From IMG/VR virus record IMGVR_UViG_3300044797_000098, positions 1 through 64,000 of that record: a stretch of DNA of 64,000 nucleotides; one strand, given 5' to 3'. A model generated the notes under the pieces. That model searched no databases. It saw only the letters and a list, made by a program, of their open reading frames with translations, and had not been told where the DNA came from. This document shows, one piece after another, positions 1 through 64,000 of this stretch. The position numbers were made by a program, and so were the translations under genes. Position 1 is the first letter of the stretch. Each line of letters begins with the position of its first letter.

Positions 1-5
1 GTCAA

Positions 6-1190
6 TTACCCCGACATAAATGTTCGGGGCTTGTTGCTCGTCCTGCGTTTAGCAGGATGTTGTTTTTGAACGGCAACAATAGGCTCATTGACAAGAGCCC
101 AAGATAGAACGGTTGTTATACCGTTCAAAAGATTGATTGCGGATACTGCACGGTTTTTGATATTGATTGAGGCATTGACGTCTGCGTTTGTGGCGAAGCC
201 ACATTGCAGGCAAAGAAAATCGCTCTGCGATTTTCGATTACCCTTTTCACAATGTCCGCAGTTGCTACACGTTCTGCTTGTATTACGAGGATCAACGAGT
301 GCTACTGGAACACCTGCTATCTGCGCCTTGTAAAGTATGAACTGCATCAGTTGATTGAATGCCCACTTACCGTGCTTGTCTCTATCCTTTTTTCTAACCG
401 TTTTCTTGAAAGATTGCAAATCTTCGATTGCAATTCCAACATTGTGCCTTTTCGCTTCCGAGACAACCCGTTTGCTTATGATATGATTCGTGTTTCTCTT
501 GAATTTTCCTTCCTTGTTAGATATTCGTTTGAGATGACGTTTTGCGGACTTCGTTCCGCGAGACTGTAATCGTTTGCGTAAATTATGATATCGTTGTCTG
601 ACTGTTTCTACTTCGTTGCCTACGAACTTGACACCGTTGTCCAGCGTGGCTAAATTGACAATACCAGAATCCATACCGATAAAATCGGTTGGCAGATATT
701 GTTCTGCTTCTGGAACTTCGACTACGGCTTGTAGAAAAAAATTACCATTATTGAAAACTAATGTAGCACCGTTTCTAATCTTTCTATTGTATAAGTTTGC
801 ATATGTTCCGAAAGCGATTGGTATCTTTTTCAATCTTCTATTGATAGAAGATATGGAAATCATATCAAGGTTCTTGCCGAAGGCAAGAACCCTTGCATCA
901 AAATCGATTGATGAGTGTTTTTGGAAACGATGTTGAACGGTCTTGTCGTTTTTATATGTTGCTGAAACGCGTGCTATTGCACGGATTACAAATTGAGATG
1001 GTAGAGATGGAAACTGTTTGCGAACTTGATGATAGATTGCCTTTTGCAGTTTGAATTTAGAAAAACAACGATTAGCAAAAGCATATTCCGAGATCGAATT
1101 ACAAGTAGAATTGAACACATACATCGTGTTCAATAACGATTGTTTTTCGTTTGCAGAAACTATTAGTTTGACTGGAACGGTTAGCAACAT
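6..1190 (-). CDS. tnpB: TnpB RNA-guided nuclease (IS200/IS605-type), copy 1
   Basis: 394 aa; RuvC motifs GMDSG, IEDL, NADVNA; CxxC-CxxC zinc finger (CSNCG...CLQCG); right-end hairpin overlaps the 3' end of the gene. Confidence 0.93.
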   Translation of the reverse strand: MLLTVPVKLIVSANEKQSLLNTMYVFNSTCNSISEYAFANRCFSKFKLQKAIYHQVRKQFPSLPSQFVIRAIARVSATYKNDKTVQHRFQKHSSIDFDARVLAFGKNLDMISISSINRRLKKIPIAFGTYANLYNRKIRNGATLVFNNGNFFLQAVVEVPEAEQYLPTDFIGMDSGIVNLATLDNGVKFVGNEVETVRQRYHNLRKRLQSRGTKSAKRHLKRISNKEGKFKRNTNHIISKRVVSEAKRHNVGIAIEDLQSFKKTVRKKDRDKHGKWAFNQLMQFILYKAQIAGVPVALVDPRNTSRTCSNCGHCEKGNRKSQSDFLCLQCGFATNADVNASINIKNRAVSAINLLNGITTVLSWALVNEPIVAVQKQHPAKRRTSNKPRTFMSG

Positions 1191-1198
1191 ATCCGTCT

Positions 1199-1226
1199 AA
1201 TATAACTCGGAATAATAAGTTGTCAA
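1199..1226 (-). promoter_or_regulatory. Sigma70-like promoter of tnpB copy 1
   Basis: TTGACA-16 nt-TATATT just upstream of the start codon. Confidence 0.55.
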
Positions 1227-1488
1227 GAACAGAAAAGAAAATGAATAAAAACGTATGCTATAAAAACATTGACGCAGTTCCTCCCCGGGCTAAAAGCACC
1301 GGGGCTTCCCTGCTATAAGATCCGTGAAGGAACATCAATTTTGACTTTGAATATTTGCTGATTATACTGGTTCAGTGTTTCTCTAATTTGAACTGTTGCA
1401 TTAGTATCAAACTTACGCAATCTAACGAGCACATCTTGTAATACAGAACTCATCTTCATATCTCTTTTCTACTGTATTAGATACAGTG

Positions 1489-1562
1489 TGGAACCGGCGA
1501 GCAACGATCTCGCAACCTATCGGTTAAAAGCCGATTGCTACTGCCAATTGAGCTACGGTTCC
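1489..1562 (-). tRNA. tRNA-Lys(UUU), atypical D and T arms, no encoded CCA
   Basis: Acceptor stem GGAACCG/CGGTTCC; anticodon stem ATCGG/CCGAT with loop CTTTTAA; T stem GCGAG/CTCGC. Confidence 0.85.
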
Positions 1563-2033
1563 ATTCCCCCGAATAAGGCATCGGGAGAACCGCCACATAA
1601 CAACACGTCATTGTGGAACGTGTTGATACGACCTAATACTTATCCCTTCCCAACCAATACACCAGATTATCTTCCCTATGCAAACTCGTCCGCCACTTAA
1701 TCAATCTTGCAATCTGACCTTTGCTCATACCATCTCGGATGTGAAGTCCGAGATACTTTGCAAGACGGATTAGATTAGGAAGACTGGCTTTTTTGAGCGT
1801 GCTGACTTTCACTTGCTTCTTGTTTTGCTTCTGCTTTCCTTGCACCAACACAAGCATAGCATTCACACATACAACTTGCCGGACGCACGGCATAACAAGT
1901 GCAAAAATCTGCACCACAACCATAGAATTTGCGCTCCTTATCCGTGAGTTCATTCCAATCGAAACGTTCAAACACGAAGTCTTGAACGTATGCGTCGTAT
2001 GCAATCTCCGCAAGGGATTTTAGTTGCGGTTCT

Positions 2034-2387
2034 TTACTCACTGACTTCTTCATTGGTTTCTTCCGTTGCTTCCACGACAGCACTATCATCCTTCACGTGA
2101 ATGCTCTTCAAAAACTTGGTTTTCTCTGCGCCTTCGAAGGGCATCGGACGACCCATAAGTTTCCATGCAAGGTTCCTCGCATGATAGTTCGGATGCGAAG
2201 ATCGCAGATGAGGATTTTTCACGTCCGGAAACCTATACGGATTTTCCATATCCAAAAACTGCTCAGGCGGACACCCCCCATTCTTCATTGCTTTAATGGC
2301 TTGTGCTCGCGAGTATCGTTTCGCTGACTTCTCTTTGCTACCTTTGCTATGATTACCCATTTGATCATCCTCCGGGCTTTTGCCCAT
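2034..2387 (-). CDS. Hypothetical protein
   Basis: 117 aa ORF, co-oriented with its neighbours, acidic C-terminus. Confidence 0.6.
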   Translation of the reverse strand: MGKSPEDDQMGNHSKGSKEKSAKRYSRAQAIKAMKNGGCPPEQFLDMENPYRFPDVKNPHLRSSHPNYHARNLAWKLMGRPMPFEGAEKTKFLKSIHVKDDSAVVEATEETNEEVSE

Positions 2388-2408
2388 TCTGAATTGACTT
2401 GATTTGAA

Positions 2409-2594
2409 TTACGACTTACGATTTGCTTTAATGATTAGCCTTACCCAATGAGTTGCTTGAACCGAACCCGCAACAATGAAAAACGCACCAAAACAATACC
2501 AAAACGGTGTTCGTGGCGGATACGCCATATCAAAAACACCAAGTGCGATTGTGCATAATGACAGGATCAAAAAGAACAACGGATTATTCATCAT
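2409..2594 (-). CDS. Small membrane protein
   Basis: Two hydrophobic segments in 61 aa. Confidence 0.55.
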   Translation of the reverse strand: MMNNPLFFLILSLCTIALGVFDMAYPPRTPFWYCFGAFFIVAGSVQATHWVRLIIKANRKS

Positions 2595-2599
2595 CTTGA

Positions 2600-3844
2600 C
2601 GCAGGGATACCCTTGGCTTCAGTCAAGGGATGAACTGCGCTCCGTGAATTATTTTTGTGTTGCATACGATTTTTCTCAACTTTCTACTACTAATGATATA
2701 TATACTTACGATGCGAAGAACTTTTTCTTTCTATATGCTTGCTCCAAACGGATTTTTAGACTATCTAAAAACTTGTTCGGATATTTTTACTCGTCATGTG
2801 GAATGGGCATTTTCTAATAAATCTACTAATAAGGTTCAAGCACACAAAGACTTGTATCAAGTTATTCGTTCCGAATATCCAAACATACCTTCCAACATTT
2901 TACAAGCAACACGAGATCAAGCATTGGAAGCAGTTAGAAGATTGAAGTTCAAAATCAAACCTAAAAAGAAACCACATTCAGCGGTTAGATACGATGCCAG
3001 AACAATTACTCTTCGCGGTAATCTTTTGACTTTTTCGTGGTCAGGCAAACGAATTAGAACACTAATCAATTTACCACAACATTTTCAACAATACAAAAAT
3101 TGGAAGATGCAATCAGGAACTATTGGTTATGACAAGGTCAAAAAGCAACTAAAAATTAGCCTTATTTTTGAGGCACCAGATACGATACCTATTCAAAACT
3201 CAACAAGAATAGTAGGCGTAGATCGCGGATTATATAATATCGTCTCGTTGTCAGACGGTCAATTGTATAATGCGCGAACGGTAAGAAAAAAGAAACGCGA
3301 GTTTCTTTATACGAAACGACAACTCCAAGCAAAAGGCACTCGATCTGCTAAACGAAAACTAAAAGCAAGATCAGGTCGAGAAAAGCGGTTCAGCACGGAT
3401 ACCAATCATGTAATTAGTAAATGGTTAGTAAATCAGTCATATGATACATTCGTTTTTGAAGACTTGAAAAACATTAGCAAGCAACGCAAAGGCAAGGTAT
3501 TGAATGGATGGCTTTCTAACTGGACATTTTTTCAATTAGAACAATTCGTTTTGTATAAAGCATCAACATTAGGCAAACAGGTTGTCAAGGTAGATGCAAG
3601 ATATACAAGTCAAAAATGCTCTAATTGTGGAATTGTTGAAAAATCTAATCGCAATAAATCAAGATATTGTTGCAGTAAATGCGGATATATAGAACACGCT
3701 GATATCAATGCTGCAAAAAATATCAAGATGAATTATACTCTCTCGTTAGCAGTAATGAATAACGAGCAGGCACCAGTCAATGTGCCATATGTGTCGATAG
3801 CAATATTAGATACAAGCCCTTGCCTTTAGGCAAGGGTACTTGAC
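2600..3844 (+). mobile_element. Non-autonomous IS200/IS605-like element carrying tnpB only
   Basis: Left hairpin CGCAGGGATACCCTTGG...CAAGGGATGAACTGCG at 2600-2639; right end CCCTTGCC-TTTA-GGCAAGGG-TACTTGAC ending at 3844. Confidence 0.75.
2711..3829 (+). CDS. tnpB: TnpB RNA-guided nuclease, copy 2 (start reassigned to MRRTFSF at 2711)
   Basis: RuvC motifs GVDRG, FEDL, HADINA; zinc finger CSNCG...CSKCG; N-terminus parallels copy 3 (MQRTISI). Confidence 0.93.
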   Translation: MRRTFSFYMLAPNGFLDYLKTCSDIFTRHVEWAFSNKSTNKVQAHKDLYQVIRSEYPNIPSNILQATRDQALEAVRRLKFKIKPKKKPHSAVRYDARTITLRGNLLTFSWSGKRIRTLINLPQHFQQYKNWKMQSGTIGYDKVKKQLKISLIFEAPDTIPIQNSTRIVGVDRGLYNIVSLSDGQLYNARTVRKKKREFLYTKRQLQAKGTRSAKRKLKARSGREKRFSTDTNHVISKWLVNQSYDTFVFEDLKNISKQRKGKVLNGWLSNWTFFQLEQFVLYKASTLGKQVVKVDARYTSQKCSNCGIVEKSNRNKSRYCCSKCGYIEHADINAAKNIKMNYTLSLAVMNNEQAPVNVPYVSIAILDTSPCL

Positions 3845-3846
3845 AA

Positions 3847-4980
3847 TCATCGAGCAAAAGGCTTGCACACGCGAGCCTTTATGTCCTGAAAACGAAGCCT
3901 AATGCTTTTGCGTTGAAGCGTTGCAACCGACAATGGCTTCTTATCATTCGAGCACAACAAGAGATCAACCTCTTCTTTGTCTTTATACCATTTCGTTGGA
4001 GGAGCAAGGAACTTATCCATTAGCGCATCGAACACTTCTCGGAAGGCGCCCGAAGCAAAAAACGCTACAATCAACAGAACCACTGCGATACATATAATCA
4101 TGGTCATAAGACCAACCATGATTACTGCAACTCTATGGTTCAAAACCATCATAACTATCAGTGTAAAAACGATTGGCATGAACGGAAGCAAGCATATCTT
4201 GCGAAGGACATACCAAGCAATCTCACCAGCAGAATACTCCTTAATGTGGTCTTTGTCTTCTGGCAACTTACGAATGAAGAATGTTCCCTCATCATATGTC
4301 AGTCTAACACTATCGCCAAGATCATATCCTGAAAATGGATTCAGGTATTCGAACTTGAAACCTCTCCAACCAAAAGCCAATGCACTAACACCGCACATAA
4401 CAAACCGAACAATGAAGCTCAACAAAACCATTGGAACTTGGATGGTATAAGCAAACAATCTACGCTTACGGAAGTCGCATTGATCAACTGCCTTATTGCT
4501 GAACATCCAATTCACATACGTCTTTTCCAACTCGGAAGGTTCCTTTGCGAAACATTCCTTTGGAATGTCAAGAGATAGAACTGGTGCTGCATTCGGTGGA
4601 GTATTCGTTTCCGACATTGATGATGGAATAGACCACTCATTGTTATCGACAACCGTAGTTTCGTATATACCGTTGTGGGTTGTTAGATATGTTGTCCTTG
4701 CTGACTTTCGATCTTGCGCAGAAACGAATGCAAAAACGTTATTCTTTCCGGGCTTCTTGAACGTGATGTATGTCATTAGTTCCGTAAGTGGAACAACATA
4801 TCGCGTTTCGTATAATGTATATTGCCCGCCAATATTTTCTGCTGCGACAACAATCACAACTTGCGGATCAACAACACCATTATCAGTGAGCGTTTTGATC
4901 AGGTCTTTATCTACGCACCAACTGATTGCAATGCTACCAGTTGATATATCTGCGTTAGGGTCAATATGAAGTTCAAACAT
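3847..4980 (-). CDS. Membrane protein of unknown function
   Basis: 377 aa with several hydrophobic helices in the C-terminal half. Confidence 0.75.
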   Translation of the reverse strand: MFELHIDPNADISTGSIAISWCVDKDLIKTLTDNGVVDPQVVIVVAAENIGGQYTLYETRYVVPLTELMTYITFKKPGKNNVFAFVSAQDRKSARTTYLTTHNGIYETTVVDNNEWSIPSSMSETNTPPNAAPVLSLDIPKECFAKEPSELEKTYVNWMFSNKAVDQCDFRKRRLFAYTIQVPMVLLSFIVRFVMCGVSALAFGWRGFKFEYLNPFSGYDLGDSVRLTYDEGTFFIRKLPEDKDHIKEYSAGEIAWYVLRKICLLPFMPIVFTLIVMMVLNHRVAVIMVGLMTMIICIAVVLLIVAFFASGAFREVFDALMDKFLAPPTKWYKDKEEVDLLLCSNDKKPLSVATLQRKSIRLRFQDIKARVCKPFAR

Positions 4981-4986
4981 TGGTAT

Positions 4987-5541
4987 CTACTTTCTGACAG
5001 ACAACGACAAGTCTGCGCTCATCATATACTGAACGTTGATGGCGGATGCTGGAATGCAAGTGCTCAGATCAACCGTGATCGTAGCAACGCCAGCAGCCAA
5101 TATATCCACGAGTGTGGCGTTGTCAAGGAGGATCGGAAGAGGAATAACTCCATTGATTGGAGTAAAATCCGTTTCCGATAGGAGTTGTTCTGGTTGATTG
5201 TCATTGTTGATGAAGATGCGTGCATGCTTGAACGACGACAGATCACCCGACAAGTTATTGCCAATGAAGGAAACAGTAAGCGTTCCTTGCTTCTTCAACT
5301 GCGTTAGAGGATCATGAATATCAATCGTTGTGCTTTGCGTTGTGGTGAAAACCGGCGCATCGGTAGTCCCACAGATAGGAGGACTATAACCACCAAGTGA
5401 TGGTGCAACGAATGACATATCCTCATTGACATTGATAGTGTCGGAAAGAGTTCCAGAGACACACGCACACACGCATGTGCATGCGAGAATAGATAGGAGA
5501 GTTGAAGCCTTCATTGTTCGTTGTCCTTTCAAAACAGCCAA
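4987..5541 (-). CDS. Putative secreted protein or lipoprotein
   Basis: Signal-like N-terminus ending CTCVCAC. Confidence 0.65.
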   Translation of the reverse strand: MAVLKGQRTMKASTLLSILACTCVCACVSGTLSDTINVNEDMSFVAPSLGGYSPPICGTTDAPVFTTTQSTTIDIHDPLTQLKKQGTLTVSFIGNNLSGDLSSFKHARIFINNDNQPEQLLSETDFTPINGVIPLPILLDNATLVDILAAGVATITVDLSTCIPASAINVQYMMSADLSLSVRK

Positions 5542-6182
5542 TCAAAACCGATCTGACCCGATGGTGCGATCAGATTAACATTGGGCGAACCAATCGAAAC
5601 GCCAGCAGGAAGCGTGAATGCATTACCGAAGTTAGAAACGTTCGCATCAACGTGAGTAATGCCACCACGCAGGAAGAAACGAACATGACGACGAGAACCA
5701 AACTCTACGCCTAATAGGGCACTCTCATACGTATAAGAAACGGTTGGACTATTGTGGATTGATGGAATGGTTGATGGGAAAAAACCACCTGCTTCGCCAG
5801 TCAATGTAAGACCAACAGACGAGTTGAACGGATCAATTGTTGCATGTCCGCCAAGACCGGCACCAACATAATTCCAATTAGCATCCGCACCAAGTTTCAA
5901 CCAAGGCAACCAAGGAGAAACAAGAACACCAACCGATCCGCCAGTTGGAAACCCAATTGACGCGGATATACCTGCATGAAACTTGTATGGATTTGAACTG
6001 CTAATATCAGGATGATATTCCGTTCGATAGTTCGGTTGAACGGGTTCGGGAGCAACAGGAACCGTTGGAACAACAGGCTCCGGCGCGGGAACAACCAATG
6101 GTGCTTCTTGTGCAAACGCAGAGGAAGCAACACCAACAATGCACAACGCAATCAACGAACTAACGATCTTCCTATTCATCAC
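5529..6182 (-). CDS. Putative outer-membrane beta-barrel protein
   Basis: Signal peptide (ASSAFA), Pro-rich linker, amphipathic Gly-rich strands, C-terminal aromatic beta-signal GFDWLF. Confidence 0.7.
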   Translation of the reverse strand: MMNRKIVSSLIALCIVGVASSAFAQEAPLVVPAPEPVVPTVPVAPEPVQPNYRTEYHPDISSSNPYKFHAGISASIGFPTGGSVGVLVSPWLPWLKLGADANWNYVGAGLGGHATIDPFNSSVGLTLTGEAGGFFPSTIPSIHNSPTVSYTYESALLGVEFGSRRHVRFFLRGGITHVDANVSNFGNAFTLPAGVSIGSPNVNLIAPSGQIGFDWLF

Positions 6183-6387
6183 TCACTCCTTATTTACAAG
6201 ACGGTTGAGAAACAACACAAGCGACACAACGAAACACGCGTAGTAAATTGCAGTCATACCAATAACCCACCAAGCATTGTTAAGTCCAATACTGATGTAT
6301 GTCATTAGGCACGATCCAAGAAACCACGCAATCGTAGTGATCGCAAAATCTAACGCAGACATATGCTTCATCATTGAATGATCCTTA

Positions 6388-6816
6388 TCATATTAGGATG
6401 AGGTATTTTTGAGCAACATCGAATGCTTTCTTATACTCGTTGTGGTAATTGTTCATCTCATCTATCAGGTAAGAGTAATCGCCCTCTTTATAGTCAGCAA
6501 CAATAATACCAAACGGATTAACTTCCATATCGTGTAATTGTTTTCCTGTAATAGGAATGGGCATCTTATTGATATCGAATCTAGTTATTGACAAGACACC
6601 GGTTAGCCATTTGCCGGGCTTATCGTGCCTATGGATGTAATCATTGCGTGTTCCATCGAAGTGCTGGCCGAGCAATAGGTAGAAACTGCTCCGCAGGAGC
6701 TTCGCTCTTCTACTTCCACTAAAATTGCCAAGGAAGATTGGCTCCCCAAACAATGGCTTTTCCATTGGCATCTCTATGCTACTGCTCCGCAGGAGCTTCG
6801 CTCTTCTTCTTCGCAA
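6388..6816 (-). CDS. Hypothetical protein containing a 24-nt insertion (true start probably near MPMEK)
   Basis: ORF track; the RAKLLRSS peptide comes from the inserted element. Confidence 0.55.
   Translation of the reverse strand: MRRRRAKLLRSSSIEMPMEKPLFGEPIFLGNFSGSRRAKLLRSSFYLLLGQHFDGTRNDYIHRHDKPGKWLTGVLSITRFDINKMPIPITGKQLHDMEVNPFGIIVADYKEGDYSYLIDEMNNYHNEYKKAFDVAQKYLILI
6686..6709. repeat. 24-nt dispersed hairpin element, copy A
   Basis: CTGCTCCGCAGGAGCTTCGCTCTT, identical at four loci. Confidence 0.95.
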
Positions 6817-7088
6817 TCAATATCGATATACGGGATTACCAACTCACCAGCACTATCCAATTCAGAATGAAGGAAGATCGTTCCGACAACTTTCTTCTTC
6901 GTTTTATTGCCTTGATCACCAATCTCGTATTCAGCATTGAACATTGCAGTCATTCTCTTGTGTTGATTGCCAACTTCGTAGAATGTAATCGTTGGCTCAC
7001 GCTTGAATGTTGAATGCAATGCCTGCCTCAATGCTTGCTTCACACCGAAGTTAGGCGCAATGAATACATGAACGTTGGAGATGCGCAC
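6774..7088 (-). CDS. Hypothetical protein
   Basis: 104 aa, co-oriented with flanking genes. Confidence 0.6.
   Translation of the reverse strand: MRISNVHVFIAPNFGVKQALRQALHSTFKREPTITFYEVGNQHKRMTAMFNAEYEIGDQGNKTKKKVVGTIFLHSELDSAGELVIPYIDIDCEEEERSSCGAVA
6782..6805. repeat. 24-nt dispersed hairpin element, copy B
   Basis: Identical copy, in frame at the 3' end of ORF 6774..7088 (ERSSCGAV). Confidence 0.95.
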
Positions 7089-7329
7089 TTGTTATACCGA
7101 GTAATTCAATGGAACGATGTTCTCTTTGCCGGACTTGTCAATGAGAATAAGCGTTGGCGTTTCGACGTGAAGGATTGCGGTTGGGAACACATCTCCAGCA
7201 CGCAACTGATTGCTGATATCCTTCTTCAATGCAACGTTGTGGAAGACCCAATGAGTTTCTTCCTTGTTCGTTGGATTACCATCTTTCCAATTGATCAACT
7301 TGCTAATTGCTTTCATGTGTGATTTTCCT

Positions 7330-7425
7330 TTACAGTATTTTCAATAGGACAATTACTGCTCCGCAGGAGCTTCGCTCTTCTACGATTATTGTGCCACATA
7401 TGAGTTCAAGATTTGTGGTGCTCAT
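7330..7425 (-). CDS. Small hydrophobic peptide interrupted in frame by the 24-nt element (not in ORF track)
   Basis: MSTTNLELICGTIIVEERSSCGAVIVLLKIL; removing the element restores a continuous hydrophobic helix IIVVIVLLKIL. Confidence 0.5.
   Translation of the reverse strand: MSTTNLELICGTIIVEERSSCGAVIVLLKIL
7356..7379. repeat. 24-nt dispersed hairpin element, copy C
   Basis: Identical copy. Confidence 0.95.
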
Positions 7426-7761
7426 TGGTTATGCTTTTCCTTCTTCGAACCAAACTTCTCTTTGAGTTCATGCACAGCCCAACGGGCAAGTTCGTTTCCA
7501 ATTGTTGTTAGAATTGCAGTTGCAGTCATAACAATGATGTAAGGGCGCCAACTATCTTTCCAGTCTTCTTGTGGATTGAACATCACTTATGTGATTCCAT
7601 TGTCTCTTTTGCCAATTCAATCAATCTAACTGGAACGCTTCCGTCCTCGGCATATAACCCGAGAAAATCACAAACTGCATCGGCAAGCAACTCTACATTA
7701 CCGTCAAAATTGTTGCAGTTAGCACGCAACCAACCCTTTGCTTTTCGTTCCTCAACTGGCT

Positions 7762-8793
7762 TCATTGATTACCTTTCTCAATTCTAAACTCAACATCCTT
7801 ATCATAACTGGCTTTTATGATTTCTTTAAGAGTCTTCTCTGCTTGTTCAAGCACGAAGCGTTCGACTTCAAAAGTGGATTGAAACCGAGCCCGGCTGACG
7901 TCGATGGCGCGGTCGCTGCGCAAAATGTTTGCATCAAAATCAAACCAACCATGAGTAGTGAGAACTTCTTTTGCACCACCTAATGGGTTTTTCGTGATGA
8001 TGTAATTTTTTGAAGATTCAGTCTTATCGCATGGACAATTTACATGCCAGACCTTCTTATCACAGACAGGAATGTCCTTTACCTTCTTTGCTGGCTTTGC
8101 TTTCTTCGTTCGCTTTGCGATATGAACTCGCCCATCGCTTGGAGGATTACGAAGACTCTTTACTACTTCGATTGCTTCATGACGATAGAACAATGTTGCA
8201 TCACTCTTCTTGAGTTGCCAAGCACCAAGATACTCGTTCCAGTATTCGAGTTGCATTACATTCTTGTCGTCCATAATCTCTTGGCGGACAACATAATCGC
8301 AACCATCAACGTCCAACTTTTGAGTTGCAGAATTCTTCGCAGAATATTCACTGGTATCTTCCCACGTTTTAGCAGCAATGGACGGGATATCATACGTATG
8401 ATCTTGTGCAACCTTCTTGTATGTATTAGTGTACAAATCAGCCAGATAATACTCATATCCATAATCAACGATCGAATTACGCAAGTCTTTAATGATCTCC
8501 CTGCGTTCAGTTTCGTTAGTCTCATTATACCATAGATTACACAGATCATAAATGCCAGCATCCCTAAGCGCGAGTTCAATTACATCATCAATGAAGCCTT
8601 CACTTAGACCATTTTCTTGCATAGCACGTTCAACATCATATAGCATTCCATGCTGATGTTTGTTAGTCTTGAATGGAATCTCTTGCGCGACCTTCTTGTA
8701 TGTGTCTCCGCCCCACACAATGGTATCCGCATCGAGCATTTCAATGCGTGGAAAATCCATATGAACATCTGGAATCAACTTATACTTTGTCAT
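7762..8793 (-). CDS. Hypothetical phage protein
   Basis: 343 aa ORF downstream of a consensus-like promoter. Confidence 0.75.
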   Translation of the reverse strand: MTKYKLIPDVHMDFPRIEMLDADTIVWGGDTYKKVAQEIPFKTNKHQHGMLYDVERAMQENGLSEGFIDDVIELALRDAGIYDLCNLWYNETNETERREIIKDLRNSIVDYGYEYYLADLYTNTYKKVAQDHTYDIPSIAAKTWEDTSEYSAKNSATQKLDVDGCDYVVRQEIMDDKNVMQLEYWNEYLGAWQLKKSDATLFYRHEAIEVVKSLRNPPSDGRVHIAKRTKKAKPAKKVKDIPVCDKKVWHVNCPCDKTESSKNYIITKNPLGGAKEVLTTHGWFDFDANILRSDRAIDVSRARFQSTFEVERFVLEQAEKTLKEIIKASYDKDVEFRIEKGNQ

Positions 8794-8825
8794 CTTCGTT
8801 CCTTTTTTTTGAATTCACGCTTACC

Positions 8826-8854
8826 AGTATAAGCACGCGCGCACGCACGCGCAA
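8826..8854 (-). promoter_or_regulatory. Sigma70-like early promoter
   Basis: TTGCGC-17 nt (GTGCGTGCGCGCGTGCT)-TATACT. Confidence 0.55.
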
Positions 8855-10519
8855 GTGTCCAGTGTAGGATACACTACTACATTAGTGTCATTCACTTACC
8901 AATCCCATCAATCACCCTGGGAATCGTTCGCGTCAACCACTCCGCTTGCTCAACTGTTAGAACCATCGACTGAATCATCTTACCAACGTCATCATACGAA
9001 CGAACTTCGATCAAACCCAGTCCATCAAAATCTTCGCTGGCTTGAAGATACTCGCCAGTATTATTACGATACAATCGATACATAATCTCTTCGTTATACG
9101 TTGCCATTGTCATTCTCCATCTACTGATTGTGGCTCATCATGGTAAGTGCCATCATCCCATCGATATACACCAGTGTATATAACGAGCTGTCCTTTGTTG
9201 TCTGTATCCAACTCGCATGGGGCTACACCACTAACCAGATCGATGATGCCGTCTTGAACTTCTGCTATGGTATATGTAGCCATGTTAATTCAACTCTCCA
9301 ACCATCACAACAACAGAAGTAATCGTAGTCGGAACAATTACATCACCAGCATCATATTGACCAAGCAATTGAACATCGTTCGTCCATACAATCAACACTG
9401 GTTGTCCGACAACAATCGGATTGCTGATCTCACGATACGTTTTCCAATTACCATCATTGCCAAGTCGTTCCGTGCCAGCACACAAACCTGACACTCGTCG
9501 AACTTGCTTATTAGTTTCATTGACTTCGTAGATACTACCTGACTTTGTTTCGAAACGCATTTGATTTATTCCTGTGGATATGGGGTATTCTTGAATGGAA
9601 CAACTTCGTGATGACCTACATCCTTCGAAGGAAAGATATACGTCTTTGGGTATGATTCTGTGTGTCCACACGTAGGACATGGGTGATGGGCGCCAATCAG
9701 AACATACGTAGCAGGCTTTTCTTCCAACTCTACATAGCCATCAATGCGATTACCATCGTCATCATGACTGCCATTCGTTTCATCTACTTGATTCCACCAT
9801 ACTGCAATATTGGAACACACGTGGCAGATGATGTCAGAGTAGTCGTATGCATCTCTGGTGAAGTAATGACCTTTGGCACATAGGTATTGTGTTGCCTTCG
9901 AAACTCAATTAGCACCTCCAATAACATTCAATGCATACCCATACGTATCAAGTGCTTGTCTTGCTTTCCTTGCAACATCACGATCCCCATCGATGATGCT
10001 CTCATTGAGATATGTCTCACGATGACGACTGGAAAGAATGCGAATGGTCTGAACGAGAATGGCTTTGGATTGGATTGTCGAATACATCGTTGATCCTTTA
10101 ATTGAAGGAGTTGTAGATTGCCAACAGACACATTGCGATCAGAACAAGGATTTCAAACGTTATGATTGCTTGGACTATTTTGTATGCCATGCGTATGTGC
10201 TCATTGATTGCTGGCATTGAATGGATTGCATTTGACAATACCATTGTTAGCACACCAATCATTTGGTGCCACTATCACAGTGTATCCTGCTGGACACTTC
10301 TTTGCCATACAAGCCACCCAATCAGTTTCGGAACATCTATATCTAGTGCTCTACGATTGATTGTAATCTCACATAGAGCGTTGCTAACTTTTTCCGGTTA
10401 GCATCGGACACCACACTAATTTTCGTCAGGTGGATTACCCCACGACTTCTTCTATGAAGAATGGTCGAACAAGCAAGAGGGATGCTACTATTTCATCCCT
10501 CCTGCTCATTCATTGTCTT

Positions 10520-10795
10520 TCAGAGTTCAACCGTTTCCTTGGCCTTCGGTTCATTCTGCCCACGCAGAATCCAACGGGTCTTACCGTTGATCGGACGCGA
10601 CAGAATGGTGAGGGTCTTTCCGTTGCGAGACACCCGACGAACCTCGCCGAGTTCAGCAGCAATCTTCTCAATGAGAGCGCTCTTGCGATCGGTCAGTTCC
10701 GCAAGTTGCGCTTTGAGATCCGCTTCGAGAGCAACGGTCTCATTGTCGAGGTTGTCAATCTGAGAGAAAAGGGCACTAACTGCTTGCTTGTTCAT
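10520..10795 (-). CDS. Coiled-coil hypothetical protein, paralog of 43520..43825
   Basis: Heptad-like N-terminus, then GKTLT...LRG...K..VEL shared with the paralog. Confidence 0.65.
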   Translation of the reverse strand: MNKQAVSALFSQIDNLDNETVALEADLKAQLAELTDRKSALIEKIAAELGEVRRVSRNGKTLTILSRPINGKTRWILRGQNEPKAKETVEL

Positions 10796-10941
10796 TGTTG
10801 TTTTCCTTTGTTGTTGTGTGTCTTCGTGTCAGTTTCGTTGTTGTTTGTTGCGGGGCGTTATTGCCTCGCGATGGGTAGAATATAGCAACGGTTCGAAAAC
10901 CGTCAAGTGCGCAAGCGAAGAAAAGATCGGGACGGAAGGTT

Positions 10942-11208
10942 TCATAGGACTGGCGAGCACTTATGCGTGCCCGACTTGTTAGAGCGGAAGCAAGACGGAC
11001 AGCACGCATAGGGGAACCACGTTGCAATCGGAGTGTCGCACCGAGCGCAAGCGTTCGTCTCTCCTCTATTGTCGGGCTGGACGTTCTCGCCTACATCGCA
11101 CACCGGACAATACAGTTCCTCACAGATTTCCAGCAAGGGTGAATTACAAGCATCGCACATACCACTACGAATATGGTTGCGTGTGTGGATGTAAGATACA
11201 GTGCCCAT
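10942..11208 (-). CDS. Small zinc-finger protein
   Basis: Four CxxC pairs. Confidence 0.55.
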   Translation of the reverse strand: MGTVSYIHTRNHIRSGMCDACNSPLLEICEELYCPVCDVGENVQPDNRGETNACARCDTPIATWFPYACCPSCFRSNKSGTHKCSPVL

Positions 11209-11210
11209 AA

Positions 11211-11429
11211 TTATTCCTTGCAGTGCTTAAGGCACAAGTTGTATTCTCTTTGAACAAACTCAACGCACTCTTGAACTTCTTTACAGTCTTGCAGTTTCGG
11301 GCTCCACGTTGAGATACACTTCTCTTGGCACGTCTGCTTGCCTGCTTCGACATTCGTAGATGCGAATGCAAACACGATGATACCAATGATCAATACGAAC
11401 GATGCGATGTTAGATTGTGTTTTAGTCAT
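11211..11429 (-). CDS. Small secreted or membrane-anchored Cys-rich protein
   Basis: N-terminal hydrophobic helix, CxxxC motifs. Confidence 0.55.
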   Translation of the reverse strand: MTKTQSNIASFVLIIGIIVFAFASTNVEAGKQTCQEKCISTWSPKLQDCKEVQECVEFVQREYNLCLKHCKE

Positions 11430-11773
11430 TGAATTGCTCCGAGGTCATCACCAAAATCAAGAGAGTTAGTGTCATCTGCTACTTCTGCAATCGTAGCATA
11501 ACCAGAATAGTATCCATTACTGGCATCTTATGTCCAACAAACTCGTTGAACATCTGATTATCGTTTTCACCATCACAAAAATCATCACGATCGAAGTCGG
11601 TGTATTTTGTGAAGTCAATTGGATTACTCATTGCAATTCCTTTCGATTATACCAACAACCTCTTTGCTGACATCTTACATACGTTGATTTAGTTGTTAAG
11701 ATTGTATTGGGATTGATTATGAGAACGTATTCGCCACAGTATGATATGTGTTGAAGCAGTTCGCTATATCCCA

Positions 11774-12079
11774 TTATACATCAAACTCCAACAAACAAGC
11801 CAATGCACCAGTCGTCAATCGTTCCATCATCGGAACGGTCGGACGGGAATGAACTTCTTCCAATAGACTATGATCGACAAGCAGATCAAATCCATTGATC
11901 TTCTTCACGAGATCGAATGGAGTATGATCATCCAACGAGATCTCGTCTTCAATCAACTCATCATCATTGACATCGATGAACGGATCGCTTTCGATCTTCG
12001 CAACTGCCTTGAACTCTTGCGTTCGCTTTGCAGGACGAGGGGGTGTTTTTACTGATAGCAACGTTGTCATCTTAACCAT
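11774..12079 (-). CDS. Small acidic protein directly downstream of the terminal CRISPR repeat (likely start MVKMTT)
   Basis: GGAG Shine-Dalgarno precedes the ATG at 12079; D/E-rich middle. Confidence 0.6.
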   Translation of the reverse strand: MVKMTTLLSVKTPPRPAKRTQEFKAVAKIESDPFIDVNDDELIEDEISLDDHTPFDLVKKINGFDLLVDHSLLEEVHSRPTVPMMERLTTGALACLLEFDV

Positions 12080-12129
12080 TTCTCCATTTCGTCTCAATCT
12101 TTAGGGTGTTGAGCAACCGTTATACCTAC

Positions 12130-12158
12130 AATATACTCACACTATACAATTTTGTCAA
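12130..12158 (-). promoter_or_regulatory. Sigma70-like promoter inside the array, upstream of the last repeat
   Basis: TTGACA (12153-12158)-17 nt-TATATT (12130-12135). Confidence 0.7.
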
Positions 12159-12164
12159 GACTCA

Positions 12165-12225
12165 CGTCATATAAACTTATGAGCCTGAGTTTCGATCTTA
12201 TAGGGCGTCGAACAACCATTACTAC
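12165..12225 (-). ncRNA. crRNA-like regulatory RNA (variant repeat plus a guide against the cas12 promoter)
   Basis: Variant repeat keeps its stem through compensatory changes; the first 11 guide nt TCAGGCTCATA equal 14465-14475, next to a TTG PAM. Confidence 0.8.
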
Positions 12226-12484
12226 TCCTCTCAATCTTTAGGGTGTTGAGCAACCATTACTACATGATGGCATTCATCTTTTAGTTGATGGAGGATTGTC
12301 AGTCTCAATCTTTAGGGTGTTGAGCAACCATTACTACCTGATAGTTCTCACTGCATCGGAGCCGGATAATGCCGTCTCAATCTTTAGGGTGTTGAGCAAC
12401 CATTACTACCAACTTGATAACAAACGTATCTATGGAAAAGAACGATTAGTCTCAATCTTTAGGGTGTTGAGCAACCATTACTAC

Positions 12485-12605
12485 CAGTGTCGAAAATTAC
12501 TTCGTGATTTCAACCACTTACGATAGCGTTTTCGAGCACCTCTTCCTGACCCGTCTCTTGGCAACTATACTAACCCAAGAGACGGGTTTGTCAAGTGGCA
12601 CCTAA
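12485..12605 (-). promoter_or_regulatory. CRISPR leader with promoter and inverted repeats
   Basis: TTGACA-16 nt-TAGTAT (12567-12594); perfect 13-bp inverted repeat 12549-12561/12575-12587; 7-bp inverted repeat TCGAAAA/TTTTCGA at 12490-12535. Confidence 0.65.
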
Positions 12606-14402
12606 CTATGCGACTTCCATAAGGGTTTCCTCATTGCGAGCACCCTCGGGGGTTTTGGCGTCGCCTGACCGCTCGCGCTCAAGTCCGCGGTCAAGGATAT
12701 TGTTTGATGCATTCTCATCTCGATCATGTTCAACACCACAACCTTGACAAAAATACTTCAACATACCTTTGATATCATCATTGTAATAATGACATATTCC
12801 GCATTCTTTTGAAGTGCCACGAGCATCAACTTCGATATATCCTTCTGTCTTTCCTCTGCTACGCAATGCGTTCTTACACGCATTACGAAACTCACTTGGT
12901 GCAGTCAGTTGCCTATTAGTGCTTCCAGCATTACCTCGTGCAAGGTTAGACAGATTGATGTCCTCGAAAACAATCGAACCGTATTGATCAGCAAGTTTTG
13001 CTGCCAACTTACGATACTCTTCGTTTCGATATCCAACTCCGCGATTGCGTTGCGAAGAAGCCCACTGCCATAGATGGTGATCATGATATCTCCATCCCGC
13101 AATACCAGTTCCTTTTGTTAGTGTTTTCGTTTCTTTATTCCACGAACCACTAATACCATAAATCTCTTCATCTCCCGCAAAACGATTGGTTGACCATTGT
13201 TTCACCAATCTTGCAAGACGACCTTGCGATCTCCACTTATCCAAGTGTTCACATTCTTTCGTGAGCCATTCGGGCAAGTTTTCTTTTCCAGTCATCCATT
13301 CAACTAATGATTTACGAACAGCATCGAACTCCTTATCTCGAATGCTTTCGATTTCGTTAGCCTTTGATAGTGCTGCAATGACACTTGATGGGACACGAAT
13401 ATCCCATTCCTTATTATCAGTTCCTTTACCATATCCAATGCGAACCGATCCGTCTTGCATATCGCGCCAACCAAGATCAATACCAACGCACGATTGATTG
13501 TTGTGTGCAATTGTATTTTGATTGTCATTGAACGTAATAGACACCGTCCAATGTTCTCGTGCTCCAATCTTATTGCAACATACCTGTACAACCTGAATAA
13601 CGCTTCCAGTAGGAATATCACGATGATATACCATTGGAAACTCTGCCCAGATAGGCTTACGATCATTGTCGGTTCCAATACGGAGACGGAACAATCGCAA
13701 GTCTTTCTTACCAACCTTACGCATCGTTCCATCTACCTTTACAATTGGAGCAGGCATAGGAATGATCCGAACCATCTTGCTTGATGCTTCAATGCCAATG
13801 ACCTTATCAATAGGTTCATTGGGTTGAAACTGCTGAATACCAACACGACCTTCACCAAGATATGAACGGAAACGAGGATCATTCGGTTCAACACCATCAT
13901 ACAATGGCATCTTACGAGTTTTCTGAAACGCATCCTCAATCAACATATACGTTCCATACCACGGAGCAATATCACTCTTGCGAACCTCTGCAATCTTTAG
14001 GTTCGCTTGCTGATCAATAGCAGTTCGTTTTGCTTTGATATCCTCATTGCTACGAAGCAATCTGCGTGCTTCAATAAGTTTCGAGTTGATTTCTTTGCGA
14101 GCCTTCTTTGCATCCCTCAGTTCTTGCTTCATCTCATCGGTTGCAACGCGAGTGCGAGCATCCGCATTAGCTCGTTTGTTCCTCTTGTCGAACGCAATAA
14201 CCTTATCATCCGCTTCCTTTACTGCGACTTCCAGTTCAGGAATATCACCTGCTTGTCGTTCAATGGTTCGGATTTCATTTCTCCTCCATCGTTCAATCTC
14301 AATAAGTTTGTTTTGGTAATTGTGTCCCTTTCTAATCTGCTCCATAACAAGATCATGGTTCAGTGTGGGTGCCAGAAGTCCTAACTTGAAGGTGCGTGTC
14401 AT
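12606..14402 (-). CDS. cas12m: Compact type V CRISPR effector, Cas12m-like (subtype V-M / V-U1)
   Basis: 598 aa next to the array; long coiled-coil REC insertion, WYGTY and GEGRVGIQ segments, RuvC-I GIDLGWR, KWRSQGRL, RuvC-II VFEDINL, TAPSEFR, zinc finger, RuvC-III DRDENA; collinear with the Cas12m proteins as I recall them. Confidence 0.8.
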   Translation of the reverse strand: MTRTFKLGLLAPTLNHDLVMEQIRKGHNYQNKLIEIERWRRNEIRTIERQAGDIPELEVAVKEADDKVIAFDKRNKRANADARTRVATDEMKQELRDAKKARKEINSKLIEARRLLRSNEDIKAKRTAIDQQANLKIAEVRKSDIAPWYGTYMLIEDAFQKTRKMPLYDGVEPNDPRFRSYLGEGRVGIQQFQPNEPIDKVIGIEASSKMVRIIPMPAPIVKVDGTMRKVGKKDLRLFRLRIGTDNDRKPIWAEFPMVYHRDIPTGSVIQVVQVCCNKIGAREHWTVSITFNDNQNTIAHNNQSCVGIDLGWRDMQDGSVRIGYGKGTDNKEWDIRVPSSVIAALSKANEIESIRDKEFDAVRKSLVEWMTGKENLPEWLTKECEHLDKWRSQGRLARLVKQWSTNRFAGDEEIYGISGSWNKETKTLTKGTGIAGWRYHDHHLWQWASSQRNRGVGYRNEEYRKLAAKLADQYGSIVFEDINLSNLARGNAGSTNRQLTAPSEFRNACKNALRSRGKTEGYIEVDARGTSKECGICHYYNDDIKGMLKYFCQGCGVEHDRDENASNNILDRGLERERSGDAKTPEGARNEETLMEVA

Positions 14403-14449
14403 TGGAGTTTTCTTTCGTAGTTGAGTGTTGTTGTCTCTTGCATACCACC

Positions 14450-14478
14450 AATATAATCACGCCCTATGAGCCTGACAA
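14450..14478 (-). promoter_or_regulatory. Sigma70-like promoter of the cas12 gene, overlapped by the regulatory target
   Basis: TTGTCA (14473-14478)-17 nt-TATATT (14450-14455). Confidence 0.75.
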
Positions 14479-14999
14479 GGGGTCGCATCAAAAAAAACTG
14501 ATTGTGGTAGCAGGTAGGAGATCATCGCACATCATCATGCCCCCATCCTTACTTGCGCGCAGACTTCACAAAAGAGAACCGTTGCGACTTGACCACTAAC
14601 ATTAGTGGTATCGAGATCAATACAAGACAGATCAATGAATGAGTTTGAGATATCGTTTCCACAATGTTTGCAGTTCATAACTATATCCTTTGTTTGTTTT
14701 TGATTTTCCCGCCCTTGTGCCAGAATGAACGGACACAATCGTCGAGCACAACCGCAGTTTTATAGGCGTTCAAGTGAATATGAATGAACGTCTTGATTGC
14801 AGTGATTATTGCGCTGAACATTTTGTGGGATTGATTGGTTGATGTTTTACGAACAACCTATCCGTGTTAGGATCGTAGAACGCCATCGCAATACCAGATA
14901 CAAGATTGCTATTGAGCATTTGATCTAATACCGCTTTCGCTTGCTTATCACCAGCGAGAATTAGGGCGTAGAGAGTGTTTTCTGAAAGACGCATTTGAA

Positions 15000-15752
15000 T
15001 TACCTATTGAGCATTCTCGAATTGCCAGCACCAAGACTGGCACCAAGATGCACGGATTTGCCTTGTTGTTGTCCCATGCCGAATGCATTACGATCTACTT
15101 GGCATTGCGAATTAGTCTTCGAGACACGAAGACCAGAATGCATCTTGAACATTGCATCCGTTGCTTCTTTCTCGCGCGCATTGATCTTGACAATCGCAGT
15201 GCTACTGGCTTGTTGCTGAACCTCTGCGCGACTTGCACTCAACTGCATACGCACACCGGACACGAAACCAATGCAGTATGATTGCACGAACACACGTCCC
15301 TTACCCTTGGCTTCAATGGCAGAGAGACGAGTGCATTCAGCAGAAAGATACGCGAACATATAACGCGTTATGCCGATGTCAGACCGTCGTCCAACAAGAC
15401 GATAGCGAGACACTTTGCGTCCATTAGAATACACAGCATTGGTGTCGAGATCAACCTTCATATCAACGGTCGTATCATTCCACACTGCGCATCCATAATG
15501 AGAAGCAAGAGCCATAATAAGAGACGATTTCCATTGTGTGATTTTCCCTGTCTCGTAGATATAGCCATCATCTTCTTCGATGGGCTCGGACACATTCCCA
15601 TCGGTTCCTTCCAACTCCGCAGTCGAAAGACGATATTGATCCATCAACTTGTTCGCCATTGCAGCAGCAACTGCTGCTTCATTGGCATTAGAACTCTGGC
15701 TCAATGCCAGCAGTTTCTTGACCTTCTCAATCACAGCATTGATATCAGACAT
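15000..15752 (-). CDS. DUF2786-family phage protein
   Basis: N-terminal IEKVKKLLALS...NEA..A..MA.KLM.QY.LS signature. Confidence 0.8.
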   Translation of the reverse strand: MSDINAVIEKVKKLLALSQSSNANEAAVAAAMANKLMDQYRLSTAELEGTDGNVSEPIEEDDGYIYETGKITQWKSSLIMALASHYGCAVWNDTTVDMKVDLDTNAVYSNGRKVSRYRLVGRRSDIGITRYMFAYLSAECTRLSAIEAKGKGRVFVQSYCIGFVSGVRMQLSASRAEVQQQASSTAIVKINAREKEATDAMFKMHSGLRVSKTNSQCQVDRNAFGMGQQQGKSVHLGASLGAGNSRMLNR

Positions 15753-17173
15753 TATTAATCTCCTATTTCAATATCATCGATCATATCGGTATCGGCTTGA
15801 ATATCCCACTGATTAAAATCCTCAACATCAAGCGCCTTCAAACCATTAAAAAAGGTTGAAGCGATCGATGCACTTCCAAGTTATTCAATGAACGCTCAAC
15901 CAACGAGCGGAATTGTTCTATCGTTAGGTTCTTGTTATTGCACGATACAGAGAACACAATCGGAACAGTAATCCGCATTACACGATTGTGTTGCGCAGTA
16001 AACCTACCTCTTGACCATTGTCATTCTCCCTTTGAATATGACACGCACTATATCCAATCACAACTCCACCAAGCAACGCAATCGCACAAGCGCATAGTGC
16101 GGTGCCGAGAGTGATTAGAGTTTCAAGTTGATTATACATTGTTAGTTCTTAAAATCCGGGCGTTTAATGAACAACACAATCGTCTCTTTGTTTCCGTGTT
16201 GTTCAAGCAGACTTTTCAGCCAACTCGACTTGAATGTTAGCACATGGCCATGAGACACGGTCGAACAAGCAACACCATTGCGATTAACAAGTTCCATCAT
16301 AAAATCCACGGCATCATTCTTCTTATCGTCGGACATTGACATTCTCCGTTATGAGATATTATGATTGGTCTTGGTGTAATTATACGATCCAATGTTGGAT
16401 GCATTCTTGTCTGCAATCGCAACGATTACTGCACGCGCAATCACAACAGAAACGGTATCGTTTTCCTTCTCTGCTTTCATTAGGACATTGAATGCGAGAC
16501 CGTATAATTCCTGATCTTTTGCTGACATCATTGCGATTTCTCCCGAAGACATTCCTCAACCTCTTCATTGGCAACTTTAACAAGATCGTGATCAACTTCG
16601 CTTACATCAACTCTCTTTCGAGTTATTGCTTCTTTTCGTTCTATTCGTTTTAGACCAGCATTCATTAGTTGCTCGCTTAATCCATTAAGCAGTGATAGCA
16701 TACATATCACAAGCGATACGGGCCATATAAAACATACTAATGACCAAGATGGATATCTCCTGTTATCATACTTCTGAAAAGTCTTGGGGTAAAAATACGC
16801 AGTTCCATAAAACATGCTAACCGCAATGCCAATATATGCTTCAATGTAATTCGCAATGCTCATAGCCATCTCCTACTGCTTTGCTCAATACGACACCATA
16901 TCTCTATGATGTCGGGAAGAACAAGTCAATTACTATTTGGAATTGCTTGGCTTACGCGCGTTCGTAAGACCTTCATTCGCCTTCGCGAGACCCGTCTGCA
17001 CACCGTCAAGCGCAACCGTGCTGGCGGTATCAACCTGCGTTCCAACGGTCTTATTGACCGACGCTTCCGTCTTTGCGTCCATCTTGCTATGGACAACGAG
17101 AGTAATAACTGCACCAACAACAACACCTGCAACAAACCTTAGCATTGTGATATTCCTTTGTTAGATTGTTTGA

Positions 17174-17485
17174 TTACAAGGCGAAACCAGACAAGAACAC
17201 ATTCGTGATAGGATCACGATCCGTGATTGCTTCGCTTTTGTCTTCCCACTTATACTCGGCGAAGCAACCCTTATACTCCTCAAAACCTTCCTCGGCAATC
17301 TCACCACTCTCGTCAAGAGCAGTGTTGAGAAAACGAAGTCCATCATTCATCTCATCTACATTGATGAACTTGTCCTGCGCCTGATGCAGATACTCGAATT
17401 GCTTCGCAGAGATTTTGTCATTCGGAATGTAATAGAGTTCAGTGCGCTCGGGAATACATTCGAAGATCAATAGCGTGTATGACAT
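17174..17485 (-). CDS. Hypothetical acidic protein
   Basis: 103 aa in the co-oriented small-gene array. Confidence 0.55.
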   Translation of the reverse strand: MSYTLLIFECIPERTELYYIPNDKISAKQFEYLHQAQDKFINVDEMNDGLRFLNTALDESGEIAEEGFEEYKGCFAEYKWEDKSEAITDRDPITNVFLSGFAL

Positions 17486-18087
17486 TTAGTTGCTCTCTTT
17501 CTTTGCAGATCGATAGTATGCACGCTTCGCATCAGGATGATACGAAACCTTATAGCACTTCTCACCGCGACGAGTAATGTGGAAAGGAAGACACTCGTAG
17601 CATTCAAGAGACGAACAATCCATCGAAACGATCACACATCCGTAATCGCGTGTGATTAGTTCGTTGATGATGATTGTTGGTTGAGGAATGATTTGGTTCA
17701 TTACGAACTCCGTTTTGCTTTTATCAGATATATCGCAAGACTACCGCACATTGCGGATATACACAACTCACACACCTGATTAAAACGAGACATTGGCACG
17801 AACAAGAAAAGCGCAAGTGCTTCAATGGAAGCGAACGCGTTCAAGGCAATAACGATTTTGGCTCCTCGGCTCAGGATACATCTCCATTCGTCTTCGTAAT
17901 ATATGCACGAAGAGCGCTAACACCAGCATCATTCGTTGTTAACAATTCGCCTTCTGCATCGATTGTCTTTGTGATTAGACCATCAGCAATCAGATCATTA
18001 GCCCACATGTTTTCATTACTAGACAAGTCGCATTCAACCGAATGTTTGAGACATCGCAACAAGACAACGGCTTCTTGCTCATTGATA

Positions 18088-18384
18088 TTACGTGGCATTG
18101 GTCGCATCCTTCTTCGCTCTGAATGCCTTAGCATCATCCGCAATCTTCGTCAAGCCACGAGCCTGAATGATCTTGCGAAGAGACTTTGCGGTGTCGGCAA
18201 CATCTTTGGCATACTTCACGAGCGTATCCATGTCTTCCATAAGGGAAGGAGTAGCATCAAGACCAGGTGCGCCAAGGATACCATTAACATCCTTAATACG
18301 CTCCAATGCTTTGTGCAACTTGGGGCGTTCGCCTTGGCATAAGGAAACGAACTCTTGTTTTTCGAGACGAGTTTGTGCTGGCAT
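18088..18384 (-). CDS. Hypothetical protein
   Basis: GGAG RBS, 98 aa, helical composition. Confidence 0.55.
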   Translation of the reverse strand: MPAQTRLEKQEFVSLCQGERPKLHKALERIKDVNGILGAPGLDATPSLMEDMDTLVKYAKDVADTAKSLRKIIQARGLTKIADDAKAFRAKKDATNAT

Positions 18385-18801
18385 TGTTTTTTGCTCCTAT
18401 TGAATTGTTATAGATTGGGTATGTGGGCTTGGTGCCCAGCATCGTTGTAGCAGTCGCGGGCGCAACGGTCAAGGACGTGAGCGCATTATGGTGGGACGGT
18501 GTAGGTCGGGAGGCAATGTTCCCGCTCCTATACAATTCTATAATTAGGCTTCACGCCATCTACCTTGTCGGAGGTCGTCCTACCGTGATTGAATTGTTAT
18601 AGAATGGATTGGAATATAACGCACCCAATCTTATTTATGATCTTATTCAGGGGGTTGCGCTATATTATTTCTATCAATAAGATTTCATCTGGGGAAAGGA
18701 AACCACGAGACCCAGAATGGGTATCGGGGAAGGATAGGGTCTTAACACTTGTTAACGTTAAGACAACGTTAAGTTAAAGACCATTCTTCCGACATAGAGT
18801 T

Positions 18802-19134
18802 ATGAGATACAATAAGCCTCCTATCCCTAAGGAAGCATTGGTAGTTTTCGAGTTATGTTATGCATTACGATCCAATAACATTCAATTCGATCTTGAATAC
18901 TCAGATCGAGTTGTTGATTGGAATGTAGGAAACCATAAGGTAAGATTTGATATCGTCATAATCAAAAACGATACAATCGTTTGCATAATTGAATGTAAGC
19001 GTATTAAACAACTCACATCAGGAAGAAACAATCAGATCGTTAAGTATTCAACCTTTGGTGTTCCGGTGTTGTTGTGTAGGGGGATGAATGACATTCCTGC
19101 TACGGTTGCGAAGGTTCAATCATACCTTCGTTAG
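18802..19134 (+). CDS. PD-(D/E)xK endonuclease (DUF559/Vsr-like)
   Basis: RFDIVI...IIECK motif; oriented opposite to all neighbours. Confidence 0.6.
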   Translation: MRYNKPPIPKEALVVFELCYALRSNNIQFDLEYSDRVVDWNVGNHKVRFDIVIIKNDTIVCIIECKRIKQLTSGRNNQIVKYSTFGVPVLLCRGMNDIPATVAKVQSYLR

Positions 19135-19853
19135 TCCATCTTTGCTGCCATTGCGTCTTCGGGGCTTTCATACACCCAGCCTCCAACCCAATCCTCATAC
19201 ACCAATCGAATTATACTCATCACCGGAGTCAATTTGTTCCCCGTCAAGAACCCTATCAACCAGAGCATCAAGTTTGACTGCTACGCTTTGTAGGTCTTCG
19301 GACAATCTCATTGCTTGTTGCACTTTGACTTGCAAGTTGCATCCCTGTTCGTAAGTTAGTTCACTCATTCGTCGATTTCCTCACCTTCTGGCACGAGTTC
19401 AATCAATCCCATAATCAATGCTTGCTCTGCACCGACAACGGTATCGTTTTCGCATCCTTCACAATGGCATTCTTCGGCGTCCGGTTCAACCTCATGCATT
19501 GTAAAATCACAACACTCTGTGCAGAACCCCATATAGTTCTCGGTCGCATACACATACTCATCTTCGGTAATCTGCGTGGTCATTATACCCTCTCCTGAAC
19601 CTCATAGTTCCATTGATGTGCAAGAGCCATAGCAGCCGTGCGTGCGCTTGCAATATCACAACACTTCTCAACCGTCAATCGTGTCGGGTTCAATCCAACA
19701 CCAATCGCTTTGGCATCGTGAAAGATTGACACGTAGTATGTGTGTCCGGTATTATTCTCTGGGAGCCAATTAACAACAATGCCCCCTCCGCTTCGCAATG
19801 AAACGGCATCCTTCACTCTGCTGGCAAAACGGATGATACCCTCGTTTTGCCTA

Positions 19854-20138
19854 TCATTCGTCATCTTCATTGTTGTCATCCTCAACGAACTCAACATCGG
19901 GGAAGTATGTGATGTCTCCTTTGCCGAGACTATCCGTCTTGGCGTTCAGGAAACAACTTGCAACCTCATCCGCTGCATTAATGTCGACATCATACGTCGA
20001 TGCAATTAGATCTGCTCCAATTTCTTGGAGAGAGCCTTCGATCATTAGGCAATACTGATTGCCCATTCCTCGTCCGCAATACGAACGACAATGGTATCCG
20101 GCGTCCTGCAAAATCTCTTGAATGATATGCTTATCCAT
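19854..20138 (-). CDS. Hypothetical protein
   Basis: 94 aa; shares a 38-bp segment with 20483..20704. Confidence 0.6.
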   Translation of the reverse strand: MDKHIIQEILQDAGYHCRSYCGRGMGNQYCLMIEGSLQEIGADLIASTYDVDINAADEVASCFLNAKTDSLGKGDITYFPDVEFVEDDNNEDDE

Positions 20139-21093
20139 TGTTCATCCTAACCTTTCGAAGGTTTGACTATCATACTTCTCAACGAAGTTGTTTCCTCGTT
20201 CTGACTTGTCAATCAGTTGGTGCATCTCAATCTTCGAAGTATTTGATTAGGAAGATTACATCAGCCACTACAACTGAGAAAACTGATTTCGGTTTCATCT
20301 CTTATCAATCACAACGAATGCTTTTCCGAAGCCATCAATGAACTCACCATCGTCATTGACACTTGTTTGCGTGTGATCATGCAATTGCCAATCAACGGCA
20401 TTGCACAAAAACTCATCTGCTTTCCCGCGTCCTTCTTGACGAACAAGTATAGTGCAACAAGACTTCGATGAGTGTCATTGTTTCAATCCTTCCACCCAAC
20501 AACGATCACATTGAACACCAATGTGATGACACCAATTGCAATGTAAAATCCTCCGAGGATATTCAAGTGCGTCGTGTGTGGAGGCGGGATGATAAAAATC
20601 AGCAGCCCAAACGTTATTGAGAGTAATCCCAATACCATTAGATCTGCTCCAATTTCTTGGAGAGAGCCTTCGATAATCATTGAAAACGCAATCCATTTAG
20701 TCATTAGAAACTCCTATGGTAATCGTAATAGGTTCCGATACGCCCTTCCGTTGGCGTGTATTCGTGTGGGAGCACCACTGTATCACCTTCCTGCGAACGC
20801 GCAACAACAATCGCGTCGTCCTCGGAAGAAAACACAATGGCATGGTTTATGCTTCCCACCGCAAGTCCTTGGAAGTTAAGGAACTCATTGGTGAGTTTCA
20901 GTTGAACAACATAGCCCTTCATAGCAACTCCTTTTGAGTGGATGTGTGAGGATGAGAGCAAGACGAGCATAGCAATAACATAGGATTGCTATTAGGATAG
21001 TGGAAAACGCATTGCAGGTTGCTGTGTATAGCACATATATGATGACACATATCTTGGCGATACGATGCATCTGTATATAGCGTTGTAGGTCTG

Positions 21094-21708
21094 TCATAGT
21101 TTGCTTTGACACCACCAGCAGTGGGTAATGGTAGGAGAGCAATCGTTCATCTTACCGCAAGTTGGATTTTTGCAAGGTGCTTCCAACGATCGCTTTGAGA
21201 TACCGTATTGCTTTTCTTGCTCCATCATCTCACCAAGTTTAAGCGTTTGATTGAGATTGTTTTGCGCGATTGCTTTATTGATATTATTGATTAGTGTGTT
21301 TTGCCAATTAGTTGGTGTCGGTGCAGCAACCGGAATTACTGGTTGCGTCGGTGCATTAGCAGCACCAGTGGCACCCATTGGCTGACTAACATGCACACAA
21401 GCAATCTCGATATTCCCATGCACCCAGCAATACCAGTCATAGTAATCAACATCCTTCGAGAATGAAGATTGAGCAAGTTGTGCTGCACCAACATACTTGT
21501 ATCCGGGCGATGAAAACATCTTGGATGGCGTAATCGTTCCTGTCCAAGCAAGCAACCAATCTGCATTCGTTCCCGTATGAACATACACTCCGACAACCTT
21601 GGATCGTAGAGTGAAGTTCTGAACCGTCATGCTGATATCACGATTGGCGTAGAGATAGATATCAATCTCGGAACCAAGCATCGGGCAATGAGAGTTTAGA
21701 GTTGCCAT
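21094..21708 (-). CDS. Hypothetical protein with C-terminal zinc ribbon
   Basis: 204 aa, CKNPTC...CWWC. Confidence 0.6.
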   Translation of the reverse strand: MATLNSHCPMLGSEIDIYLYANRDISMTVQNFTLRSKVVGVYVHTGTNADWLLAWTGTITPSKMFSSPGYKYVGAAQLAQSSFSKDVDYYDWYCWVHGNIEIACVHVSQPMGATGAANAPTQPVIPVAAPTPTNWQNTLINNINKAIAQNNLNQTLKLGEMMEQEKQYGISKRSLEAPCKNPTCGKMNDCSPTITHCWWCQSKL

Positions 21709-21893
21709 CGTTGTTATCCTTGTTTAGTTGAGATGATCGACGATCTGTTCAACCATATATCCGAATGGTTTGATCGGAAGGGTTTCGCACACCGCATCAT
21801 ACATCGCAAGAGCCTCTTGGAATGATTTCGCAGTGAAGACGTATTCCTTACCTTGGCAGACGCGAACGGTGAGTTTGTGAGTGTCTTTGGTGT

Positions 21894-22277
21894 TCATTTT
21901 CGTTCCTTTGTCTTTCCTGATCTTGTGTGAATAAAATCCGTGTAATTGTAATTGGAATACCAATGTGTATATGTATACGCTTTATACGTTCCACCGATTG
22001 AAACTACTGCGCGTCTCCATTCTTTTCCGTGATGATCAGCATTAGGATCAATTAGTAAGTGTGCTGCCTCATGGAGTAATGTGAGACGCTCTTTCAATAT
22101 GCCTTTGCGATCCAAGCATATCCATCCCTTGTATTCATCAGTATAAGTGTGAGCGTGTGCTGCACCATCAATCGTGTCAGTTTGATCTATACATCCACCT
22201 GCACATATACCAACAACCTCTTTGATATTGCGAAGACACGGAGGAAACTCCGATCTCCTTCTGATTATGAAACGCAT
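21894..22277 (-). CDS. SprT-like zinc metalloprotease
   Basis: LLHEAAH (HExxH) followed by HHGKEW. Confidence 0.65.
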   Translation of the reverse strand: MRFIIRRRSEFPPCLRNIKEVVGICAGGCIDQTDTIDGAAHAHTYTDEYKGWICLDRKGILKERLTLLHEAAHLLIDPNADHHGKEWRRAVVSIGGTYKAYTYTHWYSNYNYTDFIHTRSGKTKERK

Positions 22278-22279
22278 TG

Positions 22280-22774
22280 TTAGTTGTAGATTGCCTTGCA
22301 GGTTTTGATATCATCATTGCCCGCTACAACATTAGCAAGGCAATTACGATATCGCTCTCTCAATGTTGACTTCTTTGTAGGTCGGCAGAACGATGCTTTA
22401 CTACCACACTGACCTAAATAACACGAACCGTATTCACTCATCGTCGGCTTACGTCCAAGATGCTTCTCGCACATTGAAACGACTCCCTTGATTACATGCG
22501 CGCCCGCTTGGATATTCACAACGGGATTGAATAGCCACTCTGCTTTCCCTTTGAAGTATCGAGCGCGCACTTGCATCAGCCCAAAATCCTCACGATCAAA
22601 AGACTTGACATAAGGTCTAAATCTGCTTTCGTGTTCGATGATTGCAACGAAGTCAAGAGGATTGACTCCGGCAACTACCGCTTGTTGATCAATGCTCTGA
22701 GCATATTGTTGCAGGGTTCCTGCCGACATATTTGGATGTGATAGCTGAATAGCAATCAATATCTCTTGAAGCAT
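22280..22774 (-). CDS. Lytic transglycosylase (SLT domain)
   Basis: AIIEHESRF, DFGLMQV and NIQAGA motifs. Confidence 0.85.
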   Translation of the reverse strand: MLQEILIAIQLSHPNMSAGTLQQYAQSIDQQAVVAGVNPLDFVAIIEHESRFRPYVKSFDREDFGLMQVRARYFKGKAEWLFNPVVNIQAGAHVIKGVVSMCEKHLGRKPTMSEYGSCYLGQCGSKASFCRPTKKSTLRERYRNCLANVVAGNDDIKTCKAIYN

Positions 22775-22829
22775 TGTCTTTCTCCTATTGGTTTATGTAA
22801 TGGTATCTAATACCTTAGACCGACTTCTA

Positions 22830-23063
22830 TCAGAGACCAGCAGGGTTATACGGCTTTACAAGAATCGAAGTGCCAGGTTTGTAATACGGACTCCAATTGT
22901 AGTGCGTCCGTCCCACGCGCAACTTATCATTGATCTCCTGCTTGTCAAGCGATTTCTCAATCGTCGCATTCAGATTGCTGTTATGAACGTCGCTTGCACG
23001 CATCGGCGTGGATGCGCAGCCAGTTGCGGACACGAGAATACACATAACGATGATGGTCTTCAT
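22830..23063 (-). CDS. Lipoprotein
   Basis: Lipobox ATGC after a hydrophobic leader. Confidence 0.6.
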   Translation of the reverse strand: MKTIIVMCILVSATGCASTPMRASDVHNSNLNATIEKSLDKQEINDKLRVGRTHYNWSPYYKPGTSILVKPYNPAGL

Positions 23064-24368
23064 TTGATTTGTCTTTCAGTATGAGAGGTTTAATCGCCCC
23101 ATGTATCGCGACGTGGGGGCTGAGGTTTATCACCAGCAAGATAGTATCCAATTATTGCGAATATCCCGAAGAAAAAGCCAAGCACTGCTGCAAGTAATGG
23201 GTTGCGTTTTTCGATGTTAGCAATGTGCCAGCAGGCACATGTGCAAAAGACGGTGTATAGTAATCCGAATACATGATATAGGTTCATTTGAAACTCCTAC
23301 ATCAATGCAGGAATGTGCATTCAATCAACGAATACCACTTCCACGCCAATCTCGGCGAAGAAGTCAATCAAGTCTCTCTCACGAATCGCTTCTGATAGAT
23401 TCTGATTGTCATTGATATCCATCAGGTTCATACAAGTCTCGCTAAGAGTCGAACAACCTTCATACTCGAAGAATAGTCCTTCTGCTTCGGAAGCAAAACG
23501 AGCCCATTCTTCTCGATGGGATGCATCATATCCAATCGGAATATCCTCGGGAGAGGCAACATCCTTAATCCGCTCAGGTTCAAGACCGCATGCAAGTCCG
23601 AAAAACCCAAGACAACACATCTTGTTGTCAGCGGATCGTAATAGATAGGACTCGTTCCATCCTTCGCCCCGCAACCACTTACTGCGTTCAATAACGAGGT
23701 TCATTGTCTTTGTCCTTTCATCCATCCGAGTGAAAATCTTCACGGTAATAATGTCCACTATCTTCCAGTGCTTCGAACGGCTCATTGCAGTTCGGGCAAT
23801 CATCGGGGTAATCATATTCGAGATCAATCTCTTCGTAATTGAGACCTTCGGAACTGGTATTCAACACACTGACTTCAACTTCGTGATCGCATTCGATGCA
23901 CGTGAGAGTGATTGTTTTCATTGTGATATCCTATGCTGCAATGTCATCTTGTTGATGCGGTTGAGTTTCCATCCAATTCCTGATGTAGTCAAGACGGACA
24001 GTCCATTCGTGTCGAATGCGGTCAAGGTTCCATTTGACGAAGGCTGTGATGTAGATATCAGGACAGCCTTCGGGATTGTTCATCGGACGTCAATCCCATT
24101 CAATAGATTGGTTTCATACCAAGCAATCAATAGACACCCGTATATTAGATTGAATGACACGATGAAAGTGAGAATTGATTGAAGAATCATTTGAGTTGTT
24201 CCTTTCAAGAGTTTGCTCTCTATGTCTCCTAACTCTCAAGGCGAGTTAGTTATCCCTCCAAGACCAGCATAGAGAGCCAGTTTAGTTTTGCATTTTCCTA
24301 ATGCTTTGATTTGCCCCGACCTTACACCCGTGTGTTTGAATGCACGGATGTAAGAGCAGAGAGATCAA

Positions 24369-26732
24369 TTACTGACTGATCTTTCTTTGGTATTCCATAT
24401 GGTCTTGTTCTTCCAACGATCGGAAGCGCATAATACCTTGCGTAATTGCTTTCCGTTTCTCTGTGTTAGTTCCACTAAGGATCTTCTTCAAGCTACGTGC
24501 AGGTAATCCTGTTATAGTTCTGCACGCATGACTATTGTCCTGATCATCAAGTCCACTTACCAGACTATCAAAATCAACGTCTCCTGTCATTAGGAAGTAT
24601 AGTGGAACTGCTCTCAGCGCGATCTTTGCTCTCTCTTTCTTGGCTTCTAGTGATAGCTCTTCTTTGTCTTTGGCAGGGTCTTTATCTCCGCCATTGCTAT
24701 CGGTATTACCATCAGTATTACCATCAGCGCTATCATCTTCGTCATCACTATCATCGCTATTACCACTGTCATCTAGTCGCCTAGAGTTCTTGCCGTTCTT
24801 CACGTCGGACTTGTTTACTTCGATACCCTTGATCTTAGATCCATTCAGTTCGATATCATCAAGTCCTTCAACTAAGTCATCAAGGTTTATAGGAAGAAGA
24901 TCCTCGAACAATGATTGAAGTCCAACAAGACTGGTTGATCTGCCGAATCCCTCTTCCAGTTTAGCGATGAGTTCGTCGGCATTCATTGCTTTGAATTCCG
25001 TTCCCTCATAGCATAGAACGTTGAACACCTTCAACATCTCATTCAGAATTGGCTTCGGGTTAGCACCGTTAGCCGTAGCCTGAGCGAGCGTATACAAGTG
25101 TTCAAGCGTGCGATTGGGATTGAAGTCGAATACATAGCATTCGTGCTTCATTCCAACCCATGGTGTTTGTCCTCGGAATATAAGCTGAAAATACAACTGA
25201 GCGGATGTCATATCCGACAGAATAAATACCGATCCCCATTCGGGGATCGATACTCCGTGCCCTAGCTTTCCACATGAAAGAGTAATCGTTCCAATGTGTT
25301 TCTTGTTGCGACCACTCTCTACGTCTGCAATTCTGCTCTTGACGAGTTGAACAGTATCAGGTCCTTCATCACCATTAGCACCTGCTGCAATGATGATATC
25401 ATAATGCTTATAAACTCGGTGTTTTTTAAGCATAGCTGCGGTAAGTTCCACGGCTTTCACATTGCGAGGTAGATACCATAGAGCATGCCGAAGATTGATT
25501 TCGGAATACCTAGAGTGCTTTGAGTATGGCATCTCCAACTCATGAGACATCATATCAAGAAAAGATTTGACGGACTTTTCATTGATGAATGAGGGAACTC
25601 CTTTTACCTTTTCTTCAATCGAAAAGAGTTTTGTGAATGTGAAGCCCTCGTCTTCGGTGAAGACGTCGGCATCCTCATACAACTCTGGAGAGAGAAGAAT
25701 GGTATGTAATGTCATAGGGCAGAGCCAATAGTATTGCCCATCTTTCTCAGCATTAGCTTGTCCGAGTCGAGCAAGCTCTTCTGCGCGAACATATTGCTCG
25801 TTTAGATATGACCAAGAGAACATTGCGTCTGGTTCGAAACGCTCTTCCAATAGAGCACGGAAGGGCGTTCCACTAAGATTGAGAATGTGCTTACAGTTAA
25901 GCTTAGCAAGCGCCTCTTTCGTGTTCGGAGTATCGAATGCGAGATGACACTCATCTTTGATGAGAAGATCGAATACCATGTTTGGGAAGTTCTTGAACTT
26001 AGGCTTCAATAATCCTTCTTTGGTTAGACGAGCAAGATCCTGCAATGATGCGAATATGATTGTTCGCTTGTTAGGATCGACAACGATCGGATCACTAACC
26101 TTACTTGCATCAATGAAGTTATCCTTGCCGAAGTCAAAATCGACATGATCCATTGCGTCAATCCAAGATTGTTTCGTATCAGTAGGACGACCAGTCAAAA
26201 TAAGAACGAGACCGAAATCCATTCTCATAATGAGCTGGTATGCAGCGTGCGTCTTACCAAAACGCATCTTACAATCCCAGAGAAACTCTCTCGTAAGATT
26301 TTCATCCTTAGACATGAAGGCAATGGTAATCGCTAGGCATTCGTCTTGTTCAGAACGAAGAAGAAACGATAGCAACTTACGATTACCATGATTGGCTGCA
26401 TTGAAGTAGAGAGTGATCTGTTGGACAAGGAAGTTATAGTCAGACACTAGTAGAGAGATTACTTCTCTGCCCCTACCACGATTGGCTCCGAACTTCTTTG
26501 CGAACGTAGAACATAGATGCTTACGGACACCTGCATCACCAAGATTAGTAGGGAAGAAGCAATGTTCAATATCACCTGGACAATGACGCTGATGTTCTCC
26601 GAGACGTTGATCGCGAGCACCAGCATTGTTATCAGACAATCCAATCTTGAAGTTGACACGATCAGTTGGAAGAAGATTGGTTATGTTGGGCCCAGTAAGA
26701 TACACACCGCGAGTATGAATAGGAGCAGCCAT
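24369..26732 (-). CDS. Restriction-type enzyme: N-terminal GIY-YIG/T5orf172-like nuclease plus SF2 helicase
   Basis: KIGLS...RL.EH N-terminal motif; Walker A CKMRFGKT, DECH, LSGTPF, and motif VI QLIFRGQTP. Confidence 0.8.
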   Translation of the reverse strand: MAAPIHTRGVYLTGPNITNLLPTDRVNFKIGLSDNNAGARDQRLGEHQRHCPGDIEHCFFPTNLGDAGVRKHLCSTFAKKFGANRGRGREVISLLVSDYNFLVQQITLYFNAANHGNRKLLSFLLRSEQDECLAITIAFMSKDENLTREFLWDCKMRFGKTHAAYQLIMRMDFGLVLILTGRPTDTKQSWIDAMDHVDFDFGKDNFIDASKVSDPIVVDPNKRTIIFASLQDLARLTKEGLLKPKFKNFPNMVFDLLIKDECHLAFDTPNTKEALAKLNCKHILNLSGTPFRALLEERFEPDAMFSWSYLNEQYVRAEELARLGQANAEKDGQYYWLCPMTLHTILLSPELYEDADVFTEDEGFTFTKLFSIEEKVKGVPSFINEKSVKSFLDMMSHELEMPYSKHSRYSEINLRHALWYLPRNVKAVELTAAMLKKHRVYKHYDIIIAAGANGDEGPDTVQLVKSRIADVESGRNKKHIGTITLSCGKLGHGVSIPEWGSVFILSDMTSAQLYFQLIFRGQTPWVGMKHECYVFDFNPNRTLEHLYTLAQATANGANPKPILNEMLKVFNVLCYEGTEFKAMNADELIAKLEEGFGRSTSLVGLQSLFEDLLPINLDDLVEGLDDIELNGSKIKGIEVNKSDVKNGKNSRRLDDSGNSDDSDDEDDSADGNTDGNTDSNGGDKDPAKDKEELSLEAKKERAKIALRAVPLYFLMTGDVDFDSLVSGLDDQDNSHACRTITGLPARSLKKILSGTNTEKRKAITQGIMRFRSLEEQDHMEYQRKISQ

Positions 26733-26750
26733 TGTGATTGTCTTTCGTTG

Positions 26751-28283
26751 TTATACGTCGTCTAGATTGATTACATTGGCAAGACGATCGAAGTCTCTCG
26801 ACGTCTTTGGTTGTCGTTGCTTCTTTTCTGCTTTGGCTTTGGGGGCTTTGGCAGGCTTGTTTCCCTTACTGCGAAACACGATATAATTTCGTGTAGTTTT
26901 TTCCACATGTTCAATCTCTTCCTTAGAGAGATCAAACATCGCATAGAGATCTTCGTTCGAATACGAACGAGTGAAGTCGAGATACGGAACGAATTTGAAT
27001 GTCTTGGATGAAGTATTCTTTACCTTCAGAAGTGAAACAAGATACTGTACGAGATAGGTATTGATGAATGCTTCCGCGTTCTTTACCTCTTCATTGGTAT
27101 CAAAAACACCAATCACGAGATACGTTTCACTAACGATGTTGCCAGGCTTCACAATGAATGTCTTGCCGGTCGAACCACGTTCCGCTCCATACGCCTTTGG
27201 AATACAGAGTTTCCACTTATCAATAGTATCTAAGTTTTTGGCGATATGTTTCTTGTTAACAAGCTTAGTCATCTCTCCACCGCCACTACCGCCTTTAACA
27301 TGGCATACATATGACGTTTCAAAATCGTCTGACCAATCCGAATAATTGCTTCGCAATCCATATGGATTGGAGAGTAGCATCTTAGATTCAAAAAACGTAT
27401 CGCACTTTGCTACCACCTTATCACGAATTGTTACTCCCACAACAAGAATAACCTCCTGTCCCTCAAGATTCATATCTTTACCATTGATCTTTACGACATG
27501 ATCGTTCTTGGAAGCTTCCCACATAAAATACATCACACCACCAGGAATAAGCACACCAGGAAACCAGTCTTCCGATTTTTCCGTAGAAACTATGTTCGTA
27601 AGCTTCTTACACGAGAGCATCATTTTCAAAAATGATGACGTGCTTTTTCCATTACCAGTCATCCACGGAGCAGGAATAACCATACTAAGATAGCTTGGAT
27701 TACACTCAGTTGCTTTTTGCACGAAGTCAGGATACAATGCACCAGCCGACGCACCTCCTCCACCAGCACCATCACTCAATTGGTAAGGCGGATTGCCAAC
27801 AATACAATCAAACTTCACATACGTTTCTTTCCCATTAGCTTCCTTCTTCACCATAACTTCTCCGTTCTTACCTAGTCTTGCTTTCAGGAAGTCTCGCGTC
27901 TGAACATTCCCTTTCAGCGTCAGAAACCCCCTCATATTATTCCACACTTTGCCTAGATAGTTCCTACGAACAATTAGCTCGCAAGCAGGCGTAGGAGCGA
28001 ATGAATAAATCATCTCATTGACAATCCAGTTTCGTCTCTCTTCGTAATCTGGAATAGCAACAATCAATCCCATCATCAATCGTCGAAACAACTCCAACTC
28101 AAACTCACCGTTCTTGCTAACAGGCACAAGCCACTTCAATCGAGGATTACTCCACACATCTTTAGGAAACGACTCACACATATTGAAAACCAACGGTGCG
28201 GGCGTCTTCACCATCTGATTCTCATTCTTCTTTTGAACGGGATTAGGAAGTCGGGCATGAAACGCAGCAGTCATTGTAGTCAA
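26751..28283 (-). CDS. N6-adenine DNA methyltransferase, Eco57I-like, with target-recognition domain
   Basis: FDCIVGNPPYQ catalytic motif IV; its SAM-binding motif I looks degenerate (WLVPVSKNGEF). Confidence 0.85.
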   Translation of the reverse strand: MTTMTAAFHARLPNPVQKKNENQMVKTPAPLVFNMCESFPKDVWSNPRLKWLVPVSKNGEFELELFRRLMMGLIVAIPDYEERRNWIVNEMIYSFAPTPACELIVRRNYLGKVWNNMRGFLTLKGNVQTRDFLKARLGKNGEVMVKKEANGKETYVKFDCIVGNPPYQLSDGAGGGGASAGALYPDFVQKATECNPSYLSMVIPAPWMTGNGKSTSSFLKMMLSCKKLTNIVSTEKSEDWFPGVLIPGGVMYFMWEASKNDHVVKINGKDMNLEGQEVILVVGVTIRDKVVAKCDTFFESKMLLSNPYGLRSNYSDWSDDFETSYVCHVKGGSGGGEMTKLVNKKHIAKNLDTIDKWKLCIPKAYGAERGSTGKTFIVKPGNIVSETYLVIGVFDTNEEVKNAEAFINTYLVQYLVSLLKVKNTSSKTFKFVPYLDFTRSYSNEDLYAMFDLSKEEIEHVEKTTRNYIVFRSKGNKPAKAPKAKAEKKQRQPKTSRDFDRLANVINLDDV

Positions 28284-28855
28284 TCCTTTTTCAGGTGCAG
28301 GAGTTCTTCATACAAACGCTTGTTAGTCCTACCGTTAGGACATTCTTCGTTGTTGTCTATGGCGGATAGTATCTTGTCGATCTTGGTTAGAGCTTCAGTC
28401 TTATTCCTATTAGGAAGACTATCGAAGTGCTTCCACTTTAGATTGTCTTTTAATGTATCCTTGGTCGGGCGTATATTGTTCTCGACAATACACGCAACAC
28501 GTTTTCTTATAGCGAACCAGGCAGCTCCTTTATACCCGTGTTGTATAGCATATGGAATAACAACGTTGGCATAGATACGCATATGACATTCACGAACATT
28601 GTCGATCATAATGTCGACACCGAACGTCGTATTGAGTGCAGCCATTAGATCATGCCCGTATGCCAACTTACGCCGTAAAATACCGAGAATGAATTGACCA
28701 TTACCGCACGTAGGTTCGAGCCAGTTTTTCTCCTCTTGCCATGCATCTTCTGGAAACTGATTGAGCATCTGCTCAACAAGGAAGTCTGGCGTAAATACTT
28801 CACCAACATCCTTTACTCGTTCCTTAGATTTGATTAGTGATACCGACATATACAA
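28280..28855 (-). CDS. SAM-binding DNA methyltransferase subunit
   Basis: KSKERVK..GEVFTP and LEPTCGNGQF motifs; no NPPY; 4-nt overlap with the next gene. Confidence 0.8.
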   Translation of the reverse strand: MYMSVSLIKSKERVKDVGEVFTPDFLVEQMLNQFPEDAWQEEKNWLEPTCGNGQFILGILRRKLAYGHDLMAALNTTFGVDIMIDNVRECHMRIYANVVIPYAIQHGYKGAAWFAIRKRVACIVENNIRPTKDTLKDNLKWKHFDSLPNRNKTEALTKIDKILSAIDNNEECPNGRTNKRLYEELLHLKKD

Positions 28856-29242
28856 CTCCCTATATACTATATCATATGATTTTATTTATGGCAATGAAAA
28901 CGCATGATGGTATGAATACTTTTAACTTTTCACCAATGCCAGTCCCGCGCATACAACACGACTTTCAACAATCGTCATTAGTATGGGATTCAATTGCTTT
29001 ATCGCTTATTAGTTCCTTGAACGGACATACCTATACAAGGTGTATCAAGTGCGGATGTTATCGACGAGAAACCATTGTAAAATCATCATCTTACGGAAAC
29101 ATCTCTGTATCATACGGACAATCTACTTCAATAGTAAGTATGGTATCTGATTGGAATCAATCAGTTCCTAATTGTCTCTAATCATACTTTGACTTCCCCA
29201 CCCTTACATTCGCTCGCACGAACGCAAGAGTAGAAACTTCAA

Positions 29243-29437
29243 TTATCGACAATCACCCGTGCAAGTAGTGGTGCAAGGAGCACACTTTCCTCCACACCCA
29301 TAACAATAAGTAGTGCACGTACAAAACGACGGATGAATGCCTTCCGACGCTTGCACGGTCGCCTCTGCACCGAAGATACAGAGACCGAAAAGACCAAGAC
29401 CAATAGCAGTAAGAACAACCGTTGCAACCTTCTTCAT
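29243..29437 (-). CDS. Small secreted Cys-rich peptide
   Basis: Signal peptide then CTCTTYCYGCGGKCAPCTTTCTGDC. Confidence 0.55.
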   Translation of the reverse strand: MKKVATVVLTAIGLGLFGLCIFGAEATVQASEGIHPSFCTCTTYCYGCGGKCAPCTTTCTGDCR

Positions 29438-29516
29438 GACCTATTCTCCTTCATGTCGGACTGAATTGTCCGCCACCACACCCATACACATATGCACGGA
29501 TGCGGTAGCAGAAACT

Positions 29517-29942
29517 TCAATTATTGAATGGATTGGCGTCCAGGATAGGACGTGATAGAATGGGAGAGGATGAGAGAGCAGTGGAGGAACTATGTTCAAT
29601 AGTGATAGTGAGATTCATTGTCTGATTGTTTTCTTTACATCTGAACATAATTGCTTCAGTAGAAGAAGTTGACGACTTCCAAGAACCGACGCCGTGAAAT
29701 GCGAAACCACGACTATCTGATACGGTATCTTTGTTATCGCTTGCGATCTCATATCCTCTTTCAGCGCAATAATCCCCCATCGCTACGAGACAACCAGCAT
29801 GATCATCATAGCATGTGGCAATGTGCCAACGTTTTCCGTCTGGTCCCATAATCCAATGTGGATTCTGCGCATTATTGATCTTGCCGGCACAACCCGTCAT
29901 CATTGACAGTCCAACAATAACCATTAGCATCTTCATTATCAT
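29517..29942 (-). CDS. Lipoprotein
   Basis: Lipobox MTGC. Confidence 0.6.
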   Translation of the reverse strand: MIMKMLMVIVGLSMMTGCAGKINNAQNPHWIMGPDGKRWHIATCYDDHAGCLVAMGDYCAERGYEIASDNKDTVSDSRGFAFHGVGSWKSSTSSTEAIMFRCKENNQTMNLTITIEHSSSTALSSSPILSRPILDANPFNN

Positions 29943-29948
29943 TACCTC

Positions 29949-30293
29949 TCAGTTGCAGCACCAAGTGTCCCATTCCACACCCTTCACAACAACCGTCGGA
30001 CTCGGATGCACACATCCCGATTGAGGAGCAACACCACCATCCACAGGACTACTACATAGATACAATCCCTTCGCGCACACATAGATTTGATCACTCGTGG
30101 GCTGACCCTGATCCAATGTGCAACTGATATGAGCACTACCAGCGTCGGGAGTTTTTGCTTCTTGCACAACCATATCAACCGATTCACCAACAGTATCAAC
30201 TGGGCTCGAACAAGCAACAACCGAACCAAACAACACACTCATCACAATGAACTTCATTTCGCTCTCCTTCAATTCACAAAACAGTAAATACAA
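29949..30293 (-). CDS. Cys-rich lipoprotein
   Basis: Lipobox VVAC, PDAG and VDGG motifs, paired cysteines. Confidence 0.6.
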   Translation of the reverse strand: MYLLFCELKESEMKFIVMSVLFGSVVACSSPVDTVGESVDMVVQEAKTPDAGSAHISCTLDQGQPTSDQIYVCAKGLYLCSSPVDGGVAPQSGCVHPSPTVVVKGVEWDTWCCN

Positions 30294-30742
30294 AACAACA
30301 TAAGCCCAAACAAAAACGATACAATCATATCCTCCTTCAATGCAGGAGGAATTAGTGTATCATGCTCAGACTCATCTATCAATCTCTCAAACACAACCGT
30401 ATCAGTATTGGCTGGAATGCTAACCGCTTCCGTCAATGTCGCTGGGGGTAGAATTAGATTGCTCATTTACATTGTCCTTTCATGTGTGTGTATAATTGAA
30501 TTACATGCCATGACACCCAGTGAAGGATGCCATAGCATATACGTCAATCAATCTTGCTGAGATCAACAATCTCAGTCGAGAACCCAAGCAACTTATAATC
30601 GCTGGCTTGACTTTGTGCCAATTCAAGATAGTGCCATACGTAAGCCTTCTTGATGTCAAGAGTCCAAGTTATTTCACAACTGTCATTTCTTTCGTACTTA
30701 TTACCATGCTTGATGACAAAACCCTTCATGAGTATCTCCTAA

Positions 30743-31681
30743 TCAGTTGTCATCCAAGTTGATTACAACCGCGTCCGTCTTCTCTTTCTTCGTTCGCTTG
30801 CCTTTGACAGTAGGCTCAACTACCAACGGCTTCCTATACTCCTCTTCACTTATCACGCGCGCCTTAGTTGGTCGCTTGAAGAATGCGAAGTGTGCTTCTC
30901 TTCCCGGCACCAACATCGCTTCGAATTGCACGAAGCATCCAATCAACACATCACCATTAGTAGCAGACAACTCATTAGGACAAGTTCCCCAGCACAACCA
31001 ATTACCAGCAGGCGTTTCTACCTTCACCGTCATACGAAGAACAATTCCGAAGTCGCTCTCTTGCACCTTGCGACTAATCATCCGACCTCTAATAACAACT
31101 CTGTCATTAGATACCGGCGCAGGAATCATAACCTCTGCCGGCATACTCGCACGCTCCAACACTTCCTTTGCAAGTTTCATTGCGAATGCTACTTGCTTCT
31201 CGCTCAATGCATGATATCGATTCAACTTGTCATTCATGTCTCTAAGGATATCATGATCAACTTCCAATGCTTCTGCTAAGCCCGGATTAGCAGCAAGGAA
31301 GTTCGCACGAATGATGCGATTGTGTTCCGCTTGAATGACTGCTGCACGCCTACGCTTGATTGACTCCAATGCAGCATTGAAGTCGTCTCTGTCTGCAAGC
31401 ATTGCATACTTGTCAGCACAATCATGACCGACATGGATCAGGTGCCCAGTGGGAATGTGTTGCCAGATATCACCGTATCTGTAATTAGCGCCACATATTC
31501 CACACTTGCCCATTGAGCCCCACATTTTTCCTTCTCGGTGCCAACCCACACCTTCACATAACTCCCGTGCTTCTTTGATACCGTAGCAATCATCGTAGCC
31601 ATTCGGCATAGCGTATGACATAACGTAATTGTAATCGACTGGAACAATTGCTCCGGGTCTATGTATATCTGTGCGCGCCAT
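30743..31681 (-). CDS. Conserved-looking phage hypothetical protein with zinc-binding motifs
   Basis: 312 aa, CGICG...HVGHDC, good RBS. Confidence 0.7.
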   Translation of the reverse strand: MARTDIHRPGAIVPVDYNYVMSYAMPNGYDDCYGIKEARELCEGVGWHREGKMWGSMGKCGICGANYRYGDIWQHIPTGHLIHVGHDCADKYAMLADRDDFNAALESIKRRRAAVIQAEHNRIIRANFLAANPGLAEALEVDHDILRDMNDKLNRYHALSEKQVAFAMKLAKEVLERASMPAEVMIPAPVSNDRVVIRGRMISRKVQESDFGIVLRMTVKVETPAGNWLCWGTCPNELSATNGDVLIGCFVQFEAMLVPGREAHFAFFKRPTKARVISEEEYRKPLVVEPTVKGKRTKKEKTDAVVINLDDN

Positions 31682-33745
31682 TGTTTGTTTCCTTTGTTAT
31701 TGCACCACGCAAGCACGCGCATGTGCGTATGCTTGCATAGAACACTAACACATATCAACCAGCGCGAATGAAATACCGAACACCCTGATATTCGATTTCG
31801 TTATAGTCGCTTTCACAATCATCACTCACAGCGCGCCAATCGATATTGCTTCTGATTACTTCGGGCAGGTGAGAAAGATCGGGATGCATCTCCTCCATCT
31901 GATCCTCAATGTAGTCCTCAAAATCACCTTCTTCGATCAAGCAATCATCGATATTTTTGCTATACACATGCAAGTCGCCAAGCGTATCCTCAATGGCAAT
32001 CAACTCGTTATACTTCGCTTCTTCGTCTTCGTCAAAAGATTGACCGTCAGTACCAAAACAACCTGCTTTCTCGCGCAAGTCATCCAATTCATTCGCAAGG
32101 TCTTTGAGAGATAGAGTATTCATTGTGTCCTCCTAATAGAGACTGTCAGCGTTATCGTTGTTGCCCTTGTAATAGGACACGTCGCCGTCCTTGTCAAGTT
32201 TCACGCACATGGCAGACTGGAATATCCGACATACATTATGACCGGGCGTTTCCATCTTCGCAAGCCACTTCACCTTCTTCTTTACTGCATCGAGGTTCTT
32301 GCAATAGTAATACACTTGCGGATTGACGAATACGATGTAGTTCATTAGAGTCGTCCTTTCAGTGCGTCGTCAATAGCGTTCAACTTCTGCGCCATCACAT
32401 GGAGATCAAGATCACTATTCTCAATCTCATCAGCAATGGTATTGATTGCTTGTGCTTGCATACGAAACAAGTGAGCAAGCGCCTCTCGATTATACCTTGG
32501 GCATGAATGTTCTTGTGTGTTATCCATCATGCTAACACAACCCTGACACATTATGCGAAGCATCTTACGCCTCTGCCATGTTGATCAATGCCAGCAAGTT
32601 CCCAGCATTCAACTTCTCAATCTGCTCCGCAATGTGTCCAGCATACTTATCTACCAACTGCTCTTCTCTACCGGACTGTGAGTGTTGATATGCAACTTCG
32701 TTCGCACGCCTGCGAAGCCACCAGTATGTATCATCGACGAGCATAGTATCCCCTTCCATAGACGGCAATCAACTTACCATTGTTCGTTAGCATCACGGTA
32801 TCATCACTACCGACATATGCTTCGTATTCTTTGCGTGCTTCGTTCTCATCATTGCCGAAGTTTATGTGATGGCTTTCTTCTATGCCCGGACAACATTCAT
32901 CATCCGACAATGCAACGAACACTTCCCACTTATCCATATCGGACGACTCGTCTTTATCCACATTGTCGGATGGGCAACATTGATTAGGGTTGTCTCGCAT
33001 GAATGACTTTCGCAAGTCATGAAGATTGAGTGATTGCTTCAAGATCGTCATACGATAGGCAATCGACTTAAAATAACTGGTCAGTTCTTTACGCATATGC
33101 TTCATTGTATTTGGTCTTTCCTGTATATGTCTGTTTGTATTTGATTTCCCCACCACCACACTCGCTTGCACGAATGTGGTAGTCGAGAGGTCAATCTCTA
33201 CTTACACACTACTAATTGATGTAGTTTTCGTTCCATTCCCAAGTCCATCACACCCAACAATCAAGTCAGATGTGATAGCAGAAACTTCAACCTACTTACA
33301 TCACCCACTCCACTTTACAATCCTCACACCGATATGTCTTACATGGAATACTCGTACCATCTAAGTATGCTTCATCCGGTATGCTATGACACTCCGGGCA
33401 ACGATGAGGCTTGTCAGTATTAGAATCTACCTTCTTGTATTCCACTGCATGGAATAGTCTGTTGCTCCACTGGAAGTCAAGTGATCCATCTTCCATGTCA
33501 TCCCACAACACCATCACAGATAGCGTATTGTCTTCCACGACTTTGATGGTGCCATATCGGAATGGCTCCTTATCGTGCGCTACTCTGTCGTTTACCTTCC
33601 AGCCTTCAAGCCCCGTTGCTACATTACCACGCATTGTTATCTCCTACATAGGTAGAAACACACACGCAACCATACACTCCAAACCACAACGAGCGCTGTA
33701 AGGAATGCAATCGTCTTTCCTGCGATGTTATCAAACATATGATGT

Positions 33746-34249
33746 CTAAACATAGTGTGATAGTTCCTTACCAACAATTGCTTTGATTAGTTGCAAGCGC
33801 TCAACCTCGTAGATATTCTCATAGTCTGGTTCAAATATACCTTCACCATTGCAGTTATCGCACTTGATCTCGTCGCCTTCGTCATTGACGATCATACCAG
33901 ACTTATCGCATACCGGGCAATCTTCATATTGCGGTTCTGAATCAGAATAGTCCTCGCACATGACATCGATATACAACTTCGATGGCAAGTCTTCCAATGC
34001 TTCTTTGATTGCAATACAGGCTTCCTCAAAACTAAACCCGCTCCACTCATTCTCATTGCCATGCTCGTCAGTCGCTGGCGCACAACAATCACTCGCACAT
34101 GGCGGACCGAAGTGTAAATCATAATTAGCAAGACGAACCGCTTTTGCAACTTCTGCATCGAAGTGCTGTTTGCGATAGTCTTTTGCGAATGTCTCCAATA
34201 CTCTGTCGTATGCTTTATTCATTGTTCTAAAACCTCCAATCCAGCACAC
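33746..34249 (-). CDS. Hypothetical protein with DnaJ-like zinc finger
   Basis: CPVCDKSG...CDNCNGEG. Confidence 0.6.
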   Translation of the reverse strand: MCWIGGFRTMNKAYDRVLETFAKDYRKQHFDAEVAKAVRLANYDLHFGPPCASDCCAPATDEHGNENEWSGFSFEEACIAIKEALEDLPSKLYIDVMCEDYSDSEPQYEDCPVCDKSGMIVNDEGDEIKCDNCNGEGIFEPDYENIYEVERLQLIKAIVGKELSHYV

Positions 34250-34276
34250 ACGTGTGTATGTGCTGGCGCAGAGACG

Positions 34277-34669
34277 TTAGACTTCCGTATTCAATGCAAT
34301 ATCAAAACTCTCGTAGATGTAGTCTTTGATGCCGTTCCTGTTTCTACCAGAAACCGTCATATGAACACCGTGGAATGACGGAGATACTCTGACAACATGC
34401 TCTGTCCAACCATCATATGATCCGTTCTCATCCATATGATGATATGCCGTACAAAAGACAAGCCTGTTATTACTAACCTCTAAATCAATTTTAGTACCAC
34501 TATCAAAACCCGACCCCGAGGGAAGATGATTACGAACAAGTTCTTCAATCTTTTCCTCGAGCTTCAACTTCCACTCGGAATTGAACCCATCAATGCAATT
34601 CAATCTCGCCTGAACCAACATTGCAAGTTTAGCGTATAGTTTCATCATTACTTCCTTTCCGGCTTGCAT
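34277..34669 (-). CDS. Hypothetical phage protein
   Basis: 130 aa, co-oriented. Confidence 0.6.
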   Translation of the reverse strand: MQAGKEVMMKLYAKLAMLVQARLNCIDGFNSEWKLKLEEKIEELVRNHLPSGSGFDSGTKIDLEVSNNRLVFCTAYHHMDENGSYDGWTEHVVRVSPSFHGVHMTVSGRNRNGIKDYIYESFDIALNTEV

Positions 34670-35254
34670 GCTTTGCGGAAACGATCCTCATCGAAGTTAG
34701 GATTGTCCGATTGAAAGAATAGAACGAATGCATTCTCAACGGCAATGGGCGCTCGACAATCATACACCGTTTCACCATCCTGATGCCTTATCGCGAATAC
34801 ATCAGTCATGTAGAGATCTTGCACCATCTTCGCTGCCTTATTGTAATTCTTCTTCATCATCATGATACTTTCTCCTTTGCCAACATAACGCTGAAACCAA
34901 TAGTGGTGATTATAACAATACCAACCCAGAACCCAGCGAATCCATATGAATGCTCGCTAATATCCAAGCCGGTATTGATACAGCCAATTAGAATCAATGT
35001 CATATCAACCGTGGCGAATAGATGCTTCATTGCTAATTCCTATTGATGATTGTAATATTATACTCCGCTGATCTCTTTGCCTTCTTGTATCTCACATTCA
35101 AGTAGAATGCAACTGATGCAACCTTGTCTCTACACATGTAGAGTGCGAACTTGCTTCTGTATTCTGGAAGAATCGTATATGTGTTCATAGCTCTTTCCTC
35201 GTTTCAGAATGCTCATTACCGCCCATGCATATACACGGGCGGGATATGAACACA

Positions 35255-35689
35255 CTAAATGTAGATCATTCCATTGTCGCCAACATAACAATCAACTTCA
35301 CCATACGCTTGTGCGTTAGTATGCAGGCGATCCCTAACATCTTCATCGATGTAGTCCCTATCTTGGAAGCCTACTCCGTGCCTGTTTCTCGTCAAAAACA
35401 AGTCGTGCCCACACTGCTCTTTCCCACTCCAATTACCATCATTCGTGCGCCGATACGGAATCGTTGCAATATCAGACGCATTCTCCTCTTGGAACTTCTT
35501 GCAGTCCGCAACGATCTTGATCATAGCAGACTCCGCAATGTCGTCAATCGAATAATTCTTGTCGAGGGGAACGTCATCGTCATCGCAGGATGCCCATAGC
35601 ATGGCGTCCACGTAGGCTTGTGTAAAACTGTCAATCTCATTCCATACGCTCATTGTTCCACCTTGTATTGGAAGTGTTGTTCTCCCCAA
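35255..35689 (-). CDS. Hypothetical phage protein
   Basis: About 130-144 aa acidic protein, GHD...TRNRHG.GF motif. Confidence 0.6.
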   Translation of the reverse strand: MGRTTLPIQGGTMSVWNEIDSFTQAYVDAMLWASCDDDDVPLDKNYSIDDIAESAMIKIVADCKKFQEENASDIATIPYRRTNDGNWSGKEQCGHDLFLTRNRHGVGFQDRDYIDEDVRDRLHTNAQAYGEVDCYVGDNGMIYI

Positions 35690-36042
35690 CCATTGATGTC
35701 AGCATCATCCCACTTCAATATTAGGATGCCATTCTTGATAGCAAGAACCTCACCAACTCCATTGTATCTAATCATCAATCGATCGCCAACCTCTGCGGGG
35801 CTATCTTTGAACACAATGATCTTATGACCATTACCAGCAGTGTGCATCTCGCATCTAATCGTTTTTGCTTCTCTCTTCATGGGAGATTGCATGAGAAACT
35901 CAATGGCACGTTCAAGTTTTAGACATGCCTCTCTTGCGTCCTGAACATTCTTGACATCAATATCCAATTCTGGATACTTATTACAAGGATGCCCGTTATC
36001 ATCCAATACTTCAATTGGAATCTTAATTCTGAACGTTGCCAT
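35650..36042 (-). CDS. Hypothetical protein
   Basis: GGAG RBS; its upstream region is split by the tnpB copy 3 insertion. Confidence 0.6.
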   Translation of the reverse strand: MATFRIKIPIEVLDDNGHPCNKYPELDIDVKNVQDAREACLKLERAIEFLMQSPMKREAKTIRCEMHTAGNGHKIIVFKDSPAEVGDRLMIRYNGVGEVLAIKNGILILKWDDADINGWGEQHFQYKVEQ

Positions 36043-36155
36043 TGCAATCTCCCTTGTTATTAGAATTGTTGCTATTATAAGGCGTCCCAGAAAAAATCGA
36101 CATCTAACCGAAAAATACTTGACATTTTCTACTACTATCGTTATATATAAGAGTA

Positions 36156-37364
36156 ATGCAACGAACGATCTCTATCAAAATTGACGCACCAGCAGAGTTT
36201 TTAGATTACCTAAAAGCTTGCAACGAGCTATACAGCAGGTATGTTGAATGGTGTTTCGAGACCAAGAGCTACAATAAGAATAAATCTCATACCGAGCTAT
36301 ATGAAAAGTTTCGTCAGGAGTTTCCAAGTATCAATTCTGCCACCATTCAGTGTATTAGAGATAATGCACTTGAAAGCGTCAAGGCATTGAAATTCAAATT
36401 CAAGCCGAAAAAGAAGCCACATTCTCATATTCGTTTTGATAAGAGAACGATCGCTCTTCGAGGTGATCAACTATCGTTTGCATGGTCAGGTGATCGTATC
36501 AAACAGATCATAAAGATACCAGAGTTTTTCAAAAAACGATATGGATCTTGGAAGTTTCAGGCAGCAACAATAGGCTATAATAAGCATAAGAAGCAATTCG
36601 TTGCTAATCTGATTTTTCAATCAACTGCTCCGCAGGAGCTTCGCTCTTCTGCTCCGCAGGAGCTTCGCTCTTCTGCTCCGCAGGAGCTTCGCTCTTCTTC
36701 ACCTGAAAAGAAAGGTGATCGTGTAGTTGGTATCGATCGTGGACTGTATAACATAGTGTCTCTATCTGATGGTTTCAAGTATGCTTCCAATCAGGTCAGA
36801 AAAGTGAAACGAGAAGTCTTGTTTCTCAAAAAGCAACTTCAAACAAAAGGCACCCATAGTGCTAAACGCAAATTGAAAGCGTTGTCTTGCTATGAGAAGC
36901 GGTTTAGTTTGAATGTCAATCATATCATCAGTAAATTGTTAGTTTCGTTGCCATACGATATTTTTGTTCTCGAAGACTTGAAAGGTATTCGTAAGCAAAA
37001 ATCAAAAGGCAAACGACTAAACAAGTGGCTTGCTAACTGGTCATTTTGGCAATTAGAGGCTCTTCTGGGATATAAGGCAGAGATATTTTGCAAGCAAATT
37101 GTCAAAGTCGATGCTCGATATACCAGTCAAAAGTGCTGCAATTGCGGTCAAGTAGAAAAAGCCAATCGTGATGGCTCACATTACCACTGTGAGCGTTGTG
37201 GATTTAGGTGTCATTCGGATACGAATGCTGCTAAAAATATCCGCAATAACTATCTCATCTCTGCTGCTGAAAAACAGAAGGCAGAGCAGGCTATGTGTCA
37301 ATTAGCCGAATGCTTCGTATCGAAAGATACAGAAACAAGCCCCGTTGCTTTTAGCACGGGGTAA
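36156..37364 (+). CDS. tnpB: TnpB RNA-guided nuclease, copy 3, with a 3x APQELRSS insertion
   Basis: GIDRG, LEDL, HSDTNA RuvC motifs and zinc finger; right end CAAGCCCCGTTGCTTTTAGCACGGGGTAATTGA. Confidence 0.93.
   Translation: MQRTISIKIDAPAEFLDYLKACNELYSRYVEWCFETKSYNKNKSHTELYEKFRQEFPSINSATIQCIRDNALESVKALKFKFKPKKKPHSHIRFDKRTIALRGDQLSFAWSGDRIKQIIKIPEFFKKRYGSWKFQAATIGYNKHKKQFVANLIFQSTAPQELRSSAPQELRSSAPQELRSSSPEKKGDRVVGIDRGLYNIVSLSDGFKYASNQVRKVKREVLFLKKQLQTKGTHSAKRKLKALSCYEKRFSLNVNHIISKLLVSLPYDIFVLEDLKGIRKQKSKGKRLNKWLANWSFWQLEALLGYKAEIFCKQIVKVDARYTSQKCCNCGQVEKANRDGSHYHCERCGFRCHSDTNAAKNIRNNYLISAAEKQKAEQAMCQLAECFVSKDTETSPVAFSTG
36625..36696. repeat. Three tandem copies of the 24-nt hairpin element
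   Basis: (CTGCTCCGCAGGAGCTTCGCTCTT)x3. Confidence 0.95.
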
Positions 37365-37643
37365 TTGATTAGAATGCTTTCTACCGCACACATGCGTTTG
37401 CACATATGCATGCGGAGGAAAGAATGCTAACGGTTATTACTTCCCCATCCATAGTCTTTATCAAGACCAAACGAACACTCTGCCTCTGCAACTGCGCCAT
37501 GCGCGATGCCAGCAATCTCCCTATAACTATATCCAAGTGCAGAATACTTCTTGATGACAGCGAGAACGGCATTGAATACTTCGCCAGAAACATTCAATGC
37601 GTCTTGTTCATACTTGTCATTCTTATTGAATAATGACTTACGT

Positions 37644-38465
37644 TCACTCATCTTCGTTCTCCTCATATTCATCTACGTTAACACCGCATTCAATACAGCA
37701 TGTACCGTTCGGCGTATCCTGTAAGTCTTTCGATCCGCAGTGAGGACAACTGCTACTATCTTCCTCTTGTTCGCCATTGAAGATTGGCATCTCCTCTTTC
37801 GCAATGAAGACACTCCACGTAGAATAGAACTGGCTATTCTCATCGAGATTGAATAGGAATCTCGTGATACCTTTCTCCTGCAATTCCTTTGCGATCTTCT
37901 TTGGATCCGCAGTCTGACCAGAATGCCAACCGCTCTCTAATCTCTCTTGCGCGCACACATACCCATGGTCAGCGGGATTGATTGATTCAATCGTATTACA
38001 CCTATTCGGATCTCCTTCAAGATCCTCCAAGTGTTTCTCGGGATCATTCGAGATACAAACACAACACAAGATCTCACCATCTCCCACAACGAAGTTCGGC
38101 TGCCACGAATAACTATCGGGCGACGTGCGAATCATCTTTCCGCAATCGCTGCAACTGCTAACTTCATCCGACCATTCCACATTGACGCCCATCTTCTCGA
38201 AGATATTACATAGACGGGAAGGAAGATCGGATATGACAACACGGCTATTACTCGCACGATCATACACGTCTACGTTATTCCAGTTCGCCACAATATATAT
38301 ACAGTCATCGTCGCCCGGCTCACTGCTTTCCGTGTAGATTTGAATACCGTCAATATGATCGCTAACTTGGTATGTGCCAAGTTCCTTGTCCTTCTTCTCT
38401 GCCATCACACGGGCAATCTCCAAGATACGTTCCACACGTGCAAACAACTTCTTGGTATCAGTCAT
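37644..38465 (-). CDS. Hypothetical acidic protein with zinc-ribbon motifs
   Basis: 273 aa, CSDCG, CCVC, CPHCG...CIECG. Confidence 0.7.
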   Translation of the reverse strand: MTDTKKLFARVERILEIARVMAEKKDKELGTYQVSDHIDGIQIYTESSEPGDDDCIYIVANWNNVDVYDRASNSRVVISDLPSRLCNIFEKMGVNVEWSDEVSSCSDCGKMIRTSPDSYSWQPNFVVGDGEILCCVCISNDPEKHLEDLEGDPNRCNTIESINPADHGYVCAQERLESGWHSGQTADPKKIAKELQEKGITRFLFNLDENSQFYSTWSVFIAKEEMPIFNGEQEEDSSSCPHCGSKDLQDTPNGTCCIECGVNVDEYEENEDE

Positions 38466-39634
38466 TGTAGATCTCCTTCTTTCGTCTTGCGTCTTTCATA
38501 CGTCGCTCGCGCCTATCACGAAAGACTTGCTTCTTGCCGGTATTAGCAAGAATCATTCCACGTGCTACATTCGATTGCTTTTTCATGATTGTTTCCTTAT
38601 TCCTGCACACACTTGCATGTATGCAGGGTAGAAAGAATCAATCCTTATTAGTCTTCCAGTCCAAGTGCATCGCGCATCTTCCATTGCACTTCTTGCTTCC
38701 CAGCAGCATATCCTTTGCTATGTGCATCATCCACAATACGACTGATGAACTTCGTTGCAGACATATGGGAAAACTTTGCTTTCTCTTCCTCTGTTTCTCC
38801 ATCGGCAACGGCGTCTTGCTATCAACCCATACCAACGAAGACTTGCAAGCGGTTATTGAAGTGTGGCACATTATCCTTCCTTAAGCGAGCGGAGCGTATA
38901 TCCACACATTCCGCTGTTGTGTATTCCAGTGTGCGACCAAGTCGTAAAACTCTGACTTTGTCATATACACACGTGTCTCCTTATCGCCTCTCCTACCACT
39001 CGGTAGGTGCAACCACATGTATCGGAATGTATTCATGGACTTACCTCAATGAATGATCTGATACGGATGCCCGTCGGGATTGTGTAGATTCGTTTGCTCA
39101 TCGGCTTCGATGTCATATTCGCCAGACACTTCCCACGTTGCAACAATCTTGAATATCTTGGTCATTGTTATTCTCCGATGTGTGTTGTGTTGAATGCTTA
39201 TTGCTGCACACGCATTACCATGTGCAGACATAAGAATGCAACTAACTTACTTACCGTATGCGACTTTCAGACTCAATGCCAGAAACACCAAACACAACAA
39301 CATCGTTCCATTGACATACATAACACTCGTATGAATGCCAACCGTGCTAAGGAACGGAAGGAAGATACAGGCAATCCAAGTCAAGGCGAACGCACATACA
39401 CATGCGAAGACGAACTTCATTGTCATACTCCTTCGATTGGATCAAGCCATGCAGCATGTTCAATCAGCAACATAGCAAGATGTCTCGCTTCGCTGGGAGA
39501 CATATGCACATGTGCTGCGTTTTGCAAGTAGTTGGAAGACGTGAATGTCGCTACAACATTCTTGGTCTCACGGCTTGTAGAAACAACATTATGTCCATGA
39601 CTAAGTGTCATCTCACCGAATGTAATCGTTCTCA

Positions 39635-39961
39635 TCAGTGTTCCAGTCCTTTCATTTCCTCCATACCTCGCCACACACAGATATGCTCATGTCGTGGCAT
39701 AAACTCATCTTCGCCACATGCATAGCCGTCTGCGCAGCAGTTGTATTCGCCGTTCTCACCAATCTTACCTTGTGGGTCTTTCTGATGACAACGATGCCAA
39801 CCGACAACGAATCCCGTTTGCTTGGCATTGGCGCAAGGGATCTCCGGTGCTTCCTCACGATCGCCAGCCGAATTGAACACCGGATGGCTTTGGCTCGCAC
39901 ATGCAAGCATGCACACCGGAATGATGACAGAAAGAATGGTCTTGATTGCTTTGGTATTCAT
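39635..39961 (-). CDS. Cys-rich lipoprotein
   Basis: Lipobox MLAC. Confidence 0.55.
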   Translation of the reverse strand: MNTKAIKTILSVIIPVCMLACASQSHPVFNSAGDREEAPEIPCANAKQTGFVVGWHRCHQKDPQGKIGENGEYNCCADGYACGEDEFMPRHEHICVWRGMEEMKGLEH

Positions 39962-40374
39962 TGTTATATCTCCTATGTTGTTATCTGTTGTTGCTTGGCG
40001 GATATGGCGCTAAGATGTATAGCGCACACATAATGGCAATTCCGTGTCCCCCACTTTGATGTAGGAGAGCGTAATACGCCACTCATCGCACAACTGCCTA
40101 TTGTCTCCACCAGTATCCCATGTGGTCAAGCCAATATGCTTGCTTTGGCTTGTCGGGCGTTTCCATACTCGTGTTTTCCACACTCCACTTACCCACACGG
40201 TTTCCATTGACGTCTTGGATACCACGAGTAATCATCTCACCACACTCATCCTCACACGTCTCCACATACTCGTTGTCTTGAATACGTTGTGCGACCTTCC
40301 GCAATGCGGAAGCAAGATCATCACTTCCACACATACTAGAGTTTCCCAATTCGATTGTCAGTTTGAATATCATG

Positions 40375-40635
40375 TTATCCTACCTCTGCGTGGACTTCCT
40401 CACATTCACTCTTCGGCTCTCGCTTTGGCTTTGGCGACCATTCCTCATAGACAACACGTTTCGTCATAAGAGACATTGGATCACCGCAACAAGTGAATAC
40501 ATGCTCTTTCGGATATAGGAAGTAGTCTCCGCTATTCGCACTAAACGTACAACCACATTCACCCGTGCACATAAGGAATGGCTCAGGATAAATCCTATTA
40601 CTTGTAAGGTCAGGTAAGTCTTTGACTTTCACCAT
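40375..40635 (-). CDS. Zinc-finger hypothetical protein, paralog of 41999..42451
   Basis: MV.VK.LPDL...CGECG..SANSGDYF shared. Confidence 0.6.
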   Translation of the reverse strand: MVKVKDLPDLTSNRIYPEPFLMCTGECGCTFSANSGDYFLYPKEHVFTCCGDPMSLMTKRVVYEEWSPKPKREPKSECEEVHAEVG

Positions 40636-41234
40636 ATTAGTATCCTTTCACATACTCGACCATATCTTGATCGGTTTTAGCGTTGTATGTACTGCCATTC
40701 GGAAGCATCACACACCATCCAATGGCTTGTGAGTTTTTGCGTACAGTCAAGTCTTTCGTGCGCGCTTGAATGATTGCAACCTTAATCCTTTTAGGATCCA
40801 TTGTCTTACTCCTCAATCGAGAAGGTGTAGATACTTACTTCCTCGCCATCATCCTTAAGGACGTCTACAACATCCCACGACCGGCTTCCTACTTCTTCTA
40901 GTAGAATGCCGGAGAATGCCGGATATGTAAGTCCTTTCCCGGGCTTGCTTGTGCGCGCTCTCACACTGACACGATAGAATCTTTCAAGGAACACGTAATC
41001 ATGATCATACTCATCATATTCATTGTGCTCAACCATCTTACATACTCCTCTCGTGAACCTGCTGTACCATCATTGCATGCGCGTACATGTTAGCAAGCAA
41101 TGGCTCCAAGTACATACCAAGCGCAACACCACACACAAAAACGAGAAACGTCTTCATTATATCCTCCTTGCTTTTCCAACATTGCACACGTATCCCTACA
41201 TGTGCAATAGCAGAATATCAAGGCTCTTACAGTT

Positions 41235-41813
41235 TTAGAAAGCGATCATACACATTGGAGAACCCACGCTATTAGGGGTGTATGACTGATATGGGAACAC
41301 AAGTCCGTTCTTAGCGAAGTACTCATCACCAATACCGACACTGGTGGTAATGTAGTCAATGTTATCCTTTCCTTTCATACCACCTTTCCTGTTAGGACGG
41401 AAGAAGGTGAAGAAGATGGCTCCCTTGTACTTGTTAGCCTCACATGTGCTGAATACGTCTGCTAGAATCTCCGTACCTTTCTCCACACCAGCGCACAAGT
41501 CTACATTGATGCTTGCAATGTTCGCTTTGCCATACGTTTGGAACGCCCATCGTACCGTCTCTTCGATGGTATTCTTAGGTGAGAGAGTAGCACCGAGTCT
41601 ACTTGCCATAGCCCGCGCAACATAGTCCACGTCGCAAGCAATGATGTTAGAAGGTTTGATGCCGTGGTCAATTAGGTGCCTAATATCTCCGCACTTACGA
41701 CTTGCAATGACAATGTGTTTGCCAGTGAGAAACTGGCGCCGTTGTACTCGGCTGTATGCAAGTGCACGTGCAGCAGTCTTTTGAGGCGACATATCGGTTT
41801 TATATAATGCCAT
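41235..41813 (-). CDS. Putative class I SAM-dependent methyltransferase-fold protein (start MALYKTD)
   Basis: IVIASRKCGD...IIACDVD...INVDLC pattern resembles Rossmann motifs I, II and IV. Confidence 0.45.
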   Translation of the reverse strand: MALYKTDMSPQKTAARALAYSRVQRRQFLTGKHIVIASRKCGDIRHLIDHGIKPSNIIACDVDYVARAMASRLGATLSPKNTIEETVRWAFQTYGKANIASINVDLCAGVEKGTEILADVFSTCEANKYKGAIFFTFFRPNRKGGMKGKDNIDYITTSVGIGDEYFAKNGLVFPYQSYTPNSVGSPMCMIAF

Positions 41814-41829
41814 GTGCAATTCCTCCTGA

Positions 41830-41884
41830 GGTTTCAATCCCCACGACAATACCTCATGTGAGATATTGTCATAGACACGGAAAC
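41830..41884 (-). repeat. 55-nt intergenic hairpin, copy 1
   Basis: Near-identical to 44413-44467; 14-bp stem; starts GTTTC and ends ATTGAAAC(C). Confidence 0.85.
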
Positions 41885-41998
41885 AACGCAATGATCAAGG
41901 CTTCCTAAGATATGCTCGTGCTTCCTTCAATGTATCAAAAGACTTCCACACATGCTTACCTTGTACGTCCAACCCCACCACATGGTACACACCATGCC

Positions 41999-42451
41999 TC
42001 ATTGAAAGAGTCTTGCCCCTATTCCTCTGTATATACCCACATGAGAACGCATACCGCGTGAGACTTGTATCAGCATTAAAGTACATACACTTACGTCCCA
42101 CCCCTCCGACGTTCCGGCATCTTCCAGCAGAACACCGGAGAATGACGGATATGTAAGACCTTCTCCAACACGAGGAGGAGTAGTTCCGAACTGTCTAACT
42201 TGCACACGATCGCCCTTGTGTAGTTCTTTGGGTTCCGGTGTAGTCTTCTTCGGTTCCCATTCCTCATACACAACACGTTTCGTCATAAGCACCATCGGTT
42301 CACTACAACACATGAATACATACTCATGTGGGTAATTGAAGTAATCTCCACTATTGGCAGAATACTCTGCACCACATTCACCGCATGATAGAAACGGTTG
42401 TGGGAAGATGTTCGTGCCAGTAAGGTCAGGTAGATTCTTTACTCGCACCAT
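41999..42451 (-). CDS. Fusion paralog of 40375..40635 and 40806..41036
   Basis: N-terminal half matches the first, GLTYP.FSG.LLE matches the second. Confidence 0.6.
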   Translation of the reverse strand: MVRVKNLPDLTGTNIFPQPFLSCGECGAEYSANSGDYFNYPHEYVFMCCSEPMVLMTKRVVYEEWEPKKTTPEPKELHKGDRVQVRQFGTTPPRVGEGLTYPSFSGVLLEDAGTSEGWDVSVCTLMLIQVSRGMRSHVGIYRGIGARLFQ

Positions 42452-43519
42452 CTTACAGGCTCCTTGTCAGGTTCAATAATGCGAATGCTGCGCGCATTAT
42501 CTGACAGTTCGGGATAGTTTCACTTATTGGGAACACCTCATCCCCAACGTAGATCCTTGCGTCTTTTTGATTCTTACTCCAAGCGCTACCATCCCAATAC
42601 TGCCATGGCATACCTTGTGTCAGGATGACATACTCGGTAGTATTCGCTGGGCGTTTGCCTCTTGCAGTCTTACGGTTCGTCATCTTTATAGGCTCCTTTC
42701 GGTAATCTGCCCGACTTGTCCCATCATTGCATGCGCGTAGGCGTTCGCAAGTAGGGGTTCGAGATACATTCCAATAGCAATGCCACATACGAATACAATG
42801 AAGGTTTTCACTTGATGATCCCCTTTGCCACGGAAAATGGTGCGTTGTAAGTGATTGTGCTGCACTTGTCGCAGTCGTGCGCATACTTGGGCTTACCAAC
42901 GCTTTTCATCTTACCCTCTCCAACGTCATATTACATTCCCCTTCTTTGGAGTGCCTCTCCCATCATTATGATTGCATGTAGGAGAATTGCGGTTTCTTGG
43001 ATACGTTGTCGGAGGTTATCAATCTCCGGATTAGTTGGAAGTGTCTGCGTTGCATTGTAGTTCTCCCTATTGAAACAACCTACCACCGATTCGACGTGGT
43101 GGGATGTGTGATGTTTGACGCACAATGAGATTGCTGCTGTCAATGTATGCGTCTTTTCCACCAGTACGCCTGTATGCGCCAACGGCAACGGGAGCGCCTC
43201 TTGAACGCTTATTGTTTCCGGCGGGGTTCAATCCTAATGCCGTTTGCTGAGCCGTAATTGGCTTGTGGCTCGTTTTTGACGCATCAAGGAAGTTTAGCGC
43301 CAAGTCAATGAAAGTCGTTTTATAGAGGCAATTAGACGCATCCGTTGGCGCGGTCTCGGAAAGAACAACATCACCCGTAGTCGTATCTTTGATTATGTAG
43401 AACCACATTGTCGTACCTTTGTGATATTGGGGAGATAGTTCCCCACCCCCGTATCCAAACACCTACATGCTTAGACACGGGAGTAGAACCTTATCTCTTT
43501 ACTTACAGAGACTTACTTT

Positions 43520-43825
43520 TCACGCATCGGAATCGAGGTCGAGCACTTCCACGGCCTTCTTGGCGGTCTTCTCCGACTTCGGAGCATACCCACGCAGGAA
43601 GTTGCTGTTTCCCGACTTGCCCCCACCAACTACGGGCGTTAAGGTTTTTCCTTCCGCCTTGAAGTTAGTGGTACCCTCGGGCAGACTTGACGACATCGTG
43701 GCGACAAGCTCGCCCATCTCCGTACCAATGGCGTCGATCTCCGACTCCAATTCAGCTCGGCGATCGGCAAGCGACTTGTAAGCATTGAACGCGGTCTTAA
43801 GGGCAATGACGTTGACAGTAGACAT
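43520..43825 (-). CDS. Coiled-coil hypothetical protein (start MSTVNV), downstream of a hammerhead
   Basis: Paralog of 10520..10795. Confidence 0.65.
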   Translation of the reverse strand: MSTVNVIALKTAFNAYKSLADRRAELESEIDAIGTEMGELVATMSSSLPEGTTNFKAEGKTLTPVVGGGKSGNSNFLRGYAPKSEKTAKKAVEVLDLDSDA

Positions 43826-43865
43826 GTGTGTATCCAACTTTCTTGTATGACGTTTCAAGACAACT

Positions 43866-43929
43866 GGTCTCATCAGGACGTGAATTATTACACGTCTACG
43901 CATATGCTTTTGACATATGCGTTTCGACC
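43866..43929 (-). ncRNA. Hammerhead ribozyme, type II (HHR-1)
   Basis: GGUC-GAAA-CGCAUAUG..CAUAUGCG-UA|GACGUG..CACGUC-CUGAUGA-GACC: complete core and three stems. Confidence 0.92.
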
Positions 43930-43937
43930 TTGAAAGT

Positions 43938-43965
43938 GTTATAGCAAGCGTTTAGATTCGTGCAA
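43938..43965 (-). promoter_or_regulatory. Sigma70-like promoter directly upstream of HHR-1
   Basis: TTGCAC-16 nt-TATAAC with an extended -10 TG. Confidence 0.55.
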
Positions 43966-43972
43966 GCAGTTT

Positions 43973-44374
43973 TTAGATGGCTCGCGAACGATACCGTCCG
44001 CACGCAACGTTATCCCACAACTTCTCCACCTTCACACCATAAGCGCCATTGCCGGTATTGTGTCTAGAAAGCAATGACACAATGTAGTTAGGCGAGTATC
44101 TTCCAGCGAAGTGTTTGATTAGATCTTGCGGAGTGGTATAACTGATACCCTGGCTTTCACGTGCACACATGAAAGCGTGCATCTCCTTCTCAACTGCCTT
44201 AGGAGGACTCATGTCAGAGACGTTCACATTCGGAAACGTTTCCTCCTGTTCTACCACATTAGCCACCGACACCTTACTCGTGCCAATACTCTGGATGAAG
44301 GTACGAGCAAGATCCTTATGCCCACCACTGAGGAGAAGAGTAAGAATCTGTAGGTTTGCGTCGTTGAGATTCAT
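43973..44374 (-). CDS. Hypothetical protein, possibly winged-helix
   Basis: 133 aa; C-terminus TTPQDL...YIVSLLSR...GRY. Confidence 0.5.
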   Translation of the reverse strand: MNLNDANLQILTLLLSGGHKDLARTFIQSIGTSKVSVANVVEQEETFPNVNVSDMSPPKAVEKEMHAFMCARESQGISYTTPQDLIKHFAGRYSPNYIVSLLSRHNTGNGAYGVKVEKLWDNVACGRYRSRAI

Positions 44375-44412
44375 TGGTATGTGTGTCCTTGTATGTTGTT
44401 CGTTGTATATTG

Positions 44413-44467
44413 GGTTTCAATACCCACGACAATACCTCACATGAGATATTGTCATAGAGACGGAAAC
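44413..44467 (-). repeat. 55-nt intergenic hairpin, copy 2
   Basis: Near-identical to 41830-41884. Confidence 0.85.
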
Positions 44468-45542
44468 CTTTCCCTTACAGCGTATGCGTATACCTTCCAA
44501 CATCCTTCACATACTCACTAATCGTATACGCACGCACATTGCTTTCGCCTAACTCCTTTGTCCAGAAACTGATTACCTTATCCAAGGTATGACCACTGTT
44601 GTCATGAACGGTGCTATTCAGCACCGAATGTGCTCCGTTCTCCTCAACATCACACACAAGCGTATGATGGCATCCGTTGAACCGATCCCAATATATCGTC
44701 GCTACTGTTCGCATATGATATCCTCTTCTCCCACAATGTCGTATGACTCGATTATGTCGTTATCAGATAGAGCAAACGCAACGGCGTCTCTCCAATCTGC
44801 AACTACGGAATCCTCCTTCACTTTCGCATCTTGTAAGTTTAGGAGCCTAAGATGCAACAACATCATATCAGATGCTACATCCTGCGCTTTCTCCCACGCT
44901 TCCAACGTTCGCTTACAAGGGTTCTCCTTGTAGGTTTGCATGTATGCTTGCACGCGAAGCCTGCTTACTTCCAAGGCTTCAAGCGTCGTTTGACCCGTGT
45001 GTAGTGTGATAGCATTCATTGGCTCACCAGCCAATAGCAGAGAAACAACCAGCCACCCCATGCACACACATGAGGCGCGTAGTATGCAATCTTGGAATAC
45101 ATTGTGATCCTTTCGGGCAATGACTGAATTACCCAACAATATCCTACACATACGTATGCATAGGATATTAGTAGATACGTCAGTTCTTACTTACACCGTC
45201 TCCCAGCGCACATCCTTGACCCTCTGTTGTAGGCTGGTATCGTACATGTACGCCTCTTCGTCTTGGCTCCAATCGGTCAATTGTAGGAGACGTGGAAGAG
45301 CTTTGCGCGCTTGTGCGAGCTTGGGATACTGCTTATCAATACTCCTACCCGACATGACGTGTGTGATGGCATACCCCGGCTTATTGAACGCGCGGGTTAT
45401 GATGAGATGTCGCATCTTGGAGTACCGTGTGGTCTTTTCCCACACGAATTCCCCGCTGTCGGACTTCTCGTTAGTGATCACGGTAAAGGTGAGAGGGCGT
45501 CGTTTCATGTAGGTTTCTCCGTGTTGTGCATTCGTTGTGCAT

Positions 45543-45648
45543 GGTCTCATCAAGCGAGACTTACAGTCTCGCCCAATGCCTACCTTTCGGTAGTCATCAG
45601 TTAGGGCATAACCCTAATACATACAGGGACTTACCTGTATGTTTCGAC
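45543..45648 (-). ncRNA. Hammerhead ribozyme, type II, interrupted by a 47-nt insert (HHR-2)
   Basis: GGUC-GAAA-CAUACAGG..CCUGUAUG-UA|UUAGGG..CCCUAA-CUGAUGA-[insert]-UGAUGA-GACC. Confidence 0.7.
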
Positions 45649-45662
45649 CTTGTCTTGTAGTA

Positions 45663-46211
45663 TTAGAGCGTGACGGGGATGGTAATGTGCGACACCGCCT
45701 TCCGTGCGATTGACCGACCGTCAATCTTGAACCCTAGATCCTGTAGTTTTTTCACCTGCACGGCAGTATTGCTCGTTTCGAGAATACCTTGTAGGTCATT
45801 CACCGACACCTTGATACTCGAATCGAAGGCACCCATACGCGCCTTCAAGCTCGCAGAAAGACCGTCATACTCCGCCTTTTCCTTACGAAGTGCAATGATG
45901 TGGGTTTCGAGCACAACGTTGAGTGCTTGTCGCACCTTCTGCTCGGCTTCATTCTTCGCGCGTTGCTGTACCGTTGCAAGTGCGTTGATTGCCCGCACAC
46001 ACACCGTCCCGATGTCGTCGAATGTAAGCTTGTCGAACGATGGGTTAAGATTGCCACCTTTCCCCGCATCCCAGCACAAGGCATGCAATGCGCGGAAGTG
46101 TGCGGTAATCTCCGCGATCTGCTCACCGTTGAACTGTTTCGGCGCTTTCTTTTCTTCCTTTTCGGCAGAGGGAACGACAGTGGCAACCGTGGTGGTATTG
46201 TTCGTGGTCAT
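45663..46211 (-). CDS. Hypothetical helical protein (likely start MTTNNT)
   Basis: GGAG RBS before MTT; coiled-coil composition. Confidence 0.65.
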   Translation of the reverse strand: MTTNNTTTVATVVPSAEKEEKKAPKQFNGEQIAEITAHFRALHALCWDAGKGGNLNPSFDKLTFDDIGTVCVRAINALATVQQRAKNEAEQKVRQALNVVLETHIIALRKEKAEYDGLSASLKARMGAFDSSIKVSVNDLQGILETSNTAVQVKKLQDLGFKIDGRSIARKAVSHITIPVTL

Positions 46212-46500
46212 GTGAGTGTATCTCCTATGTTGTGTTGTTTGACTTTCGAGCTTATTGCCCGACAATGTATGCAAGACTATGATCTTACACACATTAGCAG
46301 ACACTCAAGCCTTACAGGATGAAGTTCTTTTCAGTGTATTCTTTCGTCTTAGCTCGTTTCCCGCTAAGTCTCTTGGTAGCCTTGCTGCTCATTCCTACCC
46401 TATGCGTCATATGGTAGCGGATATCCCGTATCTGCTTACTTGTGAGCGTTTTGCACTTATCGCATAGACAATTGCTTGATTGTAGGATTAGACACTTCAT

Positions 46501-46629
46501 TCATCCACCCTTGTGCAGCCATCGGCTACTTGTAAACGTATGCCGTAGTTTCTTGCTCGGGCGCACACCACCTTTCCAGTGTGCTACATGTGCTCTCTTG
46601 AAGGTTAGCCGTTTCTTCTTTATCACCAT
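46501..46629 (-). CDS. 42-aa basic peptide (not in ORF track)
   Basis: MVIKKKRLTFKRAHVAHWKGGVRPSKKLRHTFTSSRWLHKGG; SD GAGGAG 7 nt upstream; stop abuts the next ATG. Confidence 0.55.
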   Translation of the reverse strand: MVIKKKRLTFKRAHVAHWKGGVRPSKKLRHTFTSSRWLHKGG

Positions 46630-46633
46630 TCCC

Positions 46634-46695
46634 GATCTCCTCAGTGTGCGCCTAACGCACATACCGCCCTAACAGTGTTAGGAGCGGTTTCGATC
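46634..46695 (-). ncRNA. Hammerhead ribozyme, type II (HHR-3)
   Basis: GAUC-GAAA-CCGC..GCGG-UA|UGUGCG..CGCACA-CUGAGGA-GAUC. Confidence 0.88.
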
Positions 46696-46869
46696 TTGCC
46701 GACATTGTTAGCGTCTAGCCGGTATAGGCTACTTGTGATAGCCGTATGGTATAGTATTAGATTGTGGTATTATCTGCTTTCTTTGCACTCGCGCCTAGCG
46801 TTTCTTACTTCCCTATCTCGTCGCGCTTTGGCTTACAATATCACTTTCCGCTATCAGAGCCGATAATGT

Positions 46870-47328
46870 AGTCTAGTTGCTTCCCTTGGGAATACAACGA
46901 CAACATTGTGGCATAAGCGGGGACCATGTAAGACAATCGCCGAACCGTAGAATTAACCTTCTAGGTGCGATATGTCGTATCGTTAGAATAGAGACTGTCT
47001 ACTAGGTACACTTCCGATATTAGCGACTTTGCCTTACCTATCTTACCTACAGCGACTAGACCTTACAAGGTCATACCCCAAGGGGTATTGGTCGGCACTG
47101 TAGCGGGATAAGGCTTTCAGACTGCTTGCCAGTCTTCGCCCTGCTAAAACGGGTATTCCGTCGTATGCTCTACCTTAGGCGACATGTGGCAGACCCACAC
47201 CGTTCTAAGGTTTCTAACGCTAGTGTAGGAGCTACCTACTTGTTCCGTTTCCCCACTAGCTACTGCGGGGTGCTATCTAGAGAGAACGGCGGGCGGTTGA
47301 ATTACTTTAGGCCTCGCGGGGCTTTTTT
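46870..47328 (+). ncRNA. Candidate structured non-coding RNA
   Basis: Nested stems ending in a perfect Y junction (47031-47114), further hairpins, and a terminator-like end. Confidence 0.45.
47311..47328 (+). terminator. Putative intrinsic terminator
   Basis: GCCTCGCGGGGC followed by TTTTTT. Confidence 0.45.
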
Positions 47329-47419
47329 CTTCGCCCCTACCGTTCCGCTCTCGACAGATAGACTATATTGCAGACGTTGTGCCATGGCATATGGATCGGA
47401 TAAGTATATGATATTATTG

Positions 47420-48470
47420 ATGTAGGGAAAAGACTTAGTATGATCTTGCTGTCTCGGTTTTAAGAAAAACCAATGAGATCATAACGTTGGACGATCATAG
47501 GGTATGCAAAGATTGCGGTGTGATAATGTGGGATAGTGTTGCTTCGGTCTAGGAAGCGTTCGGAGCGCTCGGGATATCTCGGCAAGGGTAGCAGGGGGAA
47601 AACGCTTCCTAGCTGGCACCTAGCGCCAGCAAACGGCAATGCTCGAAGGCAGGGTGCGGGCGCTCGACGTTGGCTGGAATGTAGTTGCTGGTAGGGAGCT
47701 CCGTCAGGATGTAGTACAATGTAGGGAAAGGTGGGTGGTTCCGTTCTTGCAATGATGCACAAGTTATGCCAAGTCGACGGCTCGTTTCTTGCAATAGGTT
47801 CAGGTGGGATAACGGAATACATACGATACAGACTTCCCTACATACTGAACGGTTGGCACTGGCTGAACCGTTGAACGTATAGTGTAGGGTGAGCAGTGTC
47901 GTATGTAGGAGATCAGTGGATGATGTAGTATGATTGTTGCGAGGTCAAGTATAGGTCAAGTGCTTATCACGTATTGGTCAACAACAACTCACTGATAACG
48001 CAATGTAGGATAACAGGAGAGATGTAGCCGTCTCAACACCATTGGATTACCTGAACAAGATGTAGGAGAATAGGGAGAAAGGTAGGTAGAGGTAGGGAGG
48101 AATTACAGCGATACGGTTGGCACGGTTCTTGGGGGTTGGCGGGAAAGGTAGCCAGAGGTGGGATGAATGCTGACAGGGGAAAGGTGGGATGATGTGAGAT
48201 GTTCAGGTGGTGTGATGTAGGGGAGACGGGGAGATGTGGCAGCTTGGTGCCTAGTGTAGGGGGAACGCAGGGCGTATAGCCGGAGTAGCGGGTTGGAAGA
48301 CAATGTATGATATGTAGTGAAAAGAAAGGAAATGTAGTGGAATGTAGAATGATGTAATAGTTGTAAAGAAGTGGAATGAAATGGAGGGAAAGGTGGGAGA
48401 CGGTGGGAGGAATGGAGGGGATGTGGTGAGGTATCGCGTAAGGTGTGGCGGTGTGGGGTAATGTGGGCCT
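47420..48470. other. Purine/G-skewed non-coding tract at the GC-content junction
   Basis: 50 of 60 bases are purines at 48361-48420; 11 co-oriented GTAGG. Confidence 0.7.
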
Positions 48471-48845
48471 CGTTAAATAATAGAACGGTACCAAAACGAA
48501 TCAATACAATACTATCAAACGGTAGCAAACAATATAAAACAAAATAATCTGAATACAACATCAAACAATAGCAACAATTAATAATAACCAATAAAACGGT
48601 TGTAATAAATATAACAACTACATCAATAACAATAGTTTATCTAATCGTTCCTCTGTTATATCCTCTGGCAATAAATAATCAAGAAATACACTAGGCTTGT
48701 CATCATCAGCATATTCAATAAGGGTTGATTTACTATCAATAAACGATGTAATGCAACTATCGAATTCAGCAACTGCGATTGAATCATTATATAATATATC
48801 CTGTACTATATGTAATGGTATATTAGTTAAATATATCTTTATCAA

Positions 48846-49214
48846 TCATTTTGATGCCCAGTTCTTATATACCAAAATTACCCATTCTTTAAACTCTTTT
48901 ATTGTTTTATTATGTTTAGCATAATTACAAAACTTACAACAAGGAACAAGATTGCTCTTTGTATGTGGTAAATTGCTATCCACTCTATCTAATCCATTAT
49001 ATATAAATGTCCCATTAGATCTTGAATTTTCCGATGATTCTGAACTTGAAAGAAACTTGTTGTACTTTTGTTTTGGTTTAATTCCACAATAATAACATTG
49101 TTGTTGAGACAGAGTATAAAAATCATCAAAAGACAAATCATCATCTTTATATCTATCATAATAGATCTTTTTTGCACTAGAAATAATAGGTGAAAATACC
49201 TTTTTCTTTACCAT
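48846..49214 (-). CDS. HNH-type endonuclease
   Basis: CYYCG...GLDRVDS...H..SN.VPCCKFCN. Confidence 0.75.
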   Translation of the reverse strand: MVKKKVFSPIISSAKKIYYDRYKDDDLSFDDFYTLSQQQCYYCGIKPKQKYNKFLSSSESSENSRSNGTFIYNGLDRVDSNLPHTKSNLVPCCKFCNYAKHNKTIKEFKEWVILVYKNWASK

Positions 49215-49296
49215 AAATACCCTTAAATTGTTAAAATTATTAGAATGGTACCAAAATAATACGATTGGATCTCTATTATTCTTTAATATAAAAACC

Positions 49297-49953
49297 CTAT
49301 AATCCCACAGCCTTAGAAAACTCTGCCACAGCCTTACGATATTTATTGGGATTATATTGCTTTAATACATTAAACATATTCTTCATATTTAACATATCAG
49401 TTGCAGGACTAGATTGATCGATGATATTATCCCACTCCATAGCTTTCTGTTCTTTGGTTTTAAGAGATTTAGTTTTAATATTATTTTTAAAAATTGGTAT
49501 AATTTTTTGTTCCATTAAATCAAAAAACCTTTGCACCGGAACATGTCTTACCCAAGATAACATATAATCTCTATGAAGGGAAACCGGTATAAATTTTTTA
49601 TATCTATTAAAATCATTAACCGAATCCGTAAGATTAGTATAGAACTCATGATCATCAAGAACATGCGCTTCATTGGAAACTCCAACATTACTATAATTTT
49701 CTTGATCATATTCTAAATCACGAATTTTATTGGATGGTAATCCACCATGCTTACCAGTAATATGTTTTATGAATGATTGCATAAAATGTTGCAACTCATG
49801 TCTCGCAATATCTTTTATATTTTCAATCGTATATTGTAAAATTTCCAATGTTCTGGCTAACTGGAAGTTCTTTTTGATATCTGCCTTGATTATTATCCTG
49901 CCAATTACGAACTCATTCTTAGCATTGGTAACTCTTGGCCACTCCTGCCACAT
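49297..49953 (-). CDS. Hypothetical protein
   Basis: 218 aa AT-rich ORF. Confidence 0.65.
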   Translation of the reverse strand: MWQEWPRVTNAKNEFVIGRIIIKADIKKNFQLARTLEILQYTIENIKDIARHELQHFMQSFIKHITGKHGGLPSNKIRDLEYDQENYSNVGVSNEAHVLDDHEFYTNLTDSVNDFNRYKKFIPVSLHRDYMLSWVRHVPVQRFFDLMEQKIIPIFKNNIKTKSLKTKEQKAMEWDNIIDQSSPATDMLNMKNMFNVLKQYNPNKYRKAVAEFSKAVGL

Positions 49954-50230
49954 CCCACCCCAATTGAGATCTTTTGTAAGTTAAATCAGTAACATAATTG
50001 TGTTATATAAATTAATATATTGGGGGAAATGATATAAAATTGCGATATGGCAGTATTCTATTTTATCATTATATTTAGAAGATAAGCATTTCATAATATA
50101 AGACTTAATTTGTGAATTGGAATGACAATAAGATATTTCATCCGTTGATAGAATAATATAACACGTTGCTGAATAGGGATTGTTATAGAGAGCAGTATTA
50201 GCGTCGTTGAGCCAGCATGAATTACAGGGT

Positions 50231-50953
50231 TTAGACGGACTGAAGTCCTTGCAAGTTTTCATTATTGTATTGGTTAAATACTTTAATGAATGCTAGACTA
50301 ATAGTAAGGAGTTTCTTTTTATTAGATTTGGATAACTTGAAATTGTTATCTTGGAGGAAAGGCATGCCTGTTGCGAGATAGGCTTGAATCTCATCTGTAT
50401 ATACTTTTGGCGTATAACCTTTGGTTTTTAACCAATGTGTGATTGATAATTTAATATCTTTTGGAATAGATTTTACGAGAGAAATCATAGCAGATTTATA
50501 GATCTTATTCGTATAGAAAAATCCGTGAGCCAACTCATGATTTATAGTTATATTATCTTTTTTTATGGAACCAATAAGATAAAAATCTTGGGAGGATTTT
50601 TTACAATGTTTATAGATATTAAGCAATTCATAATCATATATATTACGATCTGGAATCATAAGATTATGAACTTTTGGAATTATATCACCCGGAATATTAA
50701 ATCCATTCCAATCAGATGGATATGTAAATGATCCATTACCATATTTTTTTGAATACCAGCGCATAAAAGAAAGAATCGTGAAAGATTTATTGCGAAACTT
50801 CGGAGAGGACGATTCATAAAACTCTTGATAACGAAGAAAATACATGCAAAGATCATAACGATCTTGAAATGTTAAATGAAATATATTTGGTTTAATTTCT
50901 TTTAAGGTGTAATTTGCGGTTTTCATATCAGGACAATTACCTTTTCTAACCAT
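50231..50953 (-). CDS. Hypothetical protein with HExxH motif
   Basis: INHELAHGFF. Confidence 0.6.
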   Translation of the reverse strand: MVRKGNCPDMKTANYTLKEIKPNIFHLTFQDRYDLCMYFLRYQEFYESSSPKFRNKSFTILSFMRWYSKKYGNGSFTYPSDWNGFNIPGDIIPKVHNLMIPDRNIYDYELLNIYKHCKKSSQDFYLIGSIKKDNITINHELAHGFFYTNKIYKSAMISLVKSIPKDIKLSITHWLKTKGYTPKVYTDEIQAYLATGMPFLQDNNFKLSKSNKKKLLTISLAFIKVFNQYNNENLQGLQSV

Positions 50954-51211
50954 TCTATGTATTCTGGATAATATAATTTTATTGCTTCTTTTAGATATAT
51001 GAAATAATCACCTTCGAATCCCTCGGTTTTTATTATGGTTTTAATATAACTTTTCATATTATTTTTATCTTTTAAATCGAACTCATCCTTCCACCATTCA
51101 ATCCAGCATTTAGATTGAACCAGAGTGGATATGTCATGGTTTTTTTGCCATGTACATACGAAACATAATGGTATATTTAAAGATTTACAAAACATTGTTA
51201 TATATTAGTGT

Positions 51212-51508
51212 ATGAGAAAAGTTGTTATTGAGTATGTGAAAAAAAGTTTGAGGAGAGTTTGGGGGCGGAGCAAGCAAAGGAATGGTGCATTGAAGAGCGC
51301 TAAGGTTGAGAGAGGAAAGTATAGATGCGCTTGCTGCGGGAAAGTGTTCAGGCGAAAAGATATCGAAGTTGATCATAAAATTGCCGTGGGGCGGTTTGTT
51401 GATTTCGATACGTACATTGAAAGGTTGTTCGTGGATACGAAAGGGCTCCAAGTATTATGCAAAGGATGCCATAAAATTAAAACTAAAAAAGATGTAAAAT
51501 CATTTTAG
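51212..51508 (+). CDS. HNH endonuclease
   Basis: CACCG...EVDHKI...LQVLCKGCH. Confidence 0.8.
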   Translation: MRKVVIEYVKKSLRRVWGRSKQRNGALKSAKVERGKYRCACCGKVFRRKDIEVDHKIAVGRFVDFDTYIERLFVDTKGLQVLCKGCHKIKTKKDVKSF

Positions 51509-52314
51509 GATTCTAAATTTATCCGCTTCCTCCTCCGTAATCATTGTGAATGTAATACCGGCGATTGAAAAATATGGCATATCATCTTTTGTCCTACCCG
51601 AAATTGCACATCGTATTATATTATTGGGACTTCTGGCATAAGCATCATTAACCAATCTAATATAATCTTTTGCTGGTAAAAGAAAGTCATATTCGCCAGT
51701 TGTTTCAGCATAATACATTATAACGTATAATGAATATCCATCATTCGTATATACTGATTTTGCCAGTAATGTTTTGGCAACAATATCTTCATCTATATAT
51801 TTTTTCATAGCAACACGAGTAATTTATCGAGATCGTTTTTTAGATGAGGAAAATCTCTGTTAATAACTTCAATCGCATATTCGATCATAGGAACGCCCTG
51901 CTCCTGACCAATCATATTGAATGTTGAGATCATTACATTCATTGCTTTTTTTTGTTCTTCAATACCTTCAACCTCATACATAATTTGACAAATTGATTTC
52001 TTAAAGTTTTTTACGAGCCTTTGGATTTTTTTGTTCGTCATGTTAATATGATACTTTCCATTTAATTTATTCGTAGTAGGGCCAAAATTATATTAATATA
52101 ATATATTTTCTAAAAGATTCTTCTAAATGTGGGTAATAGTAAATTGCGATAGATAGTAAATCATTTGAAATTAATGCATCATTGTAGATTTTGTTATAAT
52201 TTATGAAAGTTTTAATTCTATCCTTATCATCGATGCAATCGATTAAATCAGTAGCAAGTTTGTAGAAAATAACATTATTCCATTGACCAATAATTTTATT
52301 CATTGTAAATCGTT

Positions 52315-52857
52315 TCATCTCAATAATAAGATTGAATTTATTTTAGAAAACAACTTATCTTTATCTTGGAAATTGAGTTTTTCAAATGGGATATATTGTA
52401 TATCTATTTTTTTGTCATCGCATACAATAAATGATGTTTTATTGGAAAAATTATTTACGACTGTATAATATTTATTATTGTAATAAAATTTAAAATATTC
52501 TAAAAGAGACTGTGTGTTGAATGCACTATAAGGTCTATCATAAAAAATATTAATAGATCTTGAAAATGTTTCGAGTGGTTGATTGCAGTTTTTACAAGTT
52601 TTTTCTAAAATGATATCTAATTCATACAGAGACGTAAATACATCGGTCGAACTATCATGCATTATACGGCCGTCAATAATAGAAATAGAAAACTGATGTA
52701 TATCGGTTTTTGAATCTATAAAATAATCAGTTTTATATCTGATAGTCAATTTATTATTTGATATTATGATTTTATCTGCTTGGGTGGATGTTATTAATAA
52801 ATCATTATCACACAATGGACAACGCTGATATTCATATATGAACTGTTTTAGATCCAT
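52315..52857 (-). CDS. Tandem paralog family member 1 (N-terminal CPLC)
   Basis: CPxC start and K.F.KI.SI.LL end shared with the two adjacent genes. Confidence 0.7.
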   Translation of the reverse strand: MDLKQFIYEYQRCPLCDNDLLITSTQADKIIISNNKLTIRYKTDYFIDSKTDIHQFSISIIDGRIMHDSSTDVFTSLYELDIILEKTCKNCNQPLETFSRSINIFYDRPYSAFNTQSLLEYFKFYYNNKYYTVVNNFSNKTSFIVCDDKKIDIQYIPFEKLNFQDKDKLFSKINSILLLR

Positions 52858-52862
52858 TTAAA

Positions 52863-53555
52863 TTATTTATCCATCAAAAGAAAAATTGAATCAATTCTAG
52901 AAAATATTTTTTTAGGATTTTCAAATTTAAAATAATCATCATCTACAAGATTAAGTCTTTTTTCTTTGTAAAAATTATGTGCATTGGAGCCATCGATACT
53001 CATTTCTGCAAGAGCAAATGATGTTTTAAATATGTTATAGTCATTTATAATTTTAATTTGCTTACCTATGCCTTTATCTATGGTATATAATTTATATATT
53101 TCGTGATAGATTTGGAGTTCAACTATACCAAAAACATAACTTCCATCATCATTTTTCCTTATATCTGAATCTGTTGCTATAAAATCGCCCTTTGCTTCGT
53201 ATTCGCAAATATTTGTGAGTTCATTAATACAAGAGATTTTTAAATTGAAGAAAGATAGACTACCATCAAAACTTGCAGTTAAACTATTATCGGCTATATT
53301 TATTTGAGTTTGCAATTTTTCTATATTGATTATTTGAGTTTCGCCCGGTTTGAATTTAACAGATATGGTTTCAGACATATTATCCAATCCATCAAAAATA
53401 TTATCAAATCGATTTTTTAATTTTGATGCTTCATTAGTTTTATGATCAATATAAATCGTGGTATATATATCGTATTCTAATACATTGGAACAAATAGGGC
53501 AAGTACTACGATATTCTATTAATTTTGGAAATGAATCGAACTCTCGTGCTGTCAT
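52863..53555 (-). CDS. Tandem paralog family member 2
   Basis: CPIC...KKIFSRIDSIFLL. Confidence 0.7.
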   Translation of the reverse strand: MTAREFDSFPKLIEYRSTCPICSNVLEYDIYTTIYIDHKTNEASKLKNRFDNIFDGLDNMSETISVKFKPGETQIINIEKLQTQINIADNSLTASFDGSLSFFNLKISCINELTNICEYEAKGDFIATDSDIRKNDDGSYVFGIVELQIYHEIYKLYTIDKGIGKQIKIINDYNIFKTSFALAEMSIDGSNAHNFYKEKRLNLVDDDYFKFENPKKIFSRIDSIFLLMDK

Positions 53556-53556
53556 T

Positions 53557-54084
53557 TTAACCTAATAATTGAATAATTTTTAGTTTTTTGTCTATAAGTT
53601 TTTTTGACGAAAAATCAAAATCGATTAATGGCATTGTTATTGTTTTTGTCAAATAATTTGATGTTATATGAATTGTTGAAATAGAGTTATTAAAATCGTT
53701 ATTAACGATGAAATGAACCGAATCTGCTAGCATTCTTACGATATGATTTTTTTCCAGTATTATATTGTCTATAAGTAATTTATCTTTTAATAAATCACAA
53801 GTCCCAGAATAATAAAAATGATATTTATTACACTGACGGCCAATAATTAATTTAGGCACATCAGGACTAATAAATTGTAAATAATTTTCTATTATATTAT
53901 TATTGAATAGATCGATTAATATTTTTTTATTTGAGTCTTGTTGAAAAACTGTTAAATAACTATTGTTTAGCTCACAGCCAGACATTCCGGATAATGTTAT
54001 TATTGGTTCGGTTCTCTTTTTGCACAACGGGCAAAATTCAATAAAATTAAAAAAATCAAATAAATTATTAAATTGTTGAGCCAC
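53557..54084 (-). CDS. Tandem paralog family member 3
   Basis: CPLC...KLKIIQLLG. Confidence 0.7.
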   Translation of the reverse strand: MAQQFNNLFDFFNFIEFCPLCKKRTEPIITLSGMSGCELNNSYLTVFQQDSNKKILIDLFNNNIIENYLQFISPDVPKLIIGRQCNKYHFYYSGTCDLLKDKLLIDNIILEKNHIVRMLADSVHFIVNNDFNNSISTIHITSNYLTKTITMPLIDFDFSSKKLIDKKLKIIQLLG

Positions 54085-54108
54085 TACCTATTATATATCA
54101 ATTAAAAA

Positions 54109-54780
54109 TTATTTTGGTATTTCGTGCTCTCGAACTCTTTGGATAAGTTGTGGCAACGATGAATTTTCAAAATTATACTTAGCCTTAAATATATTTAATG
54201 CTTTTTGTGTTTCAGGCCCTAACGAACCATCTTCTTTAATTGGAAGCATATCGCCAAATGGAACTAAGATTTGGTTTAATTTAGTTTGAATATCTTTCGA
54301 TATCGATGGATATTTTGATGGCGTGATTTTAATTTCTGGAACCTTAACTGTGGATTCTTCCGAAGATATAGGAGATGCTGGTTGTTTAGCTACCTGTGAT
54401 TTTAATGAATCTATATACGGGAATAGATTTTTAGTAGCGAAATTTAAAGTGTTTTGATCTTTTGATTTCATTAGAGATTGATATATTTGCGTTGCAATAT
54501 TTGCTAAATCTTGAAAAGATAATTCGCCTTGTGGATATCTTAGTGAGCTGTATAAATTGCGTGCTTCAATGGGGAAATTAGCCTGATCGGCAGTCCAACG
54601 ATCAGTAAGGAGTTTTACCAACGCTTTTCTGGCTGGTTCTGTTGAGTGTGTAGCTTGAGCTGCTTTATTGAATTTTTTTTCAAATTTATTTGCTAATTCA
54701 ATGGACTTGGAAAAATCATATTTTTTATGACTAGAATTAACTAATTGTTCAAATTTTTTGACTTTATCAAATAAATCCAT
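54109..54780 (-). CDS. Protein with C-terminal peptidoglycan-binding-like motif
   Basis: DGSLGPETQKAL resembles the PG_binding_1 signature. Confidence 0.5.
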   Translation of the reverse strand: MDLFDKVKKFEQLVNSSHKKYDFSKSIELANKFEKKFNKAAQATHSTEPARKALVKLLTDRWTADQANFPIEARNLYSSLRYPQGELSFQDLANIATQIYQSLMKSKDQNTLNFATKNLFPYIDSLKSQVAKQPASPISSEESTVKVPEIKITPSKYPSISKDIQTKLNQILVPFGDMLPIKEDGSLGPETQKALNIFKAKYNFENSSLPQLIQRVREHEIPK

Positions 54781-54907
54781 AATTTAGCTCCATTGACTTA
54801 ATATAAGTCTATTATTAAAATATTCCATTATTGCCAGCGGTAAATATAAATATTTTGTCTCATTGACTGTTATTATTGTGTGCTTAAATTTAAGCGAGAG
54901 GTAAGAA

Positions 54908-55888
54908 ATGAACAATTATTCGTTTGAAAATTATATAATGCAATGCTGTAAATCACGAGAATGGAACTTGCGTAAGTTTCTAAAAAAGAAACTAATTGAC
55001 GCCGGTTTTAGAATTATAGAAGATGATTATTCTTCATATAGAAAAGGAAAATATCAACAAGTACATAATATGTTGGCTATAAGGGGTACTCCAAGAATAT
55101 GTTTGGTGGCTCACACCGACGTGTGTAGAGATCATGGTGATGATATACCGGATGTTAATCCTACAATAAAAAATATGGAAATTGATGGAGAGTTTAAAAA
55201 AATTATACAAGATAAGAATTGTGAGGTACAAGTTGGCGGGGATGATAGACTCGGTGTAGCCATAAATAGCTGGATAGCATTAAATACTGGATACGATTTA
55301 GGTTTATTATTTACTACCGATGAGGAAGTAGGAGTCGTTAGCGCGGAATATGTTCATTTCCCTGAACTATTAGATTTTGATTTATTACTACAAGTAGACA
55401 GGGGAAATCGCTCTCATCAGTTAGTTAGCAGTATTGGTGGAGAATTATTATGCTCATATACAACGGCTAATAGATTGATACAGATATCCAAAAACATAGA
55501 TCATCCAAGATATATTGTTGATGGTATGTTAACAGATGTGCTGGCATTGAAAATAAATCATATGTGTAAAGAAGCGGTTAATATGACATGCGGATATCAT
55601 AACTCAATCGGAGCTCAAATGAATGAGTATATAGATATTCAGGAAGCAAAAGATACTATGCAGTATGTGTCCAGTATAATTCAATATTATGATTTAGAAG
55701 AAGATAAAAATGAACATAGTGAAGAAACTATCTGGCAAGAGTCATACGAGCGCACAAAGTTTCCATCTGGCAGAACATACTCAAATACATTGAGAGGTAG
55801 AGCTTCGGTGTCCCGAAGACGATATTACGATGATGATTTATTTAGCGATGATGAATACGAAAAAGATAAAAATAGCTGGGAATATTAA
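54908..55888 (+). CDS. M20/M28-family metallopeptidase-like protein
   Basis: LVAHTD, GGDDRLG, TTDEEVG, VDR and GYHN ligand motifs. Confidence 0.8.
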   Translation: MNNYSFENYIMQCCKSREWNLRKFLKKKLIDAGFRIIEDDYSSYRKGKYQQVHNMLAIRGTPRICLVAHTDVCRDHGDDIPDVNPTIKNMEIDGEFKKIIQDKNCEVQVGGDDRLGVAINSWIALNTGYDLGLLFTTDEEVGVVSAEYVHFPELLDFDLLLQVDRGNRSHQLVSSIGGELLCSYTTANRLIQISKNIDHPRYIVDGMLTDVLALKINHMCKEAVNMTCGYHNSIGAQMNEYIDIQEAKDTMQYVSSIIQYYDLEEDKNEHSEETIWQESYERTKFPSGRTYSNTLRGRASVSRRRYYDDDLFSDDEYEKDKNSWEY

Positions 55889-56364
55889 GGATTATTTGGC
55901 TCTACCTTACGAATCCATGGTGGATCCAAATGATATGGATTAAAATCATCAGTCACACATTCACCAACGAATTGATTTTCCCAATTTTTGGGTCTTCGAC
56001 AAGGATATGGCCTAGCACGTTGTAGATAAATTAACGCTGTAAGATACACTTGGTTAATTTGCAGAGTAATATTTGGAGGCCCAACCTTATTTTGTTCAAC
56101 TGAAACTAATCCATCTTTTGCAAATAATACAATATCTGCCAAATCTCGATTAGTTTGATCCCAAAGATCTCGTAGTACTAAAATACGATACCCATCATAT
56201 AACTGATCAGAAACCCAATATCCATCGGCTGCGACATAACCATCGAATTGTGCTGCGGTTAAAACTTCGGTAATAAATAATTGACGAACAAAAACACTTA
56301 ACACCTGACTTGACAAATCATTATTAATGAATATGATAGCTGGTGGAGAAGTGATAATTGCCAT
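55885..56364 (-). CDS. Hypothetical protein with three DGY motifs
   Basis: 159 aa ORF. Confidence 0.6.
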   Translation of the reverse strand: MAIITSPPAIIFINNDLSSQVLSVFVRQLFITEVLTAAQFDGYVAADGYWVSDQLYDGYRILVLRDLWDQTNRDLADIVLFAKDGLVSVEQNKVGPPNITLQINQVYLTALIYLQRARPYPCRRPKNWENQFVGECVTDDFNPYHLDPPWIRKVEPNNP

Positions 56365-56412
56365 ATAAATATAACGTATAATGCCAACAAAACCAGAAAG
56401 GAATTAATAAAA

Positions 56413-56928
56413 ATGAACGAAATTAAAGATCCTCATCCAACATTTAAATTCGCATTGAGAGAAGATTTGAAAAATGACAAAAGATTTTTACCAACCAGAT
56501 CAACCCCGGTAAGTACCGGCTGGGATGTTTGTTGCGCGCAAGAAAATAGAAAACAAATTATTCTCAGACCCGGACAATTTGTAAAGATCCCATTGGGATT
56601 TAGAATGATAGCACCAGAAGGATGGTGGCTGCAACTAGCACCAAGGTCATCAACATTCGCTAAAAAATCATTACATTGTTTATATGGAGTATTAGACAAT
56701 GATTGGATGGGATACACCGCGCTAGCAGCACAATATATACCAGATGTTAATTCATTAGGTAAAGATCTAAAATTAGAGTTCGGGGAACCTATCGGACAAC
56801 TAATACCGTTCGAACTAAAAAATATGAATGTAGATCAAATTGATAACGAACAATTTGAGGAAATGATGAAAAATAAAAAAAGTGTGAGAGGGGTTCAGGG
56901 ATTTGGTGAAACACGAGGATTAAAATAA
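56413..56928 (+). CDS. dut: dUTPase (trimeric)
   Basis: GWDV, APRSS, GVLDNDW.G, QLI and RG..GFG.T motifs. Confidence 0.9.
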   Translation: MNEIKDPHPTFKFALREDLKNDKRFLPTRSTPVSTGWDVCCAQENRKQIILRPGQFVKIPLGFRMIAPEGWWLQLAPRSSTFAKKSLHCLYGVLDNDWMGYTALAAQYIPDVNSLGKDLKLEFGEPIGQLIPFELKNMNVDQIDNEQFEEMMKNKKSVRGVQGFGETRGLK

Positions 56929-57474
56929 GTGTCGTATATAGATCCAACAGGATGGATTCAGACTTACACAGGAAAGAAGTTTTTTCCAATGAATCCAAAG
57001 CCAGAAGATATATGTATAGAGGATATTGCACATAGTCTTTCTATGATATGTAGATTTACTGGACATTCAAAAGAGTTTTATTCCGTGGCACAACATTCAA
57101 TATATGTTAGTGAATTATGCAGCGAAAAATGGGCACTACATGGGCTCTTACATGATGCAGAAGAAGCATATACAAATGATCTTGCTCGTCCAGTAAAACG
57201 ATTGAAAGAGTTTGAGTTTTTCAGAAGAGCTGGTGAAAACATACAATTAGTAATTCGTCAGAAATTTAAAATGTATTGGGTAGAGCCAGAAGAAATACAT
57301 ATGATAGATGCTAAAATGCTTGCAACGGAAGCAAGAGATTTAATGTCTCCATTGCATCCTGATTGGAAACAGCCAACTGAATCATATAGTTTCAATATTA
57401 AACCAGTACAACCAAAAGAAGCAGAAGAAATGTTTTTGAAAAGATTTTATGAATTAACTAAGGAAATCAAATAA
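56929..57474 (+). CDS. HD-domain 5'-deoxynucleotidase (YfbR-like)
   Basis: DIAHSLS..CRF.GH...YSVAQHS...LLHDA.EAY..D. Confidence 0.85.
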   Translation: MSYIDPTGWIQTYTGKKFFPMNPKPEDICIEDIAHSLSMICRFTGHSKEFYSVAQHSIYVSELCSEKWALHGLLHDAEEAYTNDLARPVKRLKEFEFFRRAGENIQLVIRQKFKMYWVEPEEIHMIDAKMLATEARDLMSPLHPDWKQPTESYSFNIKPVQPKEAEEMFLKRFYELTKEIK

Positions 57475-57812
57475 TGTCTAAAATAGTAGTTCAGGGACGT
57501 GAACCTCATGAAATAAAAGCCATGGAGGAAAAACATAAAAAAGAAGCAGAGGCAAAAAAGAAAACTGCTGCTCCAAAAATAAAATCATATTATGATGTTA
57601 AAGTGGAATGTTTGATTCCGACAACAATGATATATAGAGTATTCGCTGATGATGAACGCGAGGCTATGGAGTTATTTAATAAAATGTCAAAAGAATATAA
57701 AGCACCTACGCAAGTAAAGCCAAATTATTCATTAAAAAAAATAATCAAAGCAACTGTGTATGCGTCTGGTAGTAGTGTAATAAAACTAGTTAAAAACTAT
57801 ATGGTTAGATAA
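57474..57812 (+). CDS. Hypothetical protein
   Basis: Translationally coupled within the operon. Confidence 0.65.
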   Translation: MSKIVVQGREPHEIKAMEEKHKKEAEAKKKTAAPKIKSYYDVKVECLIPTTMIYRVFADDEREAMELFNKMSKEYKAPTQVKPNYSLKKIIKATVYASGSSVIKLVKNYMVR

Positions 57813-58405
57813 TGTCTGGTATAATATATTATATTTGTGATTTAGAAACTAACGGATTAGTTTATAGAAATAATTTCCACGAAATAACTGAACTATCTAT
57901 TCTACGGGCAGATGAACGAGTACAACTATCTAGAAAAATTAAAATCAATCATCCTGAAAATAGTTCCATTGATGCATTACGCATAACCGGAAAAACGATA
58001 GAAGATTTAAAAACAGGAATATCCACACCACAATTAATAAATGATGTTGAGATTTTTTTACATGAGGACGATGCAACGCCTGAACATAGATGTATTGTCG
58101 GGCATAATATTATTAATTTTGATAGGAACTTTTTATTTAGTACTTGGGAAAAGTATGGAAAATTATTTCCAGCTAATTTATGGTTAGATACTATGTTTAT
58201 GGTTAAAAGTATAAATAAAAAAAACGGTGATAAAAAAGCCAAATCAAATTTGAAGGACTCATTAACGAAGTTTGGTATATATAATAATTTTAAATTACAT
58301 TCTGCCAAAGGTGATTCTCAGGCAACATATTTTTTATGGCAAAAATTAATGCAAGAAACTGATCATCTTGAACATTTAAAACGTATTCCACACGAAGAAA
58401 AATAA
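57812..58405 (+). CDS. DEDDh 3'-5' exonuclease (Pol III epsilon-like)
   Basis: DLET, GHN...FD and HSA..D motifs. Confidence 0.88.
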   Translation: MSGIIYYICDLETNGLVYRNNFHEITELSILRADERVQLSRKIKINHPENSSIDALRITGKTIEDLKTGISTPQLINDVEIFLHEDDATPEHRCIVGHNIINFDRNFLFSTWEKYGKLFPANLWLDTMFMVKSINKKNGDKKAKSNLKDSLTKFGIYNNFKLHSAKGDSQATYFLWQKLMQETDHLEHLKRIPHEEK

Positions 58406-59022
58406 TGATCAAAAATACAGATATAGAAACGCTCTATAATAAAATAGATGGTCGTATAAATTTAATCGGTAGTTATATTGGTGATCCCGAATTGCTTCCA
58501 AAAATTATTAAAAGTTGCAGATTGAAACCATATTCTATATTTTCCGGGAATCATCAATCAAAAACGGTATTTGAGCACCATTGGGTTGATGAGTTTGGTA
58601 ATTCATTAAAAATAGAAGATAAAACTTTAAAAATCGTAATGAATGACATACAGATAAATAAAAATACTAAGATAAGCACGGATTTGTTTTTCGGTTATTC
58701 TATTGATAGGGTTGCAAAAAATAGTAAATGCGTATTAGTAATAAATGGTGAGTTTTTTGATGAACCGTGTTATTGTGCAGTATTTTATGGTAAGGACGAG
58801 TTTTTACGAAGTTTTTTCTGGTATAAAGAATTAACAAAGATTTCACCTCTCTTATTAGGAATAAATACATTACGAGAGTTTTTTAAAAATATTCATAATT
58901 TAATTAAATCTGATATTGATAAAAATAAAATAGACATGTCAATAAAATTTAATGTCTTAGATTGTATCGTATGCTGGGAACCAGCTGGCTGGAAAGATCA
59001 TATAAAAGGAGAATGCAAATAG
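58405..59022 (+). CDS. Hypothetical protein
   Basis: 205 aa, coupled within the operon. Confidence 0.65.
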   Translation: MIKNTDIETLYNKIDGRINLIGSYIGDPELLPKIIKSCRLKPYSIFSGNHQSKTVFEHHWVDEFGNSLKIEDKTLKIVMNDIQINKNTKISTDLFFGYSIDRVAKNSKCVLVINGEFFDEPCYCAVFYGKDEFLRSFFWYKELTKISPLLLGINTLREFFKNIHNLIKSDIDKNKIDMSIKFNVLDCIVCWEPAGWKDHIKGECK

Positions 59023-59241
59023 ATGGTAGATAAAGATGGCGTATTAGAGTTTGAGGGCACAGTGGAAAACTTAGTTAGAGATAAAGTGTTTGTAAAAATA
59101 AATGATAATTATACTGTTATATGTACCGTATCTGGTAAAATTAGACAAAGCGGAATTAAGTTATTGCCGGGTGATAGAGTACGCGCTGAGGTTAGCGTGT
59201 ATGACACAAGTAAAGGCCGAGTTGTTTATAGAATGAAATGA
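59023..59241 (+). CDS. infA: Translation initiation factor IF-1
   Basis: 72 aa; EFEG.V...F.V......VIC.VSGKIR...I.LLPGDRV..EVS.YD.SKGRVVYR. Confidence 0.93.
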   Translation: MVDKDGVLEFEGTVENLVRDKVFVKINDNYTVICTVSGKIRQSGIKLLPGDRVRAEVSVYDTSKGRVVYRMK

Positions 59242-59248
59242 GGAACAC

Positions 59249-60271
59249 ATGAGATTTGAAGAAACGTTAACTTTTAATGATGTTCTAATAAAACCCTCCT
59301 ACAGTGAAATACGAAGTCGTTCAGAAATAGATTTATCCATAAATCTATCAAAAGGACTTAATTTTTCTATTCCGATATTTCCAGCAAATATGAAAACCAT
59401 AGTCAATCTGCAAGTTGCGGAAGAGTTTTACAAACTCGGTGGTATGTGTTTGCTACATAGATTTTGTTCGATAGATGAACAGATAAGTATATTGAAAACA
59501 TTAAATGGTAAATACAAAGATGTTTTTGATTATATTGGAGTATCTGTTGGAGTAAAAGAAGAAGATTATAAAAATATAAAAATATTTTATGATCTCGGCG
59601 TTAGAATAATTTGTATTGATGTAGCACACGGGCATTCAAAAAATTGTACTGATATGACAACATTTATTGCTAATAATTTTTCTGATGTATTTTTGATTGC
59701 AGGAAATGTTGCTACTGGACAGGGAGCGTTTGATTTATGGAACGCTGGAGCTGACGCATGTAAAATTAATGTTGGCGCTGGTAGCATTTGTACAACAAGG
59801 ATTCAAGCAGGTGTCGGAGTACCACAACTATCTGCTTTAATAGATGTATATGAGACACGAAATTATCATCCGATTTTTCATGATAAGTTTATAATTGCGG
59901 ATGGCGGTTGTTCAAAAGTTGGTGATTTGGTTAAAAGTTTATGTTTTTCCGATATGGTAATGACAGGCAATATGTTTGCTGGGGTTCCAGAATCATCAGG
60001 TGAAATAATTGAAATTGATGGTAAAAAATATAAACAGTACGACGGAAGCTCAACACATAAATCAGATTATATCGAAGGGGTTAAAGCAATGGTTCCATTA
60101 AAAGATAATATAAAAAATATAGTGAAAACTATGATGGAAGGTATATCAAGTGGTTGCTCATACGTTGGTGCTCGCTCACTAAATGAATTAAAAACAAATG
60201 CTGAGTTTATAAAAATAACGAACGCCAGTATTGTAGAGAGCCATGCACATGATGTGGTGATAAGATGTTAG
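59249..60271 (+). CDS. IMP dehydrogenase / GMP reductase family enzyme (no CBS domain)
   Basis: DVAHGH, GNVAT, catalytic GAGSICTTR and IADGG; guaB versus guaC cannot be resolved by eye. Confidence 0.9.
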   Translation: MRFEETLTFNDVLIKPSYSEIRSRSEIDLSINLSKGLNFSIPIFPANMKTIVNLQVAEEFYKLGGMCLLHRFCSIDEQISILKTLNGKYKDVFDYIGVSVGVKEEDYKNIKIFYDLGVRIICIDVAHGHSKNCTDMTTFIANNFSDVFLIAGNVATGQGAFDLWNAGADACKINVGAGSICTTRIQAGVGVPQLSALIDVYETRNYHPIFHDKFIIADGGCSKVGDLVKSLCFSDMVMTGNMFAGVPESSGEIIEIDGKKYKQYDGSSTHKSDYIEGVKAMVPLKDNIKNIVKTMMEGISSGCSYVGARSLNELKTNAEFIKITNASIVESHAHDVVIRC

Positions 60272-60534
60272 AGTTTTTATTTGAAAATTATTTAGTTTGT
60301 TTTCCAGCGGATGTATCATATAAAACATATGACGATAAATATTGCTATGGTATAAAGTTTGCGGACAATAATGATAGTTATGAATTGATACATAACAGAG
60401 AAGTAAATTGGAGTAGGATTTATGTTACAAAAAATAATGTTATTAAAGATATTCCATTTAAAGAATCAGCATTTGGCGTGTTACCCGGCTTTATAATATT
60501 AACATCAATAGAGGAACAGAATGCACGAAAATAA
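60265..60534 (+). CDS. Hypothetical protein
   Basis: Overlaps both neighbours within the operon. Confidence 0.55.
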   Translation: MLEFLFENYLVCFPADVSYKTYDDKYCYGIKFADNNDSYELIHNREVNWSRIYVTKNNVIKDIPFKESAFGVLPGFIILTSIEEQNARK

Positions 60535-61141
60535 GGTAGAATTAATTGGAACATACGGCGGTGACGAGACGCATGCACTAAGTGCTTGGACTTCAACATC
60601 GAGAGATTTGACGGATGAGAAGCGCGGTAGGATGGGAAAATTGTTAAAGATGTTAGGAGATGATGGTCATGGAACTCCGTTCGAAAAGTCATCGTTGCAT
60701 TTCTTAGTTACTACCGAAATTGCCACACATATACAAATAATAAAACATAGGATTGGTGTTAGTTTCAATGGCGAGAGCGCGCGATACAAAGAATTAAAAG
60801 ATGACAAGTTCTACATACCAAGAGACTGGATGCCAGAGGAACAGGCATTATTAATTGAACATTGTGAGGAATCAATTCGTAGGTATCATGAATGTTTAGC
60901 TAGATTAGTATCAGCTGGCGTACCAAAAAAAAGAGCAAAAGAGAGTGCGCGTTTTTATTTACCTTACGCTAATCAAATAACAGCTGATGTAATGTTCAAT
61001 TTTAGAAGTTTCATGCATTTTATGCAATTAAGAAATAGCGAACATGCTCAATTAGAAATTAGAGAAATTGCACAAAAAATGTTAGAATTGATAAAAGAAA
61101 CAGGAAAATTTAATCTTTCATTAGAAGCATTTGGTTACTAA
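60521..61141 (+). CDS. thyX: Flavin-dependent thymidylate synthase
   Basis: H.TPFE, KHR..SFNGESARY, AR..LP, N.RS..HF..LR...HAQ.EIR. Confidence 0.92.
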   Translation: MHENKVELIGTYGGDETHALSAWTSTSRDLTDEKRGRMGKLLKMLGDDGHGTPFEKSSLHFLVTTEIATHIQIIKHRIGVSFNGESARYKELKDDKFYIPRDWMPEEQALLIEHCEESIRRYHECLARLVSAGVPKKRAKESARFYLPYANQITADVMFNFRSFMHFMQLRNSEHAQLEIREIAQKMLELIKETGKFNLSLEAFGY

Positions 61142-61168
61142 CTCATCGCAATAATTCGCTATTGTGTT

Positions 61169-64000
61169 ATGACGACACAATTTGTGATGCGCGCTTTTAA
61201 AACAACCGTTCCTACGGGTCATGTTTATTGGGCAGTTTTAAACACGCCAGATTACACTGGCGCTGAATCTGGCTACAATCCAGCAGATCTAACTAATATA
61301 GTAGTAGATTATTCATTCGAAGTTCCTATAAATGGTTCAGGTGGGGCAATACCACCCGGATTAGCAGGAGGAGATCTTACTGGCACATATCCAGATCCAA
61401 GTGTTGCAAAAATAGCAGGAACACCAGTATCGACAACTACACCAACCAACGGTCAAGTACTTACATATGTTTCCGCAGATGGAAAATGGGAACCACAACC
61501 ATCTGTTGCTGGTGGAGGTCCTGCCGGTGGTGATTTATCGGGGACCTATCCTGATCCAACCGTATCAAAAATACATGCAGCAACCGTTCCAGCAGCCGGA
61601 AGTCTTACACCTGGCAATGTACTTCAAGTAAGTGGCGCATCAGCATTATCCTATGGTCCAGTTAATTTAGCAGGCGGTCCAGCATTTGTGTCTGGACAAT
61701 TGCCGACAGGTAATCAAGTTCCGCAGACAGTAGGTGGAGACTTGTCTGGAACAACAGCAAGCGCTACCGTGGCAAAATTAGATGGATATGTGCTATCTGC
61801 ACCAAACCCTCAGATAGGACAGTTCTTAGAATTTAATGGAAGTACTTGGTCACCAACAACAATTTCGTCATCATTTCCGCCAAGCGGAGCTGCCGGTGGA
61901 GATCTTGGTGGAACGTATCCTAATCCAAATGTAGTGAAATTACAAGGCAGACCAGTAGCATCAACTACCCCACAAAACGGTTATGTTCTAACTTGGAATA
62001 CAACAAATAGTGATTGGGAACCAACGAGGACATTTGCTTTTGAGGTTCAACCAAATCCTTCATGGTCTCAGACAATTTGGTATATTGATCCACAGAGCAC
62101 ATTTGGCGGTAATGACGCTAATGATGGACTGACTGCCAGCACACCAGTAAAAACCTGGGCACAAGTTATTTTACGATTTGGAACTTATTCTCCGCTATTA
62201 AATCAAAATACCACATTTATATTTTTATCTAATCATACAGATAATAGTGATCCTGTTATATTTACGCCATATCTTGGTGGCAATGGAATCAATGTTGTAA
62301 TAACAGGTGTATTGAATTCATCTAATCAAGTTTCAACCGGTGCATTTTCTGGATTGATCGCAAAAAATCGTAATACTGGGACATTACTGACCACAACATT
62401 AACGAATGCGCCAGTTTCTGGATGGTTCGTGCATGACACAACTAATGATGGTTATTGCTGGGTATACAAAAACCCCAGTTCAAATGTTGCCGTTTTATCT
62501 CAACCAATGGAATCTTCGGTTAGTGCTATTGGAATTGGTAATGCTTTCCCGTCAGAAATTAATAATACCGATGGTTATGATATCTACATAGCTTATGAAC
62601 CTGTACACGTTAATATTACACAAATTACAACTCAATCTTCTGCTTCAGAAGAAAGTTATACTGCTGGTAGAGTAATCATACAAAATCTAGTTATTTTTGA
62701 TCCTGGTAGTGATGATAATGATAGTGTCATACTTGGAAATTATGTAGCCCTTGTAGAAACAAGAATAGATAGATATTCCGTAATATATCAAACTGAATTA
62801 TCAAGCGAGCTTCCAATTTTAAATTGTTTCATAGGAAATGCCGTAATAAGTGCGACAGCACTATTGCAAGGTGGTATCTTAGGAAGAGCATACGATGCAG
62901 TTGCAGTAGAAATAACTCAGGGGTTTTATCCACAACTTGATGCAGATATTATATTAGCATATGATTTAGTTGCACTTTGTAATCTATATGTAGGATATTA
63001 TTATATTGAGCAGGGCGCAAATCTATTTGCATACCCTACAAGTAAGATAGAATGTATTGATTCATATGTTGATGGCTATGGAGCTGTGTGGGGGCCAGGT
63101 AATATAAATGTTGAATCTATTTACAGATACAATAATCCAATAGATAATACAGCAGTAGGATATTTTAAAAATACCGGTGGTATTACAATAAACAGTAAAT
63201 CAACAGCATATTCTTTTGACCCAAGCGGCAATGGTATATGGCGAAACAGAATACCAATTACTCCAGCACAATTGGATGCGTCATTATCAAGTGGTGGCTT
63301 TGCTGGGACAGCATCGATACCTGGCGGCGGAATAATTACTGCTTTTGGTAATGATGCACACGGATATAACTATGCTCCAAACGATGCATTAATGGTATCC
63401 AATTGGTGCATAGATCCACAATTCGGTAATGATTCGAATGATGGCAAAACATCCTTAACTCCAATTCGTACTTGGGCAGAGTTAGTTAGACGATGGGGAA
63501 CATCATCTCCAGTATTCAATGTACCGGTTATAATTACTTTCTTATCTGATCAGCTAACCAATACCGATCCGGTATATCTTAATCCTGCTTTCGGTGTAAA
63601 TGGCAGTCTAACTTTAATAGGTACACTACAACATCAATTTAATGTCAACTTAACTGGCGTTATACCTAAAAATCCTTCTGCCACTGGACCTAATCCAGCC
63701 GGTTTATTGCAAGCTAATTTAACAACCGCTGCCGATGGTTATGCCGGGTATTTGCTAATCAATAATACTCAGGGCGGAGCCGTTTGCTGGATTGATAGTA
63801 TCTCAAGTGGAATGGCAGTGTTGACCAATCCATACGTTCCTAATTACCCAACATATAATGCTTTACCTAATCAGGTCAATACCTTTACCAATGGTGATGC
63901 GATTTCCATTTATCAGCCCACCAAGATTTATGTCAGCGGATTTACCCAAGGTATTGGCGCTGGAACTATTCTTTTCGTTCATTTGTGGTTAGTTGATCCA
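61169..64000 (+). CDS. Large tail-fibre / virion structural protein, 3' end beyond the window (absent from ORF track)
   Basis: Open from ATG 61169 to the window end (944 codons, translated by hand); four (A)GGDL.GTYP.P-type repeats and two W.IDPQ...GND.NDG.T..TP..TWA domains. Confidence 0.85.
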   Translation, partial: MTTQFVMRAFKTTVPTGHVYWAVLNTPDYTGAESGYNPADLTNIVVDYSFEVPINGSGGAIPPGLAGGDLTGTYPDPSVAKIAGTPVSTTTPTNGQVLTYVSADGKWEPQPSVAGGGPAGGDLSGTYPDPTVSKIHAATVPAAGSLTPGNVLQVSGASALSYGPVNLAGGPAFVSGQLPTGNQVPQTVGGDLSGTTASATVAKLDGYVLSAPNPQIGQFLEFNGSTWSPTTISSSFPPSGAAGGDLGGTYPNPNVVKLQGRPVASTTPQNGYVLTWNTTNSDWEPTRTFAFEVQPNPSWSQTIWYIDPQSTFGGNDANDGLTASTPVKTWAQVILRFGTYSPLLNQNTTFIFLSNHTDNSDPVIFTPYLGGNGINVVITGVLNSSNQVSTGAFSGLIAKNRNTGTLLTTTLTNAPVSGWFVHDTTNDGYCWVYKNPSSNVAVLSQPMESSVSAIGIGNAFPSEINNTDGYDIYIAYEPVHVNITQITTQSSASEESYTAGRVIIQNLVIFDPGSDDNDSVILGNYVALVETRIDRYSVIYQTELSSELPILNCFIGNAVISATALLQGGILGRAYDAVAVEITQGFYPQLDADIILAYDLVALCNLYVGYYYIEQGANLFAYPTSKIECIDSYVDGYGAVWGPGNINVESIYRYNNPIDNTAVGYFKNTGGITINSKSTAYSFDPSGNGIWRNRIPITPAQLDASLSSGGFAGTASIPGGGIITAFGNDAHGYNYAPNDALMVSNWCIDPQFGNDSNDGKTSLTPIRTWAELVRRWGTSSPVFNVPVIITFLSDQLTNTDPVYLNPAFGVNGSLTLIGTLQHQFNVNLTGVIPKNPSATGPNPAGLLQANLTTAADGYAGYLLINNTQGGAVCWIDSISSGMAVLTNPYVPNYPTYNALPNQVNTFTNGDAISIYQPTKIYVSGFTQGIGAGTILFVHLWLVDP

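What the first reader, a model, noticed from the sequence alone, without database searches (positions are those of the whole stretch)
43853..43965. Canonical type II hammerhead ribozyme at the very 5' end of an early transcript
Seen in sequence (minus strand): full core CUGAUGA/GAAA, GUA cleavage triplet (cut between 43897 and 43896), and stems I (6 bp), II (GACC/GGUC) and III (9 bp). Loop I UAAUU can pair with the 3' tail AGUUG as a pseudoknot. A TTGCAC-16-TATAAC promoter would start at about 43931, directly before it. Established: hammerhead cleavage leaves a 5'-OH, which evades 5'-monophosphate-dependent decay. Inference: a natural RiboJ-like insulator that standardises or stabilises early mRNA.
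Basis: partly seen in the sequence, partly recalled or inferred. Interest (0 to 1): 0.8.

Follow-up and report, generated by a model that had tools for sequence, protein, structure and literature searches.

The report
Hammerhead ribozymes between jumbo-phage genes
The flagged sequence is a real self-cleaving hammerhead RNA, one of three set between small genes of a 406-kb phage, and it most likely cuts a long phage messenger into gene-sized pieces; this arrangement has been known in phages since 2011.

Summary
On the minus strand, 43929-43866 carries a complete type II hammerhead: GGUC, GAAA, a 9-bp stem III, GUA with the cut between 43897 and 43896, a 6-bp stem I, CUGAUGA, then GACC. It is not a chance match. 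A descriptor scan finds two such motifs in the window against 0.01 expected. A covariance model built only from other phage contigs scores it 49.5 bits. Seven metagenomic relatives of the downstream gene carry a hammerhead at the same place, with both hairpin stems rewritten by compensatory changes.

The TTGCAC-16-TATAAC promoter is weak and absent from every relative, where an upstream ORF ends 7-9 nt before the ribozyme. The loop I/tail pseudoknot does not covary.

The window holds two more copies: a canonical one at 46695-46634 and an aberrant one at 45649-45543. All belong to a large, phage-enriched subfamily that Rfam's type II model misses at its threshold. Family members typically sit 2 nt after a stop codon and about 20 nt before the next start.

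Best reading: intercistronic mRNA processing that leaves hairpin-capped ends. The RiboJ analogy is reasonable in function, but the "very 5' end" claim is not supported. This is a new member of a known kind.

The parts
43866..43929 (-). HH1, the flagged type II hammerhead: GGUC / GAAA / stem III hairpin / GUA, cut between 43897 and 43896 / stem I hairpin / CUGAUGA / GACC.
   Evidence: Sequence. MFE fold is the three-way junction, z -4.8. Descriptor hit. R1 model 49.5 bits, E 2.6e-13. RF02276 18.3 bits, below threshold. Orthologues show fully compensatory stems.
43826..43865 (-). Conserved 40-nt leader between HH1 and the start codon: AG-NN-GUCUU, then CAUAYAAGAAAGYUGGRUAYACAC. GUCUU can pair with GAGAC of the core and stem II strand once the 5' fragment has left.
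   Evidence: Alignment A4. A 2-nt indel in the L126 group shows the stretch is non-coding. Folds of the 3' product are not statistically distinctive.
43520..43825 (-). Gene H, 101 aa, no family assignment. Its start is the ATG at 43825-43823, not the ATG at 43903 that the longest ORF uses.
   Evidence: ORF list. No Pfam or PHROG hit. Seven relatives at 75-86% identity all start at the aligned ATG.
43938..43965 (-). Status: unsupported.
   Evidence: Present once. Not reported by the promoter scan. Not conserved in the orthologous loci.
43973..44374 (-). Gene G, 133 aa, an ORFan. It is the upstream cistron on the same strand, and no terminator-like site lies between it and HH1.
46634..46695 (-). 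HH2, a second canonical type II hammerhead: GAUC / GAAA / stem III / GUA, cut between 46662 and 46661 / stem I with loop UUAGG / CUGAGGA / GAUC. Core residues GAGGAG (46642-46637) double as a Shine-Dalgarno-like site 7 nt before the ATG at 46629.
   Evidence: Descriptor. Sequence. R1 54.2 bits, E 8e-15. The orthologue in L003 differs inside the ribozyme only at the free position N7.
45543..45649 (-). HH3, a hammerhead-like element that is canonical from GGUC through CUGAUGA (45600-45594; predicted cut between 45618 and 45617). Two hairpins and a UUGAUGA repeat (45593-45547) then separate the core from the only GACC (45546-43) able to close stem II. It lies 13 nt after the stop of gene C and before gene D (ATG 45508).
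   Evidence: R1 39.4 bits with a 2-nt core gap. Sequence. The MFE fold closes GGUC with the distal GACC, z -7.0. Activity is unknown.
45663..46629 (-). Block of genes A (46629-46501, 42 aa, very basic), B (46500-46312) and C (46304-45663), bracketed by HH2 and HH3.
   Evidence: ORF list. A relative of gene C at 71% identity lies in L003.
43973..45508 (-). Block of genes D, E, F and G, bracketed by HH3 and HH1.
   Evidence: ORF list.

Best explanation
HH1 is a genuine type II hammerhead self-cleaving ribozyme. It belongs to a large, phage-enriched subfamily with these features:
- a 4-bp open stem II (GRUC/GAYC);
- a 6-bp stem I closed by G-C;
- a loop I that starts with U;
- an invariant A just before stem II;
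- no loop I/tail pseudoknot.

It is one of three hammerhead-type elements spaced over 2.8 kb in a run of small minus-strand genes at the start of a 406-kb phage contig. It travels as a unit with the leader and coding sequence of gene H.

Proposed mechanism (inferred):
1. The genes are transcribed as a polycistronic RNA.
2. HH1 folds as soon as its last strand is made and cuts after A43897.
3. The upstream RNA ends in the stem III hairpin plus one nucleotide carrying a 2',3'-cyclic phosphate.
4. The gene H mRNA begins with a 5'-OH on the first paired nucleotide of the stem I hairpin.
5. Only 4 bp of stem II hold the two products together, so they separate.

Both products are therefore hairpin-capped. 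The gene H message gets the same 5' end whatever lies upstream. In that sense it works like a RiboJ-type insulator, but between cistrons rather than at a transcription start.
For: Identity:
- Complete core and three helices, and the MFE fold.
- 2 motifs against 0.01 expected.
- Model R1, built without any sequence from this genome, gives 49.5, 54.2 and 39.4 bits for the three sites and at most 13 bits elsewhere.

Conservation:
- All 7 metagenomic relatives of gene H carry a hammerhead directly upstream.
- In the alignment of these, the L003 site, a second L130 site and the three window sites (8 distinct sequences), 100% of cells pair and 12 of 16 pairs show changes on both sides. Slid-partner controls give 19-48% pairing.

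Family:
About 9 in 10 of them fold as type II hammerheads, often several per locus and up to 9.
- The same pattern in cellular genomes gave a hammerhead fold in only 5 of 120 hits.
- Residues not in the pattern are invariant: A at -1 in 123/123 and loop I position 1 U in 123/123. HH1 and HH2 have both.

Intercistronic role:
- In 138 family members the same-strand upstream ORF stops a median of 2 nt before the ribozyme, and within 10 nt in 96.
- The next start is a median of 20 nt after it. An SD-like motif precedes 94 of 130 starts.
- In the HH1 orthologues the upstream ORF ends 7-9 nt before the ribozyme.

Literature:
- Clustered hammerheads flank genes in prophages and cleave roughly 2-kb polycistronic transcripts in vitro.
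- A haloviral hammerhead sits 13 nt before the first ORF of an early transcript, whose mapped 5' end lies within 3 nt of the cut (PMC3088659).
- Type II hammerheads near phage-like genes cleave in vivo in Desulfovibrio vulgaris (PMC8782182).
Against: - No cleavage, transcript or end-mapping data exist for this genome.
- Rfam's type II model does not reach threshold for HH1 and gives nothing for HH2.
- HH1's loop I has 8 nt (7 in its orthologues), whereas the family has 5. No tertiary stem I-stem II contact could be identified, so fast cleavage at cellular Mg2+ is not assured.
- The 43-nt spacer before HH1 is unusually long for the family and could hold a promoter of a type the scan does not model.
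- The stabilising effect of hairpin-capped ends is inferred from general knowledge of bacterial mRNA decay, not tested here.
Confidence: 0.7

Rival explanations
1. A promoter (TTGCAC-16-TATAAC) fires at about 43931, so HH1 is the first structure of a new, early transcript. Its job is to remove the promoter-derived 5' nucleotides, as a promoter-proximal RiboJ-like insulator.
For: The two hexamers exist with 16-nt spacing and a TG two bases before the -10 element. The 43-nt gap between gene G's stop and HH1 is longer than in most family members. This reading does not exclude read-through processing.
Against: The -35 hexamer matches at 3 of 6 positions and the -10 hexamer lacks its final T, so the promoter scan does not report it. 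In all seven orthologous loci the upstream sequence is unrelated and an ORF ends 7-9 nt before the ribozyme. The family median gap of 2 nt leaves no room for a promoter. Host and polymerase are unknown.
Confidence: 0.2
2. The hammerheads are passengers: conserved junction sequences of exchangeable gene cassettes, or remnants of a mobile element. Their cleavage would have little consequence for gene expression.
For: Similarity between the window and the gene H relatives starts exactly at the ribozyme, with unrelated genes upstream. HH3 looks disrupted. Neighbouring gene identities are not constant in the family (PMC3088659).
Against: Compensatory changes keep every helix intact at 75-86% protein identity. 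Core residues and several residues outside the helices are invariant across 123 members. That is purifying selection on the fold, not on a DNA junction.
Confidence: 0.07
3. Pairs of hammerheads excise the RNA between them (HH2-HH3 or HH3-HH1). The 5'-OH and 2',3'-cyclic phosphate ends are then joined by an RtcB-type ligase into circular or spliced RNA.
For: Three ribozymes lie on one strand within 2.8 kb. The end chemistry suits RtcB, which is established knowledge.
Against: Perreault et al. looked for such products from clustered prophage hammerheads and found none (PMC3088659). Nothing in the window points to a ligase or to a function for circles.
Confidence: 0.03

Closest known systems
Type II hammerhead ribozymes of bacteria and prophages (Perreault et al. 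2011, PMC3088659; Rfam RF02276)
   Same: Identical catalytic core and connectivity: stems I and III capped, stem II open. Found in phage or prophage context, with several copies flanking single genes or short gene blocks on one strand.
   Different: Stem II has 4 bp where the Rfam consensus has 2. Stem I is 6 bp with a short loop that starts with U. There is no loop I/3'-tail pseudoknot. The sites score below the Rfam gathering threshold (18.3 bits for HH1, nothing for HH2), and none of the roughly 35 family members in 10 loci is reported at threshold.
HHphage of haloviruses HF1/HF2 (PMC3088659)
   Same: A hammerhead in a viral leader a few tens of nucleotides before the start codon. There, the mapped mRNA 5' end coincides with the cleavage site.
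   Different: HHphage is a structurally variant, salt-dependent hammerhead of an archaeal virus, and it precedes the first ORF of a mapped early transcript. Here the core is canonical and transcript mapping is lacking.
RiboJ, a synthetic insulator made of the sTRSV hammerhead plus a hairpin
   Same: Cleavage gives the downstream message a constant 5' end independent of what was transcribed before it.
   Different: RiboJ is an engineered part placed right after a promoter, uses a different hammerhead architecture, and has an added hairpin to expose the RBS. The phage elements are natural type II ribozymes sited between cistrons. This comparison rests on my own knowledge of RiboJ, not on a tool result.
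Type II hammerheads of Desulfovibrio vulgaris near phage-like genes (PMC8782182)
   Same: Type II architecture, a phage-like neighbourhood, and in vivo cleavage shown by capture of both end types.
   Different: Those lie in a bacterial chromosome. Their sequences were not compared with this subfamily here.

Membership tests
Hammerhead ribozyme | Core C3 U4 G5 A6 N7 G8 A9, G12 A13 A14, A15.1-U16.1, H17 not G | tested here: met
   HH1: CUGAUGA, GAAA, GUA. HH2: CUGAGGA, GAAA, GUA. HH3 has the residues, but an insertion follows A9.
Hammerhead ribozyme | Base pairs directly adjacent to the core (1.1-2.1, 10.1-11.1, 15.1-16.1) and three helices around the junction | tested here: met
   HH1 has G-C, G-C and A-U, and its MFE fold is the three-way junction. 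HH2 passes the same descriptor.
Hammerhead ribozyme | Helices supported by covariation in homologues | tested here: met
   Loci were found through the neighbouring protein, not through RNA structure. 100% of cells pair and 12 of 16 pairs change on both sides; slid controls give 19-48%.
Hammerhead ribozyme | Self-cleavage by internal transesterification, giving 2',3'-cyclic phosphate and 5'-OH ends | not testable with these tools
   Needs an in vitro or in vivo cleavage assay.
Type II hammerhead (Rfam RF02276) | Stems I and III closed by loops, stem II open | tested here: met
Type II hammerhead (Rfam RF02276) | Score at or above the curated gathering threshold of 37 bits | tested here: not met
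   No hit at gathering. HH1 scores 18.3 bits, E 0.08, only when 91 nt are searched alone. HH2 gives no hit at E up to 10. The model also misses every family member in 10 other loci, so this reflects the model's coverage.
Type II hammerhead (Perreault 2011 consensus) | Pseudoknot between loop I and the nucleotides just 3' of stem II (stated for the majority of members, not all) | tested here: not met
   The UAAUU/AGUUG pairing in HH1 is not kept or compensated in its orthologues. Across 137 family members, complementarity equals the permuted control. No extra covariation appears in the mutual-information scan.
Phage 4-bp-stem-II type II subfamily (defined here, model R1) | A at -1, GRUC/GAYC stem II, G-C closing pair of stem I, loop I starting with U, high R1 score | tested here: met
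   HH1 scores 49.5 bits and HH2 54.2 bits with a model that contains no sequence from this genome. The signature residues are present in both. HH1's loop I is 8 nt rather than 5.
RiboJ-like promoter-proximal insulator | Ribozyme placed directly after a transcription start site | tested here: inconclusive
   The candidate promoter is weak and not conserved. No transcription data are available.

The most novel reading that the evidence does not exclude
The type II topology may be selected because it is the only hammerhead permutation that leaves a terminal hairpin on both products. If so, these elements are modular 'cistron separators' that move together with the leader and gene downstream of them, which would explain why similarity starts exactly at the ribozyme.

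Some copies may also be switchable:
- About 12% of family members carry a 3' tail that pairs with core residues C3-N7 and covaries with N7.
- HH1 orthologues keep GUCUU opposite GAGAC.
- HH3 carries two inserted hairpins next to the core.

That would make them a natural set of conformationally gated hammerheads controlling phage gene dosage.
Probability: 0.2. Interest if true: 0.6.

Novelty: new member of a known kind. Interest (0 to 1): 0.4.

Why it matters
The biological role of bacterial and phage hammerheads has been open since they were found in 2011. This locus does not change the picture, but it provides a clean test case. It has three ribozymes in 2.8 kb of a jumbo-phage genome. One of them has seven natural orthologues whose stems are fully rewritten. 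One has its core doubling as a ribosome-binding site. One is disrupted or elaborated.

The work also shows that a large phage-borne type II subfamily goes unreported by Rfam's model at its threshold. Routine annotation of phage genomes therefore misses these elements.

Tried and rejected
- Rfam at gathering threshold on the whole window, and at E up to 10 on 241 nt, gave no hammerhead. Only a 91-nt search gave a sub-threshold hit.
- DNA searches of the region against GenBank phages, in both near and distant modes, found nothing. tblastn of gene H found nothing either.
- Pfam and PHROGs gave no assignment for any of the nine small neighbouring genes.
- Genes H, G and D have no relatives in IMG/VR beyond the contig itself.
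- L003 is the one related viral contig. It is 98-100% identical around HH2, so it carries no covariation information, and it is not homologous at HH1 or HH3.
- Coding explanation: the longest ORF (43903-43520) runs through the ribozyme. However, homologues start at the ATG at 43825, and the leader has a 2-nt indel in relatives. Rejected.
- A search for a tertiary contact by loop-tail complementarity and by mutual information found nothing beyond the helices.
- The conserved roughly 600-nt non-coding block upstream of HH2 gave no Rfam match and only modest fold z-scores: -2.5 on the minus strand and -1.2 on the plus strand, with 20 shuffles each.
- Covariation in alignment A3 is partly circular, because those sequences were chosen with a pairing descriptor. 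I rely instead on A5 and on the viral-versus-cellular control.

Full report
**What is there.** The minus strand of 43931-43853 reads AA-GGUC-GAAA-C GCAUAUG-UCAAAAG-CAUAUGC G-UA | GACGUG-UAAUAAUU-CACGUC-CUGAUGA-GACC-AGUUG.... This is a complete hammerhead with type II connectivity: stems I and III are capped and stem II is open. G10.1-C11.1, G1.1-C2.1 and A15.1-U16.1 adjoin the core. The unconstrained minimum-free-energy fold is this three-way junction, with z = -4.8.

**Is it chance?** No.
- A simple type II descriptor (core, UH, stems of at least 4, 3 and 3 bp) finds two hits in the window, both on the minus strand. In 300 dinucleotide-preserving shuffles it finds a mean of 0.01 hits and never two.
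- Rfam was not helpful. It gave nothing at gathering threshold and nothing at E up to 10 on 241 nt. RF02276 scored 18.3 bits against a threshold of 37, and only when 91 nt were searched alone.

- About nine in ten of these fold as type II hammerheads: 154 motifs in 110 of the 123 loci held at that point. Many loci have several and one has nine.
- The same pattern in 596 Gb of cellular genomes also filled 120 rows, but only 5 fold as hammerheads. The descriptor is therefore not trivially satisfied by pattern hits, and the family is strongly phage-enriched.
- I aligned 60 of these sequences, none from this genome, as A3 and built covariance model R1 from them.
- On the window, R1 gives 54.2 bits at 46697-46632, 49.5 bits at 43931-43864 and 39.4 bits at 45651-45590. 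With filters off, nothing else scores above 13.4 bits.
- Rfam at threshold reports none of the roughly 35 family members in 10 other loci. The weak Rfam score therefore reflects that model's coverage, not a defect of the site.
- Residues that were not part of the search pattern are invariant or nearly so in 123 members. These are A at -1 (123/123), U at the first loop I position (123/123), a G-C closing pair of stem I (110), A at loop position 3 (94) and A at +1 (101). HH1 and HH2 carry the A at -1, the loop I U and A, and the G-C closing pair. HH1 also has A at +1, where HH2 has G.

**Orthologues.** The window is positions 1-64000 of IMGVR_UViG_3300044797_000098, a 406,470-bp contig.
- Gene H (43825-43520) has seven metagenomic relatives at 75-86% identity. 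Every one has a hammerhead directly upstream.
- Three distinct versions exist. They share the core, stem II and the flanking A and AG. Stem I is GACGUG/CACGUC, CUAUGG/CCAUAG or UCAUGG/CCAUGA. Stem III is GCAUAUG, AUGCAC or AUACAAGG with its complement.
- I aligned these together with the L003 site, a second site in L130 and the window's three sites. In that alignment all cells pair and 12 of 16 pairs have changes on both sides. When partners are slid, pairing falls to 19-48%.
- These loci were reached through a protein, so this is independent evidence for the fold.

- Similarity between the window and its relatives begins exactly at the A before GGUC. Upstream sequences are unrelated, and TTGCAC and TATAAC have no counterpart.
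- In L125, L127 and L130 a same-strand ORF ends 7-9 nt before the ribozyme, which leaves no room for a promoter.
- In the window the hexamers are weak: 3 of 6 for the -35 element and no final T in the -10 element. The scan does not list them, and it finds no terminator between gene G and HH1.
- The proposed pseudoknot (loop I UAAUU with tail AGUUG) fails too. The tail reads AG-UU, AG-UA or AG-AA in the three versions, without matching loop changes.
- Family-wide, loop I shows no more complementarity to the 3' or 5' tail than to tails of other members.
- What is conserved downstream is AG-NN-GUCUU and a leader CAUAYAAGAAAGYUGGRUAYACAC up to the ATG at 43825. A 2-nt indel shows the leader is non-coding.

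**Context and mechanism.**
- In 138 family members the nearest same-strand upstream ORF stops a median of 2 nt before the ribozyme, and within 10 nt in 96.
- The next start codon is a median of 20 nt after it. An SD-like motif precedes 94 of 130 starts. The opposite-strand control shows no such pattern.
- These are intercistronic elements. In the window, three of them divide a minus-strand run of small unassigned genes into blocks: HH2 | A-B-C | HH3 | D-E-F-G | HH1 | H and the genes downstream of it.
- This is the arrangement Perreault et al. described for prophages. They showed cleavage of roughly 2-kb polycistronic transcripts in vitro (PMC3088659). Type II hammerheads near phage-like genes also cleave in vivo (PMC8782182).
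- My mechanistic inference rests on topology. With type II connectivity, the upstream product ends one nucleotide after the stem III hairpin with a cyclic phosphate. The downstream product starts, with a 5'-OH, on the first paired base of stem I. Only 4 bp of stem II hold the two together.
- Terminal hairpins and a non-monophosphate 5' end are known to slow exonucleolytic decay and 5'-end-dependent decay in bacteria. That is established knowledge, not tested here.

**The other two copies.**
- HH2 (46695-46634) is canonical, with N7 = G. Its core and stem II strand, CUGAGGAGAUC, contains GAGGAG 7 nt before the ATG at 46629.
- In the related contig L003, a 1.1-kb block around HH2 is 98-100% identical while the flanks are 60-75% identical. 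The few differences cluster at this ribosome-binding site. N7 becomes A, a new GGAG appears downstream, and the start appears to shift to GUG.
- HH3 (45649-45543) is canonical through CUGAUGA. It then has CUACC-GAAA-GGUAG, a 14-bp hairpin and UUGAUGA before the GACC that can close stem II. It may be dead, or it may be an elaborated variant. I could not find relatives.

**Verdict.** The element is a new member of a well-known kind. Its only unusual aspects are that its subfamily lacks the textbook pseudoknot and escapes Rfam's threshold. No cleavage or transcript data exist, so activity and role remain inferred.

Noticed in passing
L010, L016, L027, L030, L031, L038, L056, L062, L090, L106 and others (family loci): In 16 of 137 family hammerheads the 3' tail right after stem II reads N'UCAG, complementary to core residues C3-N7 (CUGAN). 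N' matches N7 in 15 cases and wobbles in 1. About 1.7 such cases are expected from shuffled tails. This looks like a covarying alternative hairpin that would sequester the core strand, perhaps after cleavage.
   Followed up: partly
window 46214-47310: A 1.1-kb block is 98-100% identical to contig IMGVR_UViG_3300031251_000004 (L003), while both flanks are only 60-75% identical. About 600 nt of it (46698-47310) has no convincing ORF on the gene strand. Its right edge coincides with a plus-strand terminator-like hairpin at 47309-47324. No Rfam match; fold z -2.5 on the minus strand and -1.2 on the plus strand.
   Followed up: partly
window 46614-46661 versus L003 4640-4690: The only cluster of differences inside that near-identical block lies at the 3' end of HH2 and the start of gene A. 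N7 changes G to A, which removes GAGGAG. A 2-nt insertion creates a new GGAG, and ATG is replaced so that GTG becomes the likely start. This looks like a compensated shift of the ribosome-binding site.
   Followed up: partly
window 47200-48430: YCCTACA is over-represented: 25 copies in the window against 9.6 expected, and 10 of them lie on the minus strand within 47224-48261. Purine-rich direct repeats (GGGAAAGGTGGG-like on the plus strand) occur at 47718-48430. This may be an iteron, origin or promoter cluster in the non-coding stretch upstream of the hammerhead gene block.
   Followed up: no
window about 48000: Sharp compositional break: G+C is 43-48% for 1-48000 and 25-38% for 48001-64000, and GC skew changes sign there. 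The low-GC side encodes an IMPDH/GMP-reductase-family protein (59249-60271) and ThyX (60521-61141).
   Followed up: no
window 6-1190 (-), 2657-3829 (+), 12606-14402 (-), 36156-37364 (+): Four ORFs match IS605/TnpB-type transposase families (phrog_506, phrog_12300). The 598-aa one also matches the Pfam Cas12f1-like TNB domain. That is an unusual load of TnpB-like genes for 64 kb of a phage contig.
   Followed up: no
L130 3309-3378 and L131 704-773: In two relatives a second type II hammerhead (48.7 bits) sits immediately after the gene H homologue, so that gene is bracketed by ribozymes there. The window has none at the equivalent place.
   Followed up: no
window 1489-1562 (-): A single tRNA gene (Rfam tRNA, 53.7 bits), next to the TnpB-like ORFs.
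   Followed up: no
window 45619-45642 versus L126 39-62: Stem III of the aberrant HH3 (AUACAGG-UAAGU-CCCUGUAU) closely resembles stem III of the L126-group orthologues of HH1 (AUACAAGG-CAAGU-CCUUGUAU). This hints that hammerhead copies are exchanged or duplicated between sites.
   Followed up: no

What the first reader, a model, noticed from the sequence alone, without database searches (positions are those of the whole stretch)
45543..45652. Third hammerhead split by a 47-nt two-hairpin insert flanked by TGATGA direct repeats
Seen in sequence: stems I and III, GAAA and GUA are perfect, and the 5' end CAAGGUCGAAAC is identical to HHR-1. However, CUGAUGA is separated from stem II (GACC) by an insert holding CUACC-GAAA-GGUAG and GCGAGAC-UGUAA-GUCUCGC; TGATGA lies at both 45594-45599 and 45547-45552. 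Deleting one repeat unit gives a canonical ribozyme. Inference: this is either an inactivated copy or a variant with a structured domain looped out at the tolerant core position 7, possibly ligand- or protein-gated.
Basis: partly seen in the sequence, partly recalled or inferred. Interest (0 to 1): 0.72.

Follow-up and report, generated by a model that had tools for sequence, protein, structure and literature searches.

The report
Hammerhead ribozyme copy split by insertion
A large peat-soil phage carries three self-cutting hammerhead RNAs between small genes, and the third has a 47-base, tightly folded insertion inside its catalytic core that occurs in no relative, so it is probably weakened or dead and only a bench assay can say.

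Summary
On the minus strand, 45649-45543 is a type II hammerhead. It has GGUC, GAAA, a 9-bp stem III, the GUA cleavage triplet, a 6-7 bp stem I and CUGAUGA. A 47-nt insert (45593-45547) follows, made of two hairpins and ending in a second UGAUGA, and only then the stem II partner GACC.

It is one of three hammerheads in the 406-kb phage record. The descriptor gave 0 hits in 150 shuffles, and a covariance model built only from HHR-2 homologues scores it 29.4 bits. Across relatives the family covaries strongly (17 of 21 pairs).

The insert is real: it is identical in three assemblies and retained in a metatranscriptome contig. It is single-copy and found in no relative, IMG/VR contig or GTDB genome. 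Relatives carry a covarying long hairpin, not a hammerhead, in front of the same downstream gene.

Predicted folding keeps the hammerhead junction intact, with the insert as two self-contained hairpins. A CAUUGG segment can pair with either UGAUG copy.

Activity cannot be settled by computation. My estimate is attenuated or dead 0.5, active insulated variant 0.33, gated 0.1. This is a new structural variant of a known kind, of moderate interest.

The parts
45543..45652 (-). HHR-3: the whole type II hammerhead-derived element including the insert. The predicted scissile bond lies between A45618 and U45617.
   Evidence: Sequence reading; the minimum-energy fold is the hammerhead junction plus two hairpins, -53 kcal/mol, z = -6.7; model R1 scores it 29.4 bits, E about 3e-6 to 8e-6.
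45646..45649 (-). Stem II 3' strand GGUC (positions 11.4-11.1). CA at 45652-45651 can extend the helix across an A-A mismatch with UG at 45541-45540.
   Evidence: P(stem II) = 0.89 in a 331-nt context.
45643..45645 (-). Core G12 A13 A14, followed by A15.1 at 45642.
   Evidence: invariant in the family alignment.
45619..45642 (-). Stem III hairpin, 9 bp with loop UAAGUC. The stretch from the stem II strand through the cleavage triplet is 91% identical to the insert-less hammerhead of L013 and L019.
   Evidence: Relative to L012/L013 the stem differs by a compensating A/U pair insertion.
45618..45618 (-). A17, the cleavage-site nucleotide of the GUA triplet.
   Evidence: The RNA contig of run X24 covers 45411-45599 and ends 18 nt 3' of this site. 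This is weak evidence.
45601..45617 (-). Stem I hairpin, UUAGGG-UUAUG-CCCUAA.
45594..45600 (-). First core strand, C3 U4 G5 A6 U7 G8 A9 (CUGAUGA).
   Evidence: unpaired with probability 0.79-0.86 in the ensemble.
45580..45593 (-). Insert hairpin a: 5 bp with a GAAA tetraloop.
   Evidence: pair probability 0.99.
45573..45578 (-). CAUUGG 'anti-core' segment. It pairs with the second UUGAUG in the minimum-energy fold, or with the first CUGAUG at a cost of +1.3 kcal/mol (about 13-15% of the ensemble).
45554..45572 (-). Insert hairpin b core: GCGAGAC-UGUAA-GUCUCGC.
   Evidence: the insert alone folds at -26.1 kcal/mol against -9.7 +/- 2.65 for shuffles.
45547..45552 (-). Second UGAUGA, preceded by U45553 where the core would have C3. 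It is a duplicate of the core strand and is paired in hairpin b except for its last A.
45543..45546 (-). Stem II 5' strand GACC (positions 10.1-10.4).
   Evidence: UGAUGAGACCA is identical to HHR-1.
43866..43929 (-). HHR-1: canonical type II hammerhead (CUGAUGA core), with the cut between 43897 and 43896. It lies upstream of the 101-aa gene at 43825-43523.
   Evidence: 34.9 bits.
46634..46695 (-). HHR-2: canonical type II hammerhead (CUGAGGA core), with the cut between 46662 and 46661. It lies at the 3' side of a conserved block of about 650 nt that is non-coding.
45194..45508 (-). Downstream gene (105 aa, no family hit) whose 5' leader would start at the HHR-3 cut.
45666..46211 (-). Upstream gene (182 aa, no family hit). 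Its stop codon lies 10 nt before the element.

Best explanation
HHR-3 is a genuine, recently arisen paralogue within a cluster of three type II hammerhead ribozymes.

What the cluster does. Together with covarying long hairpins, the hammerheads punctuate one minus-strand polycistronic transcript of small early-type genes in a 406-kb peat phage. The normal job of such elements is self-cleavage that cuts the long RNA into gene-sized pieces (inferred from Perreault et al. 2011, PMC3088659).

What happened to this copy. It acquired a lineage-specific 47-nt insertion at the shared UGAUGA. The insertion brought, or created, a second UGAUGA and two very stable hairpins. The cause was most likely an illegitimate, microhomology-type recombination.

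What the insertion changes. All conserved nucleotides and all three stems survive, and the predicted secondary structure still closes the hammerhead junction. However, the three-way core becomes a five-way junction with linkers of 0-1 nt, and the catalytic core is interrupted at G8/A9/G10.1, or equivalently at position 7.

Most likely consequence. The copy is strongly attenuated or catalytically dead. The phage tolerates this because cleavage at this junction is dispensable: relatives have no hammerhead there.

Status of each step. Shown: the anatomy, homology to the family, uniqueness of the insert, its presence in RNA, and the predicted folds. Inferred: the cleavage function of the cluster, the origin of the insert, and the loss or reduction of activity.
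For: Anatomy and non-chance occurrence.

Homology to sister hammerheads:
- A model built only from HHR-2 homologues finds HHR-1 (34.9 bits), HHR-3 (29.4 bits) and relatives' copies.
- Family covariation: 96.5% of cells paired, 17 of 21 pairs with compensatory changes, 0 of 500 shuffles reach the score.
- The stretch from the stem II strand through stem III is 91% identical to the insert-less hammerhead of L013 and L019.

The insert is unique:
- It is single-copy in the 406-kb genome and absent from all fetched relatives.
- IMG/VR gave 0 hits for insert or architecture patterns, and GTDB genomes gave 3 chance hits.
- Homologues of the downstream gene carry a hairpin motif or other sequence instead, never a hammerhead.
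- No hammerhead follows homologues of the upstream gene.

The direct repeat UGAUGA flanks the insert.

Published core insertions of 1-2 nt (A6a, 2a/2b) and spacing changes cut activity by orders of magnitude (PMC3088659).

I found no convincing loop I / 3'-tail pseudoknot in HHR-3 by inspection, whereas HHR-1 and L158 have 4-5 bp candidates.
Against: - Every conserved core nucleotide, the GUA triplet and all stems are still perfect. No decay is visible.
- The insert folds on its own (z = -6.2) and leaves the hammerhead junction as the minimum-energy fold, with the first core about 84% unpaired.
- The duplication allows registers in which C3-A6 stay attached to stem I and (G8)A9 stay attached to stem II.
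- A distant relative (L158) has one extra U exactly between A9 and G10.1. The CChMVd hammerhead tolerates an extra nucleotide at that site (PMC3705267).
- The element is identical in three assemblies from different samples, and the insert is retained in RNA. The lineage is therefore viable.
- The only RNA contig over it ends 18 nt downstream of the predicted cut.
- Activity was not and cannot be measured here.
Confidence: 0.5

Rival explanations
1. Active, structurally insulated variant. The two hairpins loop out of the core as an inert domain. The core is assembled from the first-copy C3-A6 (or C3-G8) and the second-copy (G8)A9, which stays contiguous with stem II. The ribozyme still cleaves constitutively at 45618/45617, perhaps more slowly. 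The 3' product carries a 5' leader of three hairpins that may stabilise the downstream mRNA.
For: - Core and stems are intact.
- The minimum-energy fold and the 331-nt-context fold keep stems I, II and III, with the first core free.
- The insert alone has z = -6.2.
- A9/G10.1 is a known tolerant site: CChMVd A10 (PMC3705267), and the L158 hammerhead has an extra U there.
- Position 7 varies freely (U, G, A, C) in this family.
- The RNA contig retains the insert and ends just 3' of the cut.
Against: - In my literature searches I found no natural hammerhead described with a large domain inside the core.
- Small core insertions are strongly deleterious (PMC3088659).
- Linkers of 0-1 nt around two extra helices strain the junction.
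- The insert is not conserved anywhere.
- No tertiary stabiliser was identified.
Confidence: 0.33
2. Gated ribozyme. CAUUGG in the insert acts as an anti-core that can pair with the real core (OFF) or with the duplicated decoy UUGAUG (ON). A protein, a ligand or transcription kinetics sets the balance and so times separation of the downstream gene from the upstream one.
For: - There are two near-isoenergetic states, 1.3 kcal/mol apart, at about 84% and 13-15%.
- Co-transcriptional prefixes of 93-118 nt have the core sequestered. The fold switches only when the second UGAUG and GACC appear.
- A GAAA tetraloop and a 14-bp helix are plausible protein or tertiary contact sites.
Against: - A 6-nt complementarity inside 47 nt is expected by chance about one time in ten (my estimate).
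- A canonical type II hammerhead cannot cut before GACC is made anyway, so early sequestration adds little.
- The insert has no homologues, so there is no covariation or conservation to support a binding site.
- No aptamer-like family matched.
Confidence: 0.1
3. The insert is itself the functional unit, or a mobile unit. One option is a remnant or replacement of the long-hairpin processing motif that sits upstream of this gene in relatives. The other is a miniature IS200/IS605-type hairpin element that inserted 3' of a TTGAT-like target. In either case the hammerhead is collateral damage.
For: - Relatives have a covarying hairpin of about 20 bp in this slot.
- GGCGAGACUGUAAGUC in the insert resembles the 5' flank of that motif, GGCGAGUCUGCUAAUGUC (41-43 of 1000 shuffles score as well).
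- Four TnpB-like genes lie in the same 48 kb.
- The left flank CTGAT and the insert end TTGAT are similar.
Against: - The similarity to the motif is marginal and not corrected for multiple tests.
- The two insert hairpins are unlike each other, whereas LE and RE hairpins should match.
- The insert is single-copy.
- The TnpB copies are old and divergent, with no shared ends.
- 41-47 nt is far shorter than the miniature elements of this kind that I know of.
Confidence: 0.06
4. Not a hammerhead at all: a chance juxtaposition of motifs, or an assembly artefact.
For: Rfam finds no hammerhead family here at any threshold.
Against: - Rfam also misses the canonical HHR-1 and HHR-2, so its silence says nothing.
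- 0 of 150 shuffles match the descriptor.
- The independent model gives E about 3e-6.
- The sequence is identical in three assemblies and one RNA contig.
Confidence: 0.01

Closest known systems
Type II hammerhead ribozymes clustered in phage and prophage polycistronic transcripts (Perreault et al. 2011, PMC3088659; Rfam RF02276)
   Same: - Same circular permutation: stems I and III closed, stem II open.
- Same core (CUGANGA, GAAA, A15.1-U16.1, UH) and a short stem II.
- Three copies within about 2.8 kb flank small genes of unknown function on one strand of a phage, as in the tested triple arrangements of A. tumefaciens, A. caulinodans and C. scindens.
   Different: - 47 structured nucleotides plus a duplicated UGAUGA lie between the core and stem II.
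- I found no loop I / 3'-tail pseudoknot.
- The Rfam model does not score it, nor its canonical sisters.
CChMVd (+) hammerhead with an extra A10 between A9 and G10.1 (De la Pena & Flores 2001, as summarised in PMC3705267)
   Same: The insertion lies at the same junction of core and stem II. It shows that this site tolerates an extra residue. The L158 relative here has one extra U at that site.
   Different: One nucleotide against 47 nt with two helices; a type III viroid ribozyme; its activity was measured.
Saltern hammerhead variants with 2-nt core insertions (HHmeta, HHphage) and the A6a and U13a variants (PMC3088659)
   Same: Natural hammerheads with insertions inside the conserved core, some of them from phage.
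   Different: Their insertions are 1-2 nt and lie near C3, A6 or A13. Their activity was shown to be low or dependent on high Mg2+. They have no duplication and no structured domain.
Discontinuous hammerhead of mammalian Clec2 3' UTRs (reviewed in PMC6155905)
   Same: A hammerhead whose two halves are separated by a long intervening sequence.
   Different: There the intervening sequence (150-1500 nt) lies in the loop of helix I, outside the core. Here it lies within the core strand.
Engineered allosteric hammerheads (aptazymes) and riboswitch expression platforms (from my own knowledge)
   Same: A three-element logic (core, anti-core, decoy) that could toggle an active and an inactive fold.
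   Different: Aptazymes attach the sensor to stem II or III, not inside the core. Here no ligand pocket, conservation or covariation is known.

Membership tests
Type II hammerhead ribozyme | Conserved core nucleotides C3 U4 G5 A6 N7 G8 A9, G12 A13 A14, the A15.1-U16.1 pair and H17 (not G) at the cleavage site. | tested here: met
   CUGAUGA at 45600-45594; GAAA at 45645-45642; U45619 and A45618 (descriptor hits).
Type II hammerhead ribozyme | Three helices around the core in the type II permutation: stem III and stem I are hairpins, stem II is formed by the 5' and 3' ends. | tested here: met
   The minimum-energy and centroid folds show stem III (9 bp), stem I (6-7 bp) and stem II (GGUC/GACC) closing the junction. 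P(stem II) = 0.89 in longer context.
Type II hammerhead ribozyme | Core strand contiguous with stem II (A9 directly followed by 10.1), giving a three-way junction. | tested here: not met
   47 nt (45593-45547) lie between A9 and G10.1, making a five-way junction.
Type II hammerhead ribozyme | Scores against the curated Rfam model RF02276 at the gathering threshold. | tested here: not met
   No hit at any threshold. The canonical HHR-1 and HHR-2 also fail, so this test does not discriminate here.
Type II hammerhead ribozyme | Homology to bona fide family members under a sequence-plus-structure model. | tested here: met
   Model R1, built from three HHR-2 homologues only, scores HHR-3 at 29.4 bits, E 3.3e-6 to 7.7e-6. 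The alignment stops at the insert and uses UACC as a poor stem II.
Type II hammerhead ribozyme | Stems supported by covariation. | tested here: met
   For the family: 17 of 21 pairs have compensatory changes, covariation score 0.852 against 0.201 for shuffles, slid controls at most 0.2 (the alignment is fitted to the model). HHR-3 contributes different stem I and stem III sequences. There is no variation within HHR-3 itself, which is identical in 3 assemblies.
Type II hammerhead ribozyme | Pseudoknot between loop I and the 3' tail just after stem II. Most type II examples have it; it is not obligatory. | tested here: not met
   By inspection, only 3-4 bp options exist, and they require opening stem I or stem II. 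HHR-1 (UAAUU/AGUUG) and L158 (UAAU/AUUG) have candidates.
Type II hammerhead ribozyme | Self-cleavage by internal transesterification at H17. | not testable with these tools
   The only evidence is circumstantial: RNA contig 45411-45599 ends 18 nt 3' of the site. The run is held only as assembled contigs, so read ends could not be counted.
Type II hammerhead ribozyme | Typical context: several copies flanking small genes in phage transcripts. | tested here: met
   Three copies at 46695-43866, all on the minus strand and each in an intergenic gap. The record is a virus record. Relatives show the same layout.
Natural allosteric or gated ribozyme | A conserved sensor domain with covariation or a recognisable aptamer. 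| tested here: not met
   The insert has no homologue in any collection searched and no Rfam match.
Natural allosteric or gated ribozyme | Alternative mutually exclusive folds that include or exclude the catalytic core. | tested here: inconclusive
   Two states lie 1.3 kcal/mol apart, and there is a co-transcriptional order of events. The complementarity is short enough to be chance.
Miniature IS200/IS605-type hairpin element | Multiple copies, matching left-end and right-end hairpins, and insertion 3' of a fixed target. | tested here: not met
   Single copy; the hairpins are unlike each other; the TnpB genes nearby share no ends.

The most novel reading that the evidence does not exclude
HHR-3 would be the first natural hammerhead with a folded domain inside its catalytic core. 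The duplicated UGAUGA would act as a decoy that frees the real core from an anti-core (CAUUGG). The result would be a built-in conformational gate, kinetic or protein- or ligand-controlled, that times the separation of two phage genes on one transcript.
Probability: 0.1. Interest if true: 0.8.

Novelty: new variant of a known kind. Interest (0 to 1): 0.42.

Why it matters
Hammerheads are the best-studied small ribozymes, and their core is regarded as nearly intolerant of insertions.

If this natural copy still cleaves with 47 structured nucleotides in the core, it would:
- redefine what descriptor and covariance-model searches should allow;
- give a natural scaffold for core-inserted sensors;
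- show how phages can tune RNA processing.

If it is dead, it is a clean snapshot of how a ribozyme is lost while the phage falls back on other intergenic processing elements.

Either way, the locus shows that curated Rfam models miss a whole covarying clade of type II hammerheads in large environmental phages.

Tried and rejected
- **Rfam at all thresholds, and the RF02276-only search**. No hammerhead hit, even for the canonical copies, so Rfam was rejected as a membership test here.
- **14-mer GGTCGAAACATACA in IMG/VR**. It returned 118 or more loci and none is a hammerhead; all are chance.
- **Architecture pattern** (GTCGAAAC, gap, CTGATGA, gap, TGATGAGAC). IMG/VR gave 0 hits. GTDB genomes gave 3 hits, all without stems I and III.
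- **Exact insert and stem I strings in IMG/VR**. 0 hits.
- **megablast of the 5-kb neighbourhood against GenBank phages**. No match.
- **Search for other copies of the insert** in the 406-kb genome and in the relatives' loci. None found.
- **Second overlapping hammerhead using the second UGAUGA.** No GAAA or stem arrangement fits, and it has U at the C3 position. Rejected by inspection.
- **Hairpin a as a closed stem II.** It is not followed by GAAA, so this was rejected.
- **Loop I pseudoknot with the tail or the insert.** Only 3-4 bp options exist, and they need stems to open. Not convincing.
- **Insert as a remnant of the hairpin motif**. Marginal; 41-43 of 1000 shuffles score as well.
- **TnpB element ends as the source of the insert**. 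No shared ends.
- **Insert as a terminator or promoter**. No consensus site in it.
- **Three-dimensional modelling of the two cleavage fragments**. The tool refuses RNA-only jobs.
- **Read-level test of cleavage and of insert polymorphism**. The runs are held only as assembled contigs. No ends table and no insert-less joint were reported, so the test was uninformative apart from showing that the insert is present in RNA.

Full report
**Observation**

Read on the minus strand, the finding's interval contains the following, in order:
- CAAGGUC, then GAAA.
- A 9-bp stem III hairpin (45642-45619).
- The GUA triplet (45620-45618).
- A stem I hairpin (45617-45601).
- CUGAUGA (45600-45594).
- Hairpin a, CUACC-GAAA-GGUAG (45593-45580).
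- G, then CAUUGG (45578-45573).
- Hairpin b, GCGAGAC-UGUAA-GUCUCGC (45572-45554).
- U, a second UGAUGA (45552-45547), and GACC (45546-45543).

Removing one 47-nt repeat unit gives a canonical type II hammerhead. The predicted scissile bond lies between A45618 and U45617.

**Not chance, and not an artefact**

- A descriptor search of the whole 406,470-bp record finds only three convincing hammerheads: HHR-1 at 43929-43866, HHR-2 at 46695-46634 and HHR-3.
- A reduced descriptor that does not even ask for stem II gave 0 hits in 150 dinucleotide-preserving shuffles of the window, against 3 real hits.
- The 11-mer UGAUGAGACCA after the insert is identical to HHR-1.
- The element is base-for-base identical in the source assembly, in a Logan assembly of another run, and in a contig from a different JGI sample.
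- A metatranscriptome contig (run X24) covers 45411-45599 without a difference. The insert is therefore present in RNA and is not spliced out.

**Family membership**

Rfam reports no hammerhead at any threshold, even for a 100-nt stretch around the canonical HHR-1 and in a dedicated RF02276 search. I therefore built a covariance model from three HHR-2 homologues only (window, L002, L008).
- The model independently recovers HHR-1 (34.9 bits), relatives' hammerheads (22.9-36.1 bits) and HHR-3 (29.4 bits, E about 3e-6).
- For HHR-3 the alignment runs through CUGAUGA and then has to use UACC of hairpin a as a poor stem II.
- On the model-fitted alignment of 11 distinct sequences, 96.5% of cells are paired, 17 of 21 pairs show compensatory changes, and the covariation score is 0.852. 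Shuffles give 0.201 (0 of 500 reach the observed score) and slid controls give at most 0.2.
- Position 7 is U, G, A or C in different copies, and H17 is A or C. Both fit the hammerhead consensus.

This phage group therefore carries a real, evolving clade of type II hammerheads that the curated model misses.

**Context**

- The window is the first 64 kb of a virus record with an estimated completeness of 95%.
- Positions 1-48,000 have 41-48% GC except one 2-kb bin at 39% (2001-4000); beyond about 48,000 GC is 25-38%.
- That GC-richer segment holds four TnpB-like genes, a helicase and a DNA methyltransferase.
- The small genes next to the hammerheads have no PHROG match.
- Every gene in the 47-43.5 kb block lies on the minus strand.
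- Each intergenic gap holds either a hammerhead or a covarying long hairpin with conserved flanks, CUGCUAAU...AUUGUUGG. Eleven of its 22 pairs show compensatory changes.
- This matches the published picture of clustered hammerheads that flank small genes in phage polycistronic RNAs and cleave them in vitro and in E. coli (PMC3088659).

**Is the insert shared?**

It is not.
- Homologues of the downstream 105-aa gene (6 clusters among 5.8 billion proteins) are preceded by the hairpin motif (L008, L152), by another hairpin (L151), by unrelated sequence (L011), or directly by another ORF (L012 type). None is preceded by a hammerhead.
- Homologues of the upstream 182-aa gene are never followed by a hammerhead.
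- The stretch of HHR-3 from the stem II strand through stem III is 91% identical to an insert-less hammerhead that occupies the HHR-1 position in relatives (L013, L019). HHR-3 therefore looks like a young paralogue.
- The insert is single-copy in the genome and absent from the relatives' loci.
- Exact-string and architecture patterns found nothing in IMG/VR and only three chance matches in 185,579 GTDB genomes.
None carries an insert-bearing hammerhead.

**Predicted folding**

- The 131-nt element folds at -53.0 kcal/mol (z = -6.7). The minimum-energy structure is the hammerhead junction with the insert as two separate hairpins. Hairpin b extends to 14 bp because CAUUGG pairs with the second UUGAUG.
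- The same fold is the minimum-energy structure in a 331-nt context, with P(stem II) = 0.89.
- The insert alone folds at -26.1 kcal/mol against -9.7 +/- 2.65 for shuffles (z = -6.2, 0 of 500).
- An alternative fold, in which CAUUGG pairs with the first CUGAUG and sequesters the core, costs only 1.3 kcal/mol more and holds about 13-15% of the ensemble.
- That alternative is the minimum-energy fold of nascent RNAs of 93-118 nt. The fold switches once the second UGAUG and GACC are transcribed.

**What this means mechanistically (inference)**

Because of the duplication, the insertion point is ambiguous. The core could be built in several ways:
- entirely from the first copy, with the insert between A9 and G10.1;
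- from first-copy C3-G8 plus the second-copy A9, which is unpaired in the minimum-energy fold and directly 5' of G10.1;
- from first-copy C3-A6(U7) plus second-copy G8-A9, with the insert looped out at position 7. This needs one C-G pair of hairpin b to open.

The second copy cannot serve alone: it has U where C3 should be, and two hairpins separate it from stem I.

In favour of tolerance:
- A9/G10.1 accepts one extra nucleotide in CChMVd (PMC3705267).
- A distant relative here (L158, from a 298-kb contig) has one extra U at exactly that site in its HHR-1-type hammerhead.

Against tolerance:
- Published natural core insertions of 1-2 nt, and small spacing changes, lower activity by orders of magnitude (PMC3088659).
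- The two extra helices have linkers of only 0-1 nt.
- I found no tertiary stabiliser.
- In my literature searches I found no hammerhead described with a large domain inside the core.

**Weighing**

The only in vivo hint is that the sole RNA contig over the element ends 18 nt 3' of the predicted cut, and no RNA contig covers the upstream gene. At a word depth near 3 this is not evidence.

My estimates are:
- 0.5: the copy is strongly attenuated or dead and is tolerated because cleavage at this junction is dispensable.
- 0.33: it is an active, insulated variant.
- 0.1: it is gated.
- The remainder: other readings.

The origin of the insert is unresolved. A microhomology-mediated event at UGAUGA is the simplest explanation. 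A link to the hairpin motif is marginal, and a link to IS200/IS605 elements is not supported.

**Novelty and verdict**

- The cluster as such is a known kind: type II hammerheads in phage operons.
- HHR-3 is a new structural variant of that kind, of unknown activity.
- No ligand or protein gating is supported.
- The decisive test is a simple cleavage assay of native RNA against insert-deleted RNA, plus 5'-end counting in raw metatranscriptome reads.

While working on this I noticed a conserved, covarying non-coding block of about 650 nt with sigma-54-type promoter elements directly upstream of HHR-2. It may be the more interesting object in this neighbourhood.

Noticed in passing
window 46700-47360, minus strand (also L002:2943-3603, L160:3837-4497, L159:1500-2170): A non-coding block of about 650 nt lies directly 5' of HHR-2. 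Most of it is highly conserved at the nucleotide level across four relatives, although neighbouring proteins are only 58-73% identical. RNAalifold predicts 186 pairs, 29 with compensatory changes. No Rfam family matches. It has the highest RNA word depth of the laid stretch. HHR-2 would cut at its 3' side, so it may be an undescribed large structured phage RNA released by a hammerhead.
   Followed up: partly
window 47384-47369 and 47771-47756, minus strand: Two sigma-54-type -24/-12 elements (TGGCAC-N6-TGCA and TGGCAT-N6-TGCA). Their GG and GC dinucleotides are conserved in the relatives. The first lies just upstream of the conserved block. The window has 3 matches against 0.55 expected. This suggests RpoN-dependent transcription of the ncRNA and the hammerhead gene block.
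   Followed up: partly
window 46301-46259 and 45175-45133, minus strand; L002 4657, 5620, 6557; L008 3421, 3848, 4255; L149; L012; L158 6646: A recurrent intergenic long hairpin with conserved flanks, (U)CUGCUAAU-stem-AUUGUUGG-(R)YAAUUCAG, lies 15-40 nt upstream of start codons. Eleven of 22 pairs covary. It occupies the slot upstream of the 105-aa gene that HHR-3 holds in this phage. It looks like an RNase III-type or other protein-recognised processing site.
   Followed up: partly
window 43866-43929 and 46634-46695; whole record: The Rfam Hammerhead_II model (RF02276) and all other Rfam hammerhead models fail to report the two canonical type II hammerheads, even on a 100-nt stretch at E up to 10. 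A 3-sequence home-made model finds the whole clade.
   Followed up: yes
L158:6124-6185: A distant relative's HHR-1-type hammerhead reads CUGACGA-U-GACU, with one extra U between A9 and G10.1. This is the same site as the 47-nt insert of HHR-3.
   Followed up: partly
window about 48000: Sharp composition break: 41-48% GC over most of 1-48000 (one 2-kb bin at 39%), then 25-38% beyond. The whole record is 35.6% GC. The related contig G001 shares sequence up to about 48233, and its end falls inside the hammerhead block. The GC-richer 48 kb may be an acquired island or a separate element.
   Followed up: no
window 6-1190 (-), 2657-3829 (+), 12606-14402 (-, C-terminal part), 36156-37364 (+): Four divergent TnpB/OrfB_IS605-like genes (phrog_506, phrog_12300) lie in the GC-richer segment. 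A relative's contig also has one near its hammerhead block, with OrfB_IS605 and Cas12f1-like_TNB domains.
   Followed up: partly
window 45540-45521, minus strand: Direct repeat AUGCACAAC-GA-AUGCACAAC in the tail between GACC of HHR-3 and the ribosome-binding site of the downstream gene. Its purpose is unknown.
   Followed up: no
window 1489-1562, minus strand: One tRNA gene (53.7 bits), the only Rfam hit above threshold in the window.
   Followed up: no
window 24369-28283, minus strand; L008 7413-10232: A DNA methyltransferase and a ResIII-type helicase follow the hammerhead gene block in the same order in the window and in relatives. The block therefore looks like a conserved early or anti-defence-type operon.
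   Followed up: no

What the first reader, a model, noticed from the sequence alone, without database searches (positions are those of the whole stretch)
46501..46700. Hammerhead whose catalytic core doubles as the Shine-Dalgarno of the first gene
Seen in sequence: the core here is CUGAGGA (G at the free position 7) followed by stem II GAUC. This spells GAGGAG 7 nt before the ATG (46629) of a 42-aa basic peptide missed by the ORF track. Inference: the folded ribozyme hides the RBS, and self-cleavage with release of the 5' fragment would expose it. That is a natural version of the engineered ribozyme-gated translation switches, placed at the head of the early operon.
Basis: partly seen in the sequence, partly recalled or inferred. 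Interest (0 to 1): 0.78.

Follow-up and report, generated by a model that had tools for sequence, protein, structure and literature searches.

The report
Phage hammerhead ribozyme overlapping a ribosome-binding site
A genuine self-cleaving hammerhead RNA in a giant peat-soil phage sits between a long folded non-coding RNA and a real 42-codon gene; its core spells that gene's ribosome-binding site, but only in this one phage, so a translation switch is possible but unproven.

Summary
On the minus strand, 46695..46634 is a canonical type II hammerhead in which stem II is the open helix. Core CUGAGGA plus G10.1 spells GAGGAG (46642..46637), 7 nt before the AUG at 46629. The 42-aa ORF is a real gene (dN/dS 0.11-0.15).

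- **G7 is not conserved.** It is unique among 15 family members; the closest relatives have A7 or C7 and carry their own SD in or next to the 3' tail.
- **No masking by base pairing.** Predicted SD accessibility is the same before and after cleavage, so any masking would have to be tertiary.
- **No sensor domain** was found.

This looks like a known kind of element: phage intercistronic type II hammerheads that cut long transcripts (Perreault 2011). The window, part of a 406-kb phage record, has three of them, all on one strand within 2.8 kb.

What is new is the context. HH1 lies at the 3' edge of a conserved, covarying structured RNA of about 740 nt that is absent from Rfam. A fourth lineage has a terminator-like hairpin and an SD-sequestering hairpin in place of the ribozyme.

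Best reading: constitutive processing that separates this RNA from the small-gene mRNA, with an RBS compacted into the core in this lineage. No cleavage data could be obtained.

The parts
46634..46695 (-). HH1, a type II hammerhead ribozyme (stem II open). Predicted cleavage between 46662 (A17) and 46661 (U1.1).
   Evidence: Descriptor search. CM R1 68 bits. The MFE of the 62-nt element is the hammerhead fold, -25.3 kcal/mol. Covariation across 15 members.
46637..46642 (-). GAGGAG, made of G5 A6 G7 G8 A9 G10.1. It is the Shine-Dalgarno-like hexamer embedded in the catalytic core and the first pair of stem II.
   Evidence: Sequence. Best anti-SD duplex -9.2 kcal/mol, spacing 6-7 to the AUG. G7 is unique to this genome.
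46501..46629 (-). ORF-A, a 42-aa basic protein (MVIKKKRLTFKRAH...). An alternative GUG start at 46626 aligns with the starts used in relatives.
   Evidence: Conserved in 4 lineages; dN/dS 0.11-0.15; variable sites by codon position 5/8/19. No called homologue in the protein database.
46312..46500 (-). ORF-B, a 62-aa protein with a CxCxxC motif. Its AUG directly follows the ORF-A stop codon (UGA-AUG), which suggests translational coupling.
   Evidence: dN/dS 0.10-0.21. Two called homologues, P0001 and P0002. No Pfam or PHROG match.
45663..46211 (-). 182-aa gene of unknown function with its own SD (UAGGAGAU). It is the last gene of the HH1-to-HH3 block.
   Evidence: Homologues in L001, L003, L018 and L019.
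46696..47400 (-). Conserved structured non-coding RNA. It runs from about 47400 to the cleavage site, about 740 nt, so HH1 cleavage would make its 3' end.
   Evidence: No conserved ORF. 4-lineage RNAalifold gives 183 pairs, 34 of them with compensatory changes. Energy is -171 against -81.6 +/- 6.5 for column shuffles, and the minus strand is favoured. No Rfam family.
47408..47416 (-). UAAUAUCAU, which is TGATATCAT in three relatives. This conserved extended -10-like box is a candidate promoter for the RNA/operon transcript.
   Evidence: Alignment columns conserved in all 4 lineages. Function is inferred only.
45589..45649 (-). HH3, a third hammerhead-like motif 13 nt after the stop of the 182-aa gene. 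Core and stems I and III are canonical. Stem II is imperfect (C insertion, U.C at 10.1/11.1). A second UUGAUGA-GACC at 45553..45543 would complete a GGUC/GACC stem II.
   Evidence: CM R1 38 bits, E about 7e-8. Pattern hit. Absent from L001 and L003. Activity uncertain.
43866..43929 (-). HH2, a type II hammerhead with core CUGAUGA and stem II GGUC/GACC. It lies in the 147-nt gap between the 133-aa gene (stop at 43973) and a 101-aa gene (AUG at 43825).
   Evidence: Descriptor search. CM R1 45 bits although not in the training set. Sequence.

Best explanation
HH1 is an active, constitutive type II hammerhead, one of three that punctuate a long minus-strand transcript of this jumbo phage. It cuts between A46662 and U46661.

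Upstream product: a structured non-coding RNA of about 740 nt that ends in the stem III hairpin with a 2',3'-cyclic phosphate.

Downstream product: an mRNA for ORF-A, ORF-B and the 182-aa protein. It starts with a 5'-OH and the stem I hairpin, followed two nucleotides later by the SD GAGGAG and the AUG.

Only a 4-bp stem II joins the two products, so they separate at once and the catalytic core falls apart.

In this family the ribosome-binding site always abuts the ribozyme. In this one lineage it has been compacted into the core: G at the free position 7, together with loss of the tail GGAG. Ribozyme folding and 30S binding are therefore mutually exclusive on a single molecule, so translation of ORF-A follows cleavage or unfolding. 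This is a processing step, not a regulated switch.

Shown: motif, covariation, gene reality, positions, non-conservation of G7.
Inferred: cleavage in vivo, use of GAGGAG as the SD, the order of events, and the stability effects of the 5'-OH and hairpin ends.
For: - **Canonical core and helices with strong covariation**. CM E about 5e-16.
- **Three hammerheads, one strand, 2.8 kb.** There are none elsewhere in the 406 kb.
- **Consistent placement in the family.** Members in other contigs sit in very short gaps, from the stop codon of the upstream gene to the SD and start of the next. There are up to three per 1.6 kb.
- **Published precedent.** Perreault 2011 (PMC3088659) showed that such prophage arrays cleave in vitro and proposed processing of polycistronic phage RNA.
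- **The upstream RNA is real.** It is conserved and covaries.
- **The junction is a module.** Lineage L018 keeps the RNA and ORF-A but has a terminator-like hairpin where the ribozyme would be, so the junction marks a discrete RNA end.
- **ORF-A and ORF-B are under purifying selection**.
- **GAGGAG is the best SD for ORF-A**.
- **Window and L003 are nearly identical here.** From 46760 to 46487 they differ only at 46704, at N7 and in a 10-nt patch at the RBS and first codons. G7 therefore co-occurs with loss of the tail GGAG.
- **Stem II is weak as a duplex,** -1.8 kcal/mol.
Against: - There is no experimental or read-end evidence of cleavage. The only RNA run holds four short contigs and no ends.
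- Rfam hammerhead models do not reach threshold.
- The loop I to 3'-tail pseudoknot usual in type II hammerheads is not evident. Fast cleavage at physiological Mg is therefore not assured.
- The link between G7 and the lost tail SD rests on a single evolutionary event.
- The host and its anti-SD sequence are unknown.
Confidence: 0.6

Rival explanations
1. The selected function of HH1 is to gate translation. The folded ribozyme masks the SD, and ORF-A is made only after self-cleavage releases the 5' fragment, as a natural counterpart of engineered ribozyme-RBS switches.
For: - Five of the six SD nucleotides are core residues that make tertiary contacts in the active fold (established hammerhead structure), and the sixth is paired in stem II.
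- After cleavage only 4 bp hold the 5' fragment.
- The hammerhead-less lineage L018 has a very stable hairpin that pairs the ORF-A SD with a CU-rich strand (z = -5.6). RBS occlusion at this junction may therefore be a recurring theme.
- In several other family members the only purine tract before the start lies in G8-A9-stem II (L015a, L015b, L016b).
- Self-cleavage-dependent translation is documented in RNA viruses of fungi and plants (PMC13725137).
Against: - G7 is found in 1 of 15 members.
- The nearest relatives keep the ribozyme and ORF-A but place the SD in or straddling the tail.
- Predicted base-pairing accessibility of the SD is the same before and after cleavage.
- There is no ligand-sensing or other regulatory domain.
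- A fast constitutive ribozyme would leave almost no uncleaved pool to gate.
Confidence: 0.2
2. Coincidence. N7 is a free position and happens to be G, which automatically spells GAGGAG. ORF-A starts at the conserved GUG (46626) or the AUG using a weak or other initiation signal, and the overlap has no functional meaning.
For: - N7 varies freely (U, A, C, G) in the family.
- The start codons of the relatives align with the window GUG, not its AUG.
- Some family members have only weak SD-like tracts (-3.5 to -5 kcal/mol) yet precede real ORFs.
Against: - The window lineage has lost the tail GGAG that L003 has. Its only other purine run (GGGA) abuts the AUG directly.
- All window-versus-L003 differences in 274 nt cluster at N7 and the RBS patch.
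- Other genes of the operon use clear GGAG-type SDs.
Confidence: 0.15
3. HH1 is an inactive relic. It is a hammerhead-shaped sequence conserved only because it is part of the structured upstream RNA or of the mRNA leader.
For: - No recognisable stem I to stem II tertiary contact or pseudoknot.
- Rfam models fail.
- HH3 in the same operon looks damaged.
Against: - Every catalytic nucleotide is intact in three lineages that differ by 6-24% in the surrounding region.
- Stem II changes compensatorily from GAUC/GAUC to GAGU/GCUC.
- The same ribozyme type recurs in unrelated gene contexts with full covariation.
Confidence: 0.05

Closest known systems
Type II hammerhead ribozymes of bacteria and prophages (Perreault et al. 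2011, PMC3088659; Rfam RF02276)
   Same: Same permuted architecture: stems I and III capped, stem II open. Same invariant core. Same habitat: phage intergenic regions, several per operon, flanking single genes or short gene blocks. Same proposed role in cutting long phage transcripts.
   Different: The Rfam model does not detect this subfamily. Stem II is always exactly 4 bp. The common pseudoknot between loop I and the 3' tail is not evident. In HH1 the SD of the next gene lies inside the core, and the upstream partner is a large structured RNA rather than a gene.
HHphage hammerhead variant of haloviruses HF1/HF2 (discussed in PMC3088659)
   Same: A hammerhead a few nucleotides (13 nt) upstream of the start codon of the first gene of an early polycistronic viral transcript. 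The mapped transcript 5' end lies at the cleavage site, and a regulatory role was proposed.
   Different: An archaeal virus with a variant core and a high-Mg requirement. No SD overlap is described.
Engineered ribozyme insulators and ribozyme/aptazyme RBS switches, e.g. RiboJ and hammerhead aptazymes that sequester an RBS (from my own knowledge, not checked here)
   Same: A self-cleaving hammerhead placed directly before an RBS. Cleavage removes the upstream RNA and leaves a defined 5'-OH leader.
   Different: In the engineered switches the RBS is base-paired inside a ribozyme stem, and cleavage is usually ligand-controlled. Here the SD lies in the formally unpaired core, no base-pair masking is predicted, and no sensor exists.
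Hammerhead-interspersed vrRNA arrays of phage VIPR systems (bioRxiv 10.64898/2026.04.26.720920)
   Same: Phage-encoded hammerheads that release discrete non-coding RNAs from a longer transcript.
   Different: No GGYNN tandem repeats exist anywhere in this genome. The upstream RNA is about 740 nt and highly base-paired, whereas vrRNAs are about 100 nt.
Self-cleaving ribozymes used for translation initiation by RNA viruses of fungi and plants (PMC13725137)
   Same: Ribozyme cleavage in a 5' UTR is required for, or promotes, translation of the downstream ORF.
   Different: That system is eukaryotic cap-independent translation in RNA viruses with type I hammerheads. No SD is involved.

Membership tests
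Hammerhead ribozyme | Invariant core: C3 U4 G5 A6 N7 G8 A9, G12 A13 A14, the A15.1-U16.1 pair, and H17 not G | tested here: met
   CUGAGGA at 46644..46638, GAA at 46691..46689, A46688-U46663, H17 = A46662.
Hammerhead ribozyme | Three helices (I, II, III) radiating from the core, supported by covariation, with a G10.1-C11.1 pair | tested here: met
   Across 15 members, 98% of cells are paired and 13 of 17 pairs show compensatory change. None of 500 shuffles reached the observed percentage paired or covariation score. G10.1-C11.1 is present in 12 of 15. RNAalifold recovers the junction unaided.
Hammerhead ribozyme | Tertiary contact between stems I and II (loop-loop, or a pseudoknot from loop I to the 3' tail in type II) needed for fast cleavage | tested here: inconclusive
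   No conserved complement to loop I in the 3' tails. Loop I GUUAG could pair with CUAAC (46711..46707) in an upstream hairpin loop. That pairing is kept in L003 and weakened in L001.
Hammerhead ribozyme | Site-specific self-cleavage giving 2',3'-cyclic phosphate and 5'-OH ends | not testable with these tools
   The only RNA run is stored as contigs and holds four short pieces with no end information.
Rfam Hammerhead_II (RF02276) and Hammerhead_3 (RF00008) | Score at or above the curated gathering threshold | tested here: not met
   RF02276 gives no hit at E <= 10 in the whole record. RF00008 gives 14.5 bits against a 48.5 cut-off, in a wrong register. The family definition rests on core and helices, so this lowers 'member of the Rfam seed clade', not 'is a hammerhead'.
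Ribozyme-gated translation switch | RBS sequestered in the uncleaved fold and exposed after cleavage | tested here: inconclusive
   Base-pair accessibility of GAGGAG is 0.65-0.71 both before and after cleavage. Only tertiary masking by the core remains possible, and it cannot be modelled here.
Ribozyme-gated translation switch | The arrangement (SD inside the ribozyme) is conserved in relatives | tested here: not met
   N7 is G in 1 of 15 members. L003 and L001 keep the ribozyme and ORF-A with A7 or C7 and an SD in or straddling the tail.
Ribozyme-gated translation switch | A signal-sensing element that controls cleavage | tested here: not met
   The element is a minimal 62-nt hammerhead. No riboswitch or aptamer family is found nearby.
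Shine-Dalgarno-led start | Purine tract complementary to the 16S 3' end, 5-10 nt before a start codon of a real gene | tested here: met
   GAGGAG, -9.2 kcal/mol against a generic anti-SD, spacing 7 to AUG 46629. ORF-A is under purifying selection. The host 16S is unknown.

The most novel reading that the evidence does not exclude
HH1 is a coupling device. One self-cleavage event matures a previously undescribed, highly structured phage RNA of about 740 nt. By dismantling the catalytic core that contains the SD, the same event licenses translation of two tiny basic proteins encoded immediately downstream, which could be that RNA's protein partners. The hammerhead-less lineage achieves the same logic with a terminator-like hairpin and an SD-sequestering hairpin.
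Probability: 0.15. Interest if true: 0.75.

Novelty: new member of a known kind. Interest (0 to 1): 0.45.

Why it matters
Type II hammerheads between phage genes have been known since 2011, but their purpose is still unsettled.

This locus offers a clean natural test case. The ribosome-binding site lies inside the catalytic core, so ribozyme folding and ribosome binding must compete, and the ribozyme can be inactivated on the 5' fragment without touching the SD.

It also marks the 3' edge of a large, well-supported structured RNA with no Rfam family, in a 406-kb phage from peat. Large structured RNAs of unknown function are rare and sought after.

Finally, this hammerhead subfamily, with a 4-bp open stem II and no pseudoknot, escapes the current Rfam models. 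Phage hammerheads are therefore probably under-counted.

Tried and rejected
- **Rfam.** Gathering and permissive scans gave no hammerhead above threshold. The single weak type III register (14.5 bits) needs a non-pairing stem III and stem II, so I rejected it in favour of the type II fold.
- **Upstream in-frame AUG at 46662 (A17-U1.1-G1.2).** It gives a 53-aa ORF, but it is out of frame in L003 and would be split by cleavage. Rejected.
- **Loop I to 3'-tail pseudoknot.** No consistent complement was found.
- **VIPR vrRNA array.** No GGYNN runs and no 5-nt periodicity. Rejected.
- **Replication origin at the C-rich repeats.** The cumulative skew minimum at 47 kb is only local; the skew follows gene orientation genome-wide. 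Rejected.
- **Prophage in a host contig.** This was my first reading of the GC shift. It is wrong: the record is a virus record, and relatives are collinear across the shift.
- **Read-level evidence for cleavage.** One metatranscriptome held only four short contigs. Inconclusive.
- **Phage database blastn** found no match.
- **Function of ORF-A, ORF-B and neighbours.** Protein database, Pfam, PHROGs and Atlas gave nothing.
- **Probable chance or non-hammerhead hits.** L006, L007, L011 and L014 from the metagenome pattern scan lack GAAA and stem II. The CM hit at window 1957..2019 (17.9 bits) lacks the CUGANGA core.
- **Excluded from CM training.** I left L015b, L016a and HH2 out of the training alignment because MAFFT misaligned their stem III. 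All three were then recovered by the model.

Full report
**Where the window lies.** The window is the first 64 kb of a single 406,470-bp virus record. The record is linear, CheckV 95% complete, and comes from a peat metagenome. Almost all of its genes are on the minus strand. GC content is 43-49% up to about 48.6 kb and about 30-35% beyond. Two IMG/VR contigs (L001, 133 kb; L003, 102 kb) and an ENA contig (L018) are collinear with the window across that shift. Both parts therefore belong to one phage genome, not to a prophage in a host.

**The observation.** The finding is on the minus strand. Read 5' to 3', 46695..46634 is:
- GAUC, the stem II 5' strand;
- GAA;
- a stem III hairpin of 26 nt that opens with A15.1-U16.1 and C15.2-G16.2;
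- A17;
- the stem I hairpin UGUGCG-UUAGG-CGCACA;
- CUGAGGA;
- GAUC, the stem II 3' strand.

This is a complete hammerhead in the type II permutation, with stem II open. Predicted cleavage is between A46662 and U46661. GAGGAG (46642..46637) consists of G5 A6 G7 G8 A9 G10.1. Seven nucleotides later comes the AUG at 46629, which opens a 42-codon ORF ending at 46501.

**More than chance.** My descriptor found only this element and a second one (43929..43866) in the whole 406 kb. I then built a covariance model from nine relatives.
- It scores HH1 at 68 bits.
- It recovers the second element (HH2, 45 bits), which was not in the training set.
- It reveals a third (HH3, 45649..45589, 38 bits).

A loose pattern search finds exactly these three in the record, all on the minus strand, against one hit for the reversed control. 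Over 15 family members, 98% of pair cells are standard pairs and 13 of 17 pairs show compensatory changes. None of 500 shuffles reached the observed percentage paired or covariation score, and slid partners collapse to 22-53% paired. The 62-nt element folds by itself into the hammerhead secondary structure (-25.3 kcal/mol). RNAalifold recovers the three-way junction unaided.

Rfam does not see the element. RF02276 gives nothing, and RF00008 gives 14.5 bits in a register whose stems do not pair. The subfamily has a 4-bp open stem II and lacks the loop I to 3'-tail pseudoknot that Perreault et al. describe as usual for type II.

**The ORF is real.** ORF-A is conserved in four lineages: window, L003, L001 and L018. 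Its dN/dS is 0.11-0.15, and variable sites fall 5/8/19 by codon position. Its stop codon is immediately followed by the AUG of a second small gene, ORF-B (62 aa; dN/dS 0.10-0.21). A 182-aa gene with its own SD comes next. None of these has a Pfam, PHROG or informative Atlas match, and ORF-A has no called homologue in the protein database.

**Is the SD-in-core arrangement conserved?** It is not. The homologous ribozyme differs in the two closest relatives:
- L003 has CUGAAGA, followed by its own GGAG and a GUG start.
- L001 has CUGACGA, with stem II changed compensatorily to GAGU/GCUC, followed by AGGG and an AUG.

Among the 15 family members N7 is U seven times, A four times, C three times and G once. 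Scoring 25 nt upstream of each start against a generic anti-SD gives three groups:
- the best site lies in the 3' tail in L004, L008a, L008b and L010;
- it straddles stem II in L003 and L001;
- it lies inside the ribozyme in window HH1 (-9.2 kcal/mol, the strongest of this group), with only weak tracts in L015a, L015b and L016b.

The RBS therefore always abuts the ribozyme, with starts 3-22 nt after stem II. Only here is a canonical SD built from the core.

Between 46760 and 46487 the window and L003 differ only at 46704, at N7 and in a 10-nt patch at the RBS and first codons. G7 therefore co-occurs with loss of the tail GGAG. This suggests compensation, but it is a single event.

**Does the fold hide the SD?** At the level of base pairing it does not. 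The mean probability that GAGGAG is unpaired is 0.65-0.71 in precursors of 161-901 nt and 0.69-0.71 in 3' products of 102-162 nt. A longer 3' product even lowers it. In the hammerhead secondary structure C3-A9 are formally unpaired. Masking could come only from the tertiary core, where established crystal structures show G5, A6, G8 and A9 engaged and N7 free. These tools cannot model that.

What can be said is that an active fold and an SD:anti-SD duplex cannot coexist on one molecule. After cleavage the 5' product is held by a 4-bp helix worth only -1.8 kcal/mol as a duplex, so the core falls apart. No aptamer or other sensor is present.

**Context changes the picture.** Upstream of HH1 there is no ORF for about 1.9 kb. 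The 740 nt directly upstream (about 47400..46696) are 76-94% identical in relatives and carry many compensatory hairpin changes.
- With four lineages RNAalifold predicts 183 pairs, 34 of them with double changes.
- Column shuffles give -81.6 +/- 6.5 kcal/mol against -171.1 observed, and at most 17 such pairs.
- Slid partners give 2-4 such pairs.
- The opposite strand folds worse and needs twice as many G-U cells.

No Rfam family matches. A box conserved in all four lineages (TGATATCAT; TAATATCAT in the window, 47416..47408) looks like an extended -10 element. It would place the 5' end near 47400 (inference). HH1 therefore sits at the junction of a large structured RNA and the first small gene.

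In lineage L018 the RNA, ORF-A and ORF-B are kept but there is no hammerhead. In its place are a terminator-like hairpin followed by a CU-rich run, and a very stable hairpin that pairs that run with the ORF-A SD (z = -5.6). The junction is thus a module that defines an RNA end and possibly controls the ORF-A RBS, built in two different ways.

**The other two hammerheads.** HH3 lies 13 nt after the stop of the 182-aa gene, and HH2 lies between a 133-aa and a 101-aa gene. Together with HH1 they would cut the transcript into four parts: the structured RNA, then ORF-A/ORF-B/gp182, then a block of three or four genes, then the rest. HH3 has a perfect core and perfect stems I and III, but a damaged stem II. 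A second UUGAUGA-GACC lies 47 nt downstream, as if an insertion or duplication had split the element. It is absent from L001 and L003.

Unrelated contigs carry the same ribozyme type two or three times per 1.3-2.8 kb, wedged between a stop codon and the next SD. This matches what Perreault et al. reported for prophages. They found hammerheads flanking single genes or short blocks, showed the arrays active in vitro on about 2-kb transcripts, and proposed that they process polycistronic phage RNA. It also matches their halovirus HHphage, which lies 13 nt before the first early gene.

**Expression data.** One peat metatranscriptome, stored as contigs, holds four short pieces identical to the window: 43691-43830, 45411-45599, 46900-47090 (the deepest, inside the structured RNA) and 48077-48254. 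There is no end information, and DNA carry-over cannot be excluded. This neither supports nor refutes cleavage.

**Verdict.** The motif, the SD overlap and the ORF are all real. The ribozyme belongs to a known kind, the phage intercistronic type II hammerhead. The core-embedded SD is a lineage-specific compaction. It makes folding and ribosome binding mutually exclusive, but it is not shown, and not conserved, as a switch. The more novel feature is the neighbouring structured RNA of about 740 nt whose 3' end HH1 would make.

Noticed in passing
window 46696..47400 (minus strand): A conserved RNA of about 740 nt with no ORF and strong covariation (34 compensatory pairs in 4 lineages; z about -14 against column shuffles). 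It matches no Rfam family. HH1 cleavage would make its 3' end. This is a candidate new large structured phage RNA.
   Followed up: partly
window 47420..48500 (minus strand): A C-rich, G-poor non-coding stretch with eight copies of a YCYCCTACAY motif, about 20 of which occur in the remaining 405 kb. It is partly conserved in L001 and L018. An RNA-library contig covers 48077..48254. Function unknown; the origin-of-replication idea was not supported by GC skew.
   Followed up: partly
window about 48600: A sharp GC shift (about 47% to about 30%) inside one phage genome, with relatives collinear across it. The 48.6-kb higher-GC arm carries four OrfB_IS605/Cas12f1-like TNB (transposon-type) genes, an Eco57I-type methylase and a ResIII helicase.
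   Followed up: partly
window 45543..45649 (minus strand): HH3 has a canonical core and stems I and III, but the stem II 3' strand is displaced. A GNRA-capped hairpin and a second stem-I-like hairpin plus UUGAUGA-GACC follow. It looks like a hammerhead split by an insertion or duplication, and it is absent in L001 and L003.
   Followed up: partly
L018 1640..1725: The lineage without the hammerhead has a terminator-like hairpin plus a long hairpin that sequesters the ORF-A SD (GAAGGGAAGGGAG) with a CU-rich strand. This may be an alternative-pairing control element.
   Followed up: partly
L008 516..1517; L015 427..1742; L016 15..601: Metagenome contigs carry two or three hammerheads of the same subfamily in 0.6-1.3 kb, each between a stop codon and the next SD. 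Stem I is nearly identical (UGUGCG/CGCACA) across unrelated gene contexts, which suggests a mobile or recurrently copied cassette.
   Followed up: partly
whole record; Rfam RF02276: The Rfam type II hammerhead model gives no hit for any of the three hammerheads here, even at E <= 10. This subfamily (4-bp open stem II, no pseudoknot) is invisible to standard annotation.
   Followed up: yes
window 6..1190, 2657..3829, 12606..14402, 36156..37364: Four genes with the Cas12f1-like TNB domain, three of them also with OrfB_IS605. This is unusually many for 48 kb of phage DNA. Their guide RNAs were not looked for.
   Followed up: no
window 1489..1562 (minus strand): A tRNA gene (Rfam 53.7 bits). The isotype was not determined.
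   Followed up: no
window 46707..46711 and 46652..46656 (minus strand): The loop of a small hairpin just upstream of HH1 reads CUAAC, which is complementary to loop I GUUAG. This could be a kissing contact replacing the usual pseudoknot. It is identical in L003 and weakened in L001.
   Followed up: no

What the first reader, a model, noticed from the sequence alone, without database searches (positions are those of the whole stretch)
46700..48620. Abrupt compositional junction, probably a genome end or terminal-repeat boundary
Seen in sequence (hand counts): 33/60 GC at 45901-45960, 24/60 at 32401-32460 and 12/60 at 52321-52380. GC rises toward the head of the minus-strand early array, then falls after about 48480 across ~1.9 kb with no convincing gene. 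Established: in T5- and SPO1-like phages the first-injected terminal region carries small host-takeover genes with host promoters. Inference: this is that boundary, with the early arm adapted to a higher-GC host.
Basis: partly seen in the sequence, partly recalled or inferred. Interest (0 to 1): 0.6.

Follow-up and report, generated by a model that had tools for sequence, protein, structure and literature searches.

The report
Jumbo phage GC sawtooth reset point
The abrupt GC drop at about 48.47 kb is real and conserved: it is the single reset point of a genome-wide, one-sided composition gradient in a 406-kb peat jumbo phage, and the "empty" 1.9 kb beside it holds a phased array of DNA binding-site repeats, a promoter-like site and a previously undescribed ~720-nt structured RNA, though whether it is a physical genome end could not be tested.

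Summary
GC falls from 0.49 to 0.29 at 48,473 (support 48,468-48,499), the largest GC step in the 406,470-bp contig. It is not a chimera: a second assembler's contig crosses it, a second peat sample holds both sides, and two related phage lineages have the same syntenic junction.

The junction is more than the edge of an island. Going leftward from it, across the contig break that a relative bridges, GC3 decays from about 0.48 to about 0.21 (rho -0.67; length constant about 88 kb), and intergenic GC decays too. The share of clade-core genes rises from 5% to 60-90%. A distant relative (G002) shows the same sawtooth.

The gene-free 1.9 kb holds:
- A-rich repeats
- a 1.1-kb array of 21 co-oriented, ~10-bp-phased RTGTRG sites
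- a sigma54-like -24/-12 box
- a ~720-nt RNA with compensatory base-pair changes and no Rfam match

My best reading (inference, confidence about 0.35) is a fixed anchor of a polar DNA process, most likely pac-type packaging initiation running leftward. The T5/SPO1 terminal-repeat reading is unsupported in its specifics: no DnaA boxes, no excess of host-type promoters, no contig ending at the junction. Physical ends need raw reads.

The parts
1..48473 (-). Higher-GC arm (43-49% GC; GC3 0.42-0.48). It holds mostly small minus-strand ORFans, three TnpB genes, a Cas12f/TnpB-like gene with a CRISPR-like array, and a helicase plus methyltransferase. About 29% is non-coding by a crude ORF call. On the joined map it continues into the 370-406 kb tail of the contig.
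45663..46304 (-). 213-aa ORF with no family match. It is conserved in both relative lineages (64-71% aa) and is the third ORF downstream of the RNA.
46312..46500 (-). 62-aa basic ORF, 92% and 79% identical in the relatives, no family match.
46501..46629 (-). 42-aa very basic ORF with a GGAG ribosome-binding site, directly after the RNA. It is 98% and 78% identical in the relatives and has no family match.
46640..47358 (-). ~720-nt structured RNA, either free-standing or a long 5' leader of the small-ORF operon. It has many local hairpins with GNRA loops and is single-copy. Identity is 97.4% to the L007 type and 80.4% to the L008 type. The ends are estimated from conservation and from the promoter-like box.
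47369..47384 (-). Sigma54-like -24/-12 element, TGGCAC-N5-CTGCA. The GG and GC boxes and their spacing are invariant in three lineages while the spacer varies. It is one of only two such minus-strand matches in 406 kb.
47400..48473 (+). G-rich array (G 0.32, C 0.14 on the + strand) of 21 co-oriented RTGTRG(G) sites, spaced mostly at 10, 20 or 30 bp. One G-quadruplex motif lies at 48,386-48,420. It is not protein-coding.
48474..48617 (.). AT-rich (about 26% GC), A-rich stretch with four ~15-nt AAACGGTAGCAA-type words. It starts the low-GC domain and lies between the array and the stop codon of the last body ORF.
   Evidence: (family D8)
48618..49214 (-). The last two ORFs of the AT-rich body before the junction: 75 aa, and 122 aa with a weak HNH match.

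Best explanation
SHOWN. The junction at 48,473 is a conserved landmark of a clade of jumbo myoviruses that carry nearly all genes on one strand. It is the single reset point of a one-sided, genome-wide gradient. Going leftward from it (through the arm, across the contig break and into the rest of the genome), GC at synonymous and intergenic sites decays roughly exponentially, and gene content shifts from lineage-specific to clade-core. Immediately to the right of the junction, composition is already at the AT-rich floor.

The 1.9 kb without protein genes is a cis-acting control region. Read in the direction of transcription (right to left) it holds A-rich short repeats, a 1.1-kb array of about 21 co-oriented, helically phased RTGTRG(G) sites (the signature of a protein bound repeatedly on one face of the DNA), a sigma54-type promoter candidate, and a ~720-nt structured RNA that opens the first transcription unit of the arm.

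INFERRED, and my committed mechanism. The junction is the fixed starting point of a polar DNA transaction, most likely the first (pac-type) cut of a headful packaging series that runs leftward, with the phased array as the recognition site. DNA just left of the cut would then be the segment most often terminally redundant and at molecule ends. End-driven recombination would fall off with each successive headful. GC-favouring repair and easier gain and loss of genes in that zone would then build the sawtooth and the plastic arm.
For: 1. The junction is real and not a misjoin. A 36.8-kb Logan contig spans about 37.3-74.1 kb with no differences, and a second peat sample holds both sides at >=99% identity.
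2. The same low-to-high GC jump, with a G-skewed block, lies at the syntenic place in two relative lineages across six further contigs.
3. The sawtooth: GC3 is 0.48 at 0-15 kb and 0.19-0.23 at 300-405 kb, rho -0.67, P 2e-55. It is still rho -0.57 at 50-250 kb with the arm left out, and the fit is 0.21+0.29exp(-d/88 kb).
4. Intergenic G+C falls from 0.43 to about 0.24-0.31. In clade-core genes alone rho is -0.48. The core share rises from 5% to 60-90%.
5. G002, a distant relative with the same one-strand layout, has the same sawtooth, resetting at about 91.6 kb. G003, a mixed-strand phage, is flat.
6. The joined map is justified by relative G001, where DNA like our contig end runs on through arm-like DNA into DNA like our 2.0-8.7 kb.
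7. The array has 21 sites against 4.6 in shuffles. Of 26 close spacings, 19 fall within +-1 of a multiple of 10 (P about 7e-6). It is the only such cluster in the genome.
8. Mosaic 98-99% identical patches inside otherwise 70-80% identical arm and tail DNA suggest frequent exchange there.
9. In X2, pieces left of the junction have about twice the depth of those to the right, which is the predicted direction but is confounded by GC bias.
Against: No read-level evidence for termini or a coverage step could be obtained, because the runs are held only as contigs. The large terminase gene lies about 160 kb away and no small terminase was identified. GC-biased repair in phages is an assumption, not an established fact. 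The base changes along the gradient are not symmetric (G and C fall, A rises, T stays flat on the sense strand), although that asymmetry follows the sense strand and not one DNA strand. G002 has the sawtooth but neither the RTGTRG array nor the RNA, so these elements are not required for the gradient. In G002 the core-gene-only gradient is not significant. The three lineages pooled for the phasing statistic are homologous and so not independent.
Confidence: 0.35

Rival explanations
1. Replication origin. The phased repeats are iterons for an initiator, the adjoining AT-rich stretch is the unwinding element, and a plus-strand transcript through the G-rich block could form a primer R-loop. Unidirectional replication from here would create the polar gradient.
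For: A phased, co-oriented repeat array directly abuts a 26% GC stretch. The + strand is G-rich and carries a G-quadruplex motif. Weak sigma70-like boxes at 47,384-47,444 (+) point into the array. Along the gradient G falls and A rises on the sense strand, which equals C-to-T on the + strand.
Against: There are no DnaA boxes: 0 exact, and 1 one-mismatch match against 6.7 expected. The A/T asymmetry follows the sense strand, since plus-strand genes are also A-rich in sense, leaving little DNA-strand-linked signal. Intergenic GC loss is roughly symmetric. Cumulative GC skew shows no turning point at the junction beyond the array itself. No initiator gene was recognised nearby. G002 lacks the array.
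Confidence: 0.2
2. Purely transcriptional and evolutionary boundary. The gap is a terminator or insulator plus promoter region at the head of an accessory, horizontally acquired early arm. Its GC reflects foreign origin or early-gene codon usage, with no DNA-end role.
For: The arm carries TnpB elements, a CRISPR-like system and helicase/methyltransferase genes. Only 5-20% of arm genes are shared with G002. The arm's dinucleotide signature lies outside the body's range. Arm content is rearranged among lineages. A promoter-like box and an RNA lie at its head. The transcribed strand of the array is C-rich and G-poor over 1 kb, as in Rho-dependent terminators.
Against: The gradient continues for more than 200 kb beyond the arm. 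It appears in intergenic DNA and in clade-core genes. The obviously mobile genes have lower GC3 (0.38) than the arm's ORFans (0.46). The genes nearest the junction are the conserved ones, not the newest. The 10-bp phasing points to DNA binding, not an RNA signal.
Confidence: 0.25
3. T5/SPO1-type fixed genome end. The arm is a first-injected long terminal repeat with host-takeover genes, and the gap is an injection-stop-like region.
For: The gap is a conserved 1.9-kb protein-free region with ordered repeats at the edge of a block of small ORFans. This resembles the 1,662-bp non-coding iss region of T5 (10.1101/866236).
Against: There are no DnaA boxes. Sigma70-like promoters are not enriched. 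IMG/VR found no terminal repeat, and the contig has no end overlap. The higher-GC region spans at least 85 kb and runs on into the tail in relative G001. No contig ends at the junction. About 720 nt of the gap is an RNA gene.
Confidence: 0.1
4. Assembly chimera, or a prophage-host junction.
For: The composition change is abrupt. IMG/VR labels one relative record (G001) a provirus.
Against: An independent assembler crosses the junction, and both sides co-occur in a second sample. Three lineages share it. The arm has phage DNA on both sides on the joined map. The arm has no housekeeping genes and low coding density.
Confidence: 0.02

Closest known systems
pac sites of headful-packaging phages (P1, SPP1, P22)
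   Same: They are cis-acting sites built from short repeats that a DNA-binding protein occupies in phase. They define a unique first cut and one packaging direction, so molecule ends and terminal redundancy concentrate on one side and thin out with distance.
   Different: The array here is about 1.1 kb with about 21 sites, much larger than known pac sites. It is about 160 kb from the large terminase gene. No cut, read pile-up or small terminase has been shown. A genome-wide composition sawtooth has not, to my knowledge or in the held literature, been linked to pac sites.
Injection stop signal (iss) region of T5-like phages
   Same: Both are conserved non-coding regions of about 1.7-1.9 kb with ordered direct repeats at the edge of a block of small early-type genes (10.1101/866236).
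   Different: T5 iss lies inside a ~10-kb terminal repeat and carries about 8 paired DnaA boxes and long inverted repeats. Here there are no DnaA boxes, no terminal repeat was detected, and a third of the region is an RNA gene.
Iteron-type replication origins (lambda ori, P1 oriR, plasmid origins)
   Same: Both have co-oriented, helically phased short repeats directly beside an AT-rich stretch.
   Different: Here there are no DnaA boxes, no adjacent initiator gene was recognised, no strand-linked skew switch is seen, and there are far more and shorter repeats than in typical iteron sets.
Large ornate bacterial and phage RNAs (GOLLD, ROOL, OLE, raiA)
   Same: Size class (about 600-800 nt), many hairpins with GNRA loops, strong conservation, a phage-borne location, and unknown function (PMC12286853).
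   Different: No match to any Rfam model even at E<=10. It is known from only three closely related phage lineages. It is followed by two tiny basic ORFs and may be a 5' leader, not a free RNA.
Position-dependent mutation gradients of vertebrate mitochondrial genomes
   Same: Both show a monotonic gradient at synonymous sites with one discontinuity at a fixed replication landmark (from my own knowledge of that literature; not read here).
   Different: The mitochondrial gradients are strand-specific skews. Here the main signal is total GC in coding and non-coding DNA, and the asymmetry follows the sense strand.

Membership tests
T5-type terminal repeat / injection-stop region | Lies within a long direct terminal repeat present at both genome ends | tested here: inconclusive
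   No end overlap in the contig. IMG/VR classes the record as linear with no end repeats. Collapsed repeats cannot be excluded without read depth.
T5-type terminal repeat / injection-stop region | Clustered, paired DnaA boxes in the non-coding region | tested here: not met
   0 exact TTWTNCACA matches, and 1 one-mismatch match against 6.7 expected, in 46,601-48,700.
T5-type terminal repeat / injection-stop region | Conserved, ordered repeats in a protein-free region of more than 1.5 kb | tested here: met
T5/SPO1-type early arm | Array of strong host-type (sigma70) promoters driving small genes | tested here: not met
   4.1 near-consensus sites per 10 kb in the arm against 7-9.6 elsewhere, with no strand bias.
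pac site (headful packaging) | Short repeats bound in phase by the small terminase | tested here: inconclusive
   Phased co-oriented repeats are present. The binding protein is unknown and no small terminase was identified.
pac site (headful packaging) | Excess of read starts at the site, and a coverage step in the packaging direction | not testable with these tools
   The runs are held only as contigs. The only hint is about 2-fold higher contig depth left of the junction in X2, which is confounded by GC.
pac site (headful packaging) | Location in or next to the terminase genes | tested here: not met
   The large terminase (phrog_675) is at 208,782-210,635.
Iteron-type replication origin | Phased iterons next to an AT-rich unwinding element | tested here: met
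   The array at 47,400-48,473 abuts a 26% GC stretch at 48,474-48,617.
Iteron-type replication origin | Strand-linked skew switch at the site | tested here: not met
   The asymmetry at four-fold sites follows the sense strand. The cumulative skew is monotonic.
Sigma54-dependent promoter | GG-N10-GC (-24/-12) boxes with fixed spacing | tested here: met
   TGGCAC-N5-CTGCA at 47,384-47,369 (-). The boxes are invariant and the spacer varies in three lineages.
Sigma54-dependent promoter | Cognate enhancer-binding activator | tested here: not met
   No PF00158 match in the phage genome. A host activator cannot be assessed because the host is unknown.
Known RNA families (GOLLD, ROOL, OLE, HEARO, group I/II introns, RNase P, tmRNA and others in Rfam 15) | Match to the family covariance model | tested here: not met
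   No relevant hit at gathering scores or at E<=10 over 45,500-48,800.
Structured RNA (generic) | Base pairs maintained by compensatory changes, with no coding signal | tested here: met
   21 of 219 consensus pairs change on both sides. With a fold from the window alone, 12 of 19 doubly changed pairs stay canonical, against 1.4 expected and a maximum of 6 in 2,000 permutations. Every frame has 10-19 stops.
Horizontally acquired genomic island | Composition shift confined to the island and carried by its foreign genes | tested here: not met
   The gradient extends more than 200 kb and includes intergenic DNA and core genes. Mobile genes have lower GC3 than the arm's ORFans.

The most novel reading that the evidence does not exclude
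The composition of this phage genome records where its DNA ends fall. A pac-anchored, leftward headful series makes end recombination, with GC-favouring repair and gene turnover, decay with distance, which writes a sawtooth in synonymous and intergenic GC. If so, packaging start and direction could be read from sequence alone in uncultured one-strand jumbo phages. Separately, the ~720-nt RNA with its two tiny basic ORFs would be a new class of large phage RNA or ribonucleoprotein at the head of the arm.
Probability: 0.2. Interest if true: 0.8.

Novelty: new variant of a known kind. Interest (0 to 1): 0.66.

Why it matters
Three things would matter if confirmed.

1. A sharp reset of a genome-wide gradient in synonymous and non-coding GC is, as far as I could find, not described for phages. 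It points to a position-dependent mutational or repair process tied to a fixed site. That would offer a sequence-only way to locate packaging or replication landmarks in uncultured jumbo phages.
2. Such compositional arms mislead pipelines. One relative is labelled a provirus, and relatives' contigs break inside the arm.
3. The gap holds a large, strongly conserved structured RNA with no known family. This adds a candidate to the small set of very large non-ribosomal RNAs, in a phage that also carries TnpB elements and a compact Cas12-like system.

Tried and rejected
- **Megablast against the phage collection:** no match for either flank.
- **Alternative genetic code for the arm's low ORF coverage:** rejected. 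The apparent gain with TGA read through comes from merging small ORFs, and the TnpB, helicase and methylase genes are intact under table 11.
- **Pfam, PHROGs and NCBIfam on 30+ ORFs around the junction:** almost all are ORFans.
- **Rhizosphere runs with 12% of the sampled words:** these are only ~30-nt AT-rich chance matches.
- **Contig ends:** no overlap, and no IS-end match joins them.
- **More RNA homologs:** word scans of viral, metagenome and prokaryotic genome collections, plus profile searches of all fetched DNA, returned only the same three lineages.
- **Sigma54 activator in the phage:** none.
- **PDB sequence search with the terminase:** nothing.
- **G011, chosen because it is labelled as having terminal repeats:** uninformative. 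Its GC3 is at the floor (about 0.06) and the repeat is a 63-bp assembly overlap.
- **G007's homolog of the flanking gene:** it lies in a different arrangement and was not pursued.
- **Single-strand deamination or rolling-circle model:** considered after and downgraded after the strand control.
- **"Conveyor belt" of newly acquired GC-rich genes ameliorating with distance:** considered unlikely, because the junction-proximal genes are the conserved ones and core genes also follow the gradient.
- **Not used:** the large protein searches, structure prediction and complex prediction, because no claim here rests on them.
Full report
**Context**

The window is the first 64 kb of a single 406,470-bp contig. 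The contig encodes a tail sheath, a baseplate wedge and a large terminase and has only two tRNAs. It comes from a peat metagenome. IMG/VR classes the record as linear, and CheckV rates it 95% complete. It is a jumbo myovirus. Nearly all genes lie on the minus strand, apart from a plus-strand block at about 55-80 kb.

**The observation**

- GC is 0.43-0.50 over 1-48.4 kb and 0.24-0.35 over the next 10 kb. The body of the genome sits near 0.33 and the last 35 kb near 0.38-0.40.
- A likelihood fit puts the change at 48,473 (support 48,468-48,499), from GC 0.488 to 0.288.
- This is the largest GC step in the genome, at 5.7 sd.

**Not an artefact**

- A 36,779-nt contig made by a different assembler from the probable source run covers about 37.3-74.1 kb with no differences. 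A second peat sample holds pieces from both sides at >=99% identity. The rhizosphere "holders" are only ~30-nt AT-rich matches.
- Two related lineages carry a 71%-identical homolog of the flanking 240-aa gene. They are L007/L011/L014 and L008/L012/L013, from several metagenomes. Both show the same jump (0.27-0.32 to 0.47-0.54) with a strongly G/C-skewed block at the syntenic position, and both flanks are homologous to ours.
- No contig ends at the junction. The relatives' contigs break 4-5 kb inside the arm, within a repeated intergenic hairpin element.

**What lies in the "gene-free" 1.9 kb**

No frame in the gap is a conserved protein gene. Read right to left, in the direction of transcription, it contains four parts.

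1. **AT-rich stretch, 48,474-48,617.** It is about 26% GC and A-rich, with four ~15-nt words.
2. **Repeat array, 47,400-48,473.**
   - The + strand has G 0.32 and C 0.14.
   - It carries 21 co-oriented RTGTRG(G) sites, against 4.6 in dinucleotide shuffles.
   - Pooled over the three lineages, 19 of 26 close spacings fall within +-1 of a multiple of 10 (P about 7e-6; the lineages are homologous, so this overstates independence).
   - It is the only such cluster in the genome: 20 per kb against a mean of 0.77.
   - Helical phasing argues for a protein bound repeatedly on one face of the DNA.
3. **Promoter-like box, 47,384-47,369 (-).** It reads TGGCAC-N5-CTGCA. The two boxes are invariant and the spacer varies in three lineages. 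It is one of only two such minus-strand matches in 406 kb. The phage encodes no sigma54 activator.
4. **Structured RNA, about 47,358-46,640 (-).**
   - It is 97.4% identical to the L007 type, where flanking coding DNA is about 74% identical, and 80.4% identical to the L008 type.
   - The consensus fold has 219 pairs, of which 21 are kept through changes on both sides.
   - With a fold computed from the window alone, 12 of 19 doubly changed pairs stay canonical, against 1.4 expected and a maximum of 6 in 2,000 permutations. Local hairpins with GNRA loops are well supported. Long-range pairs are not.
   - It matches no Rfam family even at E<=10 and is single-copy.
   - Outside these three lineages it was not found in any collection or relative I could search.
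   - It is followed directly by two tiny basic ORFs (42 and 62 aa) and a 213-aa ORF. All three are conserved and none has a family match. The RNA may be a free RNA or a long 5' leader of that operon.

**The arm and the joined map**

- The arm carries three TnpB genes, a 598-aa Cas12f/TnpB-like gene beside a CRISPR-like array, a helicase and a methyltransferase, and many ORFans.
- The contig starts 5 nt beyond a TnpB stop codon, so position 1 looks like an assembly break.
- In relative G001, DNA matching our 394.7-406.3 kb continues in the same orientation through 63 kb of arm-like DNA, with GC rising from 0.35 to 0.42. It then reaches DNA matching our 2.0-8.7 kb, up to 98.5% identical.
- The arm and the 370-406 kb tail are therefore one region on a joined map, with an unknown gap. 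This fits the 95% completeness estimate.

**The sawtooth**

- On the joined map, GC3 of ORFs falls with distance leftward from the junction. In successive 15-kb bins it runs 0.48, 0.43, 0.42, 0.32, 0.37, 0.32, 0.30, 0.27 and on down to 0.19-0.23. The low values include the DNA just right of the junction (rho -0.67, P 2e-55).
- The trend holds without the arm (50-250 kb, rho -0.57) and fits 0.21+0.29exp(-d/88 kb).
- GC1+2 barely changes.
- Intergenic G+C falls from 0.43 to about 0.24-0.31.
- The share of genes with a reciprocal best hit in G002 rises from 5% next to the junction to 60-90% at 210-360 kb. Core genes alone still show the gradient (rho -0.48, P 6e-10).
- G002 is 394 kb, has the same one-strand layout, and its NAMPT is only 54% identical to ours. 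It shows the same sawtooth, resetting at about 91.6 kb through a short G-skewed patch and A-rich tandem repeats, again just before a plus-strand block. It has no RTGTRG array and no RNA. Its core-gene-only trend is not significant, because few core genes lie near its junction.
- G003, a mixed-strand 53% GC jumbo phage, is flat.

**Which process?**

- At four-fold sites of minus-strand genes, G and C fall, A rises and T stays flat (same in G002). This first suggested single-strand damage on the + strand.
- Plus-strand genes are also A-rich in the sense strand, so the asymmetry is linked to the sense strand and not to one DNA strand. The core signal is therefore a position-dependent GC gradient in both coding and non-coding DNA.
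- Codon selection by expression time does not explain the intergenic trend. Foreign origin does not explain the core-gene trend, nor the lower GC3 of the obviously mobile genes (0.38 against 0.46).
- A one-sided, roughly exponential decay from a sharp edge is what a pac-initiated headful series would give. The terminally redundant, recombining segment lies next to the first cut in the packaging direction and moves away with each less frequent headful. With a redundancy of 20-40 kb per headful, a length constant of 88 kb corresponds to a per-step continuation of about 0.6-0.8. This is my own arithmetic and an inference only.
- The model also accounts for the plastic, IS-rich arm, for mosaic near-identical patches shared with G001, and for contig breaks inside the arm.
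- The model is untested. The large terminase is far away, GC-biased repair in phages is an assumption, and no read-level data were available.

The T5 iss region is a conserved 1,662-bp non-coding stretch with ordered repeats and about 8 DnaA boxes, inside a terminal repeat (10.1101/866236). Here there are no DnaA boxes, sigma70-like promoters are not enriched, no terminal repeat was detected, and the higher-GC zone is far larger than any such repeat. I found no paper in the held library that links a GC gradient to a pac site or origin in phages. A recent preprint describes unusual terminal architectures in another jumbo phage, but they are of a different kind (10.64898/2026.10.21.760668).

**Verdict**

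The junction is a genuine polar landmark, and possibly the first-cut end, but the T5/SPO1-specific claims are not supported.
- Physical ends remain untested.
- The operators' limit on read laying was respected (5,801 letters).

Noticed in passing
window 12,092-12,489 and 12,606-14,402 (-): A CRISPR-like array (six ~36-nt repeats, period about 72-75 nt) lies directly beside a 598-aa protein whose C-terminus matches the Cas12f1-like TNB domain and TnpB models. This may be a compact phage-borne type V-like system.
   Followed up: partly
window 6-1,190 (-), 2,657-3,829 (+), 36,156-37,364 (+); genome 305,624-306,781 (+): Four TnpB paralogs (31-53% aa identity). A 37-nt IS-end word at 3,808-3,844 recurs at 306,760 and 372,289. 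The contig begins 5 nt past the stop codon of the first TnpB, so the contig start is probably an assembly break in an IS.
   Followed up: partly
window 45,124-45,190 (-); L008 and L012 copies: A ~60-nt intergenic hairpin followed by a ribosome-binding site is repeated every ~400 nt in the relatives. The relatives' contigs end inside this repeat zone.
   Followed up: partly
window 24,369-28,283 (-): A ResIII-type helicase (787 aa) sits next to an Eco57I-like DNA methyltransferase (510 aa) in the arm. This may be a restriction/defence or anti-defence module.
   Followed up: no
window 36,622-36,706; 6,683-6,815; 7,353-7,389: A 24-nt unit (CTGCTCCGCAGGAGCTTCGCTCTT) is tandemly repeated inside a TnpB gene and recurs 30 kb away.
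   Followed up: no
window 41,830-41,884 and 44,413-44,467; 40.4-42.8 kb: A 55-nt palindrome-containing repeat (93% identical) and duplicated small-gene blocks lie near the junction end of the arm.
   Followed up: no
window 59,249-61,141 (+); genome 402,465-404,929 (-): Auxiliary metabolism genes. GMP reductase/IMPDH-family and ThyX lie in the plus-strand block. NAMPT and an NMNAT-NUDIX (NadR-like) pair, plus an OmpA-domain protein, lie near the far contig end.
   Followed up: no
G001 (record of L015) 118-137 kb; genome 384,617-384,881: A ~230-270-nt element present once in our genome occurs at least six times in the relative's arm.
   Followed up: no
G002 240-250 kb (L050): A 10-kb bin has GC 0.50 but GC3 only 0.185, which gives the largest GC steps of that genome. 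It is presumably a large gene with GC-rich first and second codon positions.
   Followed up: no
G001 record (IMGVR_UViG_3300031595_000166): IMG/VR labels this relative a provirus although its higher-GC stretch is arm-like phage DNA. Compositional arms of this clade may be mistaken for host flanks.
   Followed up: no
window 1,488-1,562 (-); genome 372,830-372,903 (-): The only two tRNAs, Lys(UUU) and Ile(UAU), both read A-ending codons, and both lie in the higher-GC arm/tail zone.
   Followed up: no
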